From Escherichia phage BUCT632: DNA of 64,000 nucleotides. A model generated the notes under the pieces. That model did not search any database. It saw nothing but the letters and a program-made list of their open reading frames with translations, and had not been told where the DNA came from. The stretch's first letter is position 1; the number at the start of each line of letters is the position of its first letter. Position numbers and translations under genes: made by a program. Below are positions 1 through 64,000 of this stretch, one piece after another. The stretch lies in the sequence record PQ488502.1; one strand, 5' to 3'.

Positions 1-2432
1 GAGCTCAAGAAAAAACTAATAGACAGATAGACCCTACCAACGTTGGTGCTGTTGCTTTAAGTTTAGCTGCTTCTGAAGAAGGCTATAATAAAGCTCTAGA
101 TATGTATAAGGAATCTCTTGATAAGCGTAATAAGCTAAAATCTGAGTTCGATAAACGAATGGAACAAGCAGATTTCTATACAAAACTAGCTATACGTCAA
201 GTTGGTGAAGGTATTCCTGTTGGTATTGCAGCAGCAGGTGCTTCGGAGGCCAATAAGCAATTTGTAGCAGAAACTGCAGCTATGGGTCTACAAGTAACTA
301 GACTTGGTAAGGAAGTAGAGGATTCTACAGAGAACCTCAATGCTTGGAAATCAGCGTATCAAGCTGCTGGAGCTGCTGCTGCAAAAGCTAATCCACAGTT
401 TCAGAAACAGATTAATCTACAGAGAGATTCTACAGATCCTGGCGCTGTATACGATTTTAACTCTACTGTATTAAAAGGACTAACTGAGCAGCAGAAAGCG
501 TACAATCAGACTAAGAAAACTGCTAGTGACTTAGCGAATGATATACAGAACGTTGCTCAGAATACAGATACTGCTGCTAAAACTAGTGCTACTTTAGCAG
601 ATGCTATAAAAAACATAGAATCTCTATCTCTAGGTACTGGTAAGAGTGCTGATGAATATGTTAAAAATCTTAACCTAGGCTACAACACTCTGTCTGAAAT
701 GAAAACTGCGTCTCAGGCCTTATCTGAGTACGTTAAACTAACTGGTAATGAGACTAAGAACCAGTTAGCAGTTCAACAGAAGATAGCTGACGTATACAAC
801 CAAACTAAAGATAAAGAAAAAGCACAGGAAGCCGGTAGGCGTTTAGAACTCCAACAGTTAGAAGAGCAAGAGGCTGCTTTACGCCGTGTTCTTCAAACAA
901 ACCAGGGAAATAAAGCTGTTGAGAAAGAGATTGAAAAAATTCAGCTGGAGAAACTTAAGCTTACCAATCAGGGTATGGAAGCTCAGAAGAAAGTTAAGGA
1001 TTATACAGATAAAATTCTGGGTGTAGACCGTGAGATAGCTCTCTTAAATAACCGTACTATGACAGATACTCAGTATCGTTTAGCACAGTTAAATCTTGAA
1101 TTGACCATTGAAAAAGAGAAGTACGAATGGTATACAAAACAAGCTGATAAACAGAAAGAGGCGGAACAGTCTAGACGTGCTCAAGCCCAAATTGAACGTG
1201 AAATCTGGAAATTCCGCCAAGATCAGATTGCTTCAATGGCTGCTGGTAGAGAGGAAGAACAGCAAAGACAATTTACCGCTAAACCATTAATGGGAAATGC
1301 GGAGCGCTTACAGGAACAGCTAAAATTATATGAAGACTTAAAGCAGAAAACATTAGGTAATGCTGCGGCACAAGCGGAATATAATAAAAAGATAGCTGAA
1401 ACTAGGGCACAACTAGCAGGTTTAAGGGCACAGAGAAATGCGGAGATGCAAGCTTCTGTTGGATCTTCTTTAGGTGCTGTGTACACTCCTACAACTGGAC
1501 TATCTGGAGAAGATAAAGATTTTGCTGATATGGGAAATAGAATGGCTTCTTATGATCAGGCAATTTCTAAACTATCTGAGTTAAATTCCGAAGCAACTGC
1601 TGTAGCTCAAAGCATGGGTAATTTAACCAATGCTATGATTCAGTTCTCTATGGGGTCTTTAGACACTACTTCCACGATCGCAGCAGGTATGCAGACTGTG
1701 GCCTCTATGATTCAATATAGTACTAGTCAACAGGTTAGTGCAATTGATCAGGCTATTGCAGCAGAGCAGAAACGTGATGGTAAATCAGAAGCATCTAAAG
1801 CTAAGTTGAAGAAACTAGAAGCTGAAAAGTTGAAGATTCAACAAGACGCAGCTAAGAAGCAGATCATCATCCAAACTGCAGTAGCTGTAATGCAAGCGGC
1901 GACAGCTGTACCGTACCCGTTCTCTATTCCTTTGATGGTGGCGGCAGGTTTGGCAGGTGCCTTAGCTCTTGCTCAAGCATCTTCTGCATCTGGTATGTCA
2001 AGTATTGCAGATTCTGGAGCGGATACAACTAGTTACCTAACCTTAGGAGAACGTCAGAAGAATATAGATGTGTCCATGTCTGCTAATGCAGGTGAACTGT
2101 CTTATATTCGTGGCGATCAAGGTATAGGTAGCGCTAACTCTTTCGTTCCTCGTGCTGAGGGTGGTAATATGTACCCTGGGGTTAGCTATCAAATGGGTGA
2201 GCATGGTACAGAAGTAGTTACCCCTATGGTTCCTATGAAAGCTACACCTAATGATGAGCTAAAAACTTCATCTAACTCAACTTCAGGAAGACCTATCATC
2301 TTGAATATTAGTGCTATGGATGCTGCAAGTTTTAGAGAGTTTGCTTCTAGTAATAGTAGTGCTCTAAGAGACGCAGTAGAATTAGCTCTGAATGAGAACG
2401 GTGCTAGTCTGAAAACATTAGGAAATTCTTAA
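1..2432 (+). CDS. Tail tape measure protein (pb2-like), C-terminal part; 5' end lies outside the window
   Basis: Frame is open from base 3; long coiled-coil-like sequence, a hydrophobic membrane segment (AVAVMQAATAVPYPFSIPLMVAAGLAGALALA) and a C-terminal domain; position directly upstream of Dit and hub genes. Confidence 0.8.
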   Translation, partial: AQEKTNRQIDPTNVGAVALSLAASEEGYNKALDMYKESLDKRNKLKSEFDKRMEQADFYTKLAIRQVGEGIPVGIAAAGASEANKQFVAETAAMGLQVTRLGKEVEDSTENLNAWKSAYQAAGAAAAKANPQFQKQINLQRDSTDPGAVYDFNSTVLKGLTEQQKAYNQTKKTASDLANDIQNVAQNTDTAAKTSATLADAIKNIESLSLGTGKSADEYVKNLNLGYNTLSEMKTASQALSEYVKLTGNETKNQLAVQQKIADVYNQTKDKEKAQEAGRRLELQQLEEQEAALRRVLQTNQGNKAVEKEIEKIQLEKLKLTNQGMEAQKKVKDYTDKILGVDREIALLNNRTMTDTQYRLAQLNLELTIEKEKYEWYTKQADKQKEAEQSRRAQAQIEREIWKFRQDQIASMAAGREEEQQRQFTAKPLMGNAERLQEQLKLYEDLKQKTLGNAAAQAEYNKKIAETRAQLAGLRAQRNAEMQASVGSSLGAVYTPTTGLSGEDKDFADMGNRMASYDQAISKLSELNSEATAVAQSMGNLTNAMIQFSMGSLDTTSTIAAGMQTVASMIQYSTSQQVSAIDQAIAAEQKRDGKSEASKAKLKKLEAEKLKIQQDAAKKQIIIQTAVAVMQAATAVPYPFSIPLMVAAGLAGALALAQASSASGMSSIADSGADTTSYLTLGERQKNIDVSMSANAGELSYIRGDQGIGSANSFVPRAEGGNMYPGVSYQMGEHGTEVVTPMVPMKATPNDELKTSSNSTSGRPIILNISAMDAASFREFASSNSSALRDAVELALNENGASLKTLGNS

Positions 2433-2436
2433 AACT

Positions 2437-2467
2437 GGAGGAGGACTTTGAGTCCTCCTTTTCTTTA
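2437..2467 (+). terminator. Rho-independent terminator-like hairpin after the tape measure gene
   Basis: AGGAGGACT-TTG-AGTCCTCC stem-loop followed by TTTTCTTTA. Confidence 0.6.
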
Positions 2468-2485
2468 TGGAAAAATAAAAATTTC

Positions 2486-2514
2486 TTGATAAAATTTTCT
2501 AATACTATTATAAT
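2486..2514 (+). promoter_or_regulatory. Sigma70-like promoter (TTGATA-N17-TATAAT)
   Basis: -35 at 2486-2491, 17-nt spacer, -10 at 2509-2514. Confidence 0.5.
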
Positions 2515-2522
2515 ATTGTTGA

Positions 2523-3131
2523 TTACCAGACCCATACACGAATCCAGAACTTTCAGGCTTAGGATTCGAAAGTGTTAACCTGATTGATAATGACCCAGTA
2601 ATTCGTGATGAGTTACCAAATGGTAAAGTTAACGAAGTTAAGGTATCTGCTCAATACTGGGGTATAAATATTTCTTATCCAGAATTATTTCCAGATGAAT
2701 ATAGTGTTCTAGATGCTTTTATTCTAGAATACAAAAGGACTGGTAGTTATATAGATGTTATATTGCCCCAATACGAAGCTTTTAGGGTTAGAGGTAATAC
2801 TAGTCTAGTAAATATACCTGCTGGACAGAAAGGTTCTAATATAACTATGGATACAAAAGGACTTCTTATCGGTACTCCAAAACCGGGGGATCTATTTAAG
2901 CTATCTAACCATCCAAAAGTATATAAAATAACATCATTCAATAAATCAGGCAATACGTGGTCTATAAACTTATATCCTGATTTATTTATAACTACTACTG
3001 GGGCTGAGAAACCCGTATTTAACGGAATACTATTTAGAACAAAACTCATGAATGGTGATGCTTTCGGATCTACATTAAATAATAACGGAACATATTCCGG
3101 CATCTCATTAAATTTACGGGAAAGTTTATGA
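2523..3131 (+). CDS. Distal tail protein (Dit, pb9-like)
   Basis: Open frame begins at 2523 right after an in-frame TGA; no ATG/GTG/TTG until the TTG at 2763 used by the ORF track, but the upstream 80 codons are protein-like; the stop overlaps the hub gene start (ATGA). Confidence 0.6.
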   Translation, partial: LPDPYTNPELSGLGFESVNLIDNDPVIRDELPNGKVNEVKVSAQYWGINISYPELFPDEYSVLDAFILEYKRTGSYIDVILPQYEAFRVRGNTSLVNIPAGQKGSNITMDTKGLLIGTPKPGDLFKLSNHPKVYKITSFNKSGNTWSINLYPDLFITTTGAEKPVFNGILFRTKLMNGDAFGSTLNNNGTYSGISLNLRESL

Positions 3132-5977
3132 AGAAAATACTAGATAGTGCTAGAAACTACTTAAAAAATAATAGCAGAATAAAAACTGCTAGTCTAATTT
3201 CCCTAGAATTACCTGGCTCTACTGGTACTAGTACTGCTTTTATTTATTTAACTGATTATTTTAGAGATGTACTATATAATGGTATTTTGTACCAGGCCGG
3301 TAAGGTTAAGTCCATTAGCACACATAAACAAAATAGAGATTTATCTATTGGCAGTCTATCTTTTACTATTACAGGTACAGCGCAGGATGAAGTACTTAAA
3401 TTAGTGCAGAATGGTGTGTCCTTTTTAGATAGAATAGTATCAATCCACCAAGCAATTATTACAGAGGATGGTTCTATTTTACCGGTAGACCCAGACACAA
3501 ATGGCCCTTTATTATATTTTAGAGGGAGAATTACCGGTGGGGGTATTAAGGACAACATTAGTACTTCTGGGGTTGGAACCTCCACAATTACTTGGAATTG
3601 TTCTAACCAATTCTATGATTTTGATAGGGTTAATGGTAGATTTACTGACGATGCTTCTCATAGAGGGCTTGAGGTTGTAGCAGGGCAATTAGTTCCATCT
3701 AACGGGGCTAAAAGACTTGAGTACCAAGAAGATTATGGGTTCTTTCACGCCAATAAAAGTATCTCTATTCTAGCAAAATATCAGGTACAGGAAGAAAGAT
3801 ACAAGCTAAAGTCTAAGAAAAAACTATTTGGTTTATCTAGAAGCTATAGTCTTAAAAAGTATTATGAGACTGTTACTAAAGAAGTAGATATAGATTTTAA
3901 CCTTGCTGCTAAGTATATACCAGTAGTTTATGGTGTACAGAAAATACCGGGAATACCTATTTTTGCGGATACAGAATTACACAATCCTAATATAGTTTAT
4001 GTAGTATATGCTTTTGCTGAAGGAGAGATAGACGGTTTTCTTGACTTTTCCTTCGGGGATAACCCTATGATTTGTATGGACTCTAATGATAGCTCTGCTA
4101 GAACCTGTTTCGGTGTTAAAAAAGTAGCCGGAGACACCATGCAAAGAATAGCATCAGGAGTATCTTCTAGTAGTCCTTCTGTGCATGGTCAGGAATATAA
4201 GTATAATGATGGTAATGGTGATATAAGGATTTGGACTTATCATGGAAAAGCAGATCAAACGGCTTCTGAAGTATTAGTAAATATAGCGAAGGAACGTGGA
4301 TTCTATCTTCAAAATATGAACGGTAATGGGCCTGAGTACTGGGATGCTAGATATAAACTATTAGATACTGCATACGCGGTAGTACGCTTTACTATTAATG
4401 AAAATAGAACTGAGATCCCCGAAGTTAGTGCTGAGATTCAGGGTAAGAAGATAAAAATCTATCATTCTGATGGTAGAGTAACTGCTAATAGCACTAGTTT
4501 AAATGGTATCTGGCAAACACTTGATTACTTAACTTCAGATAGATACGGAGCTAACATTACTATTGATCAGTTCCCTCTTCAACAATTGATACAGGAAGCT
4601 GCTATCCTAGATATTATAGATGAATCTTACCAAGTATCCTGGCAGCCATACTGGAGATACGTTGGGTGGACTGATCCATTAGCAGAAAATAGACAAATAG
4701 TACAAATGAATACTATTCTAGATACATCTGAATCAGTATTTAAAAACGTGCAAGGTTTGTTAGAGTCCTACGGTGGGGCTATTAACAACTTATCTGGTCA
4801 ATATAGGATTACTGTAGAAAAATATTCTAATACTCCATTAGAGATTAATTTTCTAGATACTTATGGAGACTTGGAACTATCAGATACTACTGGTAGAAAC
4901 AAATTCAACTCAGTTCAAGCATCTATTGTAGACCCAGCTCTTAGCTGGAAGACTAACTCTATTACCTTTTACAACTCTAAATATAAAGAGCAAGATAAAA
5001 ATCTAGACAAAAAATTACAGTTATCTTTTGCAAATATAACTAACTACTATACTGCTAGAAGTTTTGCAGACAGAGAGCTTAAAAAATCTAGGTATTCTAG
5101 AACCCTCTCATTTTCTTTACCTTATCAATTCATTGGTATTGAGCCTAATGATGCTATTGCATTTACATACGACCGTTATGGATGGGATAAGAAATACTTT
5201 TTAGTAGATGAAGTAGAAAACTCTAGAGAAGGAAAGATAAATGTCACCCTACAGGAGTATGGAGAAGATGTATTTATCAACTCTGATCAAGTAGATAATA
5301 GTGGTAATGATATACCAGATATTAGTAACAATGTTCTTCCTCCTAGAGATTTTAAATATACTCCTACACCTGGTGGTTTAGTTGGTTCTATAGGAAAAAA
5401 TGGTGAGTTATCTTGGCTTCCAAGTTTAACTAATAACGTAGTTTATTACTCTATCGTGCATTCCGGTCATGCTGAGCCTTATATTGTGCAGCAACTAGAA
5501 ACAAATCCCAATGAACGCATGATCCAAGAGATAATTGGAGAGCCTGCAGGTTTAGCAATATTTGAAATAAGGGCTGTGGATATAAACGGTAGAAGAAGTT
5601 CTCCAGTAACATTATCTATAGAACTTAACTCTGCTAAAAACCTAAGCGTAGTATCTAATTTTAGAGTAACTAATACGGCCTCTGGGGATGTAACTGAGTT
5701 TGTCGGCCCAGATGTAAAACTAGCTTGGGATAGGATACCGGAAGAAGATATAATAGAAAGTATATTCTATACTCTGGAGATCTATGATTCTCAGAATAGA
5801 ATGCTAAGAAGTGTACGCATTGAAAATCAGTATACTTATGACTATTTATTAACGTATAATAAGGCAGATTTTGCTCTTCATAACAGTGGTGCTCTAGGGA
5901 TCAATAGAAAACTATATTTTCGTATTAGAGCAGAAGGAGATGATGGAGAACAGTCTGTGGAGTGGGCATCCATTTAA
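3128..5977 (+). CDS. Baseplate hub / tail tip protein (pb3-like), 949 aa
   Basis: 949-aa ORF matching the T5 pb3 size; position between Dit and the central fibre gene. Confidence 0.8.
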   Translation: MKKILDSARNYLKNNSRIKTASLISLELPGSTGTSTAFIYLTDYFRDVLYNGILYQAGKVKSISTHKQNRDLSIGSLSFTITGTAQDEVLKLVQNGVSFLDRIVSIHQAIITEDGSILPVDPDTNGPLLYFRGRITGGGIKDNISTSGVGTSTITWNCSNQFYDFDRVNGRFTDDASHRGLEVVAGQLVPSNGAKRLEYQEDYGFFHANKSISILAKYQVQEERYKLKSKKKLFGLSRSYSLKKYYETVTKEVDIDFNLAAKYIPVVYGVQKIPGIPIFADTELHNPNIVYVVYAFAEGEIDGFLDFSFGDNPMICMDSNDSSARTCFGVKKVAGDTMQRIASGVSSSSPSVHGQEYKYNDGNGDIRIWTYHGKADQTASEVLVNIAKERGFYLQNMNGNGPEYWDARYKLLDTAYAVVRFTINENRTEIPEVSAEIQGKKIKIYHSDGRVTANSTSLNGIWQTLDYLTSDRYGANITIDQFPLQQLIQEAAILDIIDESYQVSWQPYWRYVGWTDPLAENRQIVQMNTILDTSESVFKNVQGLLESYGGAINNLSGQYRITVEKYSNTPLEINFLDTYGDLELSDTTGRNKFNSVQASIVDPALSWKTNSITFYNSKYKEQDKNLDKKLQLSFANITNYYTARSFADRELKKSRYSRTLSFSLPYQFIGIEPNDAIAFTYDRYGWDKKYFLVDEVENSREGKINVTLQEYGEDVFINSDQVDNSGNDIPDISNNVLPPRDFKYTPTPGGLVGSIGKNGELSWLPSLTNNVVYYSIVHSGHAEPYIVQQLETNPNERMIQEIIGEPAGLAIFEIRAVDINGRRSSPVTLSIELNSAKNLSVVSNFRVTNTASGDVTEFVGPDVKLAWDRIPEEDIIESIFYTLEIYDSQNRMLRSVRIENQYTYDYLLTYNKADFALHNSGALGINRKLYFRIRAEGDDGEQSVEWASI

Positions 5978-8034
5978 TGATTTCGAATAATGCACCAGCC
6001 AAAATGGTCTTAAATAGTATAATGACTGGATATACAATGGCGTATGTCCAGCACTCTATATATACTGACTATGACGTTATTGGTAGATCTTTTTGGCTAA
6101 AGACAGGAGAAAGTATAGATAGACGTGATTACACCGGTATAGATACTTTCTTCGTAATGATTAATAATCTAACCCCCTCTACCTCCTATGAGATTCAGGG
6201 GGCTTTCTATGACTCAATTATTGACTCAGAGTTATTGGAAGCTAAGATTGGTATAAACTTATCTAATAAAACCACTTTTAGTACCAAGAGAAAACCCACT
6301 ATTACCTCCGCTAGATCAGAAGCTGATCCAGTAGACGTGGGTGTCGGAGCTCCTATAGTAGTTATAGAAACTACAGGAGAAGCCAGTTATTGTACTATTG
6401 AGTTAAAAAGTACTCAACCTTCAAATAGTCCATGGATAAAATATTATGTAGGTCCATTATCTCCCATTATTAGATTTGGTGGCGTACCTATTGGAGATTA
6501 TAAAGTACGCATATCTGGACAAGTTACTATGCCTGATGGTGTAACGGTAGACTCTTCTGGATATTTTGAATTTTCCAAAGTTCTTACTGTAGAGTATAAC
6601 TTTGTGCCACCTACTGCTCCTAGTAATATTACCTTCAAAGCTGCAAGAATTGCTGATGGTAAAGAACGCTACGACCTACGTGTACAATGGGACTGGGATA
6701 GAGGAGCTGGAGCAAATGTTCGAGAGTTTGTTGTTTCTTACATAGATTCAGCAGAATTTAAAAAGACTGGGTGGACTAAAGCTCAAAAAATCAACGTTGG
6801 AGCTGCACAGGCGGCAACTATTATATCCTTTCCGTGGAAAATTGAGCATAAGTTTAAGGTCTCTTCAATAGCCTGGGGTCCGGATGCCCAAGACGTAACA
6901 GATTCCGCAGTACAGACTTTTATACTGAATGAGGATACTCCTCTTGACAATAGTTTTGTTAATGAAACTGGTATTGAAGTAAACTATGCGTACATTAAGG
7001 GTAAGATTAAAGATGGTTCTACCTGGAAACAAACATTTTTAATCGATGCTGCTACCGGTGCTATTAACATAGGTCTTCTAGATGCAGAAGGAAAAGCACC
7101 AATATCTTTCGATCCTGTTAAGAAGATAATTAACGTTGATGGTAGTGTAATCACTAAAACTATAAACGCGGCTAACTTTGTAATGACTAACCTGACCGGT
7201 CAAGATAACCCGGCAATTTATACTCAAGGTAAAACTTGGGGTGATACAAAATCTGGTATCTGGATGGGAATGGATAATACTTCCGCTAAACCAAAGTTAG
7301 ATATAGGTAATGCTACTCAGTGGATACGCTATGATGGTACTACACTTCGTATTTCTAGTGGTGTTGTTATAGGAACTCCTAATGGTGACGTGGATCTTGG
7401 TACAGGTATGCAAGGTAAGCAAACGGTATTTGTTTACAAACTCGGTAAAAGCTTGCCTGCTAAACCTCTAGAACAAGATTACCCACCTCCTGGATGGTCT
7501 AAAACACCACCAAATCGTACTGATATGACCCAAAATATCTATGCTACTACTGGTACTCTAGATCCTGTTACTAATAAGTTATTAGAGGGTACTAGCTGGG
7601 CAGATGTGGTTCAATGGAGCGGTACTGAAGGTACTATAGGGCATGATGGACAACGTGGTCCTGGGATGTATTCCGTAGGTATAGCAGGTTTAGGTGGTTG
7701 GGATGATGGACAAGCTAATTCCTTCTTTCAAAGTAACTTCGGTTCCCCCCCAGTTAAATATGATGTATTAACTGAATTTAATAGTAATGCCCCCCAATCA
7801 GCATTTACAAGGCAATGGAATGGGTCTGGTTGGGTTAACCCTGCAATGGTTCTCCATGGAAACATGATTGTTAATGGGACGGTGACGGCAGATAAAATTG
7901 TAGCAGGAAATGCTTTCTTATCTCAGATCGGTGTTAACATCATTTATGATAGGAATGCTGCATTATCGGGAAACCCTGAGGCATACTACAAGATGAAGAT
8001 AGACCTAAATAGTGGGTATATCCATATAAGGTAA
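5977..8034 (+). CDS. Central straight fibre protein (pb4-like)
   Basis: About 685 aa; ATG at 5977 overlaps the pb3 stop (TAATG); Gly/Thr-rich beta-type sequence. Confidence 0.7.
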   Translation: MISNNAPAKMVLNSIMTGYTMAYVQHSIYTDYDVIGRSFWLKTGESIDRRDYTGIDTFFVMINNLTPSTSYEIQGAFYDSIIDSELLEAKIGINLSNKTTFSTKRKPTITSARSEADPVDVGVGAPIVVIETTGEASYCTIELKSTQPSNSPWIKYYVGPLSPIIRFGGVPIGDYKVRISGQVTMPDGVTVDSSGYFEFSKVLTVEYNFVPPTAPSNITFKAARIADGKERYDLRVQWDWDRGAGANVREFVVSYIDSAEFKKTGWTKAQKINVGAAQAATIISFPWKIEHKFKVSSIAWGPDAQDVTDSAVQTFILNEDTPLDNSFVNETGIEVNYAYIKGKIKDGSTWKQTFLIDAATGAINIGLLDAEGKAPISFDPVKKIINVDGSVITKTINAANFVMTNLTGQDNPAIYTQGKTWGDTKSGIWMGMDNTSAKPKLDIGNATQWIRYDGTTLRISSGVVIGTPNGDVDLGTGMQGKQTVFVYKLGKSLPAKPLEQDYPPPGWSKTPPNRTDMTQNIYATTGTLDPVTNKLLEGTSWADVVQWSGTEGTIGHDGQRGPGMYSVGIAGLGGWDDGQANSFFQSNFGSPPVKYDVLTEFNSNAPQSAFTRQWNGSGWVNPAMVLHGNMIVNGTVTADKIVAGNAFLSQIGVNIIYDRNAALSGNPEAYYKMKIDLNSGYIHIR

Positions 8035-8040
8035 TAAATA

Positions 8041-8463
8041 ATGAGTACTGAAAATAGAGTTATAGACTTAGTGATAGATGAGAAAGTACCTTATGGTCTA
8101 ATGATGCAATTCTTAGATGTTGATGATAGTACTTATCCGCATACAAATACCCCTGTTAACTTAACAGGGTATTCTCTAAGAGGTACTATAAAGACCAGTC
8201 TTGATGAGAATGCGGAAACTTTGGCATCTTTTACTACTAAAATTATTGATGCTGCTCAAGGTGCTATAGCCATAAGTTTGCCCGTAGAGGCGGTAGAGAA
8301 TATTGGTGCCAAAGCCACCAAAGAAAGAGATAAATATAATCCTCGCCAACGTTTTGCAGGATACTATGACATAATTATGACACGAGATGTCATAGGATCA
8401 GCTATTAGCTCCTTTCGTATAATGGAGGGTAAAGTATTTATCAGTGATGGGGTAACTAAATAA
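8041..8463 (+). CDS. Collar protein (p132-like), 140 aa
   Basis: 140-aa ORF immediately upstream of the tail fibre gene, same size as T5 p132. Confidence 0.65.
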
Positions 8464-10856
8464 TGGCAGTAACTACTAAAATTATTGTGCAACAAATACT
8501 GAATATAGATGATACGAAAGCTACTGCTAGTAAATTTCCTAGATACACCGTAATTCTTGGAAATTCTATTAGTTCTATTACTGCTAGTGAGTTAGTATCT
8601 TCTATAGAAGCCGCTGCTAAATCTGCTGCAGCGGCTAAAGATTCTGAAATAGCAGCTAAGACTTCAGAGCTTAATGCTAAGAACTCTGAACAGGAAGCTG
8701 CTATTTCTGCTGGAGCTTCTGAAGCTTCTGCTACTCAGTCTGCTACCTCTGCTACTCAGTCTGTCACTTCTGCTACTAAATCCGCAGAATCAGCTGCAGC
8801 TGCAAAAACCTCTGAAACCAATGCTAAGTCTAGTGAAACAAAAGCTAAAACTAGCGAAACTAACGCAAAAACTAGTGAAACAAAAGCTAAAACTAGCGAA
8901 ACTAATGCAAAAGCTAGTGAGGATAATGCAAAGGTCAGTGAGACTAATGCTGCCGCTTCTGCTGCAGCGGCAAAACTTAGTGAGGATAATGCAAAGGTCA
9001 GTGAGACTAATGCTGCCGCTTCTGCTGCGGATTCCAGTGGTTTTAGGAATGAGGCGGAAACATTCTCTACACAAGCTGCTACATCAGCTTCTGCTGCAAA
9101 AACCTCCGAAACAAAGGCTAAAACTAGCGAAACTAATGCAAAAGCTAGTGAGACTAAAGCCAAAGCTAGTGAGACTAACGCAGCTAGTTCCGCAACTTCA
9201 GCTAGTCAGTCAGTAACTACTATCCAAGGCTTAAAATCAGATGTTGAGCAACTAAAATCAGATACTCAGGCCATTAAAAACAGTGCTGTAACAGAGACAA
9301 CAGCTATAAAGGCAGATGTTGCGCAGTTAAAAACAGACACACAAGGCATTAAGAATAGCGCGATAACAGAAACTACCACGCTAAAAAACCAAGCTGCTAA
9401 TTCTGCAACTAGTGCTGCTAATTCTGCTACTGAAGCAGGAAAACAAGCTACTAGTGCTGCCAATAGTGCTAAGACTGCTAAGACTGAGGCCGACCGCTCA
9501 AAAACTGAGGCTGATAGATCAGAAGCTGCTGCTAATTCTACCCCCGACATTCAACCTCTTCCAGATGTATGGATACCGTTTAATGATTCTCTAGATATGA
9601 TTACAGGATTTTCACCTTCATATAAAAAGATTGTTATTGGTGACGATGAAATCACGATGCCTGGAGACAAGATTGTTAAATTTAAGCGAGCTTCAACTGC
9701 GACATATATTAATAAGTCTGGGGTGCTTACTAATGCTGCTATTGATGAACCTAGATTTGAAAAGGATGGTCTGCTCATTGAGGGGCAAAGAACAAACCTT
9801 CTTATAAATAGCACCAATCCTTCAAAATGGAACAAGTCATCAAATATGATCTTAGATAGATCAGGTGTAGATGATTTCGGATTCCAGTACGCAAAATTTA
9901 CATTAAAACCAGAAATGGTAGGGCAAACTTCAGCGATTAACATAGTAACCGTTTCCGGCAGTAGAGGTTTTGATGTAACAGGAAATGAAAAGTATGTAAC
10001 CATATCATGCAGGGCGCAAAGTGGGACTCCAAATTTAAGATGCCGATTACGATTTGAAAACTACGATGGATCTGCTTATACATTTTTGGGTGATGCTTAC
10101 GTAAATCTGACAGATTTATCAATTGAAAAAACTGGCGGCGCTGCAAATCGTATTACTGCAAGGGCTGTTAAAGATGAAGCAAGCAAATGGATTTTCTTTG
10201 AGGCAACAATTAAAGCGCTTGATACAGAAAATATGATCGGTGCAATGGTGCAGTATGCACCAGCAAAAGAGGGAGGGGGCACTGGTGCAGATGATTATAT
10301 TTATATTGCTACCCCTCAAGTTGAAGGCGGGGTGTGCGCTTCATCGTTTATTATTACAGAAGCGACTCCAGTAACACGGGCAAGCGATATGGTCACATTG
10401 CCAATAAAAAACAACCTTTACAATTTGCCATTTACAGTACTTGTGGAAGCTCATAAAAACTGGAGTATAACGCCAAATGCAGCGCCACGTGTTTTTGATA
10501 CCAGCGGTCATCAAACCGGAGCGGCTATTATTCTTGCTTTCGGATCTGCCGAAGGCGATAATGATGGATTCCCTTATTGCGATATAGGTAAATCAAACAG
10601 AAGGGTTTACGAAAATGCAAAACTAAAAAAGATGATCATGGGAATGAGAGTAAAGAGTGATTACAATAATTGCTGTGTAAGTAATGCCAGAATATCAAGC
10701 GAAACAAAAACGGAATGGAGATACATACAATCAACGGCTATTATAAGGATTGGAGGACAAACAAATACTGGAGAACGACATTTATTTGGCCATATCCGAA
10801 ACTTTAGAATCTGGCATAAGGAACTAACTGATAGACAAATGAAGGAGTATGTATGA
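8463..10856 (+). CDS. L-shaped tail fibre protein, proximal part (pb1-like N-terminus with a divergent C-terminal domain)
   Basis: N-terminus with Ser/Ala/Thr/Glu/Asn/Lys heptad-like repeats (TSETNAK/TSETKAK); C-terminal 400 aa globular; no C-terminal chaperone domain. Confidence 0.7.
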   Translation: MAVTTKIIVQQILNIDDTKATASKFPRYTVILGNSISSITASELVSSIEAAAKSAAAAKDSEIAAKTSELNAKNSEQEAAISAGASEASATQSATSATQSVTSATKSAESAAAAKTSETNAKSSETKAKTSETNAKTSETKAKTSETNAKASEDNAKVSETNAAASAAAAKLSEDNAKVSETNAAASAADSSGFRNEAETFSTQAATSASAAKTSETKAKTSETNAKASETKAKASETNAASSATSASQSVTTIQGLKSDVEQLKSDTQAIKNSAVTETTAIKADVAQLKTDTQGIKNSAITETTTLKNQAANSATSAANSATEAGKQATSAANSAKTAKTEADRSKTEADRSEAAANSTPDIQPLPDVWIPFNDSLDMITGFSPSYKKIVIGDDEITMPGDKIVKFKRASTATYINKSGVLTNAAIDEPRFEKDGLLIEGQRTNLLINSTNPSKWNKSSNMILDRSGVDDFGFQYAKFTLKPEMVGQTSAINIVTVSGSRGFDVTGNEKYVTISCRAQSGTPNLRCRLRFENYDGSAYTFLGDAYVNLTDLSIEKTGGAANRITARAVKDEASKWIFFEATIKALDTENMIGAMVQYAPAKEGGGTGADDYIYIATPQVEGGVCASSFIITEATPVTRASDMVTLPIKNNLYNLPFTVLVEAHKNWSITPNAAPRVFDTSGHQTGAAIILAFGSAEGDNDGFPYCDIGKSNRRVYENAKLKKMIMGMRVKSDYNNCCVSNARISSETKTEWRYIQSTAIIRIGGQTNTGERHLFGHIRNFRIWHKELTDRQMKEYV
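8916..9028 (+). repeat. Tandem direct duplication (two 50-bp copies, 63-bp period) inside the fibre rod region
   Basis: AGTGAGGATAATGCAAAGGTCAGTGAGACTAATGCTGCCGCTTCTGCTGC at 8916-8965 and again at 8979-9028. Confidence 0.85.
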
Positions 10857-11131
10857 GAGATATAATCCTAAAATTCACGGATAAATCAGCGTATAAAGAT
10901 TTTCTCCTAGAAATAGAGTGGGATAGTAATGAAACTTTACAAAACCAAATAATGCTTGATGAAATTGGCTATACTTATACTGAAATCTCTCCGCTAGGAG
11001 ATGAGGAGCCTAGATGCATCCGTAATGAAGGATACTATGTTAACGTAAGGATTCTTGATGAATCCTTTACTTACGAATACTTTGAGCCTTTTATAGTTCA
11101 GTTGGAACAGCCTCTTAGAGAGTGGGCATAA
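10853..11131 (+). CDS. Hypothetical protein (92 aa) between the two fibre genes
   Basis: ORF with overlapping start (ATGA); acidic. Confidence 0.5.
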   Translation: MRDIILKFTDKSAYKDFLLEIEWDSNETLQNQIMLDEIGYTYTEISPLGDEEPRCIRNEGYYVNVRILDESFTYEYFEPFIVQLEQPLREWA

Positions 11132-11140
11132 GGTTTTATA

Positions 11141-12880
11141 ATGGTAACTAAAACAGTAATTCCTACGGATATTACAAAACTTAAAAATGAGTCTCTTAAC
11201 AAGAATAATAACTTAAGCGACTTAGCAGATCGCGCAGCTGCGTGGCTAAATGTTCGTCCTATTGGATCTACTCCCCTTGCGGGAGACCCCGTTAATGATT
11301 ATGATGCTGTAACTAAGCGTTGGGTGGAGAACAAAATTAATACTGGCACAGTAGGACCCACAATGAATGGTGTCATGAACTATGGTGTAGGTGATTTTCA
11401 CCTTCGCGATAGCCGTGCGTATATTCAACCTTACGAGGTAGTTTCTGATGGGCAGCTTCTTAACAGGGCTGACTGGCCGGAGCTTTGGGCTTACGCTCAA
11501 ATGGTGGGGGCTATAGAGGATTCTGAATGGCTGGCTGATAAATTTCAGCGCGGCAAATACTCTAAAGGGAATGGAACAACTACATTCCGCGTTCCAGATA
11601 AGAATGGTGTACAAGATGGGTCAATACGCGCTCTTTATGGTCGTGGGGATGGAGGAAATAGCGGTGCAAATGGCCAGCTATTTGAATCTGCTGCACCAAA
11701 TATTACAGGTTATTTTACCACTTATTCCCAGGGTAGTTACGCGCAGGCTATTGGCACATCTTATGGTGCATTCTTTTCTGATAATGCGATTTTTCCTAAT
11801 GGTGATGGGGATGCGATTCCAGGTACAGGAAATATTGCAATACCAGGCCGCTATAACACATGTAATTTCGACGCTTCACGCTCCAGTCCAATTTACGGGG
11901 CATCAACTGATGAGATTCTTACACGAAACTTTGTAGGTGTATGGGTAATCCGCGCATCAGGCGGGTTCGTTGCTGCGAATACGTCGTGGAGTGTTAAGAA
12001 TGCAGATAGTAGTACACCTCCACAGAATACCTCCGTTCGTGGTGGTGAAGTAGTATCGGAATACTCCAATCCAGCAGGTAAGCGGTTTGCTCGTCTATAC
12101 TCTGATATTATCTGGGGCTCCTCGGGGGCGGCGATTATTGAGGCTGAGGGCTCTGCTAAGCACTCCTATAAGTTTTACGAAGATGGTACAGTAGACTTCC
12201 GCCAGTCAGGGAAGATTAACACCTTTCATATGCACACTCCTATGGGTACATGGAATGGTATTACGGATGCAGGAGTGAACAACCTAAGTACCAACGGCAT
12301 GGATAGGATAGCCATTGCGAGCGGTTCCGACACACTCATTCGTGGTTATTCTATCGGTGGGTATCGCCCTAACGGATACCCCACCAAGGTTGGATACCAT
12401 ATGTATATTCCAGGCAATAATGCATTTGGTATAGGTTGCGTGGTAATCGGTGGAGATAACGGTAAATTCTGTCGATACTTCCTTGACATTGATGGTCAAA
12501 TATATGGTTCGACTGATTACGGGAACTTTAGTTATACAAAAAATGGTACTTCTGACTCACGTGTAAAACACGGCATCGCCCCTGTTGGAGTTGACAAATC
12601 ATACTCTAATATTAAAGGACTGGAATTTGTAGAGTTCATTTATGACAATGACGAACAAAATCGAGTTCGGCATGGCGTGATTGCACAGCAAGCAGAGGTT
12701 GTTGAGCCTTTGTATGTTAAGACGCGCAAATATGTTGGCAATAATCCAGGAGAGGTTGTGGAGCAGAAGGAGCTGGACACCACGCCGATGCTTCTGGATA
12801 CCATGCACGTTGTGCAGGTATTGATGCAGAGGATCGAAGCGATGGAAGCTGAGATTGCGGAATTAAAGGCAAGTAAGTAA
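11141..12880 (+). CDS. Tail fibre protein with phage tail-collar-like domain and C-terminal intramolecular chaperone (peptidase S74-like) domain
   Basis: LLNRADWPELWAYAQ motif typical of tail fibre collar domains; C-terminal ...GVIAQQAEVVEPLYV...EAMEAEIAELK resembles the autoproteolytic chaperone of T5 pb1 and endosialidases. Confidence 0.7.
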   Translation: MVTKTVIPTDITKLKNESLNKNNNLSDLADRAAAWLNVRPIGSTPLAGDPVNDYDAVTKRWVENKINTGTVGPTMNGVMNYGVGDFHLRDSRAYIQPYEVVSDGQLLNRADWPELWAYAQMVGAIEDSEWLADKFQRGKYSKGNGTTTFRVPDKNGVQDGSIRALYGRGDGGNSGANGQLFESAAPNITGYFTTYSQGSYAQAIGTSYGAFFSDNAIFPNGDGDAIPGTGNIAIPGRYNTCNFDASRSSPIYGASTDEILTRNFVGVWVIRASGGFVAANTSWSVKNADSSTPPQNTSVRGGEVVSEYSNPAGKRFARLYSDIIWGSSGAAIIEAEGSAKHSYKFYEDGTVDFRQSGKINTFHMHTPMGTWNGITDAGVNNLSTNGMDRIAIASGSDTLIRGYSIGGYRPNGYPTKVGYHMYIPGNNAFGIGCVVIGGDNGKFCRYFLDIDGQIYGSTDYGNFSYTKNGTSDSRVKHGIAPVGVDKSYSNIKGLEFVEFIYDNDEQNRVRHGVIAQQAEVVEPLYVKTRKYVGNNPGEVVEQKELDTTPMLLDTMHVVQVLMQRIEAMEAEIAELKASK

Positions 12881-12886
12881 ATAAAA

Positions 12887-12916
12887 ACCCCAATGGATTT
12901 TGTCCATTGGGGTTTT
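12887..12916. terminator. Bidirectional terminator hairpin between convergent tail fibre and dut genes
   Basis: CCCCAATGGA-TTTT-GTCCATTGGGG flanked by A-run and T-run. Confidence 0.75.
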
Positions 12917-12935
12917 TATTTATTTGATATGTAAA

Positions 12936-13382
12936 TTATTTACTTCCTGAGCTTCCAAATCCGCCTTCTCCACGATCGGTCTTTCCTAATTCGTCAACGA
13001 TTTCAAAGTTATGAGTTGAGTAGTGTGGTACTACTACTAGTTGACAAAGTCTTTCAAAATTTTCCAAAGTTTGAATTTCAGAACCGTAATTGAATAGGTT
13101 CATCTTAATAGTTCCACGGTAGTCTGAATCGATCACTCCTGCGGTATTTGCAATCATCAAATGACGTTTACCTAAAGAACTGCGAGGAACTACCAAACCG
13201 AACCAACCTCGCGGAATTTCCACCGCGACACCGGTGTCAATCATCAAGGATTTGCCTGGTGCAATAGCACGTAAATCTGCAGCAGGGTTAGTACCAAAGA
13301 ATGCTCGCAGATCCATACCTGCGGCATCTTCGGAACCAATCTTAGGCATACAATCTGGATGAGTTAATTTAATTTTAATCAT
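12936..13382 (-). CDS. dut: dUTP diphosphatase
   Basis: 148 aa; dUTPase motifs (AGxDL, GVIDSDYRG, C-terminal RGEGGFGSSG). Confidence 0.9.
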   Translation of the reverse strand: MIKIKLTHPDCMPKIGSEDAAGMDLRAFFGTNPAADLRAIAPGKSLMIDTGVAVEIPRGWFGLVVPRSSLGKRHLMIANTAGVIDSDYRGTIKMNLFNYGSEIQTLENFERLCQLVVVPHYSTHNFEIVDELGKTDRGEGGFGSSGSK

Positions 13383-14254
13383 TGTTCTGCGATCTCCAAA
13401 ATATCTTTTGTAAACTTATCTAATACATCTTGACCTACAGCAGCAATAGCATCCACACAGTAGGTAGGTAAATCAACCAGAATTAGGTTTCGATAAAGCA
13501 ATTCTTCCGAAGCATTTAAATTCTGTATATATTTCTGTTTTCCAGGCAATGGAAGCTGATCAATAATATCCAAAACGTTACCAAATTCACGAATAATATT
13601 ATACCCGCGTTTTGCCCCAATACCTTCAACACCTCGGATATTATCCCCTAAATCACCCATAATTGCTTTCAGAGAGATAAACTGCTCTACATCGTCAACA
13701 TTATGGTGCTCATACATATCACGAAGATGATATTCACGACGTGTTGTGAAAGAAAAGCGAGAAACTTTATCAGTTAATAAAGTATCCCAGTCACCGTCAG
13801 TAGAAATCAACCAAACGTGGTCATATAGATGCCCGATGAGCTTAACAATATAAGCTGCCATGTCGTCTGCTTCTACACCACGAATAGTGAAAGTTGGGAA
13901 TGTAGTTTCACATAACTCGAAAGCATCCCTCAGATATTCGAAGAATTGCTCATCTAACGCTTTCTCCTCTTCCGTACGCTGCGAGTATTTCTCATCTCGA
14001 TTACCCTTATACTCAGGTAAATGCTCTAAGCGGAATGCAGACTTCCCTTTATCTCCTAAAACTATTGTAGTTCTAGCAGAATAAGATTTTGCAAGAGATT
14101 GAATAGTGGAAACATAACTTGAGGCAAATGGTTTTTTACTATTGTTATGCTTGAAGCGAAAGCCTAAGTTAGTTCCATCGACAATCATTAGGTTACGACG
14201 GGAAGCCATTTCAGCTTCCTCTTCTTCAATAAATTTTCCCCAGGATTTACTCAT
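13379..14254 (-). CDS. 5'-3' flap endonuclease (T5 D15-like)
   Basis: 291 aa, same size as T5 exonuclease; N-terminal ...LMIVDGTNLGFRF... and H3TH-like region. Confidence 0.85.
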   Translation of the reverse strand: MSKSWGKFIEEEEAEMASRRNLMIVDGTNLGFRFKHNNSKKPFASSYVSTIQSLAKSYSARTTIVLGDKGKSAFRLEHLPEYKGNRDEKYSQRTEEEKALDEQFFEYLRDAFELCETTFPTFTIRGVEADDMAAYIVKLIGHLYDHVWLISTDGDWDTLLTDKVSRFSFTTRREYHLRDMYEHHNVDDVEQFISLKAIMGDLGDNIRGVEGIGAKRGYNIIREFGNVLDIIDQLPLPGKQKYIQNLNASEELLYRNLILVDLPTYCVDAIAAVGQDVLDKFTKDILEIAEQ

Positions 14255-14736
14255 TATTTAATTAAGTCCTCAACAGATGCATGATGTAGCCATGGCTCAA
14301 ATAAACCAATTACGATTTCCATGTCTTTCTTATTTAACACCATATGGGTACGACTCATTAAGTTGTCAACCATCGGGTCTGAGCTATCCAAAGCTATTAA
14401 CCACTGTCCTCTGTCTTTTTTGAATATTAATGCAGGTTTGGAGTTCATCTGCTCACCTTCACGTGAGCACTGCTGCCACCACTTCTCTAGAGTGGATTCA
14501 CCAACATTAAATAAATTACTTGATATATTATCATCTTTATACCACTTAACTTCGAAGCAGTATTTACTAATGTGTCCGCTTTGTGGTGGAAGGTAGATGT
14601 CACCCTTCAGTCCGTGGCTCTGGCCAAAAGCACCAGAGCCCGGAACACGTTCCCACTCAAGACCTGTACGATCACGTAGAATATCTCTTACCTGATATTC
14701 ACCACGTTTACCTTTTTCTCTACTATCTACGGCCAT
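14254..14736 (-). CDS. D14-like protein, function unknown
   Basis: 160-aa ORF in the conserved D15-D14-D13-D12 order. Confidence 0.5.
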   Translation of the reverse strand: MAVDSREKGKRGEYQVRDILRDRTGLEWERVPGSGAFGQSHGLKGDIYLPPQSGHISKYCFEVKWYKDDNISSNLFNVGESTLEKWWQQCSREGEQMNSKPALIFKKDRGQWLIALDSSDPMVDNLMSRTHMVLNKKDMEIVIGLFEPWLHHASVEDLIK

Positions 14737-14739
14737 GTT

Positions 14740-16578
14740 TTATTCTAAGTAGGAAAATCCTTCTGCATCTTTTTTGACAGTAATCTTATGAGCTAATGGA
14801 TGCGTATGCCCATGAGAAACAATGATAGAATTTAGACTTTCTTCCTCATTTAATAGTTCAACAAGGGTGTCAAGTCCTTTAGTATCAATAAAGCTAATTA
14901 CTTCATCAAGGAATAGAAGATTAATATTAACTTTACTAATAGATGTTAGTAGCATTCGAATAGCTAACAGAGTTGCTAGGTTGATTCGACTTTGCTGACC
15001 GGTAGAGCAGTTCTCCATACTAGTACGGTTTCCATCATTGAAGATTACTACTTGTAATTTTGTTTCATCAAGCTCAAATCCAAGTGCGAACTTACCACCA
15101 GTCATAATAGAAAGGTATTTATTAATTAATTCTTCAAATACTTTCACACTATGCTCTAGTTTATACCCAACCAGATTTTTCAATGCGGCGATCAGAATAT
15201 CTAGATCAGCAACAGCTTCTGATACTCCATCCAGTTTGGAAGTAATCTCAGACATTTCTGCCTCAGCTTTCTCAATCTGTTCTAGTTTCGCTTTATATTT
15301 TGCATTGGCTAATTCAACATTTGCATTATGCTCTTTGGCAATTGCAACCTTAGAACGTCCATCAGCGATTTCCTGTTCTAATTGTCGGATTTGCACCTGT
15401 AGGATTTGCACATTGAGTTCTTCAAAAGAAGCATCACTCATTGAGTTTTTGAACTCGTCTCTAGCTGCTACTGCCTTATCCAAAGCATCCTTTGCTCTAA
15501 TATACGTAGTGTACTCAAGTTGTTCTTTCTTCAACTGTTCTAGCTTAGCTTCAAGAGATTGCTTCTCTTTGAACAGGGGATCATATTCTGTTCTAGCCAT
15601 ATCCATTGCTTTTTGAGCAGCAGTTGTATCTAGATGAGTACCACAGGTAGGGCATTCAGTATTTGAAGCCTCTTGCTTGAACTTCTGATAACGTTTCTTA
15701 ACTTCGCCCGCACGTGAGGTCACAATCGTTAGGTCACGCGTAACACTTGAGATCTCTTCGTTTTGGTCAGTGGGCGCAGGCAAATTTTTGAAAGGCTCGA
15801 AAGATTGTTCGGCAACTTGTACAGCTTTGTCCAAATTACGCAATTTAGTAATATTAGCCTCTTGAGACTTGGCTAATGCCGCCTTAATTTTCGATTCAGT
15901 AAGTTCTTGTGCTAATGGCTCTTCATCAAACTCTGGTACTTCTACAGGTTCCTGCAAAGTTCCCAGATTATTCTTTCCATTAAGGATTTTCGTAATTACA
16001 GCCATTTGGCCCTGCAAATTATTTAAGGTATTTGCTATTTCTTTACGATCAGCCTTAATAGTTTCTGACATTTCTTTATACTGTTCTTGATTGAACAAGT
16101 TGACAAGAAAAGCCTTACGTGTTGCATCTGTTGCTTTTAGAAAGTCTAGATTGGAACCCACTGATTGATAAATTAGTTTGGTGAATGTTTGGAAGTCACC
16201 TCCCATAATCTCCTCAATCATCTTGTATGTTTGGGTTGCCGTGTGTCCACTAATATCTTCCCCATTCTTAATAAGGGTTACTTTAGCAGTTGATTTAACT
16301 ACTTTATGCAATTCATACTCATCTTCATCTTTTGAGAAGTAAGCGTGCATATCATACTCTTTTTTCGGAGAAGACCAAGAGAACAGAGCGTCCTTCTTAA
16401 TACCGCGTGAGTTCTTATTATAAAACAATTCCTCAATAACAGTAGCAATGGTGGATTTCCCTAGCCCATTGCCCCCAATTAGTTGGGTAACTGGATTCTT
16501 ATCGAAATGGATTACGATGTCCTTACCGTAAGACATAACGTTACTAAATTTTAGTGTCTTAATTGTAATCTTTGACAT
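14740..16578 (-). CDS. SbcC/Rad50-like recombination ATPase (D13-like)
   Basis: Walker A GNGLGKST, long coiled coil, C-terminal signature/Walker B region; start taken at MSKITIK after an RBS (ORF track extends to 16659). Confidence 0.8.
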   Translation of the reverse strand: MSKITIKTLKFSNVMSYGKDIVIHFDKNPVTQLIGGNGLGKSTIATVIEELFYNKNSRGIKKDALFSWSSPKKEYDMHAYFSKDEDEYELHKVVKSTAKVTLIKNGEDISGHTATQTYKMIEEIMGGDFQTFTKLIYQSVGSNLDFLKATDATRKAFLVNLFNQEQYKEMSETIKADRKEIANTLNNLQGQMAVITKILNGKNNLGTLQEPVEVPEFDEEPLAQELTESKIKAALAKSQEANITKLRNLDKAVQVAEQSFEPFKNLPAPTDQNEEISSVTRDLTIVTSRAGEVKKRYQKFKQEASNTECPTCGTHLDTTAAQKAMDMARTEYDPLFKEKQSLEAKLEQLKKEQLEYTTYIRAKDALDKAVAARDEFKNSMSDASFEELNVQILQVQIRQLEQEIADGRSKVAIAKEHNANVELANAKYKAKLEQIEKAEAEMSEITSKLDGVSEAVADLDILIAALKNLVGYKLEHSVKVFEELINKYLSIMTGGKFALGFELDETKLQVVIFNDGNRTSMENCSTGQQSRINLATLLAIRMLLTSISKVNINLLFLDEVISFIDTKGLDTLVELLNEEESLNSIIVSHGHTHPLAHKITVKKDAEGFSYLE

Positions 16579-17536
16579 ATTTCGCAGCTCTAGCCAAGAT
16601 TCTATCAATGTCGCCTTGAGATAGCTTCTCAACTTCACGGAAGTAAAGTTCAAGTTCACCTAACATATCAAGATCAACAAGATTTAACTTAGCGTCTTTA
16701 GTAACTCGATGGTTAATCTTCTTATCTAATAAATCAGAGTCTTTGATAGACTTTAATTGAACAACGTCACCAGTAACTTCATAAACTACACGATCATAAT
16801 CACTAGGTTCCATCTCTTCACCAACTCCGATTGTTTTACGAATCAGTTGTGGTAAATCACCTAGTTCAATCCATTCTACTTTTAATGTGTCGGTATCAAC
16901 GATAAAGCAACCGTTTGTACCTTTTGTGCGTTCTCTATGGAACGATGTAGTTAATGGAGACCCTGGGTAGAGGAGTCTGGTAGATCCGATAGTCTGGCTA
17001 TTAGTATAAGAGTGTAAATCGCCAGCAATTACAGTATCATAACAGTTGTACTTAGTTAGATCAATTTCTGGTTTTACATGTGGAGGGATTTCACCACGAA
17101 CATGCGTGAAACATAGTTTTGATTCAGATGGTTTCCACTTAGACTTATGGATTTCATCATACGGAACAATATCAAATTCAGGGGAACGATATGGTTTGGT
17201 AACTACCTCCCACTTCCCACTCGTTACTTTATTAATAACTCCTGCATAATGATATAGGCATGAAATGGTTTTCGTTAACATTTCATGATTTCCAGTAAAG
17301 ATTTTGCCTGGATGGTCAAGTCTTGACATGAACTGTTCAAGCAGTTCTATTTCTTCTGACGACGGGTCGGCAACATCAAGTATATCACCACCAGCAATAT
17401 GAAGATCACAGTTATGATTATGGAATATATCATTTAACCGTTCTCCTAGCATCAGGAAGCGACGCTTCTGCCATTCCTTTGGAATTTTATCTTGTCCTAG
17501 TTTGATATGATGATCAGCACTAAATAATATTCTCAT
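16559..17536 (-). CDS. SbcD/Mre11-like nuclease (D12-like)
   Basis: Calcineurin-like phosphoesterase motifs (DxH, GDxxD, GNHE); overlaps the SbcC start by 20 bp. Confidence 0.8.
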   Translation of the reverse strand: MRILFSADHHIKLGQDKIPKEWQKRRFLMLGERLNDIFHNHNCDLHIAGGDILDVADPSSEEIELLEQFMSRLDHPGKIFTGNHEMLTKTISCLYHYAGVINKVTSGKWEVVTKPYRSPEFDIVPYDEIHKSKWKPSESKLCFTHVRGEIPPHVKPEIDLTKYNCYDTVIAGDLHSYTNSQTIGSTRLLYPGSPLTTSFHRERTKGTNGCFIVDTDTLKVEWIELGDLPQLIRKTIGVGEEMEPSDYDRVVYEVTGDVVQLKSIKDSDLLDKKINHRVTKDAKLNLVDLDMLGELELYFREVEKLSQGDIDRILARAAKYVKDYN

Positions 17537-17540
17537 TGGT

Positions 17541-17570
17541 TAAAAAGAAAGGGGCCGAAGCCCCTCTATT
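17541..17570 (-). terminator. Terminator hairpin downstream of the D11-like gene
   Basis: AGGGGC-CGAA-GCCCCT with a T-run on the minus strand. Confidence 0.6.
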
Positions 17571-17572
17571 TA

Positions 17573-18346
17573 TTAGTCATCCAGATCGCTTGCAGCTTCT
17601 GTGTCAATACCTTTCTGGGAGCCTGCATTGCTATTACCAGATTTGGCATCATCATCTTTATTCTCACGACCCTCCATGAAGGCTAGAATTGCTTCTTTCT
17701 GCTCTTCATAGGTAGGAACCGGATAGGTTTGTTCCAGAGAAGGAACTTTTTCGAACTTAATGATGTCGCCATCTTCATCACACATAGCTTCACCGATCAG
17801 ATCGACATCCGCAGCATATTGCTTAGATTCTGCACTGTTAGGATCTTGCAGCTTAATCTGGAACTGCATAGCAGCAATCTGCTGTACGTCATACTCAGTG
17901 TCGAAACCTTTACCTTTTTTCTCGATAGAAATATCAATATCAAATGGGGTTGCCAGATTCAACTGCTTCATGATAGACTGGATGCCTTTCAGAATAGTAG
18001 CCTTGACTTCCATTACTTTCAGTTTGTTATCAGAACGGTCGATAACAAAAGCGATATAGTTTTTCTTCGGTTTCAGCGGAACACGATTACCATCTTTATC
18101 CAGCTCTTTCTCGAAGAAGCCCATCTCATGAACCGGATCAGCTTTACCGCGAACGAAGCTCTCTTTGTCACGATTAAAACGGAGACATTCGAAAGGAGCT
18201 ACGTTACCCTCTTTATTAGTCAGCCAATAGACATAACGTGGAAGAACACCAGAAACGATACGAACACGAGTGATACCGTTGTTGAACTTCAGGAATTCGA
18301 TTTTATCGTTAGAACCGCCAGTAGTTTCGCCCCAAGACTTAGCCAT
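17573..18346 (-). CDS. D11-like protein, function unknown
   Basis: 257-aa ORF with acidic C-terminus; conserved position beside SbcD. Confidence 0.5.
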   Translation of the reverse strand: MAKSWGETTGGSNDKIEFLKFNNGITRVRIVSGVLPRYVYWLTNKEGNVAPFECLRFNRDKESFVRGKADPVHEMGFFEKELDKDGNRVPLKPKKNYIAFVIDRSDNKLKVMEVKATILKGIQSIMKQLNLATPFDIDISIEKKGKGFDTEYDVQQIAAMQFQIKLQDPNSAESKQYAADVDLIGEAMCDEDGDIIKFEKVPSLEQTYPVPTYEEQKEAILAFMEGRENKDDDAKSGNSNAGSQKGIDTEAASDLDD

Positions 18347-18730
18347 ATTTTATTTCCTCTTTAAAGATTAATTTTGATTTGTTAATTGCGATTAGTGGGT
18401 TAGTGTCGATTACTAAACGTGGTATCCATACTGGGACATATTGTATGTCCAAACTAGGATCGTTTGTAAACTTGTATTCGGCATAATTTCGTAGACTTAA
18501 AATTCCTAGATATTCTGCCAGTTGTCTATTAGACAATTTATTTGGATTATCAACTATTGTTGATTCATTCAAAATGAATGAGGAACCGACCAATAATTGG
18601 TGAGCATCAGGCTCTGTAAGCATTCTTTTGAATAGCTTAACAATTAGGTCGGAATTTCCTCTAGCTAGTAAATATAGCTTTTCATAATCGAAGAATTTAA
18701 TTTTTGTTTTCTCCTCGAATTTATGTATAT

Positions 18731-18760
18731 ATTATACTAGATTTCGAGAGAATTTAGCAA
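18731..18760 (-). promoter_or_regulatory. Strong sigma70-type early promoter (TTGCTA-N18-TATAAT on minus strand)
   Basis: Reverse complement reads TTGCTAAATTCTCTCGAAATCTAGTATAAT; the 20-nt element AATTTATGTATATATTATAC recurs at 18811-18840. Confidence 0.65.
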
Positions 18761-18843
18761 CTAAAATTTTTATTTTTCTGCTTCGGACTTTCTTATCAAT
18801 CCGAAACTTTCTCTCTCAAATTTATGTATATATTATACATCAT

Positions 18844-20196
18844 TTATGAGCTGTTGCCAAATGCAATTTTAGCTAATTGAACTGCTTTCTCAGGAGTCAT
18901 GGTAATAGTTTTCCACCCGTTGTTACGATATACTGCCATACGTCCAGAAGCCTGTCTTAGTCCAGTGCCACCTTTCATAATTAGATCTACAACAATAGGG
19001 TCGAGTTTACCATCGACAATACGTTGAACACGTCCTGCAAGCTGTTCAATGAGAGATTCATTATTAATGAGACTCCCCATTATTAAACAAGATAGCTCAT
19101 TAAGGGAAATACCTTCAGAGAAGATACTTTGAGCTGCTGCAAGTACACAAGGCCCACCTTTTGCTATATTTTCCTGAATTTTTAATCGGTCATCCAAGTG
19201 GGTTGCCCCTATAATTTCATATGTTGTAACACCACGCTGTGCAAGAGCTTCTAGTACTGTTTGGATTAACTCTGTTCTGTCACTTACAATGAGTACTTTA
19301 TGTCCCATATTCACGTATAAATGTGCCAGGTTTATAATAGTCTCTCGATATTCAGGATGGTTATACACATCATTAGCACGTAATGCCCATGGCACATTCT
19401 GATTTCCTGATAACTCAACAGGTATGGAGTACCTATGGATTGTAGGTGCAACAGTATTATTAACCGGTGGGCTAAAAATCTTATATCCAAAGAAGTCTTT
19501 GAACATAACTTGTAGACCATCTTTACGTTTTAATGTTCCAGATAGCCCAATCTTATAGCGAGCACATGATATTTCTAGGAAGTTAGTGAAAGTTGTAGCC
19601 ACACAATGGTGAACTTCATCAACTATAACAGTACCGAATACTTTAGAAAGATTATTCGCATGTTTATTCACTGTTTGAATATTACTGACCACAATTGGTG
19701 GATCAATATTGTATTTCCCAGAACCTATGATACCCGGTTCAAACCCAAACCATTTACGAACTTCTGCCACCCACATTTCACGAATAGATGTATTCGTACA
19801 TATTACCAGAGTTTTCTGGCCAAATTTATATGCAAGTGCAAGAGCTAGTATAGTTTTGCCAAATCCGGGCTTACCATTAATAATACAGGTATCATCACAC
19901 TCTTCATATATTGGGAGCTGGTCTTCTTCACGCAGCTTGAACTTAGGTTTTGGTATATCTACCGGAGCTAATGTGCGTTTATCAACTAATTCGTATTTTA
20001 CTCCTTTAGCATCTAGTAAATCCAGACGCGTGATAGGAATCCACTTAATCTCTTTAGCAACAACACCACTATTCTTATACATAATAGGGTATTTACTAGT
20101 CATTGTCTCTATGTGATAAGTGGTTTGTTTACTACAGTAATCCCAAAGTTCATCATCGGGCTTGAAATAGGCTTTATTAGATATAACAACCTTCAT
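18844..20196 (-). CDS. SF2 DNA helicase (D10-like)
   Basis: 450 aa; Walker A GKPGFGKT, DEVHH box, helicase C-terminal motifs. Confidence 0.8.
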   Translation of the reverse strand: MKVVISNKAYFKPDDELWDYCSKQTTYHIETMTSKYPIMYKNSGVVAKEIKWIPITRLDLLDAKGVKYELVDKRTLAPVDIPKPKFKLREEDQLPIYEECDDTCIINGKPGFGKTILALALAYKFGQKTLVICTNTSIREMWVAEVRKWFGFEPGIIGSGKYNIDPPIVVSNIQTVNKHANNLSKVFGTVIVDEVHHCVATTFTNFLEISCARYKIGLSGTLKRKDGLQVMFKDFFGYKIFSPPVNNTVAPTIHRYSIPVELSGNQNVPWALRANDVYNHPEYRETIINLAHLYVNMGHKVLIVSDRTELIQTVLEALAQRGVTTYEIIGATHLDDRLKIQENIAKGGPCVLAAAQSIFSEGISLNELSCLIMGSLINNESLIEQLAGRVQRIVDGKLDPIVVDLIMKGGTGLRQASGRMAVYRNNGWKTITMTPEKAVQLAKIAFGNSS

Positions 20197-20690
20197 AATT
20201 TTATTCTAAGTCTAGGAATTTCAGGCTCCTCTTGATGGACTTGATAAATAACAGGGCTATTATTTACCAGAATATAGCTTATATAAGCTGGAACATAGGA
20301 TAATACAAATGGATATGGAACTTTAGCTACATAGCATTGGTATTTTCCGTTATAAATTCTAGCTGAATGCAAAACTTTAGAGGTGACAACATCATAGAAC
20401 GTAGTTTTCTTCCAGTTAATAAGATTTCCATCAGAATCTATAAATTGGCTACGCTTTGACCCAACTAATTGAGACAACATTGATATTCTACCTCTAATAG
20501 GATAGAGCTTGTATGGTAATTCTTTCCGTTTCTCAAATAGAATAAGCCTACGTTGAGAAAAAGTGCCAGGCAACTTCCTGTTATCTAGCACATATTTATT
20601 ATATCTTGTTGTAATTACGGAATAATCACCTTCTTGCTCAATTGATACAAACGCCCGTAAAGCATATACGGGCAATTTGAAATCAAGCAC
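20193..20690 (-). CDS. Hypothetical protein
   Basis: 165-aa ORF between the polymerase and helicase genes with overlapping starts and stops. Confidence 0.5.
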   Translation of the reverse strand: MLDFKLPVYALRAFVSIEQEGDYSVITTRYNKYVLDNRKLPGTFSQRRLILFEKRKELPYKLYPIRGRISMLSQLVGSKRSQFIDSDGNLINWKKTTFYDVVTSKVLHSARIYNGKYQCYVAKVPYPFVLSYVPAYISYILVNNSPVIYQVHQEEPEIPRLRIKL

Positions 20691-23250
20691 CGAGAATCCT
20701 TCTCACGTTATCCAAATCTTTACATATAGCAATAAACTTATCATCCTTGTATTTGCTATGATCTGGATGCTCTTTATCCATTGCAGCTAGTTTCTTATAC
20801 TCGAACTCTGCGTCAAGTAATACACCCTTGACATAACGAGTATATTCATCATCATCAATACAAGCGATTGATGGGTGCTGTTTCTTCATCTTACCACAAG
20901 AATAGTCACGAGAACCTCCAGCTTCAGAATCTGAATCAATACCAATCGGACAGCCAGGAATACTGATACCACGGTCTTTCTGGATATTACGAATCAGGAT
21001 TTCATTGTATTGGTCGATCAAATCCTCACGAACAATAGCAACCACGGAGTCGTGAACCAGCATAACAATCTTCATCTCTTGTTCTAGGCCAAGAGAAATG
21101 ATCTCATTATCTGCGTCTACAGCCCCTAAAAGGAGACTATCAGAAGAAGCAGACTGAATAATTGCGTTAAATCCAGAACGGATTTCTTCACCCTGAACAC
21201 CACGGTCTTCGGAGTGGATATTATGCAGACGACGTTTACGACCAAAGTGACTATAGATAAATCCATGATTCTTGATCTGATCGTGGCACTTATCAATCCA
21301 ACGCTTAAGCTGCGGGAACTGACCGAAGTAAGTTTCAATGTACTCTTTAGCATCTGCAACAGTACACTCTACAAACGGTTCACCTGTCTTAGCAGCCTGT
21401 TCCAGAAGAGCTTCGTTAACAGAATGAGCTACTTTAGCTGGGCCAGAACCATACAGAATACCAAAGGTGATTGCTTTAGCTGCTTGACGCAGAGCTGGGA
21501 ATAACTTTTTAACATCACGAGGCTCGCATTGGAGTTTAAATACCATGTGTGCGATGTTAGAGTGGAAGTCAGGGTATTTATCAGGTTCATTTCTCATGTT
21601 GATAAATACTTGTTGCATATTTCTATCACCCGATAGAACAGCAGCATAATAAACTTCCGCAGTTGTTAAGTCCCATGCAATTACACGGTATCCTACAGGG
21701 GCTACTACACAACCCTTGATAATAGATTCATCACGAGGTAACTGTTGCAGGTTCAGTTTACCAGAAGAACTCAGACGACCAGAAGTAGTCATATGCTCAT
21801 GGAAGCCAGTACGAATGCAACCATCAGCATCAATGCTCAGAAGAATCTTCTCAACGTAAGTAGAGATCAGCTTAGTCAGCTTACGAATCTCTAGTAGGGT
21901 CTTAGCAATTGGATGCTGCGTAGACAATTCGTTCAGAGCTTCTGCATCTGTAGAGTCTGCTCCAGTATCCGTCAATTTACCTGTTGGAGTTAAGCCAACA
22001 TAGTCAAATAGAAGAACACGGAGTTGTTTAACAGAGTTTGGGTTAAACGCTTCGTTCTGATCTTTCTCTAGCTGAACTACTTCTGGATAAGTATACAGCT
22101 TCTCACGAGCTTTATTCAGATTATGAGTTAACTGATACTGAGCTTCTTTCAAGCGATCAATAGAAATAGGTACACCACGATCCTCAACACGCTGGAGAAA
22201 TACACAACCAGGCATTAGAACATCATAATACAGACTGCAAAGTTTTTCGTTCTTCTCAATTTTTGGTAAGAAGAAGTTGTGCAAACGTATGGTGGCATCG
22301 GTATCTTTTGCAGCGTAAGGCCACATAATATCAAACGGAATTAAATCATAGGTGAAATCTTCTTTCTTGATTTTATGTGCTTTGCAGTAATCATCCTTGA
22401 ACTTATCTAGTTCAAAGTCATAGTCACCCATATCGGTATACTTCATTGCTAGAGATTTCAAGCCATGAGTACCACGACGTTCATCCAGAACATAATGCTG
22501 CAACATGGTATCATGGAGCCTACGTTCTTTATGTGCTTTATCAAAAGTAAGTCCCAGATGATACTTATAAAAGTGCATATCAAACTTCAGGTTGTGAAAA
22601 ACAATAGTGTGGTTTTCACTATCCAGAATTTTCTGGAGATAATATACTGCAACCTCTGTGAGACAATCAGAATCGATGTATACACCCTGATATTCTTGGT
22701 GAGACATAGAAACACCAAGCAGATAACCATCTCGACAGTATAGTGCTGAGGTTTCGGAGTCAAATGCGACAGGTCCGATAACCATATTATATACCATCTT
22801 GATATATTCTTCTGCCTCATCAGGATCAGTAATAGGACGGTAATCACCAGCTTTTGCAATCTTCTCACGACCATTGATAATATCGTGGATATTCTCTACT
22901 GTTGCATCAAAAACTGGTTTCATTTCAGGCTTAAAGTGTAGCTGGGCGGGGCTGATACTAGCAATCCAGTTAGCATATCCATTATACTCTACACGTTTAC
23001 CAGTATAGTCACCAATGCCTTTCTTACCTGCAAAGTACAGGAAAGGCTCGGCACCTACCAGTATAACAAAATCATAATCATTCGGGTCAAATGGGTTTTC
23101 CTGAGTCCCAATAGTAATATGCTTTTTGAGCAAACGACCGGATAACTTCTCGTTACACATATGGAATACATCAACTTCCTCGCCGTATAGCTGGAAATGT
23201 TTATCGTAACGAGTGTTATTTAGAGCTTTATCAACTACTGCGATTTTCAA
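20683..23250 (-). CDS. DNA polymerase, family A (T5-type, 855 aa)
   Basis: 855 aa, same size as T5 polymerase; 3'-5' exonuclease and PolA motifs; RBS AAGAGGAG upstream. Confidence 0.9.
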   Translation of the reverse strand: MKIAVVDKALNNTRYDKHFQLYGEEVDVFHMCNEKLSGRLLKKHITIGTQENPFDPNDYDFVILVGAEPFLYFAGKKGIGDYTGKRVEYNGYANWIASISPAQLHFKPEMKPVFDATVENIHDIINGREKIAKAGDYRPITDPDEAEEYIKMVYNMVIGPVAFDSETSALYCRDGYLLGVSMSHQEYQGVYIDSDCLTEVAVYYLQKILDSENHTIVFHNLKFDMHFYKYHLGLTFDKAHKERRLHDTMLQHYVLDERRGTHGLKSLAMKYTDMGDYDFELDKFKDDYCKAHKIKKEDFTYDLIPFDIMWPYAAKDTDATIRLHNFFLPKIEKNEKLCSLYYDVLMPGCVFLQRVEDRGVPISIDRLKEAQYQLTHNLNKAREKLYTYPEVVQLEKDQNEAFNPNSVKQLRVLLFDYVGLTPTGKLTDTGADSTDAEALNELSTQHPIAKTLLEIRKLTKLISTYVEKILLSIDADGCIRTGFHEHMTTSGRLSSSGKLNLQQLPRDESIIKGCVVAPVGYRVIAWDLTTAEVYYAAVLSGDRNMQQVFINMRNEPDKYPDFHSNIAHMVFKLQCEPRDVKKLFPALRQAAKAITFGILYGSGPAKVAHSVNEALLEQAAKTGEPFVECTVADAKEYIETYFGQFPQLKRWIDKCHDQIKNHGFIYSHFGRKRRLHNIHSEDRGVQGEEIRSGFNAIIQSASSDSLLLGAVDADNEIISLGLEQEMKIVMLVHDSVVAIVREDLIDQYNEILIRNIQKDRGISIPGCPIGIDSDSEAGGSRDYSCGKMKKQHPSIACIDDDEYTRYVKGVLLDAEFEYKKLAAMDKEHPDHSKYKDDKFIAICKDLDNVRRILGA

Positions 23251-23312
23251 ATTTAATCTCCTCTTGGTAAGTAAGTATAACTTCAGTGTTTCTTCTCTAA
23301 CTTACCAATATA

Positions 23313-24203
23313 TTATACCAAATCTTTAAGCGATTCAGCAACTAAAATTTCAATACGTTTTGCTAACATATCAATTTCTTCTTTATTTAAGTCACCAGGG
23401 TCTTTACCTTCAGGCAGAAGAAAGTTAGCAACTACAGGTGTTAAACGCGTTTTTGTACGAATTAATTTGGCCAATGCTTGTGCAGCTTTACTACCAGAAG
23501 CATCATTATCTAGTAAGATAACAACAACTTTAACACCAGCAATAATATAAGGACTGAACTTATCTGCAATGTTATCTGAGGTGAACTGATGTGTACCAAA
23601 GCAGCAAGAAGCATAGTCTATACCATTATCCTCTAGGTTCAGCATATCAAAGATACCTTCAACTAGAATAAGAACTGGAGTATTATATCGTACAGGAAAA
23701 ATCGGTGGTGAAACTTGTTTTGGTTTTACTAAGTATTTAGGAGGGGCAGAACTGTTTATAGAACGACCCAAAAATAGGATATTGCGTCCAACAGCATCTG
23801 TGATTGGGAATACAATTCTGCCTTCCCAGTCTGCTTGGTGTTGGAAAGCAAAATATTTCTTCAAGGTCTTAGAACTTATACCTCGGAAATCACCTTCAAA
23901 AAGGTAAGCAGATTCAGGAATTGCAAGATTTGTAGATCCATTCCTAATCTCTGAAATCTTTTTACGTACCTGCGATAGTCTTGGGGACTGTCGGTACTGA
24001 GTCTCATTAAAATAATGGTAAATGCTCGGTATACCTTTACCGAAGCCACAACTCAAGCAGTGCATAATACCTGTTTCAGGATCAATACGCAAACTTGGGT
24101 GTTTATCGTCATGATCTGGATTGAGACAACAGATGAGGATGTCCCCACCTGTGTCTTTATATTCAATGCCTTTCAGATCAAGTAGTTCTGTTATTCTACT
24201 CAT
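23313..24203 (-). CDS. DNA primase (DnaG-like zinc finger plus Toprim)
   Basis: CxxC...HxxC zinc-binding region (CCLNPDHDDKHPS...CLSCGFG); Toprim-like middle region. Confidence 0.8.
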   Translation of the reverse strand: MSRITELLDLKGIEYKDTGGDILICCLNPDHDDKHPSLRIDPETGIMHCLSCGFGKGIPSIYHYFNETQYRQSPRLSQVRKKISEIRNGSTNLAIPESAYLFEGDFRGISSKTLKKYFAFQHQADWEGRIVFPITDAVGRNILFLGRSINSSAPPKYLVKPKQVSPPIFPVRYNTPVLILVEGIFDMLNLEDNGIDYASCCFGTHQFTSDNIADKFSPYIIAGVKVVVILLDNDASGSKAAQALAKLIRTKTRLTPVVANFLLPEGKDPGDLNKEEIDMLAKRIEILVAESLKDLV

Positions 24204-25672
24204 ATATCGCTGGCCTGTTCACCTGTTGAATTTTCAGTTTTGTCTTTCTTAGCACGTTTAGGTTGAGCTGGCTTATCCTTCTCAATAGGGATAACGAACT
24301 CAGCTTCCATTTGAGATATATCTTCCATTGCTAGGTTGGTAGTGTTATCCATTCGCAGAGTTTCCCAGTTCATTTTAGGCATAAACTTCACGCTATCAGA
24401 AGAACGAGTCTTAACGAAGTCAAACATAATAGCACCTTGACCATTATCAGCTTTTGCAGCATTAAGATTAGCAGCCATGTCTGCGGAATCAAGAATCCCC
24501 TTTGACATACGTGTTCTACCATCTTGATCGATCTGGTAAGGAGCTACACCAGCCACGTTATGTTTCTGGCAGATAGATTTGAAAGATGAGCTAACAACCA
24601 TCTGTTCTTTCCAGTCATACATATCAATGGTTTTAGAGTCTGGAAGTCGGGTTTGGTTAATATAGTCCAGTAAAGCTACTGTAACTTTATCTCCATATCT
24701 AGCAACTAATTTATTTAATTCTACGTCAACTGTTGTAATAGACAGCTCAGGGTCATAAACAATAATCATAGGAGTATGCAGCTCATACCCTTCTATTAGC
24801 TTACTCTCCATATCGTAGAAATCACTCATCTTAGCCATTGTGTACTGTTTAACGAAGTTATCAAAAAGCTCTTCACCCCCATTAAACATTCTAGCTCTAG
24901 TTCTGGCTAATCTCAATAGAGCTGCACCTTCTAGAGTATTATTACGCATTGCTAGTGCTGATACACCTGCTAACATGGCTAGATTACGTCTAAATACTTC
25001 ATGTTCTTTCATCTCAATTGAGAAGTATGGAGCAATATCTCCATTCAAATATTGCTGAACCTGTATGTTTGAACAGATAATGGATTTACCAGTACCACGC
25101 CAACCACCAAGCAGTAACGTTTCTGTGCGAGCTAAACCAATTTGAGCGTCGAACTCATTACAAATACCAAGAGCGATTAAGTTCAGTTTGGTATCTTCTT
25201 CTCTCTGGAAAATACGCATGTTATCTGCGTTGAATACTTTTCCAGTATTCGTTACTTTCTCTTCTAATTTTAAGTGAAGGGAGGCAACTCGGTTGAGAAT
25301 TTCTCCCTGATCCAGCATTGTTAAATCTTGAAGCACGTCTGTTTCTAGAAGTTTCAGGAATAAATCCTGTGTATATTCGGCTTCTAGGACTTCAAGTGCC
25401 TGTTCCATGCTCACTTCTGGAATTTGAGTGTTAGCTAAGACGACTAGAGCTTGAGAAAGGCGGGCGTTCCTATTAGCTTCAAGCATAAGTGCGTCAATGG
25501 ACGGCATTGTGTTATATTTTTTATAATAATTCTGGACGGCTTGGTAAATTGAGGAGAAAGCGTCATTAAAATGATCTTTATGCAGTTTTGAGAATGTTTC
25601 CAATGCTATTTGCTTCTGTTCTGAAGCAAGAAGCATCTTCAACACTACAGCTTGCACGTTAAACAAGGTCAT
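24200..25672 (-). CDS. Replicative DNA helicase (DnaB-like)
   Basis: Walker A GGWRGTGKS; start taken at ATG 25672 after RBS AAAGGAGA (ORF track extends to 25723). Confidence 0.8.
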   Translation of the reverse strand: MTLFNVQAVVLKMLLASEQKQIALETFSKLHKDHFNDAFSSIYQAVQNYYKKYNTMPSIDALMLEANRNARLSQALVVLANTQIPEVSMEQALEVLEAEYTQDLFLKLLETDVLQDLTMLDQGEILNRVASLHLKLEEKVTNTGKVFNADNMRIFQREEDTKLNLIALGICNEFDAQIGLARTETLLLGGWRGTGKSIICSNIQVQQYLNGDIAPYFSIEMKEHEVFRRNLAMLAGVSALAMRNNTLEGAALLRLARTRARMFNGGEELFDNFVKQYTMAKMSDFYDMESKLIEGYELHTPMIIVYDPELSITTVDVELNKLVARYGDKVTVALLDYINQTRLPDSKTIDMYDWKEQMVVSSSFKSICQKHNVAGVAPYQIDQDGRTRMSKGILDSADMAANLNAAKADNGQGAIMFDFVKTRSSDSVKFMPKMNWETLRMDNTTNLAMEDISQMEAEFVIPIEKDKPAQPKRAKKDKTENSTGEQASDI

Positions 25673-25754
25673 TCTCCTTTGCACGCTTTCGTGCCTTCTA
25701 AATGCAAAAAGGGGAAGGAGCATAGCCCCCTCCCCTTAGGTTTAATTTACCAGA

Positions 25755-26522
25755 TTATTCAGCAGCCGCAGCTTTTGCATCCAGTTTAGCACGCTTAGCG
25801 GCACCATCATAGTCCTTAGCAACCAGACCACGACGAGACAGCATAGATTTAACACCACGCTCAGACTTACCAGTTTTCTCAGCGATCTCAGCAACAGTCA
25901 TGTTAACCAGATCCAGACCTTCTAACAGATCTTCACGAGTTTTAGCACTTGAAGTTTCCTGTACCGGCATAGCAGCGATACGACCTTCACGAAGCAGGCT
26001 TAGAGCTTTACCACGGATCTGCTTAATATTGCGACCGAAGTGAGCAGCGATAGCTTCAATAGTAGCACCAGCAACAACCTGATTAACAAAATCAGTTTCT
26101 TCATCAGGAGTGAAGGAACGAACAGCAGCAGCTTTTTCGGTTGGCTTAACAGAAGCGGTCATTTCCAGACTCAGAATCTTACCTTGTACCTGCTTAGCAC
26201 CGAACTGACCACCAGCTACAGCAGCAGCGATTTCAGCATAGGTATACTGACCAGCATGAGCATTCAGGAAATCAACCAGTTCAGCTTCCTGCTCAGGAGT
26301 CCACGGAGATTTCTGTACTTCGTTGGCTTTCTGTACTTCAAAACCTTCTTTACGCAGTTTAGAGCCAACAGAGCGAGCAGTAACATCTTTGCCAGTTTCA
26401 GCAGCCAGTTCAGCAGCAATAGCAGCTACTTGTTCTTGAGAGATTACAGCAACACCCAGAGCAGTGGCTTTTGCTTTCAGAGACTCGGTTACACCTTCTA
26501 CGTTCCAGTTCAGTTTAGACAT
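25755..26522 (-). CDS. DNA-binding protein (T5 D5-like)
   Basis: 255-aa Ala/Lys-rich protein at the D5 position between the helicase and ligase genes. Confidence 0.55.
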   Translation of the reverse strand: MSKLNWNVEGVTESLKAKATALGVAVISQEQVAAIAAELAAETGKDVTARSVGSKLRKEGFEVQKANEVQKSPWTPEQEAELVDFLNAHAGQYTYAEIAAAVAGGQFGAKQVQGKILSLEMTASVKPTEKAAAVRSFTPDEETDFVNQVVAGATIEAIAAHFGRNIKQIRGKALSLLREGRIAAMPVQETSSAKTREDLLEGLDLVNMTVAEIAEKTGKSERGVKSMLSRRGLVAKDYDGAAKRAKLDAKAAAAE

Positions 26523-27288
26523 TATTATTTTTCTCCAATAGTTCTTTAATCGACAGGATTTCTATCCCATTCGTTTCGGCTTTCTTATAAGATGAGGAAG
26601 AACGCTTCGATTCATCCTCACAGATTAGGTATTTGACGTCTTTGGTAACGGATTTCTTAACCGTATATCCTAGACCTTCTAAATAGTTTGTTGCATCCGT
26701 TCGATTTGCAAAATCTTGCAAAGATCCGGTAATACATACCGCGATTCCATTTGGCTGGGCAACTAATTCATCAGTAACGACGGTTTTAGCTTTAGCACCA
26801 GTTGAAAATTTCCACGGTAGTTCGATAACATCCTTGCCTTGTGGGGAATTTAGCCAGGCTTTATAATTTTCTCCAGCCTTGCCGTCAGCCTTCACATCGT
26901 GGAAGCTAGTGCAATTTTGGGATAATTTCTTTGCTGCAACCTCCCCAATTAGAGGGATTCCTAAAGAACCGAGAACTGAACCAAAGTCAATGTCTCCGCG
27001 AACTTTAGTATTTAATTCGCTAATTAACTTAGCGGCAACCTTGCTACCCACGGCTCTAACCAAATCTTCTTCGGTTAGGTAAAATAGTTCTGAAATCTTC
27101 GTCAGCTCCAGCTTCTCAATAGTTTTCGGACCAAAGCCCTTTAACTTCATTTTTGTACAGAAGTTCTCAATTAACTTACTTGATTGCGCTGGACAGTTGG
27201 ACTTATTCCGACAGAATAATTGTCCGTTGACAAGATCTAGCTTAGAACCACAAGAGGGACATTGTGTTGGAATTTCGATTTTCATCAA
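26515..27288 (-). CDS. NAD-dependent DNA ligase, C-terminal subunit (zinc finger, HhH, BRCT-like)
   Basis: CPSCGSKL...CRNKSNC zinc finger; helix-hairpin-helix region. Confidence 0.8.
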   Translation of the reverse strand: MMKIEIPTQCPSCGSKLDLVNGQLFCRNKSNCPAQSSKLIENFCTKMKLKGFGPKTIEKLELTKISELFYLTEEDLVRAVGSKVAAKLISELNTKVRGDIDFGSVLGSLGIPLIGEVAAKKLSQNCTSFHDVKADGKAGENYKAWLNSPQGKDVIELPWKFSTGAKAKTVVTDELVAQPNGIAVCITGSLQDFANRTDATNYLEGLGYTVKKSVTKDVKYLICEDESKRSSSSYKKAETNGIEILSIKELLEKNNNV

Positions 27289-27315
27289 ATTTCTTCCTTA
27301 TCAATTTATATAAAT

Positions 27316-27344
27316 ATTATAGCAAGTATTTAAGCATTTAGCAA
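27316..27344 (-). promoter_or_regulatory. Early promoter (TTGCTA-N17-TATAAT, minus strand) between the two ligase ORFs
   Basis: Reverse complement TTGCTAAATGCTTAAATACTTGCTATAAT. Confidence 0.65.
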
Positions 27345-27487
27345 CTACAATTTTAACTAACTTTGCCTACCCTCGCCATAACTTTCTATCCCTCAACTGA
27401 ATGATAATAGTATATACCTAAGCGGCGAAAATGTCAATAACCACTTTATAATTCCGATATGGTAGATGGGTAGCAAAGGGTTATGTA

Positions 27488-28459
27488 TTAATCGTATACT
27501 CGCTCTACTATACACGGGATTACACCACCAGCACGAATTACTCGAATCTGGCAACCGATCTCTAGATCGAGAGAGTTAATATAATCAACGTTATTAAGAG
27601 TCGCTTTAACAATTGTAGCATCATCAATAATTACCGGTTCGAAATAACCAACTGGAGTTACTTTACCAGAAGCCCCTACCTGCCACTCAACTTTAGTAAG
27701 AGTTGTAATCTCGCCTTCTTCATCCTCTTTAATAGCGAAGGCTCCACGAGGGAATTTATTAGTCCAGCCTTCTCGGAAGAATTTGTTGTTGTCATTAATA
27801 CGAACAACTTTACCATCCGTAGGAATCCATTTAAAGAAGGAACGCACATTAACAACTGTTAAGAAGTTCTCATTCTCTAGCCAAAGCATATCTTTTAAAT
27901 ACGTTTCTGTAATACCTACAGATTCAGCAGAACACTGGATACCATATGCAACGAAGATTAAACCACCTTCTCCAATACGTTGTACGAAATCATCGCTATC
28001 TTTGAGGTTAATAGCACCAGAGGCAAAGTTACGTTTATTTTCTACTTCTTTTGTAATTAGAACTTCACCAGTGATTTGAGTAGGTACTTTTTGGGAAATC
28101 TTTTTGGGGATGTTCAGCAATCTTACGTTGCTTGTGACATCATTCCCTAGAATACCATTGCCACGAGTTAGTGCTTGAACAAACTCGCCATTAATATATA
28201 ACAGAGAAATTGCACAACCATCTAACTTATCAGTTTCTACCTGACCTAACGGGTTAAATGGGGGTTTATCTCCACGATTATAATAAACTTTCTGTAAAGA
28301 ATACATACGATACAGATGTGGAATATCACCCTTAGGCCCAATCTCTTCCTCTAGTGGGAATCTTTTAATAAGACGATCATATTCTTCGTCAGAGATTAAA
28401 GACATGCCTTGATAATATGCTTCTTGACAGCGTTTAATAAATTCTTTTACATTAGTCAT
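27488..28459 (-). CDS. NAD-dependent DNA ligase, N-terminal adenylation subunit
   Basis: KLDG active-site lysine motif (TDKLDGCAISLLY); OB-fold region. Confidence 0.8.
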   Translation of the reverse strand: MTNVKEFIKRCQEAYYQGMSLISDEEYDRLIKRFPLEEEIGPKGDIPHLYRMYSLQKVYYNRGDKPPFNPLGQVETDKLDGCAISLLYINGEFVQALTRGNGILGNDVTSNVRLLNIPKKISQKVPTQITGEVLITKEVENKRNFASGAINLKDSDDFVQRIGEGGLIFVAYGIQCSAESVGITETYLKDMLWLENENFLTVVNVRSFFKWIPTDGKVVRINDNNKFFREGWTNKFPRGAFAIKEDEEGEITTLTKVEWQVGASGKVTPVGYFEPVIIDDATIVKATLNNVDYINSLDLEIGCQIRVIRAGGVIPCIVERVYD

Positions 28460-28490
28460 TTATTTATATCTCTCATCAATTTATATAAAT

Positions 28491-28519
28491 ATTATATAAC
28501 AAAACTGAGTTGAAAGCAA
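28491..28519 (-). promoter_or_regulatory. Early promoter (TTGCTT-N17-TATAAT, minus strand)
   Basis: Reverse complement TTGCTTTCAACTCAGTTTTGTTATATAAT upstream of the ligase N-terminal gene. Confidence 0.6.
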
Positions 28520-28546
28520 ATACATTTATAAAGAAAAAGCCAAGAA

Positions 28547-28855
28547 CTAGGCATTCTTGGCTTTGAGTTCTTCAGCTCGTTTCTGTACTTCATGTAAAAC
28601 CTCAGATTCGCTAAGAATCTGTGTAAACGCATAGAAAAGCTGTGATGTTGTTTCTAGGGTGTAAGGAAAAGAGAAGCCAGATTTCGTTGGAAACCATTCA
28701 TCATTAATATCAAGAAGCCAGTAACGAATACCCATGTATAGATTCCCACGAAATTCAGATACTGTTAATCTTACTTGTTCTCCCTCCTTCTCCCAAAGTA
28801 TGATGGACTGGTCATCAACGTGTCCTTCATAGTTTTGATTTACCTGTTCGCTCAT
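28547..28855 (-). CDS. Hypothetical protein
   Basis: 102-aa ORF. Confidence 0.5.
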   Translation of the reverse strand: MSEQVNQNYEGHVDDQSIILWEKEGEQVRLTVSEFRGNLYMGIRYWLLDINDEWFPTKSGFSFPYTLETTSQLFYAFTQILSESEVLHEVQKRAEELKAKNA

Positions 28856-28904
28856 TTACTATCCCAAATACACAAAAAGCCCCATATAGGGGCTAATTGG
28901 TTTC

Positions 28905-29201
28905 TTATCGGCCTACTGGAGAAGCACGATCTAACTCTGATTGGAGGCTAGTCACACGACGGACTTTCTCGACAGGAATAAAACGGAAGCTATCATTAGT
29001 ACGAGAGAAGACAAGGATCTCATCCTCTTTCGCTTTACGAATACGTTCACGTTTAATACGCTCAGCCAGATATTTATCTTGGGCTGGATCAAATTCCATC
29101 GTACCCTGAAGGTACGTGGTACCTTTCTGACGAAGTTTCTCGTAATGAAGATAAAACTCACCAAATTTTTCACATTGTGCGATAATTTCAGCTTTGGTCA
29201 T
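28905..29201 (-). CDS. Hypothetical protein
   Basis: 98-aa ORF. Confidence 0.5.
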   Translation of the reverse strand: MTKAEIIAQCEKFGEFYLHYEKLRQKGTTYLQGTMEFDPAQDKYLAERIKRERIRKAKEDEILVFSRTNDSFRFIPVEKVRRVTSLQSELDRASPVGR

Positions 29202-29238
29202 AACTGTAGTTCCTTTTGTTGGTGGATTTATCTAAAAA

Positions 29239-29649
29239 TTACTTAGTGATAGCTCGGATTGCTTCTGCCAGATGAGCGGCTGCTTTACCAGTCAGTTTGT
29301 CGATAATTGCATCATCCAGAAAATCTGGTGCTAGGCCAGCATCAGAGAATGCTGAACGAAGATCGGCATGAGCTTGGGCTTTGGAAGTACGAGAACCACC
29401 AGAAGCTTTTTCTCCAGTAGATGCGCTAGATTTAGAAGCAGAGCCAGCAGCTTTCTTGATATACAAACCTGCTTTAGTCAGCTTCATACGAAAACCGTTC
29501 GGAGTTACACCATTTTCCTGGGCAATTTCGCTAACAATTTCCATGCTAACACCCGGGCGTTCATCCTCTGGGAATTGCTCCATACGAGCAACGTATTCGG
29601 AAGACATTTTTTCGAACAGTTCATCAGTCCACTGAGTTGGAGTAGTCAT
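29239..29649 (-). CDS. Hypothetical protein
   Basis: 136-aa ORF preceded by a minus-strand TTGCTT-N17-TATAAT promoter near 29707-29740. Confidence 0.5.
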   Translation of the reverse strand: MTTPTQWTDELFEKMSSEYVARMEQFPEDERPGVSMEIVSEIAQENGVTPNGFRMKLTKAGLYIKKAAGSASKSSASTGEKASGGSRTSKAQAHADLRSAFSDAGLAPDFLDDAIIDKLTGKAAAHLAEAIRAITK

Positions 29650-29755
29650 ATTTTATATTTCCTTAATTAAGAATTAAACAGAATAGTTCTTTCAAACTAT
29701 GAGAATATTATATCAAGAATTATAGGATTAAGCAACTGAAATTTTTCAGTAATTG

Positions 29756-30043
29756 CTACACATCTAGCTCAACGATCTCCCAATCATCCGCCAGAGCTTC
29801 TTCTAGGGTTAGGGAGGAGGTTTTCCATGTTGCGTCTTTTATATCGAACTTGGTATACCCATCTTCATTGGGCCACCAGGTAAACTCGACAATATCATTA
29901 TTATCAACATCTACTTTTATAATAGTAGAGTAATAAGTACGAGCGTCCCAATTACCCCAGCTATCCCGCTGGAGATATTTTACATCTCCATCTTTCAGTA
30001 AATCTGTTAGTTTACTCACGGCGTTTTCCTTTTTCTTTATCAA
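29756..30043 (-). CDS. Hypothetical protein
   Basis: 95-aa ORF. Confidence 0.45.
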   Translation of the reverse strand: MIKKKENAVSKLTDLLKDGDVKYLQRDSWGNWDARTYYSTIIKVDVDNNDIVEFTWWPNEDGYTKFDIKDATWKTSSLTLEEALADDWEIVELDV

Positions 30044-30716
30044 GTTTCAGGGCAGCCTTAACAGCTTCGTTAATCAACGTAATAATTTCTTCACGAGTCC
30101 ATTTATATCCTAGAGATTTTACGTCAACCCCTAACTTTTCCAGATGTTTAACAGAGGCCAACTCGTAATTCATATAATGAACGTTCTGTTGTTTGCCTTC
30201 TGATAGAAGCCATACACGGTAACAACCAACAGGATTATCCATTGCTTTTTTGATTTCACCGATACACTGGTATCCAGGAACCCAAACAAGCTCACCAACT
30301 GCAAATTCTTCTGCTACAGCATCATCAGGAATAATTGGAGGATTCAATGGATCTACAATATCGTTCAAACGAAGTAGAGCACCATATCGTTCCAGAACAG
30401 ATTTAACCATTGCTACAGAGCGATAATTACGATCGGCAATTTCTTCAAAAGAATCACCAGATAAATACTGCTCAATAACGTTGGCTAACTCAATGCCTTC
30501 AATGAGAGTGCCACGTTTCTTTTTCTTCATTTCGGCAACCTGAATCTGGCGGTCTTGCCATTCTTCAATCATCCTTTCCATAGTTGGATTGGACGATACG
30601 CCGAGCATTTCACATGCTGCTTTCTTAGTACCACCGTTCTCCAGATGCTCTATAACCTTTTTAAAGACTTCATCCGGGATTTCATGGATATGTTTCTTTC
30701 TACGAGAACCAGCCAT
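30012..30716 (-). CDS. Hypothetical protein with helix-turn-helix-like N-terminal region
   Basis: 234 aa; GGTKKAACEMLGVSSNPTMERMIEEW resembles an HTH; RBS GAGGGAGGAG and a TTGCAT-N17-TATAAT promoter at 30747-30775 (minus). Confidence 0.5.
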   Translation of the reverse strand: MAGSRRKKHIHEIPDEVFKKVIEHLENGGTKKAACEMLGVSSNPTMERMIEEWQDRQIQVAEMKKKKRGTLIEGIELANVIEQYLSGDSFEEIADRNYRSVAMVKSVLERYGALLRLNDIVDPLNPPIIPDDAVAEEFAVGELVWVPGYQCIGEIKKAMDNPVGCYRVWLLSEGKQQNVHYMNYELASVKHLEKLGVDVKSLGYKWTREEIITLINEAVKAALKLDKEKGKRRE

Positions 30717-30784
30717 ATTTAAACTCCTCCCTCAAATTTATGAATCTATTATACAGAAATTTTTTGCACTATGCAAATAAATTT

Positions 30785-31027
30785 TTACGATTCCTTGAGC
30801 AAAGAAGCTAGTTCAGCATAGACTTTATCTAACTCAAAGCCGATGCGAAGAGACACGTTTGTTTTCCGTTGTTTAAGTAACCACTCGGATATGTTAGGGA
30901 TGCCAGCTAATCTGTGCGGTACCACCCTACATAGCTTTTCCGAAGTGTCGTAAACAGGAACTTTACGTTCTTTTACTGGGAACTTCCTTGTTTCCCATTT
31001 TTTATTCTTCACTGTCATTTCTAGCAC
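30785..31027 (-). CDS. Hypothetical protein
   Basis: 80-aa basic ORF. Confidence 0.45.
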   Translation of the reverse strand: MLEMTVKNKKWETRKFPVKERKVPVYDTSEKLCRVVPHRLAGIPNISEWLLKQRKTNVSLRIGFELDKVYAELASLLKES

Positions 31028-33791
31028 CTAGCTCTGCCATTGCTTCATCATGCATATGTTTCTCCTCATCAGTCATAAACTTATACGGGATTGGCATACA
31101 CTCGATTTTACAATAAGTTCTGTACCAGTCTACAATATTCTCCGTGTTCATATCCTTGCCAATACCCATCATACCAAGATACATTCTGGCATATTTTGGG
31201 TTAGCACTCTGACCTGTTTTAAGGAAGAAATCTTTCTTCTTACCTTTCAGAGCTTCTATAAATGGTTTGATAGTGACATTTGAACACTTCTTAATATCTT
31301 CCCAGAACATCTCGTGCATCTTATGGAAGAATGCCGCTCGATCATTAGGTTTATCCTTGATATACTGTTCAACATGCTCAACTGTTACATCTTTAATAGA
31401 CTCAAGATGATAATAGCGAACAAGAAGTAGTTTAGCTTCATACGCATCTGCATGGCGTGGAGCACAATAATCAGGAGTTGAATACAAAATAGCTTTGATT
31501 CGCTCTTCCGTATATTCTTTTCCTGCACCTTCGATAGTTCCCCAGCTTTCACTGAAAATATCAATAGTTGCACCCTGATCAAGCAAGTAGTAACGTAAAG
31601 TACTAGTATAGTTCCTAGATTCCAGCTCTCTACGACGTGCGTATAATTGCTGTGCTAACTCTAGCCAACCTTCATCAATGTTATATTGTTCAGAACCTGC
31701 GGAGAATCCACTCGTAGATTTATCAATAAAATAATAAATGTTCTGAGCGCCACGGTCGCGCCTGATTGCTTGAAAACGCATGTTTGGCGCTTGGTTTGAG
31801 GTTCTAGTAATAACGAATACGTTATCAAAATAGTTGAAGTCAACACCACTCGTTACGGATGGACTACATAATAAGCAATCAATTTGTTGGTCAATTAGCT
31901 CATTAGTTGTGTAATCCAGAATACGTCTAATATCTACATCAGACGTAGAGTTTGAGTGGATTTCCTTAACTAACGCACCCGTATTACGACGCAATGCCAT
32001 GCCCTTCTCATTCAGTTCATCCGGTCCACAGTCAGATACTAGGATAGATTTCTCACCCATCTCTAGAGAAGTCTGAAGTGCAACCCAAATACTGGATTCA
32101 TCCGGGAACTCATAAGCATGAGCTTTTGACAGCATCTTACGGTGATGATTATAAAATGCTACTGGTTTATCAAACTCAATCAAAGAACCATACGCTTCAA
32201 TTGTTTCTGCACTAATATCCCCATCAGATAATATAATAATTTTTGCAGTTGCAAGAATGTCCCGAAGAACCTGTATACATTCACGACGTTGTTTAACAAC
32301 CGGGGCGAATAATAGGTCATTCATTACAGCATCACATTCATCGATAAAGATTACATCAATTTGACCAATAAAACTCTTGAACTTATGCAAAGAGTGAATA
32401 GTTGTGGACATACGGTCAATAGCACCACGCTTAAAATTAAGCATATCTACGGACTTATCATATTGTCCTGCACTAAATTTCTTAGCATTTGAAGATACCA
32501 GTGCTCGAGTATTGGTAATTGCTAAGAAATTACCTTTAATAACTCCTGAATCTAACCAACGCACAACCGCCGTAGTTTTACCTGTACCTAGACTTGCTTT
32601 TACAAAAGTCATATAACCTTCTGGTGGTACAGTATTTAATTTCAAGAAGTTATCAGTTTCTAGAGAATTAGTTTCTAGCTTTTTAAGTGGAATACCTTTT
32701 AAAACATCAGGTATATCACGTTTAGAATTATTAACAAATGCTTTCAGAGCCTGTTTACGACCGTTATTAAAGTAATCTTGAATATTACGACTATTATCTT
32801 TAGTTGCAATATATTCTGATAAGGCTGGGCGGATTTCTTTTTCTAGCCATGCAAAATCAACACCATCCTCCAAAGCTCTGTGATAGAGTTTAGGTATAAT
32901 ACGTAGATACACTCCATCCTCAGCTTCTTCTAGTTCGCTGATAGTTTCCTCTACTTTATCAGAGGCAGCTTTTTTACCCTTAATTTGATCGAGTAAAGAG
33001 TAAAACTCCTCCTTAAACTCACCTCTAGTTGTTTCATAGTCAACCAGATTATTGGGTAAATTTACTTTAGAACCCTTAACAAATACCAGACGTGAAGCAC
33101 CCTCCGCCTTAAACGGATCTACTATACCATCGGTAAATAACGGATCTGCAAAATAGTGGAGCTGTACAGAAGAGTAATAAGCTAAGTCGGCAATATCAAA
33201 GCCATACTTTTGTCTACTACTTTCGTTGATAGATGTAAATAAGAATTTGATTTGACCCTGAGTTACTTTAACATTAGACTCTAGTATTAAGTGCATTCGG
33301 ATACCTGGTTTTAGCCCAGCCGAAGACGATGCATGAGCGATAAACCCTGCATCAAGAGGAAACATATCCTCACTAATACTATTTAACATCCTAATAATAT
33401 GTCGAGCCATGCCAACAAGATCAAACTTGTTACAACCACCTGTATCTACAATACCATCCACGTCCATTGCAATTATATGGCTTGGATTAGATACATTAAA
33501 GTTGCCCTTCTTACGCCGCACATTATTTTTAGGTGCAAGACATCGACCTCGTACCGCAACGATATGAGGGTCAGACGTTAAACGTCTCATAAGAGGAAGC
33601 ATTTCTACTAGGGTTTGAGGATCAACTTCATCAATTACATCAAACTTGAAGGGCATTGAAGCTGGTTTACCTTCAGGATGCTTTGAGGAAAATCTTTTAG
33701 CAAAAAGATAGTCTTCTGCTTTAACTTCTCGCCAATTGCCTGTGGCTAAATCGCGATGAAATCCTGCATGACCTTGTAGGATTGAGAACAC
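31002..33791 (-). CDS. P-loop NTPase / helicase-like replication protein (origin-binding or primase-helicase-like)
   Basis: Walker A ASLGTGKTTAV and Walker B-like FIDECDAV; start tentatively GTG at 33791 after AGGAG (ORF track extends to 33869). Confidence 0.6.
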   Translation of the reverse strand: MFSILQGHAGFHRDLATGNWREVKAEDYLFAKRFSSKHPEGKPASMPFKFDVIDEVDPQTLVEMLPLMRRLTSDPHIVAVRGRCLAPKNNVRRKKGNFNVSNPSHIIAMDVDGIVDTGGCNKFDLVGMARHIIRMLNSISEDMFPLDAGFIAHASSSAGLKPGIRMHLILESNVKVTQGQIKFLFTSINESSRQKYGFDIADLAYYSSVQLHYFADPLFTDGIVDPFKAEGASRLVFVKGSKVNLPNNLVDYETTRGEFKEEFYSLLDQIKGKKAASDKVEETISELEEAEDGVYLRIIPKLYHRALEDGVDFAWLEKEIRPALSEYIATKDNSRNIQDYFNNGRKQALKAFVNNSKRDIPDVLKGIPLKKLETNSLETDNFLKLNTVPPEGYMTFVKASLGTGKTTAVVRWLDSGVIKGNFLAITNTRALVSSNAKKFSAGQYDKSVDMLNFKRGAIDRMSTTIHSLHKFKSFIGQIDVIFIDECDAVMNDLLFAPVVKQRRECIQVLRDILATAKIIILSDGDISAETIEAYGSLIEFDKPVAFYNHHRKMLSKAHAYEFPDESSIWVALQTSLEMGEKSILVSDCGPDELNEKGMALRRNTGALVKEIHSNSTSDVDIRRILDYTTNELIDQQIDCLLCSPSVTSGVDFNYFDNVFVITRTSNQAPNMRFQAIRRDRGAQNIYYFIDKSTSGFSAGSEQYNIDEGWLELAQQLYARRRELESRNYTSTLRYYLLDQGATIDIFSESWGTIEGAGKEYTEERIKAILYSTPDYCAPRHADAYEAKLLLVRYYHLESIKDVTVEHVEQYIKDKPNDRAAFFHKMHEMFWEDIKKCSNVTIKPFIEALKGKKKDFFLKTGQSANPKYARMYLGMMGIGKDMNTENIVDWYRTYCKIECMPIPYKFMTDEEKHMHDEAMAELGARNDSEE

Positions 33792-34282
33792 AACAATACT
33801 CCTGTGTTGGAAATGAAATAAGTTTTCTTTAGGACTATTCAGAAAGAATAGAACAACTGTTACTGTCAATTTCTCAACAAATTAATTGCAAATACTGAAG
33901 TGGGGTGGCAACTTCCACTTTCACGCTGCGCTGCTGCCTCATTATACCGCACAAATCCTTGAGGATGGCCGCTAAGCCAGATTTGCTCACCTAATGCTTC
34001 ATATACTAGCTCATACTAGATGCAATATAACTTACAGAATCACGTCTCGGTAGTTTTTCACTCCTCCCATCTCACTTCACAACCACCTCATACTAGGTTG
34101 CTTCGAGGCCTTACCAGGGTTCCTATGGGACGCAGATCGCTAAGTATTCTATTAACTATTTGTTTAAAAACTAACACGTAACAGTTAAAACAACCCTTAA
34201 TGGGGCAGCCTAACTGTTCCGTATCGCGGATTGTAAACAAGAAAAATTAGCAAAATCAATTTTTACTAATGTCTCTCAATTC

Positions 34283-34320
34283 AATATAAATATTATATCA
34301 AGATTTTGGGCATCATGCAA
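34283..34320 (-). promoter_or_regulatory. Early promoter (TTGCAT-N17-TATAAT, minus strand) upstream of a 500-nt ORF-free leader
   Basis: Reverse complement TTGCATGATGCCCAAAATCTTGATATAAT. Confidence 0.55.
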
Positions 34321-34396
34321 GTAAATTTTTCCCAAAGGTGCTATCAGTGTCTTTGAGCATAGAGAAAACCGAGCCAAAATGACTCGGTTATATGGA

Positions 34397-34591
34397 TTAA
34401 TCATAAAAAAGACCACGAATAGTATTAGCAAATTTAAGTATAATAGCGCGGTTTGAGCTACTTAACTTTTTAATATCGAAAGTGGGATCGGTCAAATATC
34501 TTGCCATAAATTTTACTTGCTTAGCTGAAAGTTGGCCCTTATTCCACTTTTTAATCTTACCATAACATACCCAATATTCTTTATTCATCAT
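34397..34591 (-). CDS. Hypothetical protein
   Basis: 64-aa ORF. Confidence 0.4.
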   Translation of the reverse strand: MMNKEYWVCYGKIKKWNKGQLSAKQVKFMARYLTDPTFDIKKLSSSNRAIILKFANTIRGLFYD

Positions 34592-34973
34592 TTAATCCCG
34601 GAACATATATCCCAACACTATTTAATTGTTCTCTAGCTTCTTTGAGAATATCTGGAGTGTACTCCCAAATATCATCTTCCACCTGTAAAAGATGGGGCGA
34701 ACAACCATCATCCGGCACACGACATATGGCCAGACCACGTGGATGGAACAAAGAGAAATTTAGGGCAACAATCAAGCCCATAGCAGACAACTCATTCCAA
34801 TCCAATTCCCATTCCCCGGCGTATCCAGACAGGAAAACGCCAATGCACGGATCATCTGTTTGCTGCTCAGGAAAAGTGAAGGAGGCTTGTCTTACCCCCA
34901 ACCAACGTTGTAGCAGCTTTTCCGCACGCTTCACCAAACTAGGATCAATCTGACGCCAATATACTTGTTCCAT
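34581..34973 (-). CDS. Hypothetical protein (paralogue of the adjacent 142-aa ORF)
   Basis: Shares ...PCIG...W(K/N)ELDEMGL(V/I)(F/V)ALN... and a C-terminal ...G(Y/I)(Q/Y)(I/V)PGL motif with 34983..35411. Confidence 0.55.
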   Translation of the reverse strand: MEQVYWRQIDPSLVKRAEKLLQRWLGVRQASFTFPEQQTDDPCIGVFLSGYAGEWELDWNELSAMGLIVALNFSLFHPRGLAICRVPDDGCSPHLLQVEDDIWEYTPDILKEAREQLNSVGIYVPGLNDE

Positions 34974-34982
34974 TGTGCCCCC

Positions 34983-35411
34983 TTAGGCAGTTAAACCCGG
35001 AATTTGATAACCAAAACGGCGAAGTTTTTGGATACCATCATTTACTTCTTCCGGTGAGTAAGACCAACCATAACGTTCATTAACCTGGAAACCAGGAGAT
35101 TCACTAGTTTTATAGTTAACAACGAGGCGATGCTTAGCAGGCATAAACAGCTTATAGTTTAACGCAAAAACTAAGCCCATTTCATCTAACTCTTTCCAGC
35201 CTACAATCTCTTCAAGACCCTCCTCTACCTGAACAATTAAACCAATACAGGGAGCCTCATCAATATCATCTTTAAAAGCAAAGGAGATTTCATTATTCTC
35301 ACACCATATTTTCAAGGAGTTAATAGCCTCATTATACAGGCTAGCGGGGAGAGTACGCCAAAAGTTAACTAAAATTGGGTTAGCTTCTTTAGAGAATACA
35401 TTATTGAACAT
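34983..35411 (-). CDS. Hypothetical protein (paralogue of the adjacent 130-aa ORF)
   Basis: Tandem paralogue pair; see 34581..34973. Confidence 0.55.
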   Translation of the reverse strand: MFNNVFSKEANPILVNFWRTLPASLYNEAINSLKIWCENNEISFAFKDDIDEAPCIGLIVQVEEGLEEIVGWKELDEMGLVFALNYKLFMPAKHRLVVNYKTSESPGFQVNERYGWSYSPEEVNDGIQKLRRFGYQIPGLTA

Positions 35412-35413
35412 AT

Positions 35414-35926
35414 TTACACCTTAAATTGTTGCAAGGATTTACACATTTCAAGATCTGGGCTAAATTCTAGCATATAGCTAACAGCTTTTAAATCTTGAAG
35501 ATTTATCCCAGTCCTACCATTGACTATAACCGTTGGATACTGATACATCATAGCACCGGCATCATCCAGCACACACCAATGTTTAAGCTTATGCTTTTCC
35601 ACGAAGCGAAGAACAGAATTACCCCTAGATAATCCACCACCAGTAAAATCCGTTGTACCAAGAAAACGATCGATAAGACCTAATCCGGTCATAATCTGAA
35701 CGTTCTCCATCTCATTCCGGACAGAGAACCATGAGGATACCCCAACAATCATTATCGAGGAAGGACGAATAAAATCTTGAAAAGCCTTGAGAAGCGGTTT
35801 GAAAACCCAGTCACTCCCAAAGAAAATCTTTTCATCATCAGGTGCATGATGGTGGGAGATGCTCGAATTGAGCACCCCATCAATGTCCAGAAAAATAATT
35901 GGAGTATTACTTATTTCTTGACACAT
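35414..35926 (-). CDS. HAD-superfamily phosphatase-like protein
   Basis: N-terminal IFLDIDGVL (HAD motif I, DxDG). Confidence 0.55.
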   Translation of the reverse strand: MCQEISNTPIIFLDIDGVLNSSISHHHAPDDEKIFFGSDWVFKPLLKAFQDFIRPSSIMIVGVSSWFSVRNEMENVQIMTGLGLIDRFLGTTDFTGGGLSRGNSVLRFVEKHKLKHWCVLDDAGAMMYQYPTVIVNGRTGINLQDLKAVSYMLEFSPDLEMCKSLQQFKV

Positions 35927-36722
35927 AAGGTCTACCCTCTAAATGAGCTTCTACACGAGCAATAAAATCAGGGTCACTGAAAGCATCTACCGCACCCTTA
36001 CTCCAATAAGGAATACCACGTTCTTCCAGCTGGTACATCTCACTACGAGTCATACCTTGATAGCCTGGCTCTGCTGCTAGGGCACTATCATAGTAGTTAA
36101 CAACCATAAGTTTCGCAGCAGTCAAATTAAGAACAGGAAATAATTCCCAGTAGAAGTTAATTACTTGGTTAGAGCAACCAACCACAACGATCATATCTTG
36201 ACTGGTAATATCATCAAAAACATTGTACATTTCTGCGTATGCAGGAGCATGCTCTCCAAAGAAGATTACATTAGGTTTAACCCATTTATAATCATCTGGA
36301 TCAATAGAATTATATCCTACATCAATAATCCGTTTATTGCTACTATTGTAGCTATCAGATACAACAACCTCTTTTAAATATCCGTGAATGTGCAGAATGT
36401 CACTATGTGGAACGCCAGCACGCTCAATAAGGTCATCAACGTTGGTAGTTAAGTTTACTACTTGACCTGGATATTGTTTATACCATTCACCAATACGCAA
36501 ATGTGCAAGATTGGGTTCAACAGTTTTTAGCTCTTCACGACGCTTGTTGTAAAACATATGGGTTTTATGATAAAAATTACCACGAAAGGCATGAATATTA
36601 CATACTTCTTCTAGATCATAATCATCCCACAATGCTTTACCACTAGCAGTATCAGTACGAAAAGCTCGTACACCACTTTCAACACTCAAACCTGCACCGC
36701 TAATAATAATTAATCTACGCAT
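35907..36722 (-). CDS. Sir2 (sirtuin)-family NAD-dependent protein
   Basis: GAGLSVESGVRAFR (GAGIS-type motif), TTNVDDLIERAG (TQNID-type motif), HIHG. Confidence 0.65.
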   Translation of the reverse strand: MRRLIIISGAGLSVESGVRAFRTDTASGKALWDDYDLEEVCNIHAFRGNFYHKTHMFYNKRREELKTVEPNLAHLRIGEWYKQYPGQVVNLTTNVDDLIERAGVPHSDILHIHGYLKEVVVSDSYNSSNKRIIDVGYNSIDPDDYKWVKPNVIFFGEHAPAYAEMYNVFDDITSQDMIVVVGCSNQVINFYWELFPVLNLTAAKLMVVNYYDSALAAEPGYQGMTRSEMYQLEERGIPYWSKGAVDAFSDPDFIARVEAHLEGRPYVSRNK

Positions 36723-36936
36723 TTTTCACCTGTTCTCTGAAGTTTTGCCCAATACTATCTAACAGCTCAGCTAATTCTTTATTACCTTTCTCCATTAAGG
36801 TATTAGCAATAACTTCTAGCATAGTAGCGCAAGATTCAACACCATCCTTATAGCCAGTTTCCCAGTGCTGCATTAATGCGTTTTCCAAAGCGGCGTTTAA
36901 ACCCTTATCTGGTAGCATCGGCTTCGAGAATGCCAT
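36715..36936 (-). CDS. Hypothetical protein
   Basis: 73-aa ORF. Confidence 0.4.
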   Translation of the reverse strand: MAFSKPMLPDKGLNAALENALMQHWETGYKDGVESCATMLEVIANTLMEKGNKELAELLDSIGQNFREQVKNA

Positions 36937-37108
36937 AAAGTTTCTCCTCTAGTTCCATAACACGATTTTCATAAGAGGCACGCAACTTTTCAATTGCCAG
37001 CGCACGCACTGTAACCTCATTAGAATTAATAGCTAATTGGGCCAGGTCTTCTGTTTCCATACGTCCGTTGTAAATTAAGCGATATTTAAGATGTTTTACA
37101 TTTTTCAT
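36905..37108 (-). CDS. Hypothetical protein
   Basis: 67-aa ORF. Confidence 0.4.
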   Translation of the reverse strand: MKNVKHLKYRLIYNGRMETEDLAQLAINSNEVTVRALAIEKLRASYENRVMELEEKLYGILEADATR

Positions 37109-37317
37109 TCTCGTTCCTCAAACATTTCAATTTCTGCATTAGCAATAGAAAGGGCGGGCTCAGATAAGCACAATCCCATCCTAGGATCGATCTTCCCTTC
37201 GCCAATCCAAGTACTTACTAAACATAATTTAGTTATATCCTCACGGAGAATCGAACCATATGCCCCAGAATCCATAATAAAATAGATACGTTCTTTATCT
37301 ACCTTGTGAACTCTCAT
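37105..37317 (-). CDS. Hypothetical protein
   Basis: 70-aa ORF preceded by a minus-strand TTGCTT-N17-TATAAT promoter and RBS. Confidence 0.45.
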   Translation of the reverse strand: MRVHKVDKERIYFIMDSGAYGSILREDITKLCLVSTWIGEGKIDPRMGLCLSEPALSIANAEIEMFEERE

Positions 37318-37380
37318 AGCTTTCTCCTCTCAAATTTATAAATCAATTATACATAAGTTTTAGCTAGAAAGCAAATAAAA

Positions 37381-37410
37381 TAAAAGCCAGGTTGACTAGC
37401 AACCCGGCTG
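37381..37410 (-). terminator. Terminator hairpin downstream of nrdD
   Basis: Reverse complement AGCCGGGTTGCTAGTCAACCTGGCT followed by a T-run. Confidence 0.6.
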
Positions 37411-37416
37411 ATTAGC

Positions 37417-39291
37417 TTATTTAGCTCGAATATCCTGATGTTTCACTCTGCCCATCACCTCGTGCTGTTTGCCGGGGTTAAATGGACGAGCACCCGGATT
37501 TCCAAGATACCCACAAACTCGACGAGTTACTTCAAGAGTTTCGGGGTCATGATTACCACAGATAGGGCACTTAAATCCATCTTCGGATGCTATTGTTTCA
37601 CCTAAGAATCCGCATTTACCGCAAGAATCCACTGGAGTATTAATACCGAAGTAATGAACTTTACTAGCAGCATAATTAATAACCCATTCCAGTGCATCTG
37701 GGAATCGTTTCATATCCGGTAGTTCTACATAGGAAATGCATCCACCAGAAGCAATCGGAGTAAAGTTAGATTCATAATCAAATTTCACATTAGGAGCAAC
37801 TTTACGTTCCACATCAAGGTGGTGAGAGTTAGTGTAGTATCCTTTGGACAGAATATCTTCATGCTCTGGGAAATATTCACGGTCTAGACGACAAAAACGG
37901 TCACATAGGGATTCTGATGGTGTAGCATACAGGCTATAACCTAATTTAGTTTCTTCCTTCTTCTGATCGACTCTATCCCGCATGTACTGCAATACACGCT
38001 GAACAAACTTGATGCAGGTCTCGGACATTGTGTCTACATCTTTGCCAAACATGAACTGTAGCATTTCATGGCAGCCAATATACCCTAGAGATACAGAAGC
38101 ACGGTTATAGAAATGATCGAATACATACTCATCAGGCCCCAAGCGTAACCCAAAGGCTCCTGACATATAGAGGATGGGTGCAGCTTTAGCTTGAATGTAT
38201 TTTAAGCGATCAACTCTCCACTCCAATGCTTTTAACGCTGTATCCACACGTAGCTCAAGCAAATCAAAGAATAGATCAATATTTCCTTCAGCTTCGATAG
38301 CAATTCTAGGCAAGTTTACAGAAACAACACCTAAGTTATTACGACCAGCAGTTTCACCATCTTCTGTAGCAGCTAGGAATGAACGACAGCCCATAGAAAC
38401 TTTGTAGTCTCCAGTAACTTCTACAACTTTGTCATAGCTGATATAATCGGGATACATACGTTCAGCAGTACATTTCATAGCTAACTTCTTGATGTCATAA
38501 TTAACATCTCCTGGCTTCATATTTACGCCATCACGAAGTACAAATACCAGTTTCGGGAAGATAGCTGTACGTTTATTGATACCTAAACCATCCATGCGTA
38601 CTTTCAGTATTGCTTTCTGTACTAGACGTGCTTCCCAAGAAGTTCCTAGACCAAAACCAAAGGTAATAAATGGACTCTGACCGTTAGAGTTGAACATGGT
38701 ATTGATTTCATATTCTAAACCCTGACAAGCGTCATAGACTTCCTTTTCAGTCATCTCCGTAGCCATTACGGATGCTTTGGCTTCATCCTTAGTCCAACGT
38801 TTTGCAAACGCATGATTTTTGTCATATGATTTACGAACATAAGGGGCTAATACTTCATCAAGGCGGTCTACAGAAGTACCACCATACTGATGGGAGCTAA
38901 CCTGAGTGATAATCTGAGCAGTAATAGCCGCCGCAGTAGTGATAGAGTTTGGAGTGCTAATTTCAGCATTACCAACCTTCATACCATTCTTCAACATATC
39001 TTCCAGGGCTACCAGACAACAGTTAGTCATGCCTAATGCAGCATAATCAGCATCATGGAAATGAATATCCCCAATCATATGAGCATTTCGAATCTGAATT
39101 GGCATTTCTTCTAGAATTAGATACTTACTCAATTCACCTGCAAGCATATCCCTTTGTGTAGGGAAACGTTCTGAGGGTTTATTGGCATTATTAAACAGCA
39201 GCTCTTCATCTGCTGACCCTTCGATAATCTCTTTGCAGTTTCTAATTAGCGCCTGCATTTCTTTATACTTTAGTTCTTCATTGCGATTCAT
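37417..39291 (-). CDS. nrdD: Anaerobic ribonucleoside-triphosphate reductase
   Basis: 624 aa; C-terminal glycyl-radical motif TRRVCGYLG and CxxC zinc site (CGKCGF...CPICG). Confidence 0.85.
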   Translation of the reverse strand: MNRNEELKYKEMQALIRNCKEIIEGSADEELLFNNANKPSERFPTQRDMLAGELSKYLILEEMPIQIRNAHMIGDIHFHDADYAALGMTNCCLVALEDMLKNGMKVGNAEISTPNSITTAAAITAQIITQVSSHQYGGTSVDRLDEVLAPYVRKSYDKNHAFAKRWTKDEAKASVMATEMTEKEVYDACQGLEYEINTMFNSNGQSPFITFGFGLGTSWEARLVQKAILKVRMDGLGINKRTAIFPKLVFVLRDGVNMKPGDVNYDIKKLAMKCTAERMYPDYISYDKVVEVTGDYKVSMGCRSFLAATEDGETAGRNNLGVVSVNLPRIAIEAEGNIDLFFDLLELRVDTALKALEWRVDRLKYIQAKAAPILYMSGAFGLRLGPDEYVFDHFYNRASVSLGYIGCHEMLQFMFGKDVDTMSETCIKFVQRVLQYMRDRVDQKKEETKLGYSLYATPSESLCDRFCRLDREYFPEHEDILSKGYYTNSHHLDVERKVAPNVKFDYESNFTPIASGGCISYVELPDMKRFPDALEWVINYAASKVHYFGINTPVDSCGKCGFLGETIASEDGFKCPICGNHDPETLEVTRRVCGYLGNPGARPFNPGKQHEVMGRVKHQDIRAK

Positions 39292-39400
39292 TATACTCTC
39301 CTTCTCTAACTAAGACTACTATTATAACTCATTCGAGGGCGGATGTCAACAATATTTTACTATAAAGTTCTGTAACATGATCTGAGTCAAAAAATTTTAT

Positions 39401-39429
39401 TTGCCAACCTCTATTAAAAATTGTATAAT
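39401..39429 (+). promoter_or_regulatory. Promoter (TTGCCA-N17-TATAAT)
   Basis: -35 at 39401-39406, -10 at 39424-39429. Confidence 0.55.
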
Positions 39430-39541
39430 CACGCGCCTATGTACGCGGTATAAAATGATTATCTAGTATCACACATCTCCCGTTAAAAGCAAGCAAATTT
39501 TTTATTTAAATGCAATATCATAGGCTTATTTAAAATTGTAG

Positions 39542-39570
39542 TTGCTTTTTACTGTATATATTGGTATAAT
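39542..39570 (+). promoter_or_regulatory. Promoter (TTGCTT-N17-TATAAT) upstream of phoH
   Basis: -35 at 39542-39547, -10 at 39565-39570. Confidence 0.6.
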
Positions 39571-39643
39571 ATATTTGTAAGTTGATAAACAAGATCTTTT
39601 TGTTGATCCTCTGTTAGCGAAGTACACTATAGGAGTGTTATTT

Positions 39644-40396
39644 ATGGGAAAAGCACGTCAAAAAAGAGAGAACCGCAATGGTTCAAGAAAGCGTGGCAAC
39701 AAATATGAGAACAACGTAATTCAAGCTGATTTTTCTAATGATTACGCTAACCCAGTTGCTAAATCCCTAGTAGGTAAAAACCGCGAGCAAAAATCATATA
39801 TTAATATGATCAAGAACAACACAGTGACTGTGGGTATCGGTGAGCCAGGTACTGGTAAAACCTTTATTCCGTCCGTTCTTGCAGCTCAGGAACTCGTAGA
39901 CATTCACTCAGATATTGAGCAAGTGATTCTCGTACGTCCTAATGAACCTCTAGGTAAGTCTCTTGGTATGCTTCCTGGTGATCTAGCAGAAAAGCTAGAA
40001 CCTTGGTTAGAGCCAATAGCTGATGGTATGAAATGGGCCATCGGCGATCATGCCTATAAGGGATATGTCGAACGTCAGAAAATTAAATTTTTGGCTATCG
40101 AACATGCTCGTGGCAGAACTTTCAACAACTCCTATGTAATTGTCGATGAAGCTCAGAATATTTCCGTTGAGGCAATGATTTGTCTCCTAACTCGTGTAGG
40201 ACAAGACTGCCGTTTAATTATCTGCGGAGATATAGCTCAGAAAGACATTAAAGGTGACTCAGGTCTAGCACTCCTTATGGAAGTCTATGAAAAATACGAA
40301 AATGCCCCATTCTCAATGATCGAATTGATTGATAACGTTCGTTCTGTTGAGTCTAAAGCATTCTATGATATTTTTAAAGACATGGGGAAGGTGTAA
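39644..40396 (+). CDS. phoH: PhoH-like ATPase
   Basis: Walker A GEPGTGKT and Walker B VIVDEAQN; ATG at 39644 after RBS AGGAGTG. Confidence 0.8.
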   Translation: MGKARQKRENRNGSRKRGNKYENNVIQADFSNDYANPVAKSLVGKNREQKSYINMIKNNTVTVGIGEPGTGKTFIPSVLAAQELVDIHSDIEQVILVRPNEPLGKSLGMLPGDLAEKLEPWLEPIADGMKWAIGDHAYKGYVERQKIKFLAIEHARGRTFNNSYVIVDEAQNISVEAMICLLTRVGQDCRLIICGDIAQKDIKGDSGLALLMEVYEKYENAPFSMIELIDNVRSVESKAFYDIFKDMGKV

Positions 40397-40397
40397 T

Positions 40398-40619
40398 ATG
40401 GGAAACGTCGTTCATCTGAGCCGTAAAACTAAAATACATCGTACTTCACTGAGTGCTGCTAATATGATTACACGTAAGGAAGGGGAAGAAAGTCCTAAGA
40501 CAACCCTAGCGTGGAAAATTGTAACCTCAAATCCAAATAAACCATTCAATTATAACGAGCTGAGCACCTCCATAGATATTCTATTAAAAGAAGTAGCTAG
40601 AGCTAAAGTAATTGAATAA
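40398..40619 (+). CDS. Hypothetical protein
   Basis: About 73 aa from the ATG at 40398 (ORF track lists an upstream alternative start). Confidence 0.45.
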   Translation: MGNVVHLSRKTKIHRTSLSAANMITRKEGEESPKTTLAWKIVTSNPNKPFNYNELSTSIDILLKEVARAKVIE

Positions 40620-40761
40620 GCTAAAAAGCTAGACTGGTAATATACAGGGCCTGGGTATGAAAATACTCGGGCCTTTTCTATCAGAAAATTTTATTTGCCT
40701 AATGACCGATAATAAAGTAGAATATTCCTTAAATCCTGATAACTATAAAAAGGAAAGCCAA

Positions 40762-43092
40762 ATGAGCCATCGCATTGAAAAAGTAATTAAACGTGACGGT
40801 ACTGTAGAAGACTTTGCTCCTGAAAAACTCAATGGTTGGGCGGAGTATGGTTGCAAAACAGTTGATGTAAGTTGGTCAGCCATTACTATGGCTGCTCAAA
40901 AAACTCTGCCTAAAGGGGTTGTAGATTCCGACACTCTGATGGATGCATTAATTAAAGCTGCTGAAAGTCTTATCAAAGATAATCCAGCATATGATGTGCC
41001 AGCAAAGGAATTACGTCTTGCGCAAATGCGTAAACGCCTTTATGACTCTTTCGAACCACCTTCTCTACGCTTCTTCCATGACCACATGGTTAGCGTAGGT
41101 GCATGGGAAGACATGAGTGCGTGGATTACCGATGAGCAATTTGAAGCTCTGAATCAGGTTATTGACCATGATCGTGACCGTCTTTTTACTAGTGGTGGAC
41201 TGAAGCAGTTCTTTGATAAGTATTCCCGTCGTAACATAGCCACTGGTGAAATTTATGAAACTCCGCAGTTTGCCTACATGGGTATGGCAATGGCGATGTT
41301 ATCTCAACCTAACTGGACAATTCTAGATGCAATCGACCTCTACAACGCAATGTCACTCCACAAAATCAACGTTCCTACGCCGCCACTGGTTGGTCTGCGC
41401 TCTAGTGACCGTGGATTTGCTAGTTGCTGCCTCGTGGATTCCACTGACACGTTGGATTCAATCGACACCGCCGAGCACATCGTCTTCAAAATGGTCGCAG
41501 CCAGAGCGGGAATCGGGTATCATCTTGAAAGCCGATCAATTGCTGATCCGGTGCGAAATGGGGCATTCCCGCATTCCGGAAAACTGCCATATTATCGACA
41601 CATTGACCGCTCAGTAAAGGCCAATACTCAGCAAACTCGTGGTGGTTCTGCCACAGTGTCTTATCCATACTTCGACCCTGAAATCATTCAATTGATGCAG
41701 GTTAAGCAGCAACGTGCTACAGATGAGAATAAAATCGATAAGATGGATTATTCTCTGAGCTTTAACAATCTTTTGTTAAAACGTTATCTTAAAAACGAAG
41801 ATATTACGCTAATGTCATACTTCTATGCTCCAGAAGTTCATGAAGCGTTTTATAGTGATGACGAGGCTAAATTTGAAGAAATCTACGTGGCAGCGGAGAA
41901 ACGTGTGGCATCTCTTACAAAGATCGACCACGAAGGAAAAACAGTTCCAGCAGCTCCTAAAGTCTCTGCAAAAGAAATCCTAGATACTTGGCTACGTATC
42001 CGAATGGAAACAGGACGTATGTATGCGCATCACATCGGGGAATCTAACCGTCACGGTAACTTCCTTGATCCGATCCGTATGACAAACCTTTGTGTTGAAA
42101 TTACTCAGCCTACACGCCCGTTCCATCATATCACAGAACTGTATAAGACAAAAGAGCAGCTTGATCAAATGAAGCCGGAGGATATTGGTGAAGTATCTCT
42201 GTGTAACTTAGGTGGTGTTGTACTTGGACGCATGGAATCTCTGGCTGAGTGGGAAAAAACTTGCTACATCCTTCTGAAATTCGTTGATACAATTATTGAA
42301 ATTCAGGATTATCCGTTCCCAACTATGGAATACACAGCTAAGAAACGTCGTAACGTTGGTATTGGCCTGATGAACGCAGCAGGTGCAATGGCAGCAGAAG
42401 GTCTGGCTTATGAAGGTATTGAAGCCCGTAACTGGATCCACCGTGAGGCTGAAAAACTGTCTTACTTCCTGCATAAAGCCTCTGTACGCCTAGCTAAAGA
42501 ACAGGGTGCATGTGAGTGGTTTGATCGTACTAAACCGTCTAAAGGAATTCTGGTAATCGACACGTACAAGAAAACTGTTGATGAACTGGTATCTGTAGGT
42601 CTAGAAATGGATTGGGAGTCTCTGCGTGCAGATATTCTGAAATATGGTATGCGTAACTCTGTTCTGACTGCTCAGATGCCGGGAGAAAGTTCTTCTGTTC
42701 TGTTAGGTGTTACTAACTCTATCGAACCACCTCGTAAGATTGTATCTATCAAGGGTAGTGCAGTTAATAAAGTAATTGCAATTGCTCCAGGTGCAACTGA
42801 TTGGGAAACGTTAATGAGCTATAAACTGGCTTATGATGTAGATCGTATCGAGTGGATCAAATGGGTAGCAACTATGCAGAAATTCTTCAGTCAGTCTATC
42901 AGTACGAATATGTACTATGACTACACCAAGTTTGAGAATGAAATCATTCCTGGCCCAGTAGTAGTTCGTGATTTCATGACTGCTGTTAAGTATGGGTGGA
43001 AAACTTTCTACTATGCAAACTTCAATACCGCAAATGGTGGAGGTGCTGGAGAAGAAGCAGCCGGTTGTGCATCCGGTGGTTGTACTATTTAA
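40762..43092 (+). CDS. nrdA: Ribonucleoside-diphosphate reductase, large subunit (class Ia)
   Basis: About 776 aa from the ATG at 40762 (RBS AAAAAGGA); ATP-cone N-terminus, active-site region NLCVEI..., C-terminal CxxxxC pair. Confidence 0.85.
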   Translation: MSHRIEKVIKRDGTVEDFAPEKLNGWAEYGCKTVDVSWSAITMAAQKTLPKGVVDSDTLMDALIKAAESLIKDNPAYDVPAKELRLAQMRKRLYDSFEPPSLRFFHDHMVSVGAWEDMSAWITDEQFEALNQVIDHDRDRLFTSGGLKQFFDKYSRRNIATGEIYETPQFAYMGMAMAMLSQPNWTILDAIDLYNAMSLHKINVPTPPLVGLRSSDRGFASCCLVDSTDTLDSIDTAEHIVFKMVAARAGIGYHLESRSIADPVRNGAFPHSGKLPYYRHIDRSVKANTQQTRGGSATVSYPYFDPEIIQLMQVKQQRATDENKIDKMDYSLSFNNLLLKRYLKNEDITLMSYFYAPEVHEAFYSDDEAKFEEIYVAAEKRVASLTKIDHEGKTVPAAPKVSAKEILDTWLRIRMETGRMYAHHIGESNRHGNFLDPIRMTNLCVEITQPTRPFHHITELYKTKEQLDQMKPEDIGEVSLCNLGGVVLGRMESLAEWEKTCYILLKFVDTIIEIQDYPFPTMEYTAKKRRNVGIGLMNAAGAMAAEGLAYEGIEARNWIHREAEKLSYFLHKASVRLAKEQGACEWFDRTKPSKGILVIDTYKKTVDELVSVGLEMDWESLRADILKYGMRNSVLTAQMPGESSSVLLGVTNSIEPPRKIVSIKGSAVNKVIAIAPGATDWETLMSYKLAYDVDRIEWIKWVATMQKFFSQSISTNMYYDYTKFENEIIPGPVVVRDFMTAVKYGWKTFYYANFNTANGGGAGEEAAGCASGGCTI

Positions 43093-43100
43093 TAAAAACA

Positions 43101-43128
43101 AGGAGATCTTCGGGTCTCCTTTTTCTTT
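43101..43128 (+). terminator. Terminator hairpin after nrdA
   Basis: AGGAGATC-TTCG-GGTCTCCT followed by TTTTTCTTT. Confidence 0.7.
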
Positions 43129-43138
43129 GAAATTTTAC

Positions 43139-43167
43139 TTGCTAATCGCTACCAGATTTGCTATAAT
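43139..43167 (+). promoter_or_regulatory. Promoter (TTGCTA-N17-TATAAT) upstream of nrdB
   Basis: -35 at 43139-43144, -10 at 43162-43167. Confidence 0.65.
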
Positions 43168-43198
43168 ATTCCTGAAATAGTGAGAAAGAGGAAAATCA

Positions 43199-44344
43199 AT
43201 GACTACTTTACTAAACCTGAATTGGGATCATACTAACGCTGACCTTTTCCTGGGAGATTCTCTCGGTATCGCAGATTATGTACGTGTAGCACATCCAGAA
43301 CTAGAACGTCTGGCACTTCTGCAACGCTCTCAATTTTGGACTGAAACTGAAACCAGTCTGGAAGCAGATAAGAAACAATGGCCTAATCTCCCACGTGAAA
43401 TTCAGGAAATTACACTCCTGAACTTAGCATGGCAGACTCAAACTGATTCCTTTATCAGTCGTGCCCCGGAAGCAGCTATTATGCCGCTTGTAAGTCGTCC
43501 AGAACTAGAGGGTATGCTCAAACAGTGGAGCTACTTCGAAGATCTGCATAGTCGTGCTTATAGCAATATTATCCGTAATGTGCTAACTGATCCAGCAGAA
43601 TTTATTGATTCTGTAACCAAAAACCAAGAAGCATTCGCACGCATCGCTGATTCTGTTGAACTATTCGATGAACTGTACCAGTTAGGTCAGTATTTCATTG
43701 CAGTACGCGATCATCGTGGCGACAATACATATCCAGAAACTGAGTTCCCTGAAGTTAAACGTGAAACTCAGGCTAAGCTATTAGATGCTTACTTTGCAAT
43801 CTACGGTCTGGAAGCAATGCAGTTTTACGCATCCTTTGCATGTACCTTTGCATTAGCAGAGAACGATATTCTGCAAGGTATTGCTAAAAACCTACAATTA
43901 ATCGCTAAAGATGAAGCTCTGCACACTCAGATGTCCAAAGCAATCATCCAGATTATGTTTCAGCAATTTGACAAAGATCTGGTAGATGAAGCAGTGGCTA
44001 AAGCACCAGCACAGCTCTTAAAAACTCTGAAAACTGAAATTGAATGGGGTCATTTCATTTTCAAAGGTCGTAGTCTGATTGGTTTGAACGCAGAACTTCT
44101 AGAAGAGTACCTATATTTTGTGGGACGTAATGCGTTTATGCACATTGGTGTAGAATGGCCTAGTCATTTACCAGTAATCACCAAAAACCCTATTCCGTGG
44201 ATCATGAACTGGTTGGATACCACTTCTTTACAGCCTGCTCCACAAGAAATCCAGATTGGTGCAGCCTACCGTGTAGGTCAGGTAACTGAGACCTCTACGG
44301 ATACTCTGAAAGATCTGGGCAATGAATTTGGAGATTTCTTATGA
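43199..44344 (+). CDS. nrdB: Ribonucleoside-diphosphate reductase, small subunit
   Basis: 381 aa; di-iron ligand pattern and tyrosyl-radical region. Confidence 0.8.
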   Translation: MTTLLNLNWDHTNADLFLGDSLGIADYVRVAHPELERLALLQRSQFWTETETSLEADKKQWPNLPREIQEITLLNLAWQTQTDSFISRAPEAAIMPLVSRPELEGMLKQWSYFEDLHSRAYSNIIRNVLTDPAEFIDSVTKNQEAFARIADSVELFDELYQLGQYFIAVRDHRGDNTYPETEFPEVKRETQAKLLDAYFAIYGLEAMQFYASFACTFALAENDILQGIAKNLQLIAKDEALHTQMSKAIIQIMFQQFDKDLVDEAVAKAPAQLLKTLKTEIEWGHFIFKGRSLIGLNAELLEEYLYFVGRNAFMHIGVEWPSHLPVITKNPIPWIMNWLDTTSLQPAPQEIQIGAAYRVGQVTETSTDTLKDLGNEFGDFL

Positions 44345-44874
44345 TAACGGCATTATATGCAGTTGGGCCGAATGGGGAGTTCGGCCTCCGAGGTAAACTC
44401 CCCTGGGGTTCCTTCAAAGAAGAACTAGATGCTTTCTACTCTCAACTGGACGTGTTGAACCCAGATAACATCATCATTGGTGCGGGTACTTATTTAGCAC
44501 TTCCAGAAGTTGTTCGGCAACGTATGATTGGAGAATCTGACCTCTTTATTCGTGCGGATCGTCCTCTGCCTGATGATATTAAACATGGTATTTACACTCC
44601 AATTTCTAAGATTGGGGATACATTACCTACATTCTTAAAAGATCAACAGACAGTGGTTTTAGGTGGCGCAACATTACTGTACGAAATGTATATTCATGGA
44701 CATATTGAAAGTGCTTTTGTATCAACAATCTTTAGTAATCAAAAACTAGAGGCAGATGTACATCTGGATAATATGATTCTAGATTACAACTATGAATCTA
44801 CTCGTTTAGTTTACGCAACCGGCGCAAACAGTGATAACAGCCTGCGATTTGTACAGGAATTGGTTACTTATTAA
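44341..44874 (+). CDS. Dihydrofolate reductase-like protein
   Basis: 177 aa; N-terminal [22 protein letters not shown]; placed between nrdB and thyA as in T-even and T5 phages. Confidence 0.65.
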
Positions 44875-45728
44875 TGGATCAGTATATCGAAGTTGGAAAA
44901 CGTATTCTATCAGAAGGTCAGTGGGTAACGAACCCTAGAACAGGGGTTCGTTGCCTCACTATTATTGACGCAGACTTTACTTTTAACGTGGGTGCAGGGG
45001 AATTTCCACTTATTACTACTCGTAAGGCGTTTGCAAAACAAGCAATAATGGAAATGATTGGGTATCTACGTGGGTATGACTCAGCAGCACAATTCCGCGC
45101 TATTGGTGTTAACACATGGAATGCTAATGCAAATGAAAACTTAGCTTGGCTAGACAATCAATACCGTAAAGGTGAGGATGATATGGGACGAGTCTATGGT
45201 GTTCAAGGACGTCAGTGGACTAATTCCGATGGTCTTATGTTTGACCAACTAGCCAAGATTTATCATAACCTGAAGAAGGGCATTGATGATCGTGGGGAAA
45301 TTCTAACATTCTGGAATCCGGGAGAGTTCTCAAAGGGTTGCTTACGTCCATGTATGCACACTCATCAATTCTCTATTTTGGGAGATACATTATACCTGAA
45401 CTCTTTCCAGAGATCTAATGACTTCCTGTTAGGCCAAGTATTTAACATGGTTCAGTGCTATACGCTTCTAGCATTAATGGCACAGATTACAGGTCTTAAA
45501 CCAGGAATTGCACGCCAGAAGATTATCAATCTTCATATCTATGAGGATCAGTATAATGTTTTGATGGAGCATAAGCAATTCGATCGTGAACCTTTTGCGC
45601 ATCCTACTCTAGAAATCAATCCAAACATCCGAACTCTGGAGGATGTATTGACCTGGGTAAGTAAGGATGATTTTACTGTTCGTGGTTACGAACACCACCC
45701 TGCTATTGCATATCCATTCACTGTGTAA
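44874..45728 (+). CDS. thyA: Thymidylate synthase
   Basis: 284 aa; ThyA motifs (FWNPGEF, catalytic cysteine region [10 protein letters not shown]). Confidence 0.85.
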
Positions 45729-45734
45729 TTTAAA

Positions 45735-45750
45735 TAGCCCTTCGGGGCTA
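45735..45750 (+). terminator. Terminator hairpin after thyA
   Basis: TAGCCC-TTCG-GGGCTA followed by TTATATTT. Confidence 0.6.
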
Positions 45751-45768
45751 TTATATTTGAAATTGTAT

Positions 45769-45798
45769 TTGCTTATTAAGTACAATTTCAAATATAAT
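45769..45798 (+). promoter_or_regulatory. Promoter (TTGCTT-N18-TATAAT)
   Basis: -35 at 45769-45774, -10 at 45793-45798. Confidence 0.6.
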
Positions 45799-45827
45799 AT
45801 ACTCAATAAGTACAAAAGGATAATAAA

Positions 45828-46211
45828 ATGAGTAAAGAAATTGAATTAGAACAAGCCCTTCTGAGTTACTCCAATTACTTGCAGAGTGATAAAGAAACTA
45901 TTACTAAGGAACAGGTATTATTAATACTAGACTCTATCACTTCTAAATTCAGGACTTTAGAAGACTACTACTCTGTAGGCAATGGAGATGAGAAGGTAGA
46001 GTTACGTCTAAATCTTCTAGAAGATATGGGTTGGGACGAGGAAGATCAATTAGGACATTTAGGTATATCTACAGAAATTCTAGAAAATACAGAGTATGAA
46101 AATATACTTGAAGTAAAGAGCAGAAGTGCTATTCGATATAATACTTATGGTACAGGTATTACAGGAATAAAAGCATTACTTAGTATAGACATAGGATGGT
46201 TAGATGAATAA
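45828..46211 (+). CDS. Hypothetical acidic protein
   Basis: 127-aa ORF in an AT-rich insert. Confidence 0.5.
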   Translation: MSKEIELEQALLSYSNYLQSDKETITKEQVLLILDSITSKFRTLEDYYSVGNGDEKVELRLNLLEDMGWDEEDQLGHLGISTEILENTEYENILEVKSRSAIRYNTYGTGITGIKALLSIDIGWLDE

Positions 46212-46752
46212 AAAGTTACCTAGCCAAGAAAGATTAAAAGAATTATTAATCTATGATCCAGATACCGGTATATTTACTAATAAGGTAAGTCGTGGTAGGG
46301 GAGGAAAAGCAGGTTCACCCGCTGGATACCTAAGAAAAGATGGCTATATAACTATTAAGATAGATAAAATAGATTATTTAGCACATAGACTAGCCTTTCT
46401 ATACATGACAGGATCAATACCAGATTTAATAGACCACAAAAATAGGATTAGGTCAGATAATAGGTGGATAAACCTAAGAGAAGCTACAAGCCAGTCTAAT
46501 AATAGAAACTGTACCGCATCGAGTAAATCTGGATATCTAGGTGTACACTGGAACAAACAATTGCAGAAATGGCAAGTACAGGTGATTGATAATAATGGTA
46601 AAAATATTTACGGGGGTGTTTTTGACTACTTAGACCTAGAAAGTGCGGTCATAAAGGCTAATGAACTAAGAAAAACACTTCATGGTAGCGAAGCTGTTAT
46701 AGAAGATTTCTATACCAACTATTACCCACCAATAGAGGAACTTAATAAGTGA
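46204..46752 (+). mobile_element. HNH homing endonuclease gene with AP2-like DNA-binding domain
   Basis: HNH_3-type motif YLAHRLAFLY...DHKNRIRSDNRWINLREATSQSNNRN and AP2-like GYLGVHWNKQLQKWQVQVIDNNGKNIYGGVF; AT-rich codon usage; inserted between thyA and rnh. Confidence 0.75.
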
Positions 46753-47225
46753 GCGTTTTCCACATTTACACAGATGGTGCTTGTAAGTCTAACCCAGGTC
46801 CAGGTGCTTGGGGTTTTATTGTCTATGATGATAACGACGATCGTTTAGGTTCTAAATCTGGTTATAATCCTAAAACTACAAATAATGAGATGGAACTCAC
46901 AGCTATTGTAGAAGCTCTACGTTGGTCTGTTAAAAAAGATAATAGACCGATTGCTATCTATACTGACTCTGCTTATTGCAAAAATGGTATGGAAAGTTGG
47001 ATGTTTTCTTGGCAAAGGAAAGGTTGGAAGAAAGCAGATGGTGAAGTTCCTCTTAATCTAGAACTTTGGCAGGAAGCATTTAAATTAACACAGCAGTATA
47101 TCAACTTTCATAACACTAACCCTACCTTTATTAAGGTTAAAGGACATTCTGGTATTAGTGGTAATGAAGCTGTAGATGCCTTATGTAATACAGTTATTAC
47201 TGAAGCTGAAATGGCTGAGATGTGA
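46749..47225 (+). CDS. rnh: Ribonuclease H
   Basis: 158 aa; RNase H1 catalytic residues (YTDGAC, ELTAIVEAL, YTDSAY, HSGISGNEAVDAL). Confidence 0.85.
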   Translation: MSVFHIYTDGACKSNPGPGAWGFIVYDDNDDRLGSKSGYNPKTTNNEMELTAIVEALRWSVKKDNRPIAIYTDSAYCKNGMESWMFSWQRKGWKKADGEVPLNLELWQEAFKLTQQYINFHNTNPTFIKVKGHSGISGNEAVDALCNTVITEAEMAEM

Positions 47226-47245
47226 TAAATAAACTAAAAATTTTC

Positions 47246-47274
47246 TTGCTTAAAACCCTCTAATTTAGTATAAT
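47246..47274 (+). promoter_or_regulatory. Promoter (TTGCTT-N17-TATAAT)
   Basis: -35 at 47246-47251, -10 at 47269-47274. Confidence 0.65.
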
Positions 47275-47301
47275 ATTCGTATTGAAAGTGAGGAGGGCTT
47301 T

Positions 47302-47580
47302 ATGCGAATTTATAACTCAAATTCATTAGGGTTTAAACCATTGAGAAAACGTGCACAATCACCTCGTAAAATAAGAAAGGCTAATATTGGTGAGCCAGAA
47401 ACACGTCTTCCACCTCCACCAGAACAACGTTTAGTTTACCTGGATGAAGAATTAGCTGAACGCGAAAGAAAAGCTCAAGAAGAGATTGAGCGTAAGAAAA
47501 TGTGTACTGCTCCAGCGTATAATAAAGGGGCGTATCAATATGTCTCAGATGCCGAACAAGCTAAGATGGTTGGTAGATAA
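47302..47580 (+). CDS. Hypothetical protein
   Basis: 92-aa ORF after promoter and RBS GAGGAGGG. Confidence 0.55.
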   Translation: MRIYNSNSLGFKPLRKRAQSPRKIRKANIGEPETRLPPPPEQRLVYLDEELAERERKAQEEIERKKMCTAPAYNKGAYQYVSDAEQAKMVGR

Positions 47581-47596
47581 TTTTTAAAAAATTCAT

Positions 47597-47625
47597 TTGC
47601 TAAACGCTTCAAATTCTCGTATAAT
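47597..47625 (+). promoter_or_regulatory. Promoter (TTGCTA-N17-TATAAT)
   Basis: -35 at 47597-47602, -10 at 47620-47625. Confidence 0.65.
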
Positions 47626-47663
47626 ATACTTCATAAATTGATAAACAAAAAGGAAAATAAATA

Positions 47664-48179
47664 ATGGCTAAGCAGAAAACCGCAAAAACTCAAGCAGCTC
47701 CGGCAGTTAAAACTTTCCCGCAGACCGAGGCTAATCGCAAAGCTCGTCTGGAACGCCACCTGCGTAAGCATCCTACCGATGCTCAGGCTGCTCAAGCACT
47801 GAATAATCCGGCTCCGATTCGTCAGAAGCCTAAGGCTAAAAATGCCACACGTCAATTCTACAAAATGGTTATGTATGTAGAAAATTACGGCCACAAATCT
47901 GTCCCAGTTTCCCTGAGCTTCAACGCTGGGGCTGAATTGTTCTCTCGTAATGGTATGTCTATGAAAGACTATGAAAAGGCAGTTAACCAGAAGCGTAAAC
48001 CAACAGCAGATGTATTGCGTGATACTCGTGGACAGTTTGGCTCTGTTAAACCAAATATCTTTGGCGTAGAGTATAGTAAAGATAATGTTCGTGCTCTGTG
48101 TTACGGTGTAGGCATTAAGTTCACGGGTGATTCTGCTCGTAAATCTGCTAAACCAGCTCGTAAGCGTAAAGCGAAGTAA
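47664..48179 (+). CDS. Hypothetical basic protein (possible nucleic-acid-binding)
   Basis: 171 aa, Lys/Arg-rich at both termini. Confidence 0.5.
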   Translation: MAKQKTAKTQAAPAVKTFPQTEANRKARLERHLRKHPTDAQAAQALNNPAPIRQKPKAKNATRQFYKMVMYVENYGHKSVPVSLSFNAGAELFSRNGMSMKDYEKAVNQKRKPTADVLRDTRGQFGSVKPNIFGVEYSKDNVRALCYGVGIKFTGDSARKSAKPARKRKAK

Positions 48180-48187
48180 TAGATAAA

Positions 48188-48212
48188 TAGGGGCGAAAGC
48201 CCCTCTTATTTG
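48188..48212 (+). terminator. Terminator hairpin
   Basis: AGGGGCGAAAGCCCCT followed by CTTATTT. Confidence 0.6.
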
Positions 48213-48220
48213 GAGAGACT

Positions 48221-48457
48221 ATGCGTAATTTTGTAGCAAAGAATGATTTTAACCGTGCTAGCACTCATAAGTCCGCTAGAGATTACACGCGACTTTCTAG
48301 TCATGAGGTAATGGACACCTGTTATGAAGAGCTGGAAGGTAGCTGGAATGAATGGCCCGACTTCTCTATGGAAGAGAACTGGGATGTCAGTGAGGATATG
48401 CTTCCTGGTTTTAAAGACCCCAAGAAGTGGGAGTCTATTAAAGAGACAGCTCTTTAA
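48221..48457 (+). CDS. Hypothetical acidic protein
   Basis: 78-aa ORF. Confidence 0.45.
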   Translation: MRNFVAKNDFNRASTHKSARDYTRLSSHEVMDTCYEELEGSWNEWPDFSMEENWDVSEDMLPGFKDPKKWESIKETAL

Positions 48458-48485
48458 TAGTTTTCTACACAATAAAGGATAAGTT

Positions 48486-49187
48486 ATGAAAGTAAAACCA
48501 TTTGGTATGCTAGATATTGAATCTCTAGGAACTCCAGGAGATTGTGGTACTACTCATATCGCAATGCCTTCATTCGCTTTTGTAGCTATGCATGGAATTG
48601 ATAAAGACCCTGGTCTAGTATTTGTTACTTTGGATGTACAAGATCAGCTTAATTCTGGTGCTAAAGTTACAGCGTCTACTCTAGCATTCTGGATGGATCA
48701 AGCTAAGCATAGCCCGTCTGCTATCCACATTATGGAAGCTATGAACGAGCGTAATCCAAAGCTGATTGCATTCCAAAACGGTAAACATCATTGTACTAGT
48801 AAACTCGGCTCTAACTATGCTGCCTACTCTAAGGCCCAAAATATTATGGAGTTGGCTCTAGGCGATAATGCTTTGTATTATGGCAACGGCCCAGAGTTCG
48901 ATATGACTATCTACTCTGCAAACACTTTCCATGCTGGAACCAATGAAGAAATAGTTCCGTGGAAATTCTGGAACTTGGGTAATGTTCGATCTCTTCGTAA
49001 TCTCTGGATGCAAACTGGCTATAGTTATAAAGCTCTAGAAACCGAAGCTATTAGCTGGGCAATAGCTAAAATGGAGAAAATGGACACTATTCGTTATGGG
49101 ATCTATCCGGTTAAGCATGATCCAGCATTCGATGCCTTAGTTGAGAGCTATTGTGTTGCAGCTATGATCGAAAAAATGAAAATTTGA
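48486..49187 (+). CDS. DEDDh-type 3'-5' exonuclease-like protein
   Basis: N-terminal MLDIESLG (D-x-E) and C-terminal H-x4-D (KHDPAFDAL); about 233 aa, similar in size to T4 DexA. Confidence 0.5.
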   Translation: MKVKPFGMLDIESLGTPGDCGTTHIAMPSFAFVAMHGIDKDPGLVFVTLDVQDQLNSGAKVTASTLAFWMDQAKHSPSAIHIMEAMNERNPKLIAFQNGKHHCTSKLGSNYAAYSKAQNIMELALGDNALYYGNGPEFDMTIYSANTFHAGTNEEIVPWKFWNLGNVRSLRNLWMQTGYSYKALETEAISWAIAKMEKMDTIRYGIYPVKHDPAFDALVESYCVAAMIEKMKI

Positions 49188-49188
49188 T

Positions 49189-49217
49189 TTGCTTTCGGCT
49201 CCAAAATTCTGTATAAT
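49189..49217 (+). promoter_or_regulatory. Promoter (TTGCTT-N17-TATAAT)
   Basis: -35 at 49189-49194, -10 at 49212-49217. Confidence 0.65.
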
Positions 49218-49257
49218 ATATTCATAAATTTGAGAAAACAATAAAAGGAAAACAAAT

Positions 49258-49440
49258 ATGCCAGTATCTAAAAATGTTCGTAAAAATGGTAAGAAAGCTA
49301 CTCGTAATCTGGGTATCCGTCGTATGGCTGAACGTCAATCAGGTATCCAGAAAATCTTTGATCTGCTAAATCGTGCTAATCCTAAAATTGATAACAGTAA
49401 CGATACTGTTCTGCGCACTCTGCTGGCAATTGGTCTGTAA
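49258..49440 (+). CDS. Hypothetical small basic protein
   Basis: 60-aa ORF after promoter and RBS AAAAGGAAA. Confidence 0.5.
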   Translation: MPVSKNVRKNGKKATRNLGIRRMAERQSGIQKIFDLLNRANPKIDNSNDTVLRTLLAIGL

Positions 49441-49493
49441 TAGACCAAATTTAAACAAATTCAAATCTCAAACTTCATATAAGGAAGCAAATA

Positions 49494-50132
49494 ATGACTA
49501 CTCGTATTTCTAAAACTCGCGCTCTGGCAACTATCAAATCTCTGGAAGCTAAAATCCGTAAAGCTACTGAACAACAGCTTCTGATCGCTGTTGGTGAAGG
49601 TAAGGATAAAAATAAGGTTGTAGTTGGCGCTGCAATCGAAGTAGATGACCTGTCTACCCGTATTAAGACTGATTTCCAATCTCTGCTGGATATGATGTCC
49701 CAGCGTGATCGTATCAAAGCTGCTCTGATTAAGAGCAATGCAGAAACAATCGTTGAGATTGGTTCTCGTAAAATGACTGTTGCGGAAGCAATTGAAGCTA
49801 AGCGTTCTATGGAGCTTAAAGCTCAACTGCTGGCTAACATGCGTAAGCAGTTCCATGCCGCTACGGTTAAGTTTAATACGCAGAAAGCACAGTTTGATGC
49901 TAAATATGAGCGTTTGCAGGATAGCATGGCTACCCGCGATAAGAAAACTTCCGAAGATGAAGTTAAAATGCAGCTCAACCTGCTGGAACTCAAGAATACT
50001 CCATTCTTGATTGATCCTCTGGAACTGGAGAAGCTGATTAAGCAGCATGACGAGGAATACCAGGACTTTGCAACAAATGTTGACTTTGTTCTGTCCGAGT
50101 CTAACGCTTCTACCTTCATTGAAGTAGAGTAA
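49494..50132 (+). CDS. Hypothetical protein
   Basis: 212-aa ORF with RBS AAGGAAG; helical and coiled-coil-like. Confidence 0.55.
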   Translation: MTTRISKTRALATIKSLEAKIRKATEQQLLIAVGEGKDKNKVVVGAAIEVDDLSTRIKTDFQSLLDMMSQRDRIKAALIKSNAETIVEIGSRKMTVAEAIEAKRSMELKAQLLANMRKQFHAATVKFNTQKAQFDAKYERLQDSMATRDKKTSEDEVKMQLNLLELKNTPFLIDPLELEKLIKQHDEEYQDFATNVDFVLSESNASTFIEVE

Positions 50133-50515
50133 TAATTTAAAAGCTAGTAAATCGGTAGACGAAAGCCCAAGCATCTTACCTCGCAGCAGCGGTTGAAATA
50201 CGAGGTTAAATAAGACCGCTGACCATACTATAAAGTATAATCTATTGGAGATTATGTTTATTACACCAGCCTTTTAAGCTGACACGTAAGAACAAAGCGT
50301 CGTTGATATTACCGACACAACTTCAAAGATAAACATTTAAGTATGAAAGCTGAAAAGTTTAAAGAACTCAAACTTCTAAACTTCTAAAGCTAAAAGATGC
50401 AAAGTATTCGTTGATGATTCAAACCCTAGATCAAAGGTACATGGCTCATAAGATATGGCCTGTGGCGCCTCTAGGCTGTTTATCGGTTTACTAGTTTCAC
50501 AATTTAAAAATGTAT

Positions 50516-50544
50516 TTGCTAATTTACTAAGTTATCTGTATAAT
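50516..50544 (+). promoter_or_regulatory. Promoter (TTGCTA-N17-TATAAT)
   Basis: -35 at 50516-50521, -10 at 50539-50544. Confidence 0.65.
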
Positions 50545-50574
50545 ATATTTTTAAATTGATGAAACGAGGCTATT

Positions 50575-50892
50575 ATGACTTTTCATATTTTGATTGATGA
50601 TGTGCGTAATCTTCACGGAATGGACATTATCATTCGAACCCCAGAAGCCGCTGTAGAGTTTCTGAATAAAACTGATACCACAGGCCATTTCGTTTATATG
50701 GATAATGACTTGGCTGTAGATGGTATGGAAGGTTATCAAATTCTTCGTTTACTCTTAGAATTTGGGCAGAGACCAAAGAAAGTGGTACTAGTAACCTCGA
50801 ACCCAGTAGCTAAGCAAAATATGCGTAATGATTTGCTTGACTTAGGGTATAAAGAAAATCCCAATCGTGTTGAATATGATTGGCAGGAGTAA
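50575..50892 (+). CDS. Stand-alone CheY-like receiver (REC) domain-like protein
   Basis: 105 aa; ILIDDV..., FVYMDNDLAVDGMEGY..., VVLVTSNP...AKQ pattern resembles the Asp pocket / phospho-Asp / Thr / Lys layout of receiver domains. Confidence 0.4.
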   Translation: MTFHILIDDVRNLHGMDIIIRTPEAAVEFLNKTDTTGHFVYMDNDLAVDGMEGYQILRLLLEFGQRPKKVVLVTSNPVAKQNMRNDLLDLGYKENPNRVEYDWQE

Positions 50893-50897
50893 AAAGA

Positions 50898-51347
50898 ATG
50901 AAGGCAGCTTTGCTTTTAGTAGCTGCCCTTACCTTCAGCTTTAGTAGTCAGGCATCGCACGATGCAAAAGAAATAGATTGCATTGCTAAAAATATCTATT
51001 TCGAGAGTCGTGGTGAGGGCATAAAGGGAATGACGGCGATTGCACATGTTACTAAAAACCGTGTAAACTCCGGTAAATTCCCAGATTCCTACTGTAAAGT
51101 AGTATATCAGTCTAACCAGTTCTCTTGGGTATCTAAGAGACCAAAAGTTGATAAAACCGATGAGGCTTGGCAAACAGCCAAGAATTTAGCTAGAGTGATA
51201 TACTACGTTGATTTACCACAAGATCCTACACATGGAGCACTATACTTCCATAGTGGTAAAGATAAACCTTATTGGACAAAGAAGTTTAAGAAAACAACTA
51301 AGATTAAGGGACATACGTTTTATAAACCTGTTGTCACTAAAACTTAA
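50898..51347 (+). CDS. SleB-like cell-wall hydrolase with signal peptide
   Basis: Signal peptide MKAALLLVAALTFSFSSQA; hydrolase_2-type motifs NIYFESRGE, GMTAIAHVTKNRV, CKVVYQSNQFSW; start taken at ATG 50898. Confidence 0.6.
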   Translation: MKAALLLVAALTFSFSSQASHDAKEIDCIAKNIYFESRGEGIKGMTAIAHVTKNRVNSGKFPDSYCKVVYQSNQFSWVSKRPKVDKTDEAWQTAKNLARVIYYVDLPQDPTHGALYFHSGKDKPYWTKKFKKTTKIKGHTFYKPVVTKT

Positions 51348-51355
51348 AAATTTAC

Positions 51356-51384
51356 TTGCTTAAATACTTAAATTTCTGTATAAT
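51356..51384 (+). promoter_or_regulatory. Promoter (TTGCTT-N17-TATAAT)
   Basis: -35 at 51356-51361, -10 at 51379-51384. Confidence 0.65.
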
Positions 51385-51415
51385 ACTTCCATAAACTAAT
51401 GAGAGGAAGCGAAAT

Positions 51416-51586
51416 ATGAAATCAGTTGTAATTATTGGTGTTAACACTCGCGGTATTCGTACTACGAAAACTGTTAAAACATCTAACGTGGCTGAAATTA
51501 CTACTAACCCTAAAAAGTTTGATTTCGCCAAAGTCTCGGCAGTTATGACAGAACAATCTTTTAACCAAGCGTTAGGAATGAAATAA
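51416..51586 (+). CDS. Hypothetical small protein (56 aa), below the ORF-track cutoff
   Basis: ATG after RBS GAGAGGAAG; stop overlaps the next start (TAATG). Confidence 0.45.
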   Translation: MKSVVIIGVNTRGIRTTKTVKTSNVAEITTNPKKFDFAKVSAVMTEQSFNQALGMK

Positions 51587-52029
51587 TGGAAGAGAATATT
51601 TTAGATGTTTTGCGTAGAGCTTTGCAGGATTCTAAGTTTAATGGTTCTGATAAAGAAGTCGCTAAAAGCTACCAGACCATAATCGGGGATCTTCAGCGTA
51701 TTGATAAAGATTTCATCACTTCTGAACAATTTGTGTCTTATCTCAAAGCTCAACTAAAAAGCATTAACCAGATGAAAGCTAAACTTCATGGTCGAGATCT
51801 TGATAGCTATAGCTTACAGTCTGCTCAGTATGAATACATTCTAAATAAGTGGTTGCAGGAGTATCTGCCTCCTCAGTTATCTGATACTGAGATTCGTAAA
51901 TACTTTGCAGAATTAGTTAAGCTAAACCCTGGAATTACAAAGGGTATGCTGATGAAAGCGATTAAGGAAGAATTTCCTGGGCGTTATGATGGTGGTACTG
52001 CTGCTCAGATTGCTGGCGAATTTAATTAA
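51586..52029 (+). CDS. GatB/YqeY-domain protein
   Basis: 147 aa; ...LQEYLPPQLSDTEIRKYF...KGMLMKAIKEEFPGRYDGGTAAQIAGEF matches the YqeY-type pattern. Confidence 0.55.
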   Translation: MEENILDVLRRALQDSKFNGSDKEVAKSYQTIIGDLQRIDKDFITSEQFVSYLKAQLKSINQMKAKLHGRDLDSYSLQSAQYEYILNKWLQEYLPPQLSDTEIRKYFAELVKLNPGITKGMLMKAIKEEFPGRYDGGTAAQIAGEFN

Positions 52030-52037
52030 AAATTCAT

Positions 52038-52066
52038 TTGCTAAATGCTTATAAATTCTGTATAAT
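52038..52066 (+). promoter_or_regulatory. Promoter (TTGCTA-N17-TATAAT) driving an ORF-free region and the first tRNA
   Basis: -35 at 52038-52043, -10 at 52061-52066. Confidence 0.65.
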
Positions 52067-52074
52067 ATATTCAT

Positions 52075-52863
52075 AAATTAGGGAACAGCGAGCCGATTAC
52101 GCTGAGTGCAGAATCCCAACCGGAGCGCATTGAATAGAGTCGGTGGGTTAGTTGTAAAACTAGTACACAGGGGGCGGCAATCCCGGTTAGTGGCTAGAAC
52201 GTGTAAAATGAGGCGTCTGAAACCTCTCCCCTAAACTCTTCTCTAATTTATAAATAGTGGGGTGTGGAAATCACTTATGTAGTAACACTGCCGTCCTAGT
52301 ATAATTGGTATTATCAAGCCGTAACTGGTGGAAGATGTAGGTTCGAATCCTACGGTCGGTAAGAACTGGATAACTGATGCTTTTAACGTAAAAGCTTCCG
52401 AGGTTAGTTGCGCACTGCCTAAACCACGCGGTAGTTGGTTCCAGACTAACCAACCAGTCTGCTGAATAGTTTTATTACGATTTAACTATGTCCAGGCTAA
52501 AGAAGAACTTTAGAAGGTATTCTAGGATAGTGAAGTTCTTTCTCCATATCGGAGTAGTTTTTCAAGCTATCCACAAAGTGGGAAATGCTGACATGAGAGA
52601 TGTCACTAATGGTGCACAATAGCACAGGTAATTCGCGATAACTCCTGTTGAGTAGCAGCAAAAGGCGGGAAGTCATGACCCCAAGCCTAACCGAGTCCTC
52701 AATATACCGCAGGATATAACCACTAAGTCACCCTGACTTAAACTGGAAAATAATAGACGTTACCGTATTTTGTCTTGAAATACTTAATGAGTGAGACTTA
52801 TGACTCTCCCGGTATCGTCTGTATTTTTAAGAGTTTTTACGAGAGTTCTTAAAAATACTTAAA
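52075..52863 (+). ncRNA. ORF-free transcribed region with tRNA-like T-arm hairpin (candidate structured stable RNA or precursor leader)
   Basis: About 790 nt without an ORF of 60 aa or more, downstream of a strong promoter; canonical T-arm GTAGG-TTCGAAT-CCTAC at 52337-52353 without a foldable cloverleaf. Confidence 0.3.
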
Positions 52864-52938
52864 CGGGGTGTAGTCTAAGGGAGAGGCAGGAGTCTTCTAA
52901 ATTCCTTTATGCAGGTTCGAATCCTGTCACCTCGGCCA
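52864..52938 (+). tRNA. tRNA-Arg (anticodon TCT)
   Basis: Hand fold: acceptor CGGGGTG/CACCTCG, anticodon loop CTTCTAA, T-arm GCAGG-TTCGAAT-CCTGT, encoded CCA. Confidence 0.7.
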
Positions 52939-52972
52939 ATTTTATTAACTGTAACTAAAACAAAGGAAACAT

Positions 52973-53920
52973 ATGTTTAATACTAAAAATATGAAAGAAC
53001 TGACTTCTGAGCAGAAAGTAATTCGTACTATTAAACGTTGGGGTATTGGTGCTGTAGTTGGTTTAGCAGGCTTGATTCTAGCTTTTAATTCATATACTAT
53101 TGTTTCTGATGGTACGGTTAAAACCCAAACATTCCTGGGTAAAGTAGATCCTAATCCAGTATTGCCTGGTTTCCATCTTGTAAATCCGTTTGCATCTTTC
53201 GATACTTTTAGTACAAAAGATATTGCTGTAAAATTAGATAAACTTCAGGTTCCTAGCCAGGATAAGTTTAAATCCACTGTTGACCTGACTGTTATGTTGC
53301 AGTTTGATGGTTCTAAGGCACCGATTAACCGTATTAACGCAGGTACTCAGGATCAGGCACTAGACAAGTATGTAACTGAAAAATTATTGTCTACTATTCG
53401 TGAGTTTGGTAAGTCTGTACCTAAAGCACAAGATTTGTTTGATGCTAAAATTCAGGCTCAATTACAAACTGCAATTCAACAGGAAGTTGAAGAGTATGCA
53501 CGCCCATATGGTTACACAGTTAAGCAGGTGTTCCTTCAGGATATTACTCTGCCACCAGTAATCATGGAGCAGGTACAGAATACCAAAGTTCGTGAAGAGC
53601 AAGTTAATGCTGCGAAAGCTGAACTGGCTCGTGTTGAACAGGAAGCACAGCAGAAGGTTAAACAAGCAGAAGCAGATCGTGAAGCTCGTAATAACCAAGC
53701 TATTGCTAATGAACGTGACGCAGATGCTAAACTGTATGCAGCTAAGAAAGAAGCTGAAGCTAACGCCGCACTGCAACGTACCATTACTCCTGAGATGATT
53801 CGTTGGAAACAACTGGAAGTTGAAATGATTCGTGCTCAGAAATATCAAGGTGGTGTACCGCAGACTGTGGTTGGCACTGGCTATGATGGCCAAATGATTA
53901 TGGATATGCGTAATAAATAA
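52973..53920 (+). CDS. SPFH/band-7 (prohibitin/HflC-like) membrane protein
   Basis: N-terminal transmembrane segment (WGIGAVVGLAGLILAF), band-7-like core, C-terminal Ala/Glu/Gln-rich coiled coil. Confidence 0.6.
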   Translation: MFNTKNMKELTSEQKVIRTIKRWGIGAVVGLAGLILAFNSYTIVSDGTVKTQTFLGKVDPNPVLPGFHLVNPFASFDTFSTKDIAVKLDKLQVPSQDKFKSTVDLTVMLQFDGSKAPINRINAGTQDQALDKYVTEKLLSTIREFGKSVPKAQDLFDAKIQAQLQTAIQQEVEEYARPYGYTVKQVFLQDITLPPVIMEQVQNTKVREEQVNAAKAELARVEQEAQQKVKQAEADREARNNQAIANERDADAKLYAAKKEAEANAALQRTITPEMIRWKQLEVEMIRAQKYQGGVPQTVVGTGYDGQMIMDMRNK

Positions 53921-53938
53921 TACCCGCATGTAACATCT

Positions 53939-54035
53939 GAAGTAAGCCCTGCGTTCCCTGGAGAGCGCAGGGTTTTTCTGTATTTAAGATAAAAGAAAAG
54001 CCCCTAAGTCTTTCGACTAGGGGCTTTATTGTTTG
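53939..54035. terminator. Two terminator hairpins between convergent genes
   Basis: CCCTGCG...CGCAGGG+TTTTT and CCCCTAG...CTAGGGG+TTTATTGTTT. Confidence 0.6.
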
Positions 54036-54244
54036 GTTCTTTAGAACCATATACTCTTATTACAGCAACCACCCATACGGGAGGCCAATCTTGACTGAAA
54101 ATCTACTCTAGGGGGCAGGATAAGAGTAGGCTTAAAGGCAAACGGATTGAACGCCGGTATTTGCGTAAACATTGCTGGAGAGCAACAACGTGCTACAGGC
54201 ATTGGGCAGCACGAAACAGATTTTCTGCAACACATAATTCCTCC

Positions 54245-54661
54245 TTAGGAGTTATTACCACCATTTTGAGCTTTTGCAACTTGGCTTTGGCAGAAGCTAT
54301 TAAACTTACCCATAAGTGATACAAGCTGTTTCCCATCCTCTGTCTTTGCGAAGTCTTCGAAAAGGGCTAGTACTGCCTGTCCTTCCGCAGAAACCTGCGA
54401 TTGTTGGGTTTGTTGCTGAACTTGCTGCTGCGGCACCTGTTGCTGCATTTGTTGAGGCATTTGCGACTGCCCGCTCATTTGCTGCATCATTTGTATAGGA
54501 CTCACACTTCCAGGGTTTTGCTGGAGTTGTTGCTGCATCTGTTGCGCTTCTGCTAAACGCTGTTGCAATTGTTGTAAGTAGGGGTTATCCAGACCCGGAA
54601 TGGGCTGCTGGGAGCCCATACTTTGATTAAGTCCGTTATTTACAAAACCATATTTACTCAT
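54245..54661 (-). CDS. Gln-rich hypothetical protein
   Basis: 138 aa with long Q/M-rich low-complexity region; RBS GGAGGAG upstream. Confidence 0.5.
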   Translation of the reverse strand: MSKYGFVNNGLNQSMGSQQPIPGLDNPYLQQLQQRLAEAQQMQQQLQQNPGSVSPIQMMQQMSGQSQMPQQMQQQVPQQQVQQQTQQSQVSAEGQAVLALFEDFAKTEDGKQLVSLMGKFNSFCQSQVAKAQNGGNNS

Positions 54662-54682
54662 AATGGGCTCCTCCCCTTAATA

Positions 54683-55672
54683 TTAAGCCGGCAGTTTAGC
54701 CTGCAGACCAGCCAGAGTCTGAGTGATAGCACCAAGACTTAAAGCGATTTGATTAATTACCTGACCGTTAGCACCGCTACCTGCAGCGATTGCTTCACGT
54801 AGGCGACATGCATCTAACTCATCCTGGATACGCGCAGTAGTTACACCAGCGATCGCAGTCTGAAGTTCACAGCAACATTCAGCGATCTGACGTTCCAGAG
54901 AGTTCTGGTTAGCACACATCTGAGCCTGAACAGCGGCAAACTGGTTATTAGTTTGTAAAGTCTGCTGGAAAGCGATCTGTGCAGAATCAAACTTATCTTG
55001 TGCACGAGCTATCTGGTTAGCTGCGAAAGATTGATCAATCTGGCGAGAAAGATCGAACTGACCCTGAATAACGTTGCGAGTTTCCTGGCAGATCTGATTA
55101 GATAGATTAGCACCTGTACCATAGATCGTAGTTAGTACAGACTGAGTATCACGGCTCTGGTTTTGGGATGTCTGGCTAAAACCATTGTTAACTGCGCTTA
55201 AAACAGCTCCAGTACCCTGGTTAGCTTCTGTACGAGTAGTGTTAATAGCTGCTAGAATACTAGCGGTATCTTGGTTCTGAAGTACTGCATCAACTGCGGT
55301 ACCTTCACCAACTACACCACGTCCACCGAATCCACCGAAACCACCGAATCCGCCTGTTAATAGAGCACCGATTAGGATAGCTCCGAATAGTCCCATACCT
55401 TCACCACCGAAAGCACCTGCGTTTGCTGGGTAACCACCCAGTAGGCCAGGGAAGCCACTAGTGAATACGTTTACTGGTTCTTGCATTTTATGTTTTCCAT
55501 ATTTATGACAATGTTCATCATCATCTTCTTCATCATCTTCATCGTGTTCGCGATGTTTCTCTTCGTAGGCTCTGACCTTCTCCCACTTTTTCTTATCTGA
55601 TTCCTCGTGACGGTGCAGTTCTGCTGCAACGCTAGCGACGGTCTCAGGACTCTTAGCTACTTCTTCTGTCAT
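54683..55672 (-). CDS. Hypothetical protein with acidic His/Asp/Glu stretch, Gly-rich GGFGGFGGFGG segment and Gln/Asn-rich helical C-terminus
   Basis: Start taken at ATG 55672 after RBS AGGAGGTG (ORF track extends to 55732). Confidence 0.5.
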   Translation of the reverse strand: MTEEVAKSPETVASVAAELHRHEESDKKKWEKVRAYEEKHREHDEDDEEDDDEHCHKYGKHKMQEPVNVFTSGFPGLLGGYPANAGAFGGEGMGLFGAILIGALLTGGFGGFGGFGGRGVVGEGTAVDAVLQNQDTASILAAINTTRTEANQGTGAVLSAVNNGFSQTSQNQSRDTQSVLTTIYGTGANLSNQICQETRNVIQGQFDLSRQIDQSFAANQIARAQDKFDSAQIAFQQTLQTNNQFAAVQAQMCANQNSLERQIAECCCELQTAIAGVTTARIQDELDACRLREAIAAGSGANGQVINQIALSLGAITQTLAGLQAKLPA

Positions 55673-55879
55673 TTTTTGACACCTCCTAGTATATAGAAAA
55701 TGTGTGTCTCTTTGATCACTCATCCATAACATATACTTTACACTACCCCAGCGAAAATGTCAAGGGGTCTTTAAAAATTGCCCCCGGATTTTTAGTGGGG
55801 TCACAAATTTTGGTCCTCACCACTTATCTGCTACCCTTAAGTGCCCTATGATTTTCCTCTAAAAAGTTAAAAAATTTGA

Positions 55880-55908
55880 TTGCTTGAATGCTAAATTCTC
55901 TGTATAAT
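55880..55908 (+). promoter_or_regulatory. Promoter (TTGCTT-N17-TATAAT)
   Basis: -35 at 55880-55885, -10 at 55903-55908. Confidence 0.65.
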
Positions 55909-55938
55909 ATATCTATAAATTTGAGAGAGGAACCAAAT

Positions 55939-56457
55939 ATGAATGTTGATGAGCTAACACAGCACCTCTTATCTAGAGGATTTGATACAGATAAATATCA
56001 TTGCTGGTTAAGTCCGGAAGGGTGGCTAACAGTCCCGTTGTATGATTTCTCTGGAATGTTGAGGGGCTATCAAACTTATAATCCTTCTGCTCCAAAAGGT
56101 CATGGTAAGTGCCCATTTGAAGCTAAATACTTTACTTATTCTACTACACAGTGTGTATGGGGACTAGAAACTCTCAATGGAGATGAAAAAGTAGTATTGA
56201 TCGCTGAATCTGTATTTAAGGCAGTTGCGTTACATAATGCGGGTTATCCAGCCCTGGCAATGTTGGGTTCTTCTCCAGGAAAAGCGTTATTAAAGCAACT
56301 GAAATTACTACCTTTTAAATTGGTAGCTGTTGGAGACAATGATCCCGATGGTGAAAAATTTGCTAGACAATTAAATGGATTTGTTTCTCCTGTAGATGTA
56401 GATGAGATGTCTACCGAAAACTTGAAAAATTTTCTTGCTATGAAGCTAAATTTCTAA
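55939..56457 (+). CDS. Small Toprim-domain protein
   Basis: About 172 aa; ...VVLIAESVFKAVALHNAGYPALAMLGSS...LVAVGDNDPDGEKFARQL resembles a Toprim fold (conserved E and DxD). Confidence 0.5.
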   Translation: MNVDELTQHLLSRGFDTDKYHCWLSPEGWLTVPLYDFSGMLRGYQTYNPSAPKGHGKCPFEAKYFTYSTTQCVWGLETLNGDEKVVLIAESVFKAVALHNAGYPALAMLGSSPGKALLKQLKLLPFKLVAVGDNDPDGEKFARQLNGFVSPVDVDEMSTENLKNFLAMKLNF

Positions 56458-56463
56458 TATAAT
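56435..56463 (+). promoter_or_regulatory. Promoter (TTGCTA-N17-TATAAT) embedded in the 3' end of the Toprim ORF
   Basis: -35 at 56435-56440, -10 at 56458-56463. Confidence 0.6.
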
Positions 56464-56478
56464 ATATCTTATAAATTC

Positions 56479-56567
56479 GGAAGAATAGCATAACGGTATT
56501 GCAGCAGATTGCTAATCTGTCGGTTTGAAATATAGCCTTGTGGGTTCGATTCCCACTTCTTCCGCCA
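56479..56567 (+). tRNA. tRNA-Ser (anticodon GCT), type II
   Basis: Acceptor GGAAGAA/TTCTTCC, anticodon loop TTGCTAA, long variable arm, T-arm GTGGG-TTCGATT-CCCAC, CCA. Confidence 0.7.
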
Positions 56568-56573
56568 GATTTT

Positions 56574-56651
56574 GGTTCTCAAGCTCATATGGTATGAGCA
56601 CCCGGCTCATAACCGGAAGGTACGTAGGTTCGAATCCTCGGGGAGCCACCA
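56574..56651 (+). tRNA. tRNA with CAT anticodon (Met or Ile2), weak T-stem
   Basis: Acceptor GGTTCTC/GGGAGCC, D-arm GCTC...GAGC, anticodon loop CTCATAA, TTCGAAT T-loop with only 3 T-stem pairs, CCA. Confidence 0.45.
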
Positions 56652-56669
56652 ATTAAATAGAGGTCACAA

Positions 56670-56858
56670 ATGGATCTATATATAGTTTATGTTGTGTTTA
56701 TTCAAGATAGAGAATACCCGGGTGAATATAAAAAAGGATATAGGTTAGCCAGAGCTACCTCTGAAGCCCAAGCTATGGATAAAGTGGCGGATTATATGAT
56801 TACAGTAGAAAACGTACACTATATCGACTACCTTGAAGCCTCAAAAGTAATTGACTAA
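56670..56858 (+). CDS. Hypothetical small protein
   Basis: 62-aa ORF with RBS. Confidence 0.45.
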   Translation: MDLYIVYVVFIQDREYPGEYKKGYRLARATSEAQAMDKVADYMITVENVHYIDYLEASKVID

Positions 56859-56865
56859 ACTACAC

Positions 56866-56942
56866 GGGGGTGTAATCGAATTGGCATAGGTACTGGACTT
56901 AAAATTCAGGTTTTGTGGGTTCGAATCCCACCACCCCTACCA
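56866..56942 (+). tRNA. tRNA-Leu (anticodon TAA) with short variable loop
   Basis: Acceptor GGGGGTG/CACCCCT, Leu-type D-loop GAATTGGCATA, anticodon loop CTTAAAA, 5-nt variable loop, T-arm GTGGG-TTCGAAT-CCCAC, A73, CCA. Confidence 0.55.
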
Positions 56943-56957
56943 AATTAAGGAAATAAG

Positions 56958-57125
56958 ATGTATAGACATCCACCTCCGCCAACACGTCGTTCTAGGGAAG
57001 TCGTCCTTATGGAATTGACTAAAAACTTCAAGGCAACTCTTGAAGATAGAGATCTGGGCACGGATGAAGACATTGATTTTATTTGTAGACTATTAAAGAT
57101 GAAACTGGAGAAACAACATGGCTAA
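56958..57125 (+). CDS. Hypothetical small protein (55 aa), below the ORF-track cutoff
   Basis: ATG after RBS AAGGAAA. Confidence 0.4.
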   Translation: MYRHPPPPTRRSREVVLMELTKNFKATLEDRDLGTDEDIDFICRLLKMKLEKQHG

Positions 57126-57324
57126 TCCTGAAATTACCGCACAACGTTTCATGCTTAAAGGCATGATTGCTGAGGCAGGTATAACTCAAGAGGTTGCAGA
57201 TTTTCATAAGCAATTTCTTGACATTATAACTCTAGCTAAAGAGACTGGAGAAAAAGAACATGGAGCGGCAATTATGGCTATATCTCTTATTAGTCTAGAC
57301 TTGGCTGAAGAATCTGGAGTTTAG
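57118..57324 (+). CDS. Hypothetical small protein
   Basis: 68-aa ORF. Confidence 0.45.
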   Translation: MANPEITAQRFMLKGMIAEAGITQEVADFHKQFLDIITLAKETGEKEHGAAIMAISLISLDLAEESGV

Positions 57325-57354
57325 CTCCTCCAAACAGAATTTTTAAAAATGTAC

Positions 57355-57384
57355 TTGCCTTTTGCTTTAAATTTCTGATATAAT
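57355..57384 (+). promoter_or_regulatory. Promoter (TTGCCT-N18-TATAAT)
   Basis: -35 at 57355-57360, -10 at 57379-57384. Confidence 0.6.
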
Positions 57385-57414
57385 AGTTATATAAATTGAT
57401 GAAGGAGTTAACGA

Positions 57415-57690
57415 ATGCAAAATCGTGTTATAGCTGCTGGTATTGAAAGTGCAATCTGTAAATCCTGGGAAGGCTGGGAAGGTGAGATTGAATGGCTTTA
57501 TTTCTACGATGTAGAACTTCTGCCGGAAATTAAAGCTAAATGTATTGAAGCTGGCATGGCTCCAGATGCAAAAGCTGATATTGATATTTCAATGTCTGAA
57601 CTTAAAGGTCGTGTAATCACTGTTAGTGATGAGGGCGAAGAAGTTTTTGAACTTCCATTCTCCTTAACTGTCACTCCTAAGTTCGACTAA
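57415..57690 (+). CDS. Hypothetical small acidic protein
   Basis: 91-aa ORF with RBS GAAGGAG. Confidence 0.5.
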   Translation: MQNRVIAAGIESAICKSWEGWEGEIEWLYFYDVELLPEIKAKCIEAGMAPDAKADIDISMSELKGRVITVSDEGEEVFELPFSLTVTPKFD

Positions 57691-57726
57691 CTAATACAGC
57701 ATTGGGCAAGTTCTTTAAAATTTGAC

Positions 57727-57755
57727 TTGCTCAGTGCCTTAAAACTTGATATAAT
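57727..57755 (+). promoter_or_regulatory. Promoter (TTGCTC-N17-TATAAT)
   Basis: -35 at 57727-57732, -10 at 57750-57755. Confidence 0.6.
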
Positions 57756-57879
57756 AGTTATCTAATTTGGAAACATATCTGAATGAGAAGTAATTAGGCG
57801 AGTTGCTTTTAGGGGTAAAGTCAGGAAATCCTGAAATATTCCACCTTGAGTTTAACCGACTTACTTTTCATTCAAATAT

Positions 57880-57960
57880 GGGGGATTGGCTCAGCGGCGA
57901 CGGCGCCTGGCTGTAGACCGGGTATATCACGCGGAGGTTCGAGTCCTCCATCCCCCACCA
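57880..57960 (+). tRNA. tRNA-Tyr (anticodon GTA)
   Basis: Acceptor GGGGGAT/ATCCCCC, 3-bp D-stem, anticodon loop CTGTAGA, 10-nt variable region, T-arm GGAGG-TTCGAGT-CCTCC, CCA. Confidence 0.7.
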
Positions 57961-57978
57961 AATTACTAAGGAAGTAAT

Positions 57979-58524
57979 ATGCACAATAAGTTAATAAATG
58001 AGCTTCAAAAAAGACAGATAATAACAAAAACTAAGGAGTTTGATATAACTCCAGATTTAATAGTTGAATGCTCGAAAGTTTACTTAGAGTTAAGTAATAC
58101 AAAGGCTAAGAAAGTCTCCTTAGGAGATCTTAGATATAATGTTAAACTATTGTGCTTATCCTTAATTAAATTTAAGCAAAAAAATAAACTTCCCATAAAA
58201 GAAGGCTTCATATATTTTATAGCAAATAAGGCCTGGCCCAATTATTTTAAGATTGGTATGTCAGCTAACCCAAAGAAACGCTTAGCAAACTATCAAACAT
58301 ATAGCCCTTTTAGGGACTATACAATGCTACACTGGTCTTTCTGGTTTGATAGAAAGGAAGGCAAAAAGTTTGTCCATAGCCTCTATCAAGATAGGGATCA
58401 TGAATGGGTTAAGTTGCCTCGAAGAAAACTAAATAAAATATTTGAACAAATTAATAAACTTTCTGGCTTGGAACATTTAGTACAGAAAGTTAATAAAGAA
58501 ATAGTTAATGCACCTATCGTCTAA
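57979..58524 (+). mobile_element. T5orf172/GIY-YIG-like domain protein gene (putative homing-endonuclease-like element)
   Basis: GFIYFIANKAWPNYFKIGMSANPKKRLANYQT matches the T5orf172-type motif; AT-rich codon usage; 3' end overlaps the start of tRNA-Glu by 15 nt. Confidence 0.6.
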
Positions 58525-58584
58525 TGGTTAGGACATCAGGATTTCAATCTGAGAATCGGAGTTCAATTCTCCGTGGGTGTACCA
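58510..58584 (+). tRNA. tRNA-Glu (anticodon TTC)
   Basis: Acceptor GCACCTA/TGGGTGT, D-stem GTCT/GGAC, anticodon loop ATTTCAA, T-arm CGGAG-TTCAATT-CTCCG, CCA. Confidence 0.6.
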
Positions 58585-58592
58585 ATTTCTGC

Positions 58593-58669
58593 ATTCCTAG
58601 AGTGTTACTGGACAGCATGTCGGTCTCCAAAACCGTACGGTCTAGGTTCGAGTCCTAGTAGGTTTGCCA
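58593..58669 (+). tRNA. tRNA-Trp-like (anticodon CCA) with two U-U mismatches in the acceptor stem
   Basis: Anticodon arm TCGGT-CTCCAAA-ACCGT, T-arm CTAGG-TTCGAGT-CCTAG, acceptor ATTCCTA/TAGGTTT (5 of 7 pairs), CCA. Confidence 0.45.
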
Positions 58670-58675
58670 AAATTT

Positions 58676-58750
58676 GCACCTTTAGCTGAGATGGATTAGC
58701 GCTTGCCTGAAGAGCTTGAGAGGTTCGTTCGATACGAACAGGGTGCACCA
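58676..58750 (+). tRNA. tRNA-Phe-like (anticodon GAA), imperfect anticodon stem
   Basis: Acceptor GCACCTT/AGGGTGC, D-stem GCTG/TAGC, anticodon loop CTGAAGA, T-arm GTTCG-TTCGATA-CGAAC, CCA. Confidence 0.45.
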
Positions 58751-58767
58751 AATTGAAGGAGCTGCTG

Positions 58768-59040
58768 ATGCATCCTGAAAACTTCTTTATTTACTGCGCG
58801 GATAAGTCGCTGAAACGTAGAATTAACAAAGTCTATCATTATCGTGCTAGTCAACAGCCTTATGTATACGCTTTTGACGGTGATCACATTCCACTAGAAC
58901 AATTATCTTGTGATTACATGATATTGAAGAACTTTGACGAGACGAAGATCTCAAGCGTTCATAATCGACAGAATCCATTAACGTGGAAATATAAGAAGAA
59001 AAAGAAAGGCATCAAATTCTTAAAAAATGTAGTTGCTTAG
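58768..59040 (+). CDS. Hypothetical protein
   Basis: About 90 aa from ATG 58768 after RBS GAAGGAG. Confidence 0.5.
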   Translation: MHPENFFIYCADKSLKRRINKVYHYRASQQPYVYAFDGDHIPLEQLSCDYMILKNFDETKISSVHNRQNPLTWKYKKKKKGIKFLKNVVA

Positions 59041-59061
59041 TTTCCAAAAGTTCTGTATAAT
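59033..59061 (+). promoter_or_regulatory. Promoter (TTGCTT-N17-TATAAT)
   Basis: -35 at 59033-59038, -10 at 59056-59061. Confidence 0.6.
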
Positions 59062-59109
59062 AATTACATAAATTGAACTGGAGAAGCAACATGACAGAAC
59101 AAGATAAAT

Positions 59110-59185
59110 CGACCGTTGGCTGAATGGCTTAGGCGAAGGATTGCAAATCCTTTTTATGTGAGTTCAAATCTCATGCGGTCGTCCA
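59110..59185 (+). tRNA. tRNA-Cys (anticodon GCA)
   Basis: Acceptor CGACCGT/GCGGTCG, anticodon arm AAGGA-TTGCAAA-TCCTT, T-arm GTGAG-TTCAAAT-CTCAT, CCA. Confidence 0.65.
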
Positions 59186-59187
59186 AT

Positions 59188-59327
59188 TTGCTGAAAGAAT
59201 TGTTAAATCAATTCAGGCACGCGTAGGAACACTGTCTCCGTAATTGAAAGATGGGGCACGGTTTGGAGAGGTATGCCGCTACACGCTACGGTGCTAACTC
59301 CGTCTAGGTGAAAATCCTAGTCAGCAA
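59188..59327 (+). ncRNA. tRNA-like structured RNA candidate (about 140 nt)
   Basis: Perfect 7-bp terminal pairing TTGCTGA (59188-59194) with TCAGCAA (59321-59327) next to a T-arm-like hairpin CTAGG-TGAAAAT-CCTAG; no canonical cloverleaf. Confidence 0.3.
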
Positions 59328-59337
59328 TGTAAATTTA

Positions 59338-59420
59338 GGGTCGTTAGCCAAGCGGTTTGGCGGCGGATTGTTAATCCGTGTCGAAAGACAACGTAGGTTC
59401 GAATCCTACACGGCCCGCCA
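59338..59420 (+). tRNA. tRNA-Asn-like (anticodon GTT) with unusually long variable arm
   Basis: Acceptor GGGTCGT/ACGGCCC, 3-bp D-stem, anticodon arm GCGGA-TTGTTAA-TCCGT, 13-nt variable region, T-arm GTAGG-TTCGAAT-CCTAC, CCA. Confidence 0.55.
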
Positions 59421-59522
59421 AATTCTGTGTAGAGTTAAGTAAACCGGTAGCCAATCAGCTATCATTGCTGACATCGAATTCAGCCACAGATACCATTTTC
59501 ATTAATAACTGAGGAAACAAGC

Positions 59523-59708
59523 ATGTCCAAGAATGTAATTGCACAGTTAGAAGTTCATCGTGATAGCACTATCAACAATATTGAAGTTGAGAAGAAATAC
59601 ATCGAAGAACTTAAACATGATATACTAGTAAGTCTTAATCGTCTTAATGTACGAAAAGAGTTTCTTAAAGAACTTAATGCAGCTATTGAAAAACTCAAAG
59701 CTGAGTAA
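59523..59708 (+). CDS. Hypothetical small protein
   Basis: 61-aa coiled-coil-like ORF. Confidence 0.45.
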   Translation: MSKNVIAQLEVHRDSTINNIEVEKKYIEELKHDILVSLNRLNVRKEFLKELNAAIEKLKAE

Positions 59709-59717
59709 ATGAATTAT

Positions 59718-59794
59718 GCGACCGGGGCTGGCTTGGTAATGGTACTCCCCTGTCACGGGAGGGAATGTGGGTTCAAATCCCATCGGTCGCGCCA
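59718..59794 (+). tRNA. tRNA-Asp (anticodon GTC)
   Basis: Acceptor GCGACCG/CGGTCGC, anticodon arm CTCCC-CTGTCAC-GGGAG, T-arm GTGGG-TTCAAAT-CCCAT, CCA. Confidence 0.7.
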
Positions 59795-59820
59795 AACTAA
59801 ACTAGCACGAGAAAAATGCT

Positions 59821-60168
59821 ATGATTAATGCTAAAGAAGAATTGTTACTTGCCCTAAAGAATACTAATTCTGAAGTTAAGTGTATTAAGATAGAATTCGG
59901 TTATTATGGGGACAAAGAAGTTTGGGTATTACCCGTAGGTTATACAGAAAAAGATATTGAAGATTTTCTAAATAATCTAGACTTTAAATATGATTCTGGT
60001 TTCGGTGGACAATTGCTTTATGGTAACGTATGGTTTACTGATGGAACTTGGTTAGAACGTGGTGAATATGATGGTTCTGAATGGTGGGAGTATAAGACTA
60101 CACCAGCAATCCCTGAGGAATGCCGAACAATTAATGGTGAGGTAGATAATACTTTACGGTTAAACTAA
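59821..60168 (+). CDS. Hypothetical protein
   Basis: 115-aa ORF. Confidence 0.5.
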   Translation: MINAKEELLLALKNTNSEVKCIKIEFGYYGDKEVWVLPVGYTEKDIEDFLNNLDFKYDSGFGGQLLYGNVWFTDGTWLERGEYDGSEWWEYKTTPAIPEECRTINGEVDNTLRLN

Positions 60169-60289
60169 TAAAATTTCAGTGCAGAACACGGAGCTAGCAA
60201 TTCGGAAGTGCTGACTCATGATAAGCTGCCTATGTACTTGCGAAGCGGTCGTGTCCAAGACTCGGACTCTTGCACTGAAAACAATCAAA

Positions 60290-60411
60290 CATTCTAGCGT
60301 GGTTGATGGGGAAACCAGCTTGGCGAGGGCAGAAGCTCGTTCGATTCGAGTGAAAGAATGGTTCTCGTAAGTCCGCACAAGTGATAACAGGTTCGAGTCC
60401 TGTCTAGAATG
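60290..60411 (+). ncRNA. tRNA-like structured RNA candidate (about 120 nt)
   Basis: Perfect 7-bp pairing ATTCTAG (60290-60296) with CTAGAAT (60404-60410); canonical T-arm ACAGG-TTCGAGT-CCTGT at 60387-60403 and a second T-arm-like hairpin GCTCG-TTCGATT-CGAGT at 60334-60350; no foldable anticodon arm. Confidence 0.3.
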
Positions 60412-60560
60412 ACACTATAAAGTTTACTTATTATGTAGGTTCCGGTAGATCGGCGGGTCTATTCTGGCATTTAAGAGGGGTCTCGCAAACTTCTTTGTCA
60501 GCCGTGGGGTTGGTAGCCTCCAGGCGGCCTACACAATAAGTAAATTTATTAAAAATTCAT

Positions 60561-60589
60561 TTGCTATTCTGCTTAATTCTCTGTATAAT
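60561..60589 (+). promoter_or_regulatory. Promoter (TTGCTA-N17-TATAAT)
   Basis: -35 at 60561-60566, -10 at 60584-60589. Confidence 0.65.
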
Positions 60590-60621
60590 ATATTTTATAA
60601 AGTGAAGAGAAGGAAAGCAAA

Positions 60622-60780
60622 ATGAAACACAAGATAGCTCAAGTTTTTATGGCATTATGGTGTATGCCAATAGCTGTAACAGCTTTTAATCTAGATACTT
60701 TTACTATAGAAGAAAAATGTATCGGATTAGTTAGCGGCTTTAGTATGCTTGGCTTATCTTTGTTGTGGTTGAAGAAATAA
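60622..60780 (+). CDS. Hypothetical small hydrophobic protein (52 aa), below the ORF-track cutoff
   Basis: ATG after RBS GAAGGAAAG; two hydrophobic segments. Confidence 0.45.
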   Translation: MKHKIAQVFMALWCMPIAVTAFNLDTFTIEEKCIGLVSGFSMLGLSLLWLKK

Positions 60781-60784
60781 TATT

Positions 60785-60862
60785 CTCCGTGTAGCTCAGT
60801 TTGGCCAGAGCGTTTCGTTTGGGGCGATAGGGTCGGGGGTTCAAATCCTCCCACGGAGACCA
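60785..60862 (+). tRNA. tRNA-Pro (anticodon TGG)
   Basis: Acceptor CTCCGTG/CACGGAG, D-stem GCTC/GAGC, anticodon loop TTTGGGG, T-arm GGGGG-TTCAAAT-CCTCC, CCA. Confidence 0.65.
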
Positions 60863-60868
60863 AACAAT

Positions 60869-60946
60869 TGCGGGTTAGATCTCTGGTAGAGATCGCTAGT
60901 CTCATAAGCTAGAAAGAGGTAGGTTCGATTCCTGCACCCGCTTCCA
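60869..60946 (+). tRNA. tRNA with CAT anticodon (Met or Ile2), U1-U72 mismatch
   Basis: Acceptor TGCGGGT/ACCCGCT, D-stem GATC/GATC, anticodon arm CTAGT-CTCATAA-GCTAG, T-arm GTAGG-TTCGATT-CCTGC, CCA. Confidence 0.6.
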
Positions 60947-60966
60947 TTTTAATAGGGGATTTCGAA

Positions 60967-61134
60967 ATGAAAGTATTTCGATTAGTAGTAAGTGACAAAC
61001 GTTTAGGTAAGAATACCTCAAAATCATTACTTGCTCATTATGGTAAAAATTGGGATGAAGTAATGGTAGAGTTTAATACTAATCACCCTTACTTGAAAGT
61101 TCACTCTATTAAAGAAGTATACAATGGTTACTAA
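60967..61134 (+). CDS. Hypothetical small protein (55 aa), below the ORF-track cutoff
   Basis: ATG 60967; stop just before tRNA-Lys. Confidence 0.4.
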   Translation: MKVFRLVVSDKRLGKNTSKSLLAHYGKNWDEVMVEFNTNHPYLKVHSIKEVYNGY

Positions 61135-61135
61135 T

Positions 61136-61214
61136 AGATCGCTAGCTCAATAGGTTTAGTAGCATCCGACTTTTAATCGGAAGGTTCTGGGTTCGAGTCC
61201 CAGGCGATCTACCA
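61136..61214 (+). tRNA. tRNA-Lys (anticodon TTT)
   Basis: Acceptor AGATCGC/GCGATCT, anticodon arm TCCGA-CTTTTAA-TCGGA, T-arm CTGGG-TTCGAGT-CCCAG, CCA; long D-loop. Confidence 0.65.
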
Positions 61215-61232
61215 ATTTCAAGAAAAACGCAG

Positions 61233-61261
61233 TTGCTTGATGCTTAATTTCTTGTTATAAT
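61233..61261 (+). promoter_or_regulatory. Promoter (TTGCTT-N17-TATAAT) followed by a perfect hairpin
   Basis: -35 at 61233-61238, -10 at 61256-61261; GATGAGGA-GAAA-TCCTCATC at 61275-61298. Confidence 0.6.
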
Positions 61262-61499
61262 ATTTATATAAATTGATGAGGAGAAATCCTCATCATAGTT
61301 CACTAAGGTATTAGCTCGACCTAGGACTGGCTGCCAAAAAGCACGATCCCCATGATTCGGGAGAAGTTCTAGATTGGTCCACTAGATTCAGCGGCAACTG
61401 AATAGTGTATTGGGTTTGCGAGATGACGCAGTTCCTTCCGCTCGAAGCGAAGGTGCTGTAGTTACGCCGAGCTAATAGCCTTAGTAAACTAAAGAATTT

Positions 61500-61578
61500 G
61501 GGGAATGGGTCTGCATGGAGTGGACACCTCGCTTGCACCGAGGACATCAGAACGGTTCGATTCCGTTATTCTCCACCA
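61500..61578 (+). tRNA. tRNA-Ala (anticodon TGC) with G3-U70 pair
   Basis: Acceptor GGGGAAT/ATTCTCC with G3-U70 wobble, D-stem GTCT/GGAC, anticodon arm CCTCG-CTTGCAC-CGAGG, T-arm AACGG-TTCGATT-CCGTT, CCA. Confidence 0.65.
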
Positions 61579-61583
61579 AATAC

Positions 61584-61660
61584 GCGTGATTGATGGAATT
61601 GGCATACATACCGTCCTTAGAAGTCGGGTTTTGAGGGTTCGAATCCCTTGTCACGCACCA
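61584..61660 (+). tRNA. tRNA-Leu (anticodon TAG) with short variable loop
   Basis: Acceptor GCGTGAT/GTCACGC, Leu-type D-loop GAATTGGCATA, anticodon loop CTTAGAA, 5-nt variable loop, T-arm GAGGG-TTCGAAT-CCCTT, A73, CCA. Confidence 0.55.
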
Positions 61661-61772
61661 AATTTGATGGTCAGAGTAAATTAAACCTACTATCTCGGTT
61701 GAGCTGTTTTAATGGGTTCGAATCCCAGCGAGGCGTAACTGCCTGGTGTGATAGAGGCATCATCTTATTATT

Positions 61773-61863
61773 GGAAGAGCAAATCGAATTGGCGACGAAA
61801 ACCGCTTGGAAAGTGGCTGACTGGTAAAACGGCTTGAGAGTTCAAATCTCTCCTCTTCCGCCA
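61773..61863 (+). tRNA. tRNA-Ser (anticodon GGA), type II
   Basis: 91 nt; acceptor GGAAGAG/CTCTTCC, anticodon loop TTGGAAA, long variable arm, T-arm GAGAG-TTCAAAT-CTCTC, CCA. Confidence 0.6.
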
Positions 61864-61882
61864 AACACTTGAGGTAATAATA

Positions 61883-62230
61883 ATGCTAGCAAAAGATAAA
61901 GCTCTAGAGTTTTTAGCATCTTTAGATGAAGATAAGATTATAGATGCTGCTGAAAAAGCTGGAATGCCAGATTTAACATATCTGGAACGTGCTATTATTG
62001 CTCGTGATAAACTACAGAAAGAGTTTGCTATTGCTCAGGAGGAGTTTTATACTCGCTATAACGCTCTTACTAAGCAAATTGAAAATGAGTGTTCTCATAC
62101 TTGGGGAGTAACAGAAAACCTAGGTAATGATCACGATGGCTGGTCTAAAGTAAAAATTACCTACTACCATCGTAGGACTTGTAAAATTTGTGGAAAAGTA
62201 GAAAACTTCACTAGTACGAGTGACTATTAG
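61883..62230 (+). CDS. Hypothetical protein with C-terminal Cys/His pairs
   Basis: 115-aa ORF; CSHTW...CKICG. Confidence 0.5.
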   Translation: MLAKDKALEFLASLDEDKIIDAAEKAGMPDLTYLERAIIARDKLQKEFAIAQEEFYTRYNALTKQIENECSHTWGVTENLGNDHDGWSKVKITYYHRRTCKICGKVENFTSTSDY

Positions 62231-62243
62231 TATAATAAATACT

Positions 62244-62333
62244 AGAAGATAGGACGTAGTGGTATGTAACTGGTCTTGAAAACCAGCCCGCTGTAGTGAT
62301 ACGGTGATGGTTCGACTCCATTATCTTCTGCCA
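62244..62333 (+). tRNA. tRNA-Ser (anticodon TGA), type II
   Basis: 90 nt; acceptor AGAAGAT/ATCTTCT, anticodon arm CTGGT-CTTGAAA-ACCAG, long variable arm, T-arm GATGG-TTCGACT-CCATT, CCA. Confidence 0.7.
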
Positions 62334-62353
62334 ATTAACTATAAGGAAATCTT

Positions 62354-62527
62354 ATGAGCAAAACAGTTACTGTAACAATGAAGGATGGTAAAAAATTTAA
62401 AGCATGTCTTCATGAAACAGATAAGGGATGGATGGCTTATTTGCCACACCTAGATTCCACCGGGTACGGAATGACCCAACGTGAAGCTATTGTTGATGCT
62501 TTAAATGAGGCTTCTGCTGGTTTATAA
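62354..62527 (+). CDS. Hypothetical small protein (57 aa), below the ORF-track cutoff
   Basis: ATG after RBS AAGGAAA. Confidence 0.4.
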   Translation: MSKTVTVTMKDGKKFKACLHETDKGWMAYLPHLDSTGYGMTQREAIVDALNEASAGL

Positions 62528-62534
62528 AAATTCT

Positions 62535-62667
62535 TGAAGTATGCCGGAATTGGTAGACGGGGCTGCCTAAAAGGTTTATAGAGAACATCCACTCTCTACA
62601 ACATACCTCATAAAGCGGCTGAGATAAATGGTCTATCTCGTGAAGGTTCAAGTCCTTCTGCTTCTTG
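62535..62667 (+). ncRNA. tRNA-like structured RNA candidate (about 133 nt) with Leu-type D-arm
   Basis: 5' half TGAAGTA-TG-CCG-GAATTGGTAGA-CGG resembles a tRNA-Leu acceptor/D-arm; 3' half has T-arm GAAGG-TTCAAGT-CCTTC and acceptor strand TGCTTCT (6 of 7 pairs); about 60 extra nt between; no CCA. Confidence 0.3.
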
Positions 62668-62895
62668 ATACATCTATGGCTCAAAGTGTAACGGTGCTAT
62701 TTGATGCTCTTAGTAAGACTTCCCCGACATGCGTTCGGGAGTAAGCTGCTAAGGCTAGAGTAGAAGAGTTTCTGAGAGCCGCCACAATTGAAAATTCGTA
62801 CTCGTCTTGAGCTGCGTGCAATAGGAGATAACTTGATTAGTATTCTAGAACATGCTAATTGAGGAAGGTTTCGCTAACCCTGCGAGTTTTCAATT

Positions 62896-62972
62896 GTGGC
62901 TATATTATAATTGGTTAATGATCCTGATTGTGAATCAGGCCTATGTGGATTCGAATTCCACTAGCCACCCCA
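62896..62972 (+). tRNA. tRNA-His (anticodon GTG)
   Basis: Acceptor GTGGCTA/TAGCCAC, anticodon arm CCTGA-TTGTGAA-TCAGG, T-arm GTGGA-TTCGAAT-TCCAC, CCA. Confidence 0.75.
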
Positions 62973-62997
62973 AATTAACTTAAATAGGAAATAAAAT

Positions 62998-63198
62998 ATG
63001 GCTGATTTCTGCAAACAATGCTCTATTGATATGTGGGGTAAAGATACTGGTGATCTTTCTGGTTTGATTACAGAAGCTGAAGTTAAAGAAGGTTACGGTG
63101 CTGTTGTGCTTTGCGAGGGATGCGGAGTTATTCGTGTAGATCATGAAGGCAAACGTCTAGAAGAACCAGAACCAATAGCCACGGTTCCTGTAGAGTAA
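62998..63198 (+). CDS. Small zinc-ribbon-like protein
   Basis: 66 aa with CxxC (CKQC) and CxxC (CEGC) pairs. Confidence 0.5.
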   Translation: MADFCKQCSIDMWGKDTGDLSGLITEAEVKEGYGAVVLCEGCGVIRVDHEGKRLEEPEPIATVPVE

Positions 63199-63206
63199 AG
63201 AATTAT

Positions 63207-63282
63207 TGGAGTGTAGATCAATTGGCAGATCGTCGGCCTCTGACTCCGAAGGTTCCTGGTTCGATCCCAGGCACTCCAGCCA
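63207..63282 (+). tRNA. tRNA-Gln (anticodon CTG)
   Basis: U1-A72 acceptor TGGAGTG/CACTCCA, D-stem GATC/GATC, anticodon loop CTCTGAC, T-arm CCTGG-TTCGATC-CCAGG, CCA. Confidence 0.7.
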
Positions 63283-63288
63283 AACAAT

Positions 63289-63364
63289 TGGAGAGTAGTG
63301 TAACGGTTAGCACAACGGCCTTTGACCCCGTTAATGGTAGGTTCGATTCCTCCTTCTCCAGCCA
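63289..63364 (+). tRNA. tRNA-Gln (anticodon TTG)
   Basis: U1-A72 acceptor TGGAGAG/TTCTCCA, D-stem GTGT/GCAC, anticodon loop CTTTGAC, T-loop TTCGATT, CCA. Confidence 0.7.
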
Positions 63365-63372
63365 AATAATAA

Positions 63373-63448
63373 GCGGTTAAGCACACGGGTTGTGTCGCAG
63401 GCCTTCCAAGCCTCGCTGAGTAGGGTTCGATTCCCTCTAGCCGCTCCA
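63373..63448 (+). tRNA. tRNA-Gly (anticodon TCC)
   Basis: Acceptor GCGGTTA/TAGCCGC, anticodon loop CTTCCAA, T-loop TTCGATT, CCA. Confidence 0.65.
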
Positions 63449-63464
63449 ACTTTAAGGAAACATT

Positions 63465-63716
63465 ATGCACGTTTTTGAGTTTCGTAATAAAAGTACCGAT
63501 AAACGAGTTATTGTTATTGGAGAAACATACCGAGCATACGAACAAACTGACGGCTCTGTTATCCTGAATGATGAGAAAGGAGGTTTTAGCTTTTATCCAG
63601 AAGAACCTTATGAAGAGTTTCGAAAACAATTTAACCTAGACTGGAGAAAGCATTTAAACACTGTTGCTTCATCCGTAGTATTGCCAACTACCAGTACTGT
63701 ACTCTCTAATGGCTGA
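63465..63716 (+). CDS. Hypothetical protein
   Basis: 83-aa ORF after RBS AAGGAAA. Confidence 0.5.
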   Translation: MHVFEFRNKSTDKRVIVIGETYRAYEQTDGSVILNDEKGGFSFYPEEPYEEFRKQFNLDWRKHLNTVASSVVLPTTSTVLSNG

Positions 63717-63873
63717 TAACCTAAAAGTCAAGATCGATAAACAAAAGAAACGTGTAGAAGTAGAGATTGGTGAAGAACGTGTAGCCTTCACCTTTGAATT
63801 TCTACAACAAATGGCAATGACAGTTATGACTGACAAGTCTCTTGTTATTGAAAAAGAAATCCCGTTGAAATAA
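63709..63873 (+). CDS. Hypothetical small protein (54 aa), below the ORF-track cutoff
   Basis: ATG overlaps the upstream stop (ATGGCTGA); followed by a terminator hairpin. Confidence 0.4.
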   Translation: MADNLKVKIDKQKKRVEVEIGEERVAFTFEFLQQMAMTVMTDKSLVIEKEIPLK

Positions 63874-63882
63874 CGGGTTTTT
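63861..63882 (+). terminator. Terminator hairpin
   Basis: CCCGTTGAAATAACGGG followed by TTTTT. Confidence 0.65.
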
Positions 63883-63957
63883 GCTCCTAAAGCATTGTTG
63901 GCGATGCAGTTGCCTTGTAAGCATCTGAACCGGGTTCGATTCCTGGTGGGAGCACCA
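63883..63957 (+). tRNA. tRNA-Thr (anticodon TGT)
   Basis: Acceptor GCTCCTA/TGGGAGC, D-stem GCAT/ATGC, anticodon loop CTTGTAA, T-arm CCGGG-TTCGATT-CCTGG, CCA. Confidence 0.65.
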
Positions 63958-63972
63958 AATTTAAAAATTCAT

Positions 63973-64000
63973 TTGCTTTCTCTCTTATTTCTTGTTATAA
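63973..64000 (+). promoter_or_regulatory. Promoter (TTGCTT-N17-TATAA..., truncated by window end)
   Basis: -35 at 63973-63978; -10 begins at 63996. Confidence 0.5.

Follow-up and report, generated by a model that had tools for sequence, protein, structure and literature searches.

The question raised by this locus is whether a phage-encoded SPFH protein and the low-complexity proteins encoded beside it on the opposite strand work together or are only neighbours. The window, i.e. the whole stretch of DNA that was analysed (64,000 nucleotides of Escherichia phage BUCT632, record PQ488502.1), comes from a T5-like phage. The block in question consists of homologs of T5.080 (the SPFH gene) and T5.077–T5.079 (a minus-strand cassette). 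The first-pass annotation placed it inside the tRNA island, and we indeed found 20 tRNAs there.

On balance, we regard it as probable that the block comprises two independent accessory units lying tail to tail: the SPFH gene and a moron-type cassette of three genes. The grouping of the SPFH gene with the cassette is positional rather than functional.

The SPFH gene and its transcription unit

The plus-strand unit contains the following features:

52038..52066, plus strand: strong sigma70 promoter of the T5 early type (TTGCTA-17-TATAAT), equivalent to T5 'P 16-17' (scan 10/12; position in the T5 annotation)
52080..52860, plus strand: non-coding stretch equivalent to T5 'RNAX', a 719-nt stable RNA in T5 (T5 annotation)
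52864..52938, plus strand: tRNA-Arg(UCU), directly upstream of the SPFH gene (ARAGORN; Rfam 49.3 bits)
52973..53920, plus strand: SPFH/band-7 membrane protein of 315 aa, T5.080 homolog (Pfam, PHROG_200, PDB profile, AF2, Foldseek, hydropathy)
53944..53975, plus strand: rho-independent terminator of the SPFH transcript (terminator scan; fold -22.8 kcal/mol, z -4.6)

The promoter at 52038..52066 drives RNAX, the tRNA-Arg and the SPFH gene, which are co-transcribed. Inside RNAX lies a tRNA-like element (52290-52361) that scored 35.5 bits with the Rfam tRNA model, against a gathering score of 29, and was not called by ARAGORN. Alignment to the annotated T5 nick placed the T5 nick consensus GGAGA/GCGCA (53964/53965) in the loop of the SPFH terminator.

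The 315-aa protein had been described as SPFH-like with an N-terminal transmembrane helix, and each line of analysis bore this out. Pfam Band_7 (PF01145) matched residues 52-225 with 64.2 bits (cutoff 23.6; E 2e-17) and was present in all homologs, while the PDB profile matches were QmcA and prohibitin. The SPFH fold was also sought in the predicted structure and is present there. The AF2 model (pLDDT 78) contains strands at 41-111 and 181-192 and helices at 195-270 and 273-290, and Foldseek matched it over its full length to erlin1/2, PHB1/2, HflK/C, stomatin, QmcA and flotillin with a probability of 1.00. E values against the cage-forming SPFH proteins ranged from 5e-15 to 1e-10. The protein is thus a genuine member of the SPFH/band-7 family, laid out as a positively charged N-terminus, one transmembrane helix, an SPFH alpha/beta domain (41-192) and long helices (195-290). 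Hydropathy revealed a single N-terminal hydrophobic helix at residues ~24-42 (Kyte-Doolittle 19-mer maximum of 1.79 at 25-43), preceded by 22 residues with a net charge of +4; AF2 places a helix at residues 12-38. None of the profile searches that we ran assigned this protein, or those of the minus strand, to a known virion protein.

The phage SPFH gene is not new: it has been known in T4-like and T5-like phages since 2005–2006, the protein having been noted in T4-likes in 2006 (PMC1524935). We found homologs in 725 phage records, many of them already annotated as SPFH, and those of T4-like phages are 60-78% identical. The gene itself is ordinary, and the value of the analysis lies in correcting the persistent mislabels 'lipoprotein', 'membrane protease' and 'ion transporter'. 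The first of these is attached to T5.080 and to PHROG_200, which is the SPFH family. It is wrong, because the whole 315-aa sequence contains no cysteine and so lacks the lipobox Cys of a bacterial lipoprotein.

With the cage-forming SPFH proteins (E. coli HflK/C and QmcA, as well as prohibitin, erlin and stomatin) the phage protein shares Band_7, an N-terminal membrane anchor and long C-terminal helices, although it is only 15-20% identical to them in sequence. Judging by its charge distribution, it would insert N-in with the SPFH domain in the periplasm, as HflK/C do. The full-length structural match suggests that the long C-terminal helices may join copies of it in a cage or ring, which could corral a patch of the inner membrane or a client, be it FtsH or another protein. 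Since E. coli HflK/C are FtsH-associated, the earlier suggestion that the phage protein may modulate FtsH or host proteolysis is reasonable by analogy.

Unlike the HflK/HflC pair, the phage SPFH protein is encoded by a single gene: no second paralog occurs at the locus, which has the tRNA-Arg upstream and the terminator downstream. Unlike SPFH-NfeD operons of the QmcA-YbbJ type, it has no NfeD partner gene; no co-directional ORF precedes the terminator at 53944, and the neighbours examined gave no NfeD match in Pfam. It also differs from its cellular relatives in being carried by virulent phages, exchanged between T5-like and T4-like phages, and dispensable.

Architecture of the minus-strand cassette

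The cassette and its surroundings are made up as follows:

53993..54030, bidirectional: terminator hairpin ending the minus-strand operon, with the U-tract on the minus strand (fold, T5 annotation, alignment)
54041..54235, minus strand: gene 3, a 64-aa peptide of the form MCC...SCC...RCC...GCC, T5.079 homolog (ORF; RBS TAAGGAGGAATTATG)
54245..54661, minus strand: gene 2, a soluble Gln-rich partner of 138 aa, T5.078 homolog (PHROG_7894, labelled unknown function; alignment)
54683..55672, minus strand: gene 1, the 329-aa 'CCC protein', T5.077 homolog (PHROG_8119, labelled unknown function; alignments; AF2)
55735..55763, minus strand: sigma70-type promoter of the cassette (TTGACA-17-TAAAGT), equivalent to the curated T5 P12 (scan 10/12; T5 annotation)
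55888..56457, plus strand: Toprim protein of 189 aa, homolog of T5.076/Rad (retron anti-defence), flanking the cassette (ORF)

The cassette is a self-contained unit of ~1.9 kb with three tightly packed genes and strong RBSs; it is inserted in reverse, with the SPFH terminator on one side and the Rad anti-retron gene on the other. An alignment of the window with T5, UTK0010 and Seabear showed that the P12 promoter, the 5′UTR and the RBS are invariant across genera. The hairpin at 53993-54030 has a fold z of -4.3 on the minus strand and -3.4 on the plus strand, and its T5 equivalent is annotated as an 'efficient bidirectional rho-independent terminator'. The genes had been described as bracketed by terminators. 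This holds between the convergent units, where two hairpins lie (53944-53975 and 53993-54030), but the far end of the cassette is the promoter P12.

The minus strand was previously thought to carry a pair of genes. We found three, as the 64-aa ORF fills the apparent gap at the 3′ end. Its product has 8 Cys, all arranged in four CC doublets and all invariant, and contains no transmembrane segment or signal peptide. Homologs occur in 221 phage records. Could this ORF nevertheless be a 3′ UTR, with the unit being the two-gene pair of the first-pass annotation? It lacks annotation in most GenBank records and is a singleton among PHROGs, and within T5-likes no selection at the protein level could be shown, the dN/dS being weak and noisy (omega 0.2-2.3 from very few substitutions). 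Against this stands a perfect Shine-Dalgarno sequence (AAGGAGG) 5 nt upstream of the ATG, which overlaps the stop of gene 2. It is also the only MCC-initiated ORF among the 303 in the window. Additionally, an MCC ORF of 60-69 aa with further CC doublets follows the partner gene by 0-10 nt in four lineages that are only 35-60% identical in the flanking proteins, and an MCC-initiated ORF occupies the equivalent position in L003, L004 and L007. We therefore find the 3′ UTR reading very doubtful.

The product of gene 2 is Gln-rich (27.5% Q), as originally noted. It begins with a conserved helix (YLQQLQQRL.EAQ), continues with a variable Q/P linker and ends with ~45 nearly invariant residues that include one conserved Cys; a homolog was found in a 61-kb phage. 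The database label 'cAMP-dependent protein kinase catalytic subunit' was rejected, since the protein has no kinase domain: no kinase match was obtained in Pfam, NCBIfam or PDB. All its matches have E > 0.03, far below the cutoffs, and are driven by the Gln-rich region.

For gene 1, translation is assigned to the ATG at 55672, as the RBS AGGAGGT precedes this codon and not the ATG of a longer ORF at 55732. The features reported earlier are all there, namely an acidic/His block, the GGFGGFGGFGG segment and a Q/N-rich (22%) C-terminus predicted to be helical. The protein can be divided into a variable acidic/His N-domain, an MQEPVNVF motif, a Gly-rich hydrophobic segment (~92-116, starting with GLFGAI), a helical Q/N-rich domain of ~200 aa with the invariant C266-C267-C268, and a conserved C-terminal helix. 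Alignments of homologs revealed conservation of the Gly-rich segment, the CCC row and the C-terminal helix, the CCC being invariant across about 20 divergent clusters. The acidic/His block stressed by the first-pass annotation is variable or absent in homologs. Similarly, low-complexity segments that might suggest an aggregation-prone protein do exist, but they are the least conserved ones. The description of membrane-associated effectors with no obvious analogue is fair for the 329-aa protein; it missed the third gene and the Cys-motif signature.

An exhaustive search extended the CCC domain to 178 clusters (~180 at 50% identity), none of which has an assigned function. Homology reaches Gram-positive prophages, as hhalign matched a Coprococcus prophage protein with a probability of 93%. 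CCC proteins belong to PHROG families 8119, 9288 and 16490 and the partner to 7894; the window proteins are full-length members of the CCC, 7894 and 200 families (E values, as listed, 6e-205, 2e-79 and 2e-86).

The AF2 model of the 329-aa protein is helical and of low confidence (pLDDT 48), and no periodicity, heptad or other, exceeded that of shuffled sequences. For these reasons an oligomeric coiled coil is conjecture. Short-form CCC relatives display a weak N-out/C-in charge pattern; in T5-likes, such a topology would require translocation of a highly charged 90-aa N-domain. The topology of gene 1 is ambiguous, and a monotopic hairpin is equally possible.

Distribution and mobility of the two units

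The three cassette genes occur together in all 31 loci examined, including one in an unrelated 61-kb phage with a Mu-like head, and the module is conserved in divergent T5-likes. Genes 2 and 3 were found only with long-form gene-1 proteins, i.e. those with the N-terminal extension. The cassette is missing from half of the T5-likes. In IME178 we observed a precise empty site, where the SPFH terminator is joined directly to the RBS of the Toprim gene. Both IME178 and bobsandoy are collinear genomes that keep the SPFH gene and lack the cassette, and the cassette is also absent from NG_S8.

One could assume that the SPFH and minus-strand proteins form one functional unit, with the scaffold arranging or controlling the low-complexity membrane protein(s) and both modulating FtsH or host proteolysis. 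The two are adjacent and convergent and share a terminator region in about 220 T5-like genomes, and the SPFH and CCC proteins are both predicted to be inner-membrane proteins. Their distributions, however, are independent. SPFH homologs are present in 725 records versus 222 for the cassette, and those 725 include T4-like myoviruses, in which the CCC search found no homolog. Conversely, the divergent phages L003, L004 and L007 carry the cassette with no SPFH gene within the 5-6 kb flanks examined. The units also have separate promoters on opposite strands. These co-occurrence data argue against an obligate partnership, and we consider a joint unit, including the single embedded block of the first-pass annotation, highly improbable.

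The data point to two separate accessory units, of which the cassette has the hallmarks of a moron: it starts at a promoter of its own, ends at its own terminator, and is precisely present or absent in genomes that are collinear around it. In common with morons such as lambda lom and bor, or HK97 gp15 (superinfection exclusion), it encodes a membrane protein, is non-essential and lies in opposite orientation between genes that are otherwise collinear. It differs from morons in that it resides in a virulent phage rather than a prophage and has three genes instead of one, and we found no relation in sequence or fold between its proteins and any characterised moron product.

Published data indicate that the cassette is dispensable under laboratory conditions. 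The viable T5Mos deletion 30661-38625 (PMC11464382) removes, according to the T5 annotation coordinates, P12 and the 5′ part of T5.077. In a CRISPRi-ART screen of T5, the genes T5.077-080 were all 'Not Fit', a call with a known false-negative rate for essential genes, and knock-down of T5.080 had no effect on fitness (PMC11879866, supplementary file 16).

The cassette adjoins the Rad gene at the edge of an ~8-kb deletable 'anti-defence island'. T5.076 is annotated as anti-defence (PMC11879866, supplementary file 8), and Rad is a 189-aa protein with a Toprim domain (bioRxiv 10.1101/2023.03.15.532788). Being close to anti-defence genes is no more than guilt by association. None of the three proteins compared with the PADLOC anti-phage defence models gave a match with E < 0.09.

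Possible functions of the cassette

How might such a cassette work? The Gly-rich segment would hold the gene 1 product in the inner membrane, and the protein may form an elongated helical oligomer, with the invariant CCC row as a putative site of thiol-based cross-linking, by disulfide or metal-thiolate. The Gln-rich protein and the peptide with MCC and CC doublets could be cytoplasmic subunits or cofactors of this complex. Dispensability, patchy distribution and location suggest that the complex works at the cell envelope and affects fitness only under certain conditions, for instance by keeping out superinfecting phages or by opposing a host defence that acts on the membrane, and that it takes no part in replication, assembly or lysis.

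A more specific version is possible, and we offer it tentatively: the cassette may be a mobile three-component membrane system (CCC protein, Gln-rich adaptor and MCC micro-protein) that relies on thiol chemistry at the inner membrane, through interchain disulfides or a metal-thiolate cluster, to shut out competing phages or neutralise host defence, its CCC domain being the core of a wider family of Gram-negative and Gram-positive phages with ~180 clusters. The cassette is compact, horizontally mobile and conserved across unrelated phages, carries a very unusual cysteine signature and adjoins proven anti-defence genes (Rad, tRNAs) in the best-studied accessory island of T5. If it is an exclusion or counter-defence device, it would represent a new membrane-based mechanism and give a function to several PHROG families; if not, it is one of many dispensable phage ORFan clusters.

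Other functions have to be weighed against this envelope role. The cysteines could indicate a metal or redox module that binds Zn, Cu, Ni or Fe at the membrane for sequestration or delivery, or that buffers thiol stress. Besides the invariant CCC and the 8 Cys in 64 residues, all in doublets, His-rich stretches in gene-1 homologs reach HHYHHHHHEHYE, and phage eiAU encodes a separate His-rich protein after its short-form CCC gene. With no export signals on the small proteins, their thiols would stay reduced and available to metal. Yet the His/acidic block is poorly conserved, being absent from several long-form homologs and from all short forms, CC doublets do not count among the canonical metal sites of bacteria, and no known metal-binding family was matched in the profile searches run; we judge this module unlikely. 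Quite unlikely, in our view, is a lysis or membrane-fusion device, in which the CCC protein would resemble a spanin, holin or class-I fusion protein with a hydrophobic 'fusion peptide' and a long Cys-locked helix, and the two small proteins would be regulators by analogy with T4 T/RI/RIII. The CCC protein shares with spanins and class-I fusion proteins a hydrophobic stretch rich in Gly, an extended helical part and conserved cysteines. These cysteines recall the intermolecular disulfides that spanins such as lambda Rz/Rz1 form. Its GLFGAI is also the start of the influenza HA2 fusion peptide, HA2 chains are its best PDB profile matches (E 0.007-0.09, from the fusion peptide onward), and a VanY-like peptidase lies near one short-form relative. 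However, the HA2 matches have marginal scores that probably reflect composition, and no heptad signal was found. A two-component Rz/Rz1 spanin was rejected: the small proteins have neither signal peptide nor lipobox, hence no lipoprotein partner, T5 encodes an endolysin, a holin and Rz-like spanins (T5.044/045) elsewhere, at T5.040-045, and CCC homologs occur in Gram-positive prophages, whose hosts lack an outer membrane. The absence of the cassette from half of the T5-likes and its neutral knock-down also argue against a lysis role.

Very unlikely, finally, are minor virion or assembly components, e.g. a membrane-inserting ejection protein or a trimeric fibre locked by a Cys knot. Trimeric fibres carry interchain cystine knots, which the CC and CCC motifs resemble, and some CCC relatives have structural genes as neighbours: the one in eiAU follows the tail genes, that of L007 adjoins terminase and portal, and that of the Coprococcus prophage is placed between the minor capsid and scaffold genes, with a downstream neighbour that gave a weak, sub-threshold match to BclA_C. 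In T5-likes, by contrast, the dispensable cassette is part of the early tRNA region and is preceded by a sigma70 promoter, and its proteins showed no similarity to virion families in PHROG or Pfam. To our knowledge, published T5 virion proteomes list only late-region proteins.

A mobile, dispensable cassette of three minus-strand genes

The first-pass annotation had placed three ORFs of 315, 138 and 329 aa in this region, and all three are present exactly at those positions. It treated the two minus-strand ORFs as a pair and overlooked a third, 64-aa ORF on the same strand. The apparent pair proves to be a mobile cassette of three genes, marked by a distinctive cysteine signature, and this signature is the only part of the finding that merits experimental follow-up.

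Protein-coding features of the block and its surroundings (window coordinates)
50575-50892 (+), 105-aa protein beside the SleB-like hydrolase
50880-51347 (+), SleB-like cell-wall hydrolase, T5.083 homolog
52973-53920 (+), SPFH protein, 315 aa, T5.080 homolog
54041-54235 (-), gene 3, 64-aa MCC peptide, T5.079 homolog
54245-54661 (-), gene 2, 138-aa Gln-rich partner, T5.078 homolog
54683-55672 (-), gene 1, 329-aa CCC protein, T5.077 homolog
55888-56457 (+), Toprim protein, 189 aa, T5.076/Rad homolog

The composition described earlier for the CCC protein holds: it has an acidic/His block, a GGFGGFGGFGG segment and 22% Gln plus Asn in its C-terminal 205 residues. The acidic/His block is variable, growing to HHYHHHHHEHYE in some homologs and missing in others. 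Conserved are the MQEPVNVF motif, the Gly-rich hydrophobic segment, C253 and the C-terminus (NGQVINQIA.SLGAITQTLA.LQ), while C266-C267-C268, inside QIAECCCE, are invariant. The AF2 model is nearly all-helical and of low confidence (pLDDT 48), and no heptad or 11-mer periodicity rises above that of shuffled sequences.

The partner is Gln-rich (27.5% Gln), as had been noted. Homologs differ in the length of its Gln/Pro linker; nearly invariant are a YLQQLQQRL.EAQ helix at the N-terminus and a C-terminal domain of ~45 residues with one Cys. Searches of the CCC protein and the partner against Pfam, NCBIfam, PADLOC and PDB (sequence and profile) gave only sub-threshold compositional matches, and neither a signal peptide nor a TM segment was found in the partner or the gene-3 peptide. 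The GenBank name 'cAMP-dependent protein kinase catalytic subunit', attached to the 138-aa protein, can be dismissed, as it has no kinase domain.

Gene 3 contributes CC doublets to the cysteine signature. In 31 of 31 loci that encode the partner and a long-form gene-1 protein (one with the N-terminal extension), an ORF beginning with MCC lies 0-10 nt past the partner's stop. Among these loci are two contigs from divergent T5-likes, with gene-1 proteins ~40-45% identical to that of the window, and a 61-kb contig that carries Mu-like head genes and resembles 'Pseudomonas phage RSP'. Within the window, gene 3 is the only MCC-initiated ORF (1/303). The peptides are otherwise very divergent, with all cysteines in CC doublets (2 or 4 doublets) and a (F/V)NPF.F(K/R) motif common to T5 and one divergent phage (locus L004); among T5-likes 8/8 cysteines are invariant. 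Most GenBank records leave the gene unannotated, and its dN/dS within T5-likes is noisy, with too few substitutions. That this third ORF is non-coding appears very improbable to us.

The first-pass annotation had the ORFs bracketed by terminators. Two hairpin terminators do separate the convergent units, but at its distal end the minus-strand unit has a promoter instead. The RBS AGGAGGT precedes the 329-aa start at 55672 and GGGGAGGAG the 138-aa start, and the SD of gene 3, TAAGGAGGAATTATG, overlaps the gene-2 stop codon. From the -35 box to the ATG, ~95 nt are invariant across genera. Promoter, ~60-nt 5'UTR and RBS (55672-55790, minus strand) are 100% identical among the window, T5, UTK0010 and Seabear, despite coding divergence of up to ~25%. 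An imperfect palindrome, GGGGGCAATTTTTAAAGACCCC, adjoins the -35 box; a regulatory site, or recent spread via recombination, could lie behind this invariant upstream region.

Some related genomes do not carry the cassette. In IME178 (Tequintavirus) the SPFH terminator runs straight into the Toprim-gene RBS, in bobsandoy (Epseptimavirus) SPFH is joined to a NadR-like gene, and NG_S8 lacks both the cassette and most of SPFH. These genomes define window ~53981-55900 as an insertion that brings its own promoter and terminator. Since SPFH and the cassette vary independently, their adjacency is positional.

The cassette is also dispensable. The viable laboratory variant T5Mos has a deletion of 30661-38625 (PMC11464382). 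In the coordinates of T5 (NC_005859), it takes out P12 (37954-38028) and 562 nt at the 5' end of T5.077; the right end of the deletion corresponds to a point inside 54683-55672 of the window. Thus a widely used viable variant has neither P12 nor an intact CCC gene. In a genome-wide dCas13d screen T5.077, T5.078, T5.079 and T5.080 were all scored 'Not Fit' and are listed without a known function (supplementary files 8 and 16 of PMC11879866).

On its far side the cassette is flanked by the homolog of Rad, a Toprim protein that acts against retron defence and reportedly degrades retron ncRNA. Next to Rad is a tRNA region of ~8 kb that can be deleted and has been called an anti-defence island (bioRxiv 10.1101/2023.03.15.532788). 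This places the cassette at the border of that deletable, tRNA-rich region. Literature searches on T5.077-080, phage SPFH function and the anti-defence island yielded no functional data for these genes.

The wider CCC family and a possible role

An exhaustive profile search placed 178 clusters in the CCC family at E<1e-3, 22 of them below 1e-10. Most are short forms of 220-290 aa that begin directly with the Gly-rich hydrophobic segment and have in common NFTTLSSINGLGRD, QNALQQLNSFN, CCC and DG..TRALIN; they belong to PHROGs 9288 and 16490, neither of which has a known function. MCC peptides and the partner occur only alongside long-form proteins. Among distant matches, a search for domain fusions gave only sub-threshold apolipoprotein-like repeats.

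Edwardsiella phage eiAU and Aeromonas phage phiWae15 have a conserved cluster of four genes behind the tail genes, with a short-form gene in first position. The second eiAU gene is His-rich; in T5-likes a His-rich block forms part of the CCC protein. Members are found in Gram-positive genomes too.

Loci with short-form or Gram-positive members (coordinates of each locus)
L008 4572-6426, eiAU gp08-gp11, and L009 4560-6441, phiWae15: four-gene cluster, PHROGs 9288, 9157, 8329 and 7239, all of unknown function
L022 3886-5988, Coprococcus comes prophage
L026 3973-5917, Bacilli MAG

The Coprococcus prophage protein has two CCC motifs, and its locus lies between minor-capsid and scaffold genes; a 142-aa protein downstream has only a weak, sub-threshold BclA_C match. 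A profile comparison (hhalign prob 93%, E 4e-7) supports homology of this CCC protein to the T5-like family. In Gram-positive prophages (both L022 and L026) a Gln-rich protein with an N-terminal NPY..QQ..Q motif and a small Q/M/N-rich protein precede the CCC protein, which has two CCC motifs. Homology of the T5 partner to these Gln-rich proteins is unproven despite the common motif, and we rejected it because hhalign prob was only 0.4-10%. A 101-aa neighbour in another locus (L005) was likewise rejected as a partner homolog.

We suggest that gene 1 may be membrane-anchored and oligomerise via its helical domain, the CCC row serving as a putative thiol cross-link or metal site. The two small proteins, presumably cytoplasmic, would be subunits of this complex, which might act as a conditional envelope-level fitness factor in exclusion or counter-defence.

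Other roles seem improbable to a similar degree. A lysis or fusion device draws on GLFGAI, which opens the gene-1 hydrophobic segment (residues 92-97; 55381-55398, minus strand) and is identical to residues 1-6 of the influenza HA2 fusion peptide. HA2 chains are also the best PDB matches of the family profile (E 0.007-0.09); this resemblance is probably compositional, and we record it as a lead only. A spanin or holin role loses weight because T5 encodes its lysis genes separately, with endolysin, holin and Rz-like spanins ~15 kb from the cassette. We give equally little credence to metal handling as the function of the cassette, and there is scant likelihood that it encodes a virion component.

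The SPFH protein and its T5-like setting

The SPFH assignment of the 315-aa protein is correct, and the gene is of a known kind in phages. Pfam Band_7 matches at 64 bits (cutoff 23.6), and PDB sequence matches include QmcA and prohibitins. The first-pass annotation would have been contradicted by a predicted structure without an SPFH fold; the AF2 model (pLDDT 78) has a TM helix, an alpha/beta domain and a C-terminal helix of ~95 residues, and Foldseek aligns it over its full length with erlin1/2, prohibitin, HflK/C, stomatin, QmcA and flotillin (prob 1.00, E down to 5e-15), so the assignment withstands this test.

Because a net charge of +4 in the N-terminal 22 residues precedes the hydrophobic helix, the protein is predicted from sequence to be N-in with the SPFH domain outside, the orientation of HflK/C. 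It may form an HflK/C-like cage facing the periplasm. It contains no cysteine, which rules out the 'lipoprotein' label that has spread from T5 and PHROG_200. GenBank relatives (e.g. H3, H17, H121, H140) carry the misnomers 'lipoprotein', 'membrane protease' and 'putative ion transporter'.

The family is present in 725 phage records, among them T4-like myoviruses of Klebsiella, Enterobacter, Cronobacter, Escherichia (RB43) and Aeromonas, whose homologs are 60-78% identical; the T4-like SPFH domain was already tabulated in 2006 (PMC1524935). The gene in the window has neither an NfeD gene nor another SPFH gene alongside.

Many Tequintavirus genomes (JLBYU40, slur09, Lindwurm, 8sent1748) share the 3.1-kb block at 97-98% identity, and at the DNA level it has matches in 457 phage records. 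In a viral-contig scan T5-like isolates were the sole matches. The window contains 20 tRNA genes.

Curated features of the equivalent block in T5 (NC_005859)
promoter P12 (+)
T5.077, 321 aa
T5.078, 138 aa
T5.079, 64 aa
'efficient bidirectional rho-independent terminator'
major DNA nick
T5.080, 'lipoprotein ... single transmembrane domain', on the strand opposite T5.077-T5.079
tRNA-Arg, stable 'RNAX' (719 nt) and promoter P16-17, on the T5.080 strand

Non-coding 52080-52860 (+) is the counterpart of RNAX. Within it, a tRNA-like element at 52290-52361 (+) scores 35.5 bits against Rfam tRNA (gathering score 29) and receives no ARAGORN call; some T5-like records annotate 'tRNA-OTHER' at this element. 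The SleB-like hydrolase, upstream of the block, has an apparent signal peptide, with Pfam Hydrolase_2 in relatives, and relatives of its 105-aa neighbour match cREC_REC; both genes lie apart from the main T5 lysis cassette. The consensus of the T5 major single-strand nicks, Pu/GCGC, occurs at 53960-53969 (+) as GGAGA/GCGCA, with the nick between 53964 and 53965. It lies within the hairpin of the SPFH terminator, in its loop and 3' stem, and aligns with the nick annotated in T5 at 39746/39747.

Follow-up and report, generated by a model that had tools for sequence, protein, structure and literature searches.

The tRNA gene cluster of Escherichia phage BUCT632 contains a real, conserved cloverleaf-shaped RNA (locus 1) that is unannotated among the genome records examined. 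Two further loci are, by sequence comparison, the orthologues of T5 rna2 (locus 2) and T5 rna1 (locus 3); the three are mostly known already, with locus 1 as the one new member. We consider it probable that all three loci, embedded in polycistronic phage tRNA transcripts, encode small tRNA-shaped RNAs that take no part in decoding. The window, meaning the whole stretch analyzed (64,000 nt of record PQ488502.1), comes from a T5-like coliphage with 99.8% identity to phage Stokescottia.

Identification of the three loci

The loci were first noticed as T-arm or T-arm-like hairpins next to a 7-nt strand with an upstream pairing partner, perfect at two loci and 6 of 7 at the third, and all three arrangements are present as described. 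The + strand was scanned for a 5-bp hairpin with a 7-nt loop (U....A..), followed directly by a 7-mer that pairs with an upstream 7-mer beginning 100–160 nt before the 3′ end of the downstream one. With 7/7 Watson-Crick pairing there were 2 such hairpins, compared to 0.33 on average, and at most 2, across 30 dinucleotide-shuffled sequences; with G-U allowed there were 5 (2.9 in shuffles), and with at least 6/7 pairing 40 (21.7 in shuffles). Alone, this criterion is only marginally above chance, and the 6 of 7 pairing of locus 3 is therefore uninformative by itself. Judged on alignments, what validates the loci is comparative evidence, along with existing annotation for two of the three. The covariation check proposed in the initial annotation gave 12, 18 and 12 pairs with double changes in locus 1, RNA2 and RNA1, respectively, a score reached by 0 of 500 shuffles. 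In all three, 94–98% of cells are paired, versus 26–54% in slid controls.

Both rna1 and rna2 are labelled "tRNA-like stable RNA with unknown functions" in RefSeq NC_005859 (T5), BF23 NC_042564 and Salmonella phage 5 AJ604531, where "stable RNA" is the depositors' annotation. This supports the earlier proposal of tRNA-like small stable RNAs, which had made no mention that two of the loci were already annotated. The same proposal spoke of a family. The architecture is indeed shared and makes the loci a class, but they do not form a family in sequence: the covariance models of locus 1, RNA1 and RNA2 gave no cross-matches among the three. It had also held that none folds as a canonical cloverleaf, whereas loci 2 and 3 do so, with an enlarged anticodon arm.

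ARAGORN made no gene call at any of the three loci, and neither ARAGORN nor Rfam gave a tmRNA or YrlA match there. Among Rfam models, RNA1 had a sub-threshold tRNA match (25.0 bits over the full model, threshold 29), while the tRNA model for locus 1, tmRNA and the intron families went unmatched. CCA is encoded by 23 of the 24 tRNA calls in the window and by none of the three loci. The cluster also holds an orphan T arm near 61713–61727, a true tRNA remnant.

Locus 1

59188–59327, + strand: locus 1, 140-nt cloverleaf-shaped RNA, unannotated (model R1 orthologues, covariation)
59188–59194, + strand: acceptor-like stem, 5′ strand, partner 59321–59327 (compensatory changes in 4 of 7 pairs)
59197–59214, + strand: D-like arm, 6-bp stem, 6-nt loop UUAAAU without GG (double changes in 5 of 6 pairs)
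59234–59257, + strand: internal hairpin GUCUC/GGGGC, 14-nt loop (double changes in 2 of 5 pairs)
59259–59303, + strand: near-invariant core, contains AUGCCGCUACACGCUACGG (invariant columns, alignment A1)
59304–59320, + strand: T-like arm CUAGG-UGAAAAU-CCUAG (one compensatory change, invariant loop)
59321–59327, + strand: acceptor-like stem, 3′ strand, then UGUAAAUUUA, not CCA

Locus 1 lies between tRNA-Cys (59110–59185) and tRNA-Asn (59338–59420). Its terminal pairing is perfect (UUGCUGA at 59188–59194 with UCAGCAA at 59321–59327) and adjoins the hairpin at 59304–59320. Across orthologues this stem passes from UUGCUGA/UCAGCAA to UUACUGA/UCAGUAA to UUGUCUA/UAGACAA with 100% of cells paired, as is also the case for the D-like arm. 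The double changes in the internal hairpin convert U-A to A-U and G-C to U-A, and the T-like arm shows an A-U to U-A compensatory change around the invariant loop UGAAAAU, which differs from the UUCRANY consensus. Overall, 97.5% of cells are paired, with double changes in 12 of 30 pairs and a score reached by 0 of 500 shuffles, in a sample of three lineages only and with the alignment fitted to the model.

Full-length orthologues (128–177 bits, model R1) were found in T5-like, Sugarlandvirus and Mydovirus phages, the last being Klebsiella myoviruses. The core is identical in Demerecviridae and Vequintavirinae copies of ~75% overall identity, and AUGCCGCUACACGCUACGG is the same in siphovirus and myovirus copies. 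No annotation of the locus was found in phage 5 (AJ604531) or in the matches listed among 219 phage records. The locus is missing from T5, BF23, INF11 and My1 (BF23 judged by annotation), and in T5 and BF23 an ORF with a T5orf172 domain occupies its slot; it is decayed in KKP_3822, with T-arm deletions, and half-replaced in L012. Locus 1 is therefore dispensable. With no Rfam tRNA match, no GG in the D loop and a UGAAAAU T loop, its "tRNA-like" label rests on shape only, there being no tRNA sequence signature.

RNA2 and RNA1

60290–60414, + strand: RNA2, orthologue of T5 rna2 (T5s06) (BLAST and covariation)
60318–60382, + strand: anticodon-arm equivalent, GCUUG (60318–60322)/CAAGU (60378–60382) around a 55-nt insert (double changes in 4 of 5 pairs)
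60335–60351, + strand: internal second T-arm-like hairpin GCUCG-UUCGAUU-CGAGU (read by eye)
60387–60403, + strand: T arm ACAGG-UUCGAGU-CCUGU (double changes in 2 of 5 pairs, loop UUCRA invariant)

RNA2 matched the rna2 feature of NC_005859 at 96.3% identity (BLAST hit H85) and sits 121 nt past ORF 59821–60168. It folds as a cloverleaf whose 55-nt insert contains the second T-arm-like hairpin, and the terminal pairing (CAUUCUAG at 60290–60297 with CUAGAAUG at 60404–60411) adjoins the T arm. The initial annotation ended the locus at 60411; T5 annotation extends it by ACA, at the would-be CCA site, to 60414. Among orthologues, which are 121–128 nt long, 95.1% of cells are paired and double changes occur in 18 of 34 pairs; on all five measures, the observed value is reached by 0 of 500 shuffles. 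The internal hairpin becomes ACGG-UUCGAUU-CCGU in the INF11, UTK0010, My1 and Sugarlandvirus copies, a change read by eye that a 1-nt register shift conceals from the formal counts. Model R2 also matches assorted tRNAs (16–30 bits).

62535–62667, + strand: RNA1, orthologue of T5 rna1 (T5s03) (synteny, 87% identity, covariation)
62567–62614, + strand: 48-nt insert in place of the 7-nt anticodon loop, bulged hairpin (Rfam alignment, covarying inner stems)
62585–62592, + strand: apical loop ACAUCCAC (alignment A2)
62621–62639, + strand: long variable arm, 6-bp stem, a class-II tRNA feature (100% of cells paired, 2 pairs with double changes)
62642–62658, + strand: T arm GAAGG-UUCAAGU-CCUUC (invariant stem, alignment A2)

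RNA1 occupies the slot orthologous to that of T5, after the homologue of ORF T5.063 and before RNAI, RNAIII and tRNA-His; T5-style annotation would give it the extent 62534–62678, reaching the RNAI start. It begins 6–7 nt past the stop codon of ORF 62354–62527. Its terminal strands pair at 6 of 7 positions (UGAAGUA at 62535–62541 with UGCUUCU at 62659–62665; one G-U, end U.U), and the T arm adjoins the 3′ acceptor strand. The 12 pairs with double changes give a score of 0.284 versus 0.115 in shuffles (reached by 0 of 500) and 0.04–0.08 in slid controls. The inner stems of the insert covary (column pair 46:63 is AU, GC or UA), and although its stem covaries, the apical loop is near-constant, with ACAUCCAC in 25 of 26 distinct orthologues and ACAUCCGC in T5. 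No above-chance complement of this loop was found within the window. In the T loop, UUCRA is invariant and positions 59–60 vary, as in real tRNAs.

The tRNA-Leu-like 5′ part remarked on earlier is borne out by the D arm (UGCCGGAAUUGGUAGACGG), and after RNA1's own orthologues the next matches of model R3 are annotated tRNA-Leu genes (24–45 bits). Rfam aligns RNA1 with the tRNA model end to end, with a 45-nt insertion within the anticodon loop. Since tRNA-Leu genes are the best non-orthologous matches, RNA1 is evolutionarily a tRNA-Leu gene with a 48-nt anticodon-loop insertion. It has in common with class-II tRNA-Leu the acceptor stem, U8, the T arm, a D stem of 3 bp with loop GAAUYGGUAGA, an anticodon stem of 5 bp and a variable arm of 6 bp. 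Unlike tRNA-Leu, it has a structured insert for the anticodon loop, a U.U pair at 1:72, no encoded CCA and a below-threshold Rfam score.

Comparison with known RNAs

T5 rna1 and rna2 hold the same cluster positions as loci 3 and 2 (87% and 96% identical) and show no essential difference from them. The T5 RNA1 acceptor is of the GGAAUA type and that of the window of the GAAGUA type, with two compensatory pair changes; T5 and BF23 have no counterpart of locus 1. The likeness to T4 stable RNAs suggested initially holds for species 1 RNA (rnaC), a small stable RNA that ends the T4 tRNA cluster and whose biological role is unknown (PMC3014915, PMC9697503). The ~139-nt rnaC shares the overall plan of RNA1: its terminal stem adjoins a T arm that fits the consensus (CCGGG-UUCGAAU-CCCGG), its central arm is enlarged, and a long hairpin resembles a variable arm. 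Homology by sequence is unconvincing (10.8 bits, E 0.038, model R3), and the rnaC acceptor stem has two U.U mismatches; in rnaD (species 2) the T arm is absent. The tRNA mimics tmRNA and YrlA/Y-RNA-like RNAs are likewise non-decoding and keep a partial tRNA fold, but the present loci have no tag ORF and end in an acceptor stem rather than a Ro-binding stem. Engineered tRNA scaffolds are used for stable recombinant RNA expression in E. coli. By analogy of design, a structured RNA there replaces the anticodon loop and the tRNA body gives processing and nuclease resistance; those scaffolds are artificial, whereas the arrangement here is natural and its cargo putative.

Alternative explanations

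It is unlikely that the loci serve only as punctuation in cis, with tRNA shapes guiding RNase P or RNase E to cut small-ORF mRNAs apart from tRNAs in long early transcripts, as plant mitochondrial t-elements do, and with a functionless excised RNA. RNA1 and RNA2 do follow ORFs, at 6–7 nt and 121 nt, respectively, and the acceptor/T-arm stack, an RNase P determinant, is the best-conserved feature common to the loci. However, locus 1 is flanked directly by two genuine tRNAs, where cleavage sites already exist, there would be no need for an invariant RNA1 loop or a near-invariant locus 1 core, and depositors named the products stable RNAs.

There is a small chance that the loci are aminoacylatable, non-decoding tRNA mimics that are trimmed, given CCA and charged (for RNA1 by LeuRS, whose recognition of tRNA is independent of the anticodon), with a non-ribosomal role or titration of synthetase or EF-Tu. 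RNA1 retains the tRNA-Leu D arm, long variable arm and elbow nucleotides, and E. coli can mature CCA-less T4 tRNAs via RNase BN and the CCA-adding enzyme. Discriminator and CCA are encoded in RNA2 of INF11, UTK0010 and Sugarlandvirus, CCA occurring in the Epseptimavirus and Sugarlandvirus copies and ACA at that site in the T5 type; for the copies with CCA, an aminoacylatable RNA fits as well as a decoy. Against charging, none of the BUCT632 loci and no RNA1 orthologue encodes CCA, and the 1:72 pair of RNA1 is U.U. LeuRS requires A73, yet only the Klebsiella-phage copies of RNA1 have A as discriminator; those of coliphages and Salmonella phages have U.

Decaying tRNA pseudogenes, disrupted by insertions and with no selected function, are improbable. 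The degeneration of locus 1 in KKP_3822, its half-replacement in L012, the T5orf172 ORF in T5 and BF23, ACA at the RNA2 CCA site in the T5 type and the presence of true remnants in the cluster (the orphan T arm, for instance) would all fit. However, dozens of compensatory double substitutions preserve every helix, those of the inserts included, the paired fraction far exceeds that of slid controls, and loop and core motifs are kept across genera and two phage families. Covariation thus largely refutes decay, and identities of 75–88% exclude recent transfers of one sequence.

The initial annotation also raised tRNA genes carrying insertions, which stands for the evolutionary origin of RNA1 but not for functional intron-containing genes, a very improbable reading. 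The RNA1 and RNA2 insertions fall exactly within the anticodon loop, where bacterial tRNA-Leu genes can bear group I introns. At 48 and 55 nt they are far below group I intron size, an Rfam search allowing E values up to 10 matched no intron family, and ARAGORN made no call at the three loci. The RNA1 insert flanks (CUAAA...CAUAAA, CGAAU...UAAAA, CUAAA...GAAAAC) are not kept as anticodon-loop halves and have no conserved U33, which is lost in the T5 type. We rejected splicing to functional tRNAs, since there is no way to restore an anticodon loop. Conservation from small protein-coding ORFs is scarcely credible: many records annotate hypothetical-protein CDSs over RNA2 and RNA1 (e.g. Stokescottia CDS0106) and 50–72 aa ORFs overlap loci 2 and 3, but none of at least 30 aa spans locus 1, orthologue lengths varying by 1–7 nt (RNA2, 121–128 nt) break the frames, and substitutions are paired across helices, not codon-periodic.

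Proposed role of the tRNA-shaped RNAs

The most likely explanation is that the loci encode RNAs with no decoding role, built on a tRNA scaffold and matured by the enzymes that process tRNAs. In its favour are the apparent selection on the inserted parts (the RNA1 ACAUCCAC loop and the locus 1 core) and the tRNA-gene-like placement, locus 1 starting 2–3 nt past the upstream tRNA's CCA in three contexts (Cys/Asn, Asn/Cys and Ser/Ser). We infer processing of the loci by RNase P or RNase E. The kept acceptor/T-arm stack, joined in RNA1 and RNA2 by the conserved elbow of D-loop GG and T-loop UUCRA, would be the handle for excision by host RNase P and 3′ trimming nucleases, and would protect the RNA from decay, like an engineered tRNA scaffold. 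The invariance of the inserted arm or core makes it the probable working part. A putative partner would be bound through sequence-specific determinants of this part, namely ACAUCCAC (RNA1), an internal hairpin resembling GGUUCGAUUCC (RNA2) and the ~45-nt core (locus 1). Our best guess for this partner is a tRNA-binding protein of the host or the phage. The RNAs may then act as decoys or sponges for tRNA-directed enzymes, possibly, as a matter of speculation, tRNA-targeting defence nucleases.

A T5-like tRNA gene cluster

The region is a T5-like phage tRNA gene cluster on the + strand. A 4-kb query around the loci described here found matches in 618 phage records, the closest being Escherichia phage Stokescottia (Demerecviridae, Tequintavirus) at 99.8% identity to this query. 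Near-identical T5-like sequence also turns up in a few records that name Listeria, Campylobacter or Acinetobacter phages, such as 'Listeria phage LM 4-11-1' (1,517 bp, 98.7% identical); these look like mislabelled or contaminant contigs. ARAGORN called 20 tRNA genes, as did Rfam at the gathering threshold (18 common to both, 2 extra), with two more below-threshold matches to the tRNA-Sec model, and an encoded CCA ends 23 of the 24 tRNA calls in the window. Three tRNA genes were missed by ARAGORN; each matches a gene annotated in the T5 record, and all end in CCA.

tRNA genes missed by ARAGORN
56574-56648: tRNA-Ile2(CAU), Rfam 40.3 bits
61773-61862: tRNA-Ser(GGA), GGAAGAG...CUCUUCCGCCA, only 19.7 bits, tRNA-Sec model
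63372-63448: tRNA-Gly(UCC), 30.9 bits, tRNA-Sec model

The initial annotation had picked out three loci in this cluster as tRNA-like RNAs of 120-140 nt, each with a T-arm-like hairpin beside a 3' strand that pairs with a distant upstream partner. All three pairings and hairpins were found in place, together with the tRNA-Leu-type D arm claimed for the third locus.

Candidate tRNA-like RNAs
59188-59327, + strand: locus 1; UUGCUGA (59188-59194) pairs with UCAGCAA (59321-59327), adjoining CUAGG-UGAAAAU-CCUAG
60290-60411, + strand: locus 2, RNA2; CAUUCUAG (60290-60297) pairs with CUAGAAUG (60404-60411), adjoining ACAGG-UUCGAGU-CCUGU
62535-62667, + strand: locus 3, RNA1; UGAAGUA and UGCUUCU pair at 6 of 7 positions, adjoining GAAGG-UUCAAGU-CCUUC

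By itself, this pairing criterion is weak evidence. We scanned the entire + strand and 30 dinucleotide shuffles with a descriptor of the hairpin plus 7-nt strand.

Descriptor matches on the + strand and in shuffled sequence
7/7 Watson-Crick: 2 observed; shuffle mean 0.33, maximum 2
7/7 including G-U: 5 observed; shuffle mean 2.9, maximum 8
At least 6/7: 40 observed; shuffle mean 21.7, maximum 34

The single-sequence folding z-scores of the three loci were likewise modest (-2.3, -1.3 and -2.1). With descriptor counts and z-scores of this order, the significance of the loci must rest on other evidence.

Covariation among orthologues

Orthologues were gathered from 60 fetched phage loci, covariance models were built and base pairs were counted. 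In alignments A5 and A8 the sequences were fitted to the models, and for the 5' part of locus 1 in Mydovirus the MAFFT alignment was replaced by realignment to the covariance model.

Pair conservation and covariation
RNA1: 26 distinct sequences; 93.7% of cells paired (two wrongly set pairs included, the D stem, columns 10-12 with 24-26, having been counted one column off); 12 pairs changed on both sides; covariation score 0.284, 0.115 shuffled, reached by 0 of 500 shuffles; slid controls 0.04-0.08
RNA2: 21 distinct sequences; 95.1% of cells paired and 18 of 34 pairs changed on both sides (internal helix under-counted, since MAFFT misaligned the internal hairpin); covariation score 0.253, 0.126 shuffled, 0 of 500 on all five measures; slid controls 0.03-0.06
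Locus 1: 12 distinct sequences, their variation drawn from three lineages only; 97.5% of cells paired; 12 of 30 pairs changed on both sides; covariation score 0.389, 0.159 shuffled, reached by 0 of 500 shuffles; slid controls 0.00-0.07

Conservation of the terminal pairing in related phages, on which the initial annotation had partly staked its reading, is borne out across T5-like genomes: the terminal stems are kept by compensatory changes. For example, Klebsiella Sugarlandvirus phages have UACGGGG/UCCCGUA in place of CAUUCUAG/CUAGAAUG as the acceptor stem of RNA2, and the acceptor stem of locus 1 changes from UUGCUGA/UCAGCAA to UUACUGA/UCAGUAA and to UUGUCUA/UAGACAA. Within the RNA1 insert, at least six versions of the apical stem occur among the orthologues. 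Judged by this comparative evidence, all three loci are real structured RNAs.

RNA1 and RNA2

Two of the three loci turn out, by sequence match, to be RNAs that the T5 reference genome already annotates (NC_005859, a record with eight misc_RNA genes in this cluster). The proposal of tRNA-like stable RNAs was essentially right. Alignment places RNA1 in the T5 rna1 orthologue group: it is 87% identical to positions 3509-3648 of the T5 locus (L003), at the rna1 feature (3502-3645), with the same synteny (T5.063 homologue upstream; RNAI, RNAIII and tRNA-His downstream), and the gene order is the same in Salmonella phage 5 and BF23. RNA2 can similarly be assigned to the rna2 group, with a BLAST match (H85, 96.3% over 136 nt) that falls on 'rna2: RNA2' of NC_005859 and maps T5 positions 33083 and 32959 to 60290 and 60414 in the window. 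The T5 annotation extends rna2 three bases past the end first proposed here, to an ACA at the CCA position (60414). Both rna1 (T5s03) and rna2 (T5s06) are labelled 'tRNA-like stable RNA with unknown functions' in NC_005859, and 'tRNA-like stable RNA' labels are also found in the curated BF23 (NC_042564) and phage 5 (AJ604531) records, 'stable RNA' being the depositors' note.

RNA1 aligns position by position with a class-II tRNA.

Structure of RNA1
Acceptor stem: columns 1-7 with 125-131, U.U at 1:72
U8 and G9: present
D arm: 3-bp stem, loop GAAUYGGUAGA
G26.U44: pair
Anticodon stem: 5 bp
Variable arm: 6 bp
T arm: UUCRA invariant

The 7-nt anticodon loop is swapped for 48 nt (62567-62614) forming a bulged hairpin, and 25 of 26 sequences share its loop, ACAUCCAC, unchanged; the flanks of the insert vary by lineage, and U33 is lost. 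In the window, the complement of this loop, GUGGAUGU, occurs only at RNA1 itself and at one chance site, and the loop motif is not repeated elsewhere. Aligned with the full model of the Rfam tRNA family, RF00005, RNA1 reaches 25.0 bits, under the gathering threshold of 29. The best matches of the RNA1 model beyond its orthologues are annotated tRNA-Leu genes (24-45 bits), so RNA1 is the descendant of a tRNA-Leu gene. RNA1 is present in 492 phage records, with no homologue in 5,426 E. coli genomes.

RNA2 has a comparable outline.

Structure of RNA2
Terminal stem: 8 bp
D arm: GG in the loop
60318-60322 with 60378-60382, + strand: anticodon-like stem, 5 bp, around a 55-nt insert
Insert: second T-arm-like hairpin, GCUCG-UUCGAUU-CGAGU (ACGG-UUCGAUU-CCGU in other lineages)
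3' part: 4-nt variable region, then a consensus T arm

The flanks of its insert vary and have no conserved U33. RNA2 scores 18.0 bits against RF00005 in an alternative partial fold, under the threshold of 29, and the RNA2 model also matches assorted tRNAs at 16-30 bits. It is present in 479 phage records (417 at 80% coverage or more) and extends to Pectobacterium phage My1, of another subfamily (Mccorquodalevirinae).

Locus 1

Locus 1 adds a new and well-supported member to the kind that RNA1 and RNA2 represent. It has no tRNA sequence signature: no Rfam tRNA match was found at E up to 10, its model matches one tRNA only (12.7 bits), and its D and T loops depart from the tRNA elbow.

Structure of locus 1
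Acceptor-like arm: present
D-like arm: 6 bp, loop UUAAAU
T-like arm: loop UGAAAAU
Interior: internal hairpin and small helix

A core of ~45 nt (CGCGUAGG ... ACGGUU ... GGAGAGG ... AUGCCGCUACACGCUACGG ... CUAAC ... GUCU) hardly varies from siphoviruses (Demerecviridae) to myoviruses (Vequintavirinae, Mydovirus), even between copies ~75% identical overall, and all the peripheral helices drift with compensation. T5-like and Sugarlandvirus phages account for 219 records with locus 1, and it is also present in Klebsiella Mydovirus myoviruses, in which it is flanked by two tRNA-Ser genes. In all three contexts (Cys/Asn, Asn/Cys and Ser/Ser) it starts 2-3 nt past the CCA of the upstream tRNA and thus occupies a 'tRNA slot'.

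Among the matches listed from these records, the annotation at locus 1 is 'none' or a spurious CDS. The depositors of phage 5 annotated rna1, rna2 and rna3 and left the 152-nt Cys-Asn spacer containing locus 1 blank. The lack of annotation in all records examined is explained by the absence of locus 1 from T5 and BF23. A model search found no trace of it in T5, and in both phages the Cys-Asn slot holds a 172-aa ORF with a T5orf172/MUG113 (GIY-YIG-like) domain, overlapping the 5' end of tRNA-Asn (T5.069, L003:7007-7525; BF23 trn 2.8, L164:6749-7267). One contig (L012) has promoter-like sequence and the start of an ORF in place of the 5' half of locus 1. Locus 1 thus seems to be displaced by mobile nuclease genes, and its decay in Salmonella phage KKP_3822, together with the half-replaced copy, shows that it is dispensable.

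No locus 1 homologue was found in 5,426 E. coli genomes, and the exact core motif had 13 matches in IMG/VR, nearly all apparently sequenced isolates. Scans with a 17-mer of the core gave 43 matches in the genome collection, mostly in actinobacterial, acidobacterial and other diverse MAG and isolate contigs, and 56 in the metagenome collection; these were treated as noise, since ~70 genome-collection matches are expected by chance. More distant relatives (35 T5-like loci) were drawn from IMG/VR via a neighbouring 115-aa ORF; 13 divergent metagenomic loci (L026-L038) held no orthologue of RNA1, RNA2 or locus 1.

A more far-reaching reading, which we entertain with considerable doubt, is that locus 1, instead of being a degenerate tRNA, represents a separate class of structured phage RNA that had not been described before. 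The nearly invariant core within compensating helices would then point to a core that binds a ligand or a protein or is catalytic, the RNA would travel as a tRNA-gene-like cassette, and it could be an RNA-based counter-defence or regulatory element.

Alternative readings

In both RNA1 and RNA2 the tRNA elbow (D-loop GG and T-loop UUCRA) is conserved, and selection acts on this elbow, on the acceptor/T stack and on specific insert sequences. It is unlikely that the loci are purely processing signals.

An encoded CCA is absent at all three loci here, where the downstream sequences are UGUAAA (locus 1), ACACUA (RNA2) and UUGAUA (RNA1). In other phages, RNA2 orthologues do encode a discriminator and CCA immediately behind the acceptor stem, namely those of Sugarlandvirus and of INF11 and UTK0010 (both Epseptimavirus); a T5-like contig reads ACCA at this place, and the T5 type ACA or ACU (L041:8001-8124, L061:6988-7112, L043:7987-8107, L047:5166-5286, L022:6470-6591). 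Some lineages have thus retained the CCA end and others have lost it, and the 3'-end chemistry of RNA2 may differ between them. That these RNAs are aminoacylatable, non-decoding mimics is a reading to which we give little weight.

At ~61700-61735, where T5 carries the HNH endonuclease gene hegC, a T arm (UGGGUUCGAAUCCCA, then GCGAGG) stands alone, lacking a tRNA 5' half to match it. It looks like a genuine tRNA remnant, in contrast to the three loci, which are most improbable as pseudogenes.

RNA1 and RNA2 are not canonical tRNAs, as both lack a 7-nt anticodon loop and their inserts of 48 and 55 nt leave no readable anticodon. Rfam searches of the whole cluster and of each locus, at the gathering threshold and with E up to 10, gave no known family for the three loci beyond sub-threshold tRNA matches. 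ARAGORN called no tmRNA, and the sole Rfam tmRNA match (10.6 bits over 17 nt) lies inside tRNA-Ala; intron families had no match at E up to 10, and Y-RNA-like families none at the loci. A group I intron in the anticodon loop was rejected, the inserts being far too short and their flanks not conserved. We regard spliced tRNA genes as very improbable indeed.

In many T5-like genomes, automated annotation places CDSs for a 'hypothetical protein' on top of RNA2, RNA1 and tRNA-Cys (e.g. Stokescottia CDS0106 and CDS0103, L001:3041-3259 and L001:1997-2107), and these are probably spurious. That the loci are small ORFs is scarcely credible.

Other RNAs of the cluster and of T4

The class of RNAs with a terminal stem in this cluster exceeds the three loci.

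Equivalents of other T5 RNAs
59423-59495: RNA3, UACCA end, fold z = -3.0
60433-60535: RNAIV, long terminal stem around three hairpins
62679-62785: RNAI, terminal stem around one long irregular arm
62790-62895: RNAIII, long terminal stem around three hairpins

The RNAIV and RNAIII folds have a cloverleaf outline without tRNA consensus loops. An Rfam tRNA match without CCA (52290-52361, 35.5 bits) falls within the equivalent of T5 'RNAX', a ~720-nt stable RNA upstream of tRNA-Arg, and could represent one more tRNA-like element, here inside a longer RNA.

In T4, rnaC (species 1 RNA; 139 nt, L163:2409-2547, minus strand, fold z = -4.6) follows the same plan as RNA1: besides its terminal stem and consensus T arm it has a long hairpin resembling a variable arm, and its central arm is enlarged. 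No T arm is present in rnaD. The RNA1 covariance model (R3) scores rnaC at 10.8 bits (E 0.038), within its range for ordinary tRNAs, which gives no convincing support for homology. The biological roles of rnaC and rnaD are described as unknown (PMC3014915, PMC9697503).

Possible function and significance

RNA1, RNA2 and locus 1 are conserved structured RNAs within tRNA transcription units, and the first two are tRNA derivatives in which the anticodon loop has been replaced. We infer, as the most likely mechanism, that the tRNA body is a handle for processing and stability, with RNase P acting at the 5' end and the 3' end trimmed by exonucleases or RNase E. By analogy with engineered tRNA scaffolds, the insert would be the functional module. 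More speculatively, the module or the tRNA mimic might titrate a host protein that binds tRNA, perhaps a defence nuclease directed at tRNAs. Recently, phage tRNA clusters have been tied to the evasion of tRNA-cleaving defence systems.

The tRNA-like stable RNAs of T4 (RNAC, RNAD) and T5 (RNA1, 2, 3, I, III, IV) have been known for decades and, to our knowledge, have no assigned function. To these the present analysis adds a further member, locus 1, in ~219 phage genomes of two families and unannotated in the records examined, and points out that the ORFs overlapping these RNAs in many GenBank records are probably spurious. It also adds covariation-supported secondary structures of RNA1 and RNA2, which show how the tRNA body was changed (the anticodon loop gave way to a structured insert, and CCA was lost) and on which nucleotides sequence selection acts. 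The invariant RNA1 loop ACAUCCAC and the locus 1 core GCCGCUACACGCUACGG are concrete targets for mutagenesis and pull-down.

Follow-up and report, generated by a model that had tools for sequence, protein, structure and literature searches.

Long-variable-arm tRNA-Asn(GUU) genes in a T5-like Escherichia phage and in other phages

Long variable arms in bacteria are the textbook property of the leucine, serine, tyrosine and selenocysteine tRNAs. There are class II tRNAs with unexpected anticodons, the nematode nev-tRNAs and the bacterial allo-tRNAs, in which a long arm is joined to the anticodon of a type I isoacceptor; Leu or Ser identity is kept and the tRNAs are charged, or mischarged, accordingly. 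The tRNA-Asn of E. coli (asnT/U/V/W) is of type I, with a 5-nt variable loop, a 4-bp D-stem with C13-G22, and U1-A72. E. coli AsnRS has the anticodon and G73 as its determinants, LeuRS and TyrRS have G73 as an antideterminant, and U1-A72 is needed for amidation by GatCAB (PMC9976931).

A recent study by Belukhina et al. (2025) determined that the Lys, Thr and Asn tRNAs of phage T5 together neutralise the PARIS defence system (PMC12409363). The host tRNA-Asn(GUU) is a target of AriB of PARIS and is cut between nucleotides 40 and 41. AriB also reads the D-loop (U16) and other distal features, and in an AlphaFold 3 model the AriB dimer spans C40-A41 and D-loop U16-U17 (PMC12409363). The AriB resistance of T5 tRNA-Lys was attributed to U39A, A41C and U16C together with undefined distal contacts (PMC12409363). 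Additionally, it was determined that phage Bas33 is rescued by T5 tRNA-Lys alone, that Bas34 needs T5 tRNA-Asn 'despite' its own annotated tRNA-Asn, and that T4 and T7 escape PARIS without any tRNA-Asn (PMC12409363). The tRNA-Asn used in the PARIS experiments was the type I allele of T5; the word 'variable' is absent from this paper on T5 tRNA-Asn, and no variable arm is mentioned in it (PMC12409363).

Here we describe a tRNA-Asn gene of a different build in Escherichia phage BUCT632 (PQ488502.1), of which a stretch of 64,000 nt, hereafter the window, was analysed. The source of the window is a T5-like phage. Across the 701 nt that surround the gene, identity is 100% to Escherichia phage Stokescottia and 98-99% to many Tequintavirus and Epseptimavirus genomes, in which the gene is annotated as tRNA-Asn. 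The gene itself is already known, as a routinely annotated tRNA-Asn. In the full-text literature searched we found neither the long-arm architecture nor the family or its confinement to phages described; subscription journals were thinly covered in that search, and an older account is possible.

Among the 20 tRNA genes that ARAGORN calls in the window is a tRNA-Asn(gtt) on the + strand at exactly 59338-59420, with the anticodon at gene position 33. ARAGORN, Rfam model RF00005 and the MFE cloverleaf agree on a whole gene of 83 nt including the encoded CCA, or a tRNA body of 80 nt without it. RF00005 aligns to 59338-59417 with 58.4 bits (gathering score 29; E ~1e-12 in a local search) over model positions 1-71 of 71, with UUGUUAA as the anticodon loop and 10 nt of the variable region as an insertion. 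The cloverleaf, the 7-bp acceptor stem and the D, anticodon and T arms are all there, with a score above the gathering threshold. The unconstrained MFE fold is a cloverleaf with a fifth hairpin (-33.9 kcal/mol, z = -3.1). An earlier note on this DNA had read the same 83 nt, the GUU anticodon in the loop TTGTTAA and a 13-nt variable region, and all of these were recovered by ARAGORN, RF00005 and MFE folding. Its worry that the structure might be a misfold of a hand alignment is refuted, as the arms and the anticodon come out identically from three independent methods; a search for a type I fold or a different anticodon with the covariance model, ARAGORN and MFE folding was negative.

The arms of the window tRNA-Asn read, in order, GGGUCGU-UA-GCCA-AGCGGUU-UGGC-G-GCGGA-UUGUUAA-UCCGU for the first half and GUCGAAAGACAAC-GUAGG-UUCGAAU-CCUAC-ACGGCCC-G-CCA for the second, all on the + strand. 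In the ARAGORN drawing the acceptor stem is formed by a 5' strand at 59338-59344 (GGGUCGU) and a 3' strand at 59410-59416 (ACGGCCC), and it includes G1-C72, G2-C71 and a U4.G69 wobble; this stem is also present in unrelated enterobacterial phages. The D-arm (59347-59361; GCCA-AGCGGUU-UGGC) carries A14, G15, G18 and G19, and its stem of three G-C pairs plus A13-U22 is drawn as 4 bp (GCCA/UGGC) by ARAGORN, the covariance model and the MFE fold, because 13:22 is A-U in the window copy. The 3-bp D-stem that had been proposed for this gene does not necessarily describe the window copy, and it does describe most of the relatives, of which only 33% have a pairable 13:22. The anticodon arm (59363-59379; GCGGA-UUGUUAA-UCCGU) can be read directly, and the anticodon GUU, which reads AAC and AAU, lies at 59370-59372 according to ARAGORN and RF00005. 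The T-arm (59393-59409; GUAGG-UUCGAAU-CCUAC) is given alike by the MFE fold, RF00005, ARAGORN and the family alignment. Direct reading also places the discriminator G73 at 59417 and the genome-encoded 3' CCA at 59418-59420, and it finds the conserved core nucleotides U8, A14, G18G19 and the T-loop UUCGAAU all present.

The variable arm occupies 59380-59392 (13 nt, GUCGAAAGACAAC) and is defined by the MFE fold, by helix covariation in 40 sequences and by geometry statistics. The MFE fold gives it a 3-bp stem, GUC/GAC (59380-82 and 59387-89), and a GNRA loop, GAAA (59383-86). The unpaired AAC tail follows at 59390-92, and 15:48 covariation identifies its last C as position 48, in a Levitt pair with G15. 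The 13-nt structured arm is not the 4-5-nt variable loop of a type I tRNA. A variable region of more than 10 nt with a stem-loop is the mark of class II, and the window gene has one (13 nt, 3-bp stem, GAAA loop); its anticodon, GUU, is that of Asn and of none of the class II isotypes (Leu, Ser, Tyr, Sec). The tRNA would combine the function of a tRNA-Asn with the build of a class II tRNA, and it lacks one defining feature of each category.

The arm was examined in 40 distinct sequences aligned from the anticodon arm to the T-arm, an alignment that is gap-free except for the window copy and was not fitted to structure. The three inner pairs of the variable arm form in 97-100% of these sequences, each with 3-5 pair types and with 10-26 sequences changed on both sides. 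Pairing in the arm as a whole falls from 96% to 31-42% once the partners are slid, no shuffle reached the observed covariation of the arm, and covariation is present in all helices. Paired substitutions among the stems of the relatives include GUC/GAC, GUUC/GAAC, GUUC/GGAC, AUCC/GGAU, GUCA/UGAC and GGC/GCC, with a loop that is mostly GNRA. By the measure of these alignments, the extra arm is maintained by selection. The type II-like architecture that had been suspected from a single copy accordingly stands, on the MFE fold of the 13-nt arm and on helix covariation across the family. The suggestion of a real but unusual isoacceptor has likewise gained support, as hundreds of phage records hold the gene and the arm is kept by compensatory changes.

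The rest of the core also resembles that of class II tRNAs. Position 13:22 is pairable in 82% of short Asn genes and in 4% of Leu genes, against the 33% of the long-arm family, in which 67% cannot form the pair and 47% have G13.A22. When the D-arms of the 126 long Asn genes were matched to those of other tRNAs, Ser, Tyr and Leu made up 39% of the best matches against a background of 21% (Ser 26, Tyr 15, Leu 8), and short Asn genes were the best match for 2 of 126. At 15:48 the family has G-C in 34 and A-U in 32 members against 16 with mixed combinations, so that the last variable nucleotide behaves as position 48; the window copy has G15-C48, as in the class II Levitt pair. The arm geometry of the family (0-1 nt on the 5' side, 3-4 bp, a 4-nt loop and 3-4 nt on the 3' side) is that of phage tRNA-Tyr and is unlike that of Ser (4-7 bp, 1 nt 3') or Leu (1-2 nt 3'). 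The likeness to class II tRNA-Tyr(GUA) extends to a variable region of ~13-15 nt with a 3-4-bp stem flanked by 0-1 nt 5' and 3-4 nt 3', to a class II D-arm in most family members and to an anticodon one base apart. The two differ at positions 36 (U36 for A36) and 73 (G73 for A73), both of which are tyrosine identity positions.

Several lines indicate which amino acid the tRNA should carry. Both AsnRS determinants, GUU and G73, are present in the window copy; in the family, G73 is found in 123 of 126 members and A37 and A38 in all 126. With E. coli tRNA-Asn the window copy shares GUU, G73, A37/A38 and an anticodon arm, GCGGA-YUGUUAA-UCCGU, that is identical except for C32U (the host sequence was confirmed in 5,425 E. 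coli genomes), and presumably also the synthetase and the codons. It differs from E. coli tRNA-Asn in the 13-nt arm, in G1-C72 and in its other acceptor, D- and T-arm sequences. G1-C72 is found in the window and in the other enterobacterial-phage copies. U1-A72 is present in 71% of the family, the phiKZ-like copies included, and the window copy lacks this pair, by which the ND-AspRS/GatCAB transamidation route would be served. Enterobacterial hosts have AsnRS and U1-A72 is not needed there; Pseudomonas uses the transamidation route for Asn-tRNA. The arm does not have the 4-7-bp stem and ~1 unpaired 3' nucleotide of tRNA-Ser, for which phage tRNA-Ser genes at the same loci (4-7 bp, 1 nt 3') were the reference: in the window the stem is 3 bp and the tail 3 nt. 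The A73 and GUA of tRNA-Tyr are replaced by G73 and GUU. Given the GUU + G73 identity set and an arm that, so far as its geometry shows, is too short for the serine system and has the wrong orientation, we take the gene to be an asparagine tRNA whose charging we infer from these elements. AsnRS is a class IIb enzyme, and as such enzymes are said to approach the tRNA from the variable-loop side, its tolerance of the long arm is an assumption. The demand for such a tRNA is high: AAC and AAU together account for 54 per 1000 codons in the long ORFs of the window, mostly as AAU, and Asn codons for ~39 per 1000 in E. coli.

The gene belongs to a family that extends well beyond T5-like phages. At lower stringency the 83-nt query alone matches 637 phage records, of which ~270 have at least 95% identity. 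Full-length tRNA-Asn genes of 83-87 nt also occur in Novosibvirus and Priunavirus (other Demerecviridae), in 166-kb Klebsiella myoviruses, in Marfavirus and Phapecoctavirus, and in phiKZ-like Pseudomonas jumbo phages. At least 120 viral contigs matched a pattern consisting of an Asn anticodon arm and then a long gap before the T-loop. Several viral scans together yielded 126 distinct long-arm and 109 distinct short tRNA-Asn genes. In the 126 long-arm genes the variable region measures 11-24 nt (mode 15) and the 3' CCA is encoded in 60%; in the arrays of the relatives, tRNA-Tyr often adjoins the long-arm tRNA-Asn. It had also been proposed that the identity of the tRNA was altered by an anticodon mutation; this is not a recent event here, because GUU, G73 and an anticodon arm of the Asn type are fixed in the 126 distinct members. 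A recent host origin was rejected as well, since blastn of the window gene against 5,426 E. coli genomes found no similarity. Class II-like forms appear in other isotypes too: 14 of 28 for Ile(UAU), 10 of 97 for Thr(UGU), and a few each for Cys, Trp, Met, Glu and Lys.

The frequencies that follow apply to genes matching the census patterns, which fix parts of the anticodon arm and the T-loop. A less biased viral scan, in which only ACUGUUAAU and the T-loop were fixed and any variable length was allowed, returned 120 loci, 12 of them (10%) with long arms. Inside tRNA arrays the long arm was found at 10 of 78 new loci (13%), or ~17% with recurring loci, and among solitary viral tRNA-Asn genes at 0 of 19; many of these solitary genes probably belong to the host and lie where a prophage ends. 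In cellular genomes a long-only pattern was run on one bacterial or archaeal genome per species (185,579 species), giving 43 matches. About half of these were discarded: non-tRNA sequences, short Asn genes that happened to have GGTTC downstream, and one tandem duplication. This left ~20 real long-arm tRNA-Asn genes. Arrays of 7-36 tRNA genes contain eleven of the ~20, with Micromonospora, Verrucosispora and several MAG contigs as examples; the remaining ones are solitary, mostly on short MAG contigs. From the viral and cellular counts, the long-arm tRNA-Asn family is therefore essentially a property of phages and tRNA arrays.

Comparison with T5 and its relatives gives a divided picture: the relatives share the long arm, whereas T5 itself has a type I tRNA-Asn at the same locus. 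This 78-nt gene (T5t17) occupies the same slot, between tRNA-Cys and tRNA-Asp, and shares the 3' flank, the anticodon, G73 and the encoded CCA with the window gene. It differs in its 5-nt variable loop and in a remodelled anticodon stem, GCAUC/GUUGA, which leaves UAAGU|U at the AriB site (the bar marks the cut). ORF T5.069 overlaps the 5' end of T5 tRNA-Asn; it encodes a T5orf172/MUG113 domain, and its annotation in relatives is that of a putative GIY-YIG or homing endonuclease. At an identity of at least 95%, the T5-type allele is present in ~130 phage records and the long-arm allele in ~270. The window allele keeps the host-like stem and adds the arm, and the published experiments cover the T5 allele only. 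The window copy thereby retains the host cut-site sequence U36AAUC|C41, unlike T5 tRNA-Lys and T5 tRNA-Asn. A general rule of 'mutated anticodon stem or extra arm' fits T5 versus the window and was rejected, as it fails for the short tRNA-Asn genes with host-like anticodon arms that occur in other lytic enterobacterial phages. A link to a YqeY-like protein at 51586-52029 was dropped; its score of 25.4 bits is below the cutoff, and T5, with its type I allele, has the gene as well.

The Bas phages of the PARIS study carry informative variants of the gene. Bas33 (HildyBeyeler) has an intact long-arm allele of 86 nt with an AUCC/GGAU stem. The annotated tRNA-Asn of Bas34 (SelmaRatti) is an Asn/Met hybrid, in which the long-arm gene runs as far as the T-loop, where a deletion of ~1.5 kb has joined it to the 3' end of the tRNA-Met (window 60869-60946) and its downstream flank. 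The acceptor strands of the hybrid, GGGUCGU and ACCCGCU, cannot pair, and ARAGORN called no tRNA in it. The need of Bas34 for T5 tRNA-Asn is thus accounted for by a broken tRNA-Asn of its own; with its broken acceptor stem the hybrid was rejected as a test of the long-arm allele and has value only as a naturally occurring null. Set side by side, Bas33 and Bas34 are consistent with a functional role of the intact long-arm tRNA when PARIS is present, and the comparison falls short of proof because T4 and T7 need no tRNA-Asn.

Taking the genomic comparisons together, we consider it likely that the gene encodes a real, functional, asparagine-specific phage tRNA with a selected extra arm. It would be transcribed and processed together with the T5-like tRNA cluster, charged with asparagine by the host AsnRS via the GUU anticodon and G73, and then used to decode AAC and AAU in an AT-rich phage. 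The arm would be integral to a class II-type core made up of the arm, the Levitt pair and, in most relatives, a 3-bp D-stem with G13.A22, giving a body unlike that of the host tRNA-Asn while the anticodon arm would stay identical to that of the host except for C32U. As to what the arm confers, the candidate that we favour, tentatively, is a supply of Asn decoding that may survive host tRNA-directed defence nucleases. The window tRNA-Asn(GUU) is the same isoacceptor as a host tRNA targeted by defence. The arm branches off the core at nucleotides 44-48, on the side of the junction of anticodon stem and D-arm and 3-4 nt away from the site cut by AriB. When TyrRS is bound to tRNA-Tyr, a protein domain occupies the cleft that separates the arm from the anticodon stem. 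On the exit site of the arm, this cleft and the AlphaFold 3 model of AriB, a class II-type body could hinder an AriB-like nuclease, and the anticodon arm would still be host-like for AsnRS and the modification enzymes. The proposed logic, a phage copy of a defence-targeted isoacceptor in the same cluster that would be chargeable and yet a poor nuclease substrate, is that of T5 tRNA-Lys(UUU); the difference in the window tRNA is architectural and its resistance is only proposed, whereas T5 tRNA-Lys carries point substitutions. A stronger version, in which the arm would be an anti-defence device and phages would move type I isoacceptors (mostly Asn, besides Thr(UGU), Lys, Trp, Cys and others) to a class II-type body whose arm and remodelled D-loop would sterically exclude body-reading nucleases, such as AriB with its cut at 40|41, seems rather doubtful. 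It is weakened because the cut site is unchanged, because short host-like genes exist and because the class II-like isotypes overlap the list of AriB targets only in part, with a long-arm fraction per isotype that is not close to that list.

Roughly level with the defence rationale, and so equally tentative, stands the possibility that the arm is a structural legacy without a special function. The family would then descend from an old class II tRNA with a tyrosine-like arm that switched identity by A36U (GUA to GUU) and A73G, the arm would stay because the class II core misfolds without it, and the tRNA would be a plain supplement to Asn decoding in an AT-rich, Asn-rich phage. The match of the arm geometry to phage tRNA-Tyr rather than to Ser or Leu, the class II-like D-arm that sets the family apart from short Asn genes, the single substitution that separates GUA from GUU and the frequent adjacency of tRNA-Tyr in these arrays all fit such a history, as does the high demand for Asn codons, which in other phages is served by short tRNA-Asn genes. 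An ancient origin from a class II tRNA with a tyrosine-like arm geometry is, on these features, possible. Specific descent from tRNA-Tyr was not upheld: the geometry fits, but the nearest neighbours of the D-arm are spread over Ser, Tyr and Leu without singling out Tyr, and the loops differ, with GNRA in 58% of long Asn genes and in 0% of Tyr genes. The same re-scaffolding in Thr, Lys, Trp, Cys, Glu and Met suggests a recurrent selected process and not one historical accident, and the near-exclusive distribution in phages and mobile elements calls for a phage-specific advantage. The tRNA could also act outside translation, as a decoy or competitive inhibitor of tRNA-directed nucleases or tRNA-binding host factors, with the arm producing a non-productive complex. 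A host-identical anticodon arm would be good bait, and Belukhina et al. raise the inhibition of AriB by competition from overexpressed viral tRNAs (PMC12409363). We regard this as improbable because a decoy would not need the aminoacylation and translation features that are conserved here (G73, the 7-bp acceptor stem, CCA, the T-loop, A37 and the 15:48 pair), and 1:72 tracks the Asn-tRNA pathway of the host.

Far less credit can be given to mischarging, in which the arm together with G73, G2-C71 and C11-G24 would recruit SerRS or another class II-tRNA synthetase and place Ser, Tyr or Leu at Asn codons. The window copy does carry G73, G2-C71 and C11-G24, which with a long arm reportedly are the identity elements of E. 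coli tRNA-Ser (Normanly, Himeno and Asahara are named for this), and the nev-tRNAs and allo-tRNAs are examples from elsewhere of mischarged class II tRNAs with unexpected anticodons. They share with the phage family a long variable arm on the anticodon of a type I isoacceptor; the phage family, unlike them, has the full Asn identity set and an arm geometry unsuited to SerRS, with 3-4 bp and 3-4 unpaired 3' nucleotides where phage tRNA-Ser has 4-7 bp and 1 nt. Both AsnRS determinants are kept in the family, and G73 blocks TyrRS and LeuRS (PMC9976931). A proteome-wide replacement of Asn would moreover be very costly to a lytic phage, because Asn makes up 5.4% of all its codons. That the gene is an artefact or a pseudogene, a degenerate tRNA or a chance cloverleaf, is scarcely credible: its atypical length speaks for this and nothing else does, against the 58.4-bit match to RF00005, the agreement of ARAGORN and the MFE fold, the ~270 phage records with at least 95% identity and the covariation in all helices.

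The family is of interest in that a complete asparagine identity set is combined with a class II-type body that is kept by selection in many unrelated phage lineages and is nearly absent from cells. As such it provides a natural means of gauging the tolerance of AsnRS, EF-Tu and the ribosome for a body of class II. For annotation, the tRNA-Asn call is correct, and isotype-specific models may flag such genes as inconsistent. The T5-like locus holds two natural alleles, one of type I in which the stem is mutated and a class II-like one in which it resembles that of the host, and the BASEL collection offers strains for their comparison: Bas31 and T5 on one side, Bas32 and Bas33 on the other, and Bas34 as a natural knockout. 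The arm is a candidate, and testable, structural route of escape from tRNA-cutting immunity such as PARIS. If this holds true, it would amount to a structural form of immune evasion by tRNA, distinct from the point-mutation route of T5 tRNA-Lys, and the division between class I and class II tRNAs would not be set by isotype.

Bacteriophage T5 (NC_005859) carries a different tRNA-Asn allele, of type I, at positions 7953-8030 on the minus strand, where it is syntenic with the long-arm tRNA-Asn gene of the window (59338-59420). The 5' end of the T5 gene is overrun by an ORF containing a T5orf172/MUG113 domain, a putative homing endonuclease (CDS 8007-8525, minus strand), whereas at the corresponding place the window has a 152-nt spacer alone (59186-59337). 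Because this ORF overlaps the T5 allele and the spacer stands by itself in the window, a replacement between the T5-type and long-arm alleles that was driven by homing is suggested. When phage records were counted at ≥95% identity, the long-arm allele was found in ~270 and the T5-type allele in ~130. A homologue of T5 'rna3', a putative tRNA-like RNA, is kept beside both alleles. In the window it begins 2 nt past the CCA of tRNA-Asn (59423-59495) and carries ACCA at its 3' end; its fold has a 6-bp terminal stem that encloses two hairpins (MFE -17.9 kcal/mol, z = -3.1).

Several bacterial contigs also have a long-arm tRNA-Asn within a dense array of 15-36 tRNA genes in 8 kb; these are the Verrucosispora/Micromonospora contigs L249, L251, L257 and L282, the Methyloprofundus MAG contig L284, and contigs L259 and L288. 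Some of these arrays contain a normal tRNA-Asn as well. Among unrelated groups of enterobacterial phages, namely T5-like phages, 166-kb Klebsiella myoviruses and Marfavirus (loci L003, L004, L005, L051 and L064), the long-arm tRNA-Asn genes have an identical acceptor stem, GGGUCGU/ACGGCCC (window 59338-59344/59410-59416). Since the stem is identical in groups that are unrelated, either horizontal transfer from phage to phage or a host constraint that they have in common is suggested.

Class II-like forms were found for other isotypes in the retrieved loci. They account for 10 of the 97 distinct tRNA-Thr(UGU) genes, including that of HildyBeyeler/Bas33 (L294, 8775-8861) and those of L224, L052, L152 and other loci, and in them the 15-nt variable region forms a 3-bp stem capped by a GUAA loop and then continues into a 4-nt tail; G13.A22 is present as well. 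tRNA-Thr(UGU) is a target of both OLD and AriB, the nuclease of the PARIS defence system, and tRNA-Asn is likewise an AriB target. The class II-like form also occurs, in small numbers, among genes for Lys(UUU), Trp, Cys, Glu, Met and Ile(GAU) tRNAs. Half of the distinct tRNA-Ile(UAU) genes in the retrieved viral loci (14/28) are 90-96 nt long, with a variable region of 19-26 nt whose loop contains a conserved CAGAT(T/A)A motif (L021, L024, L025, L027, L028, L048, L096, L112, L149, L232, L237 and L259); these genes are a separate subfamily.

The opposite anomaly is seen in the two tRNA-Leu genes of the window, UAA and UAG (56866-56942 and 61584-61660), which are 77 nt each with a short variable loop and are therefore type I-like leucine tRNAs; the T5 tRNA-Leu(UAG), in contrast, is 85 nt. 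The variable region is <10 nt in 85 of 200 distinct tRNA-Leu genes (~42%) from the retrieved viral loci. Rfam identifies tRNAs at 52290-52361 and 56574-56648 that ARAGORN misses, while tRNA-Ala(UGC) and tRNA-Ser(UGA) (61500-61578 and 62244-62333) are called by ARAGORN and fall under the Rfam gathering score; several tRNAs of BUCT632 are therefore atypical. On the 5' side of the tRNA cluster, a 147-aa ORF (51586-52029, plus strand) weakly matches YqeY, a GatB tail-like, tRNA-binding protein, at 25.4 bits, under the cutoff of 27. This ORF appears to be the counterpart of T5.081, annotated as 'tRNA amidotransferase'.

The annotated tRNA-Asn of SelmaRatti/Bas34 (MZ501103, 14598-14681) is an Asn/Met hybrid in which ~1.5 kb between two similar T-arms has been deleted; the homologue of its Met donor lies at 60869-60946 in the window. 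The acceptor strands of the hybrid are unable to pair and ARAGORN makes no tRNA call on it. Bas34 required the T5 tRNA-Asn for escape from PARIS (PMC12409363), a need that is probably accounted for by its hybrid tRNA-Asn.
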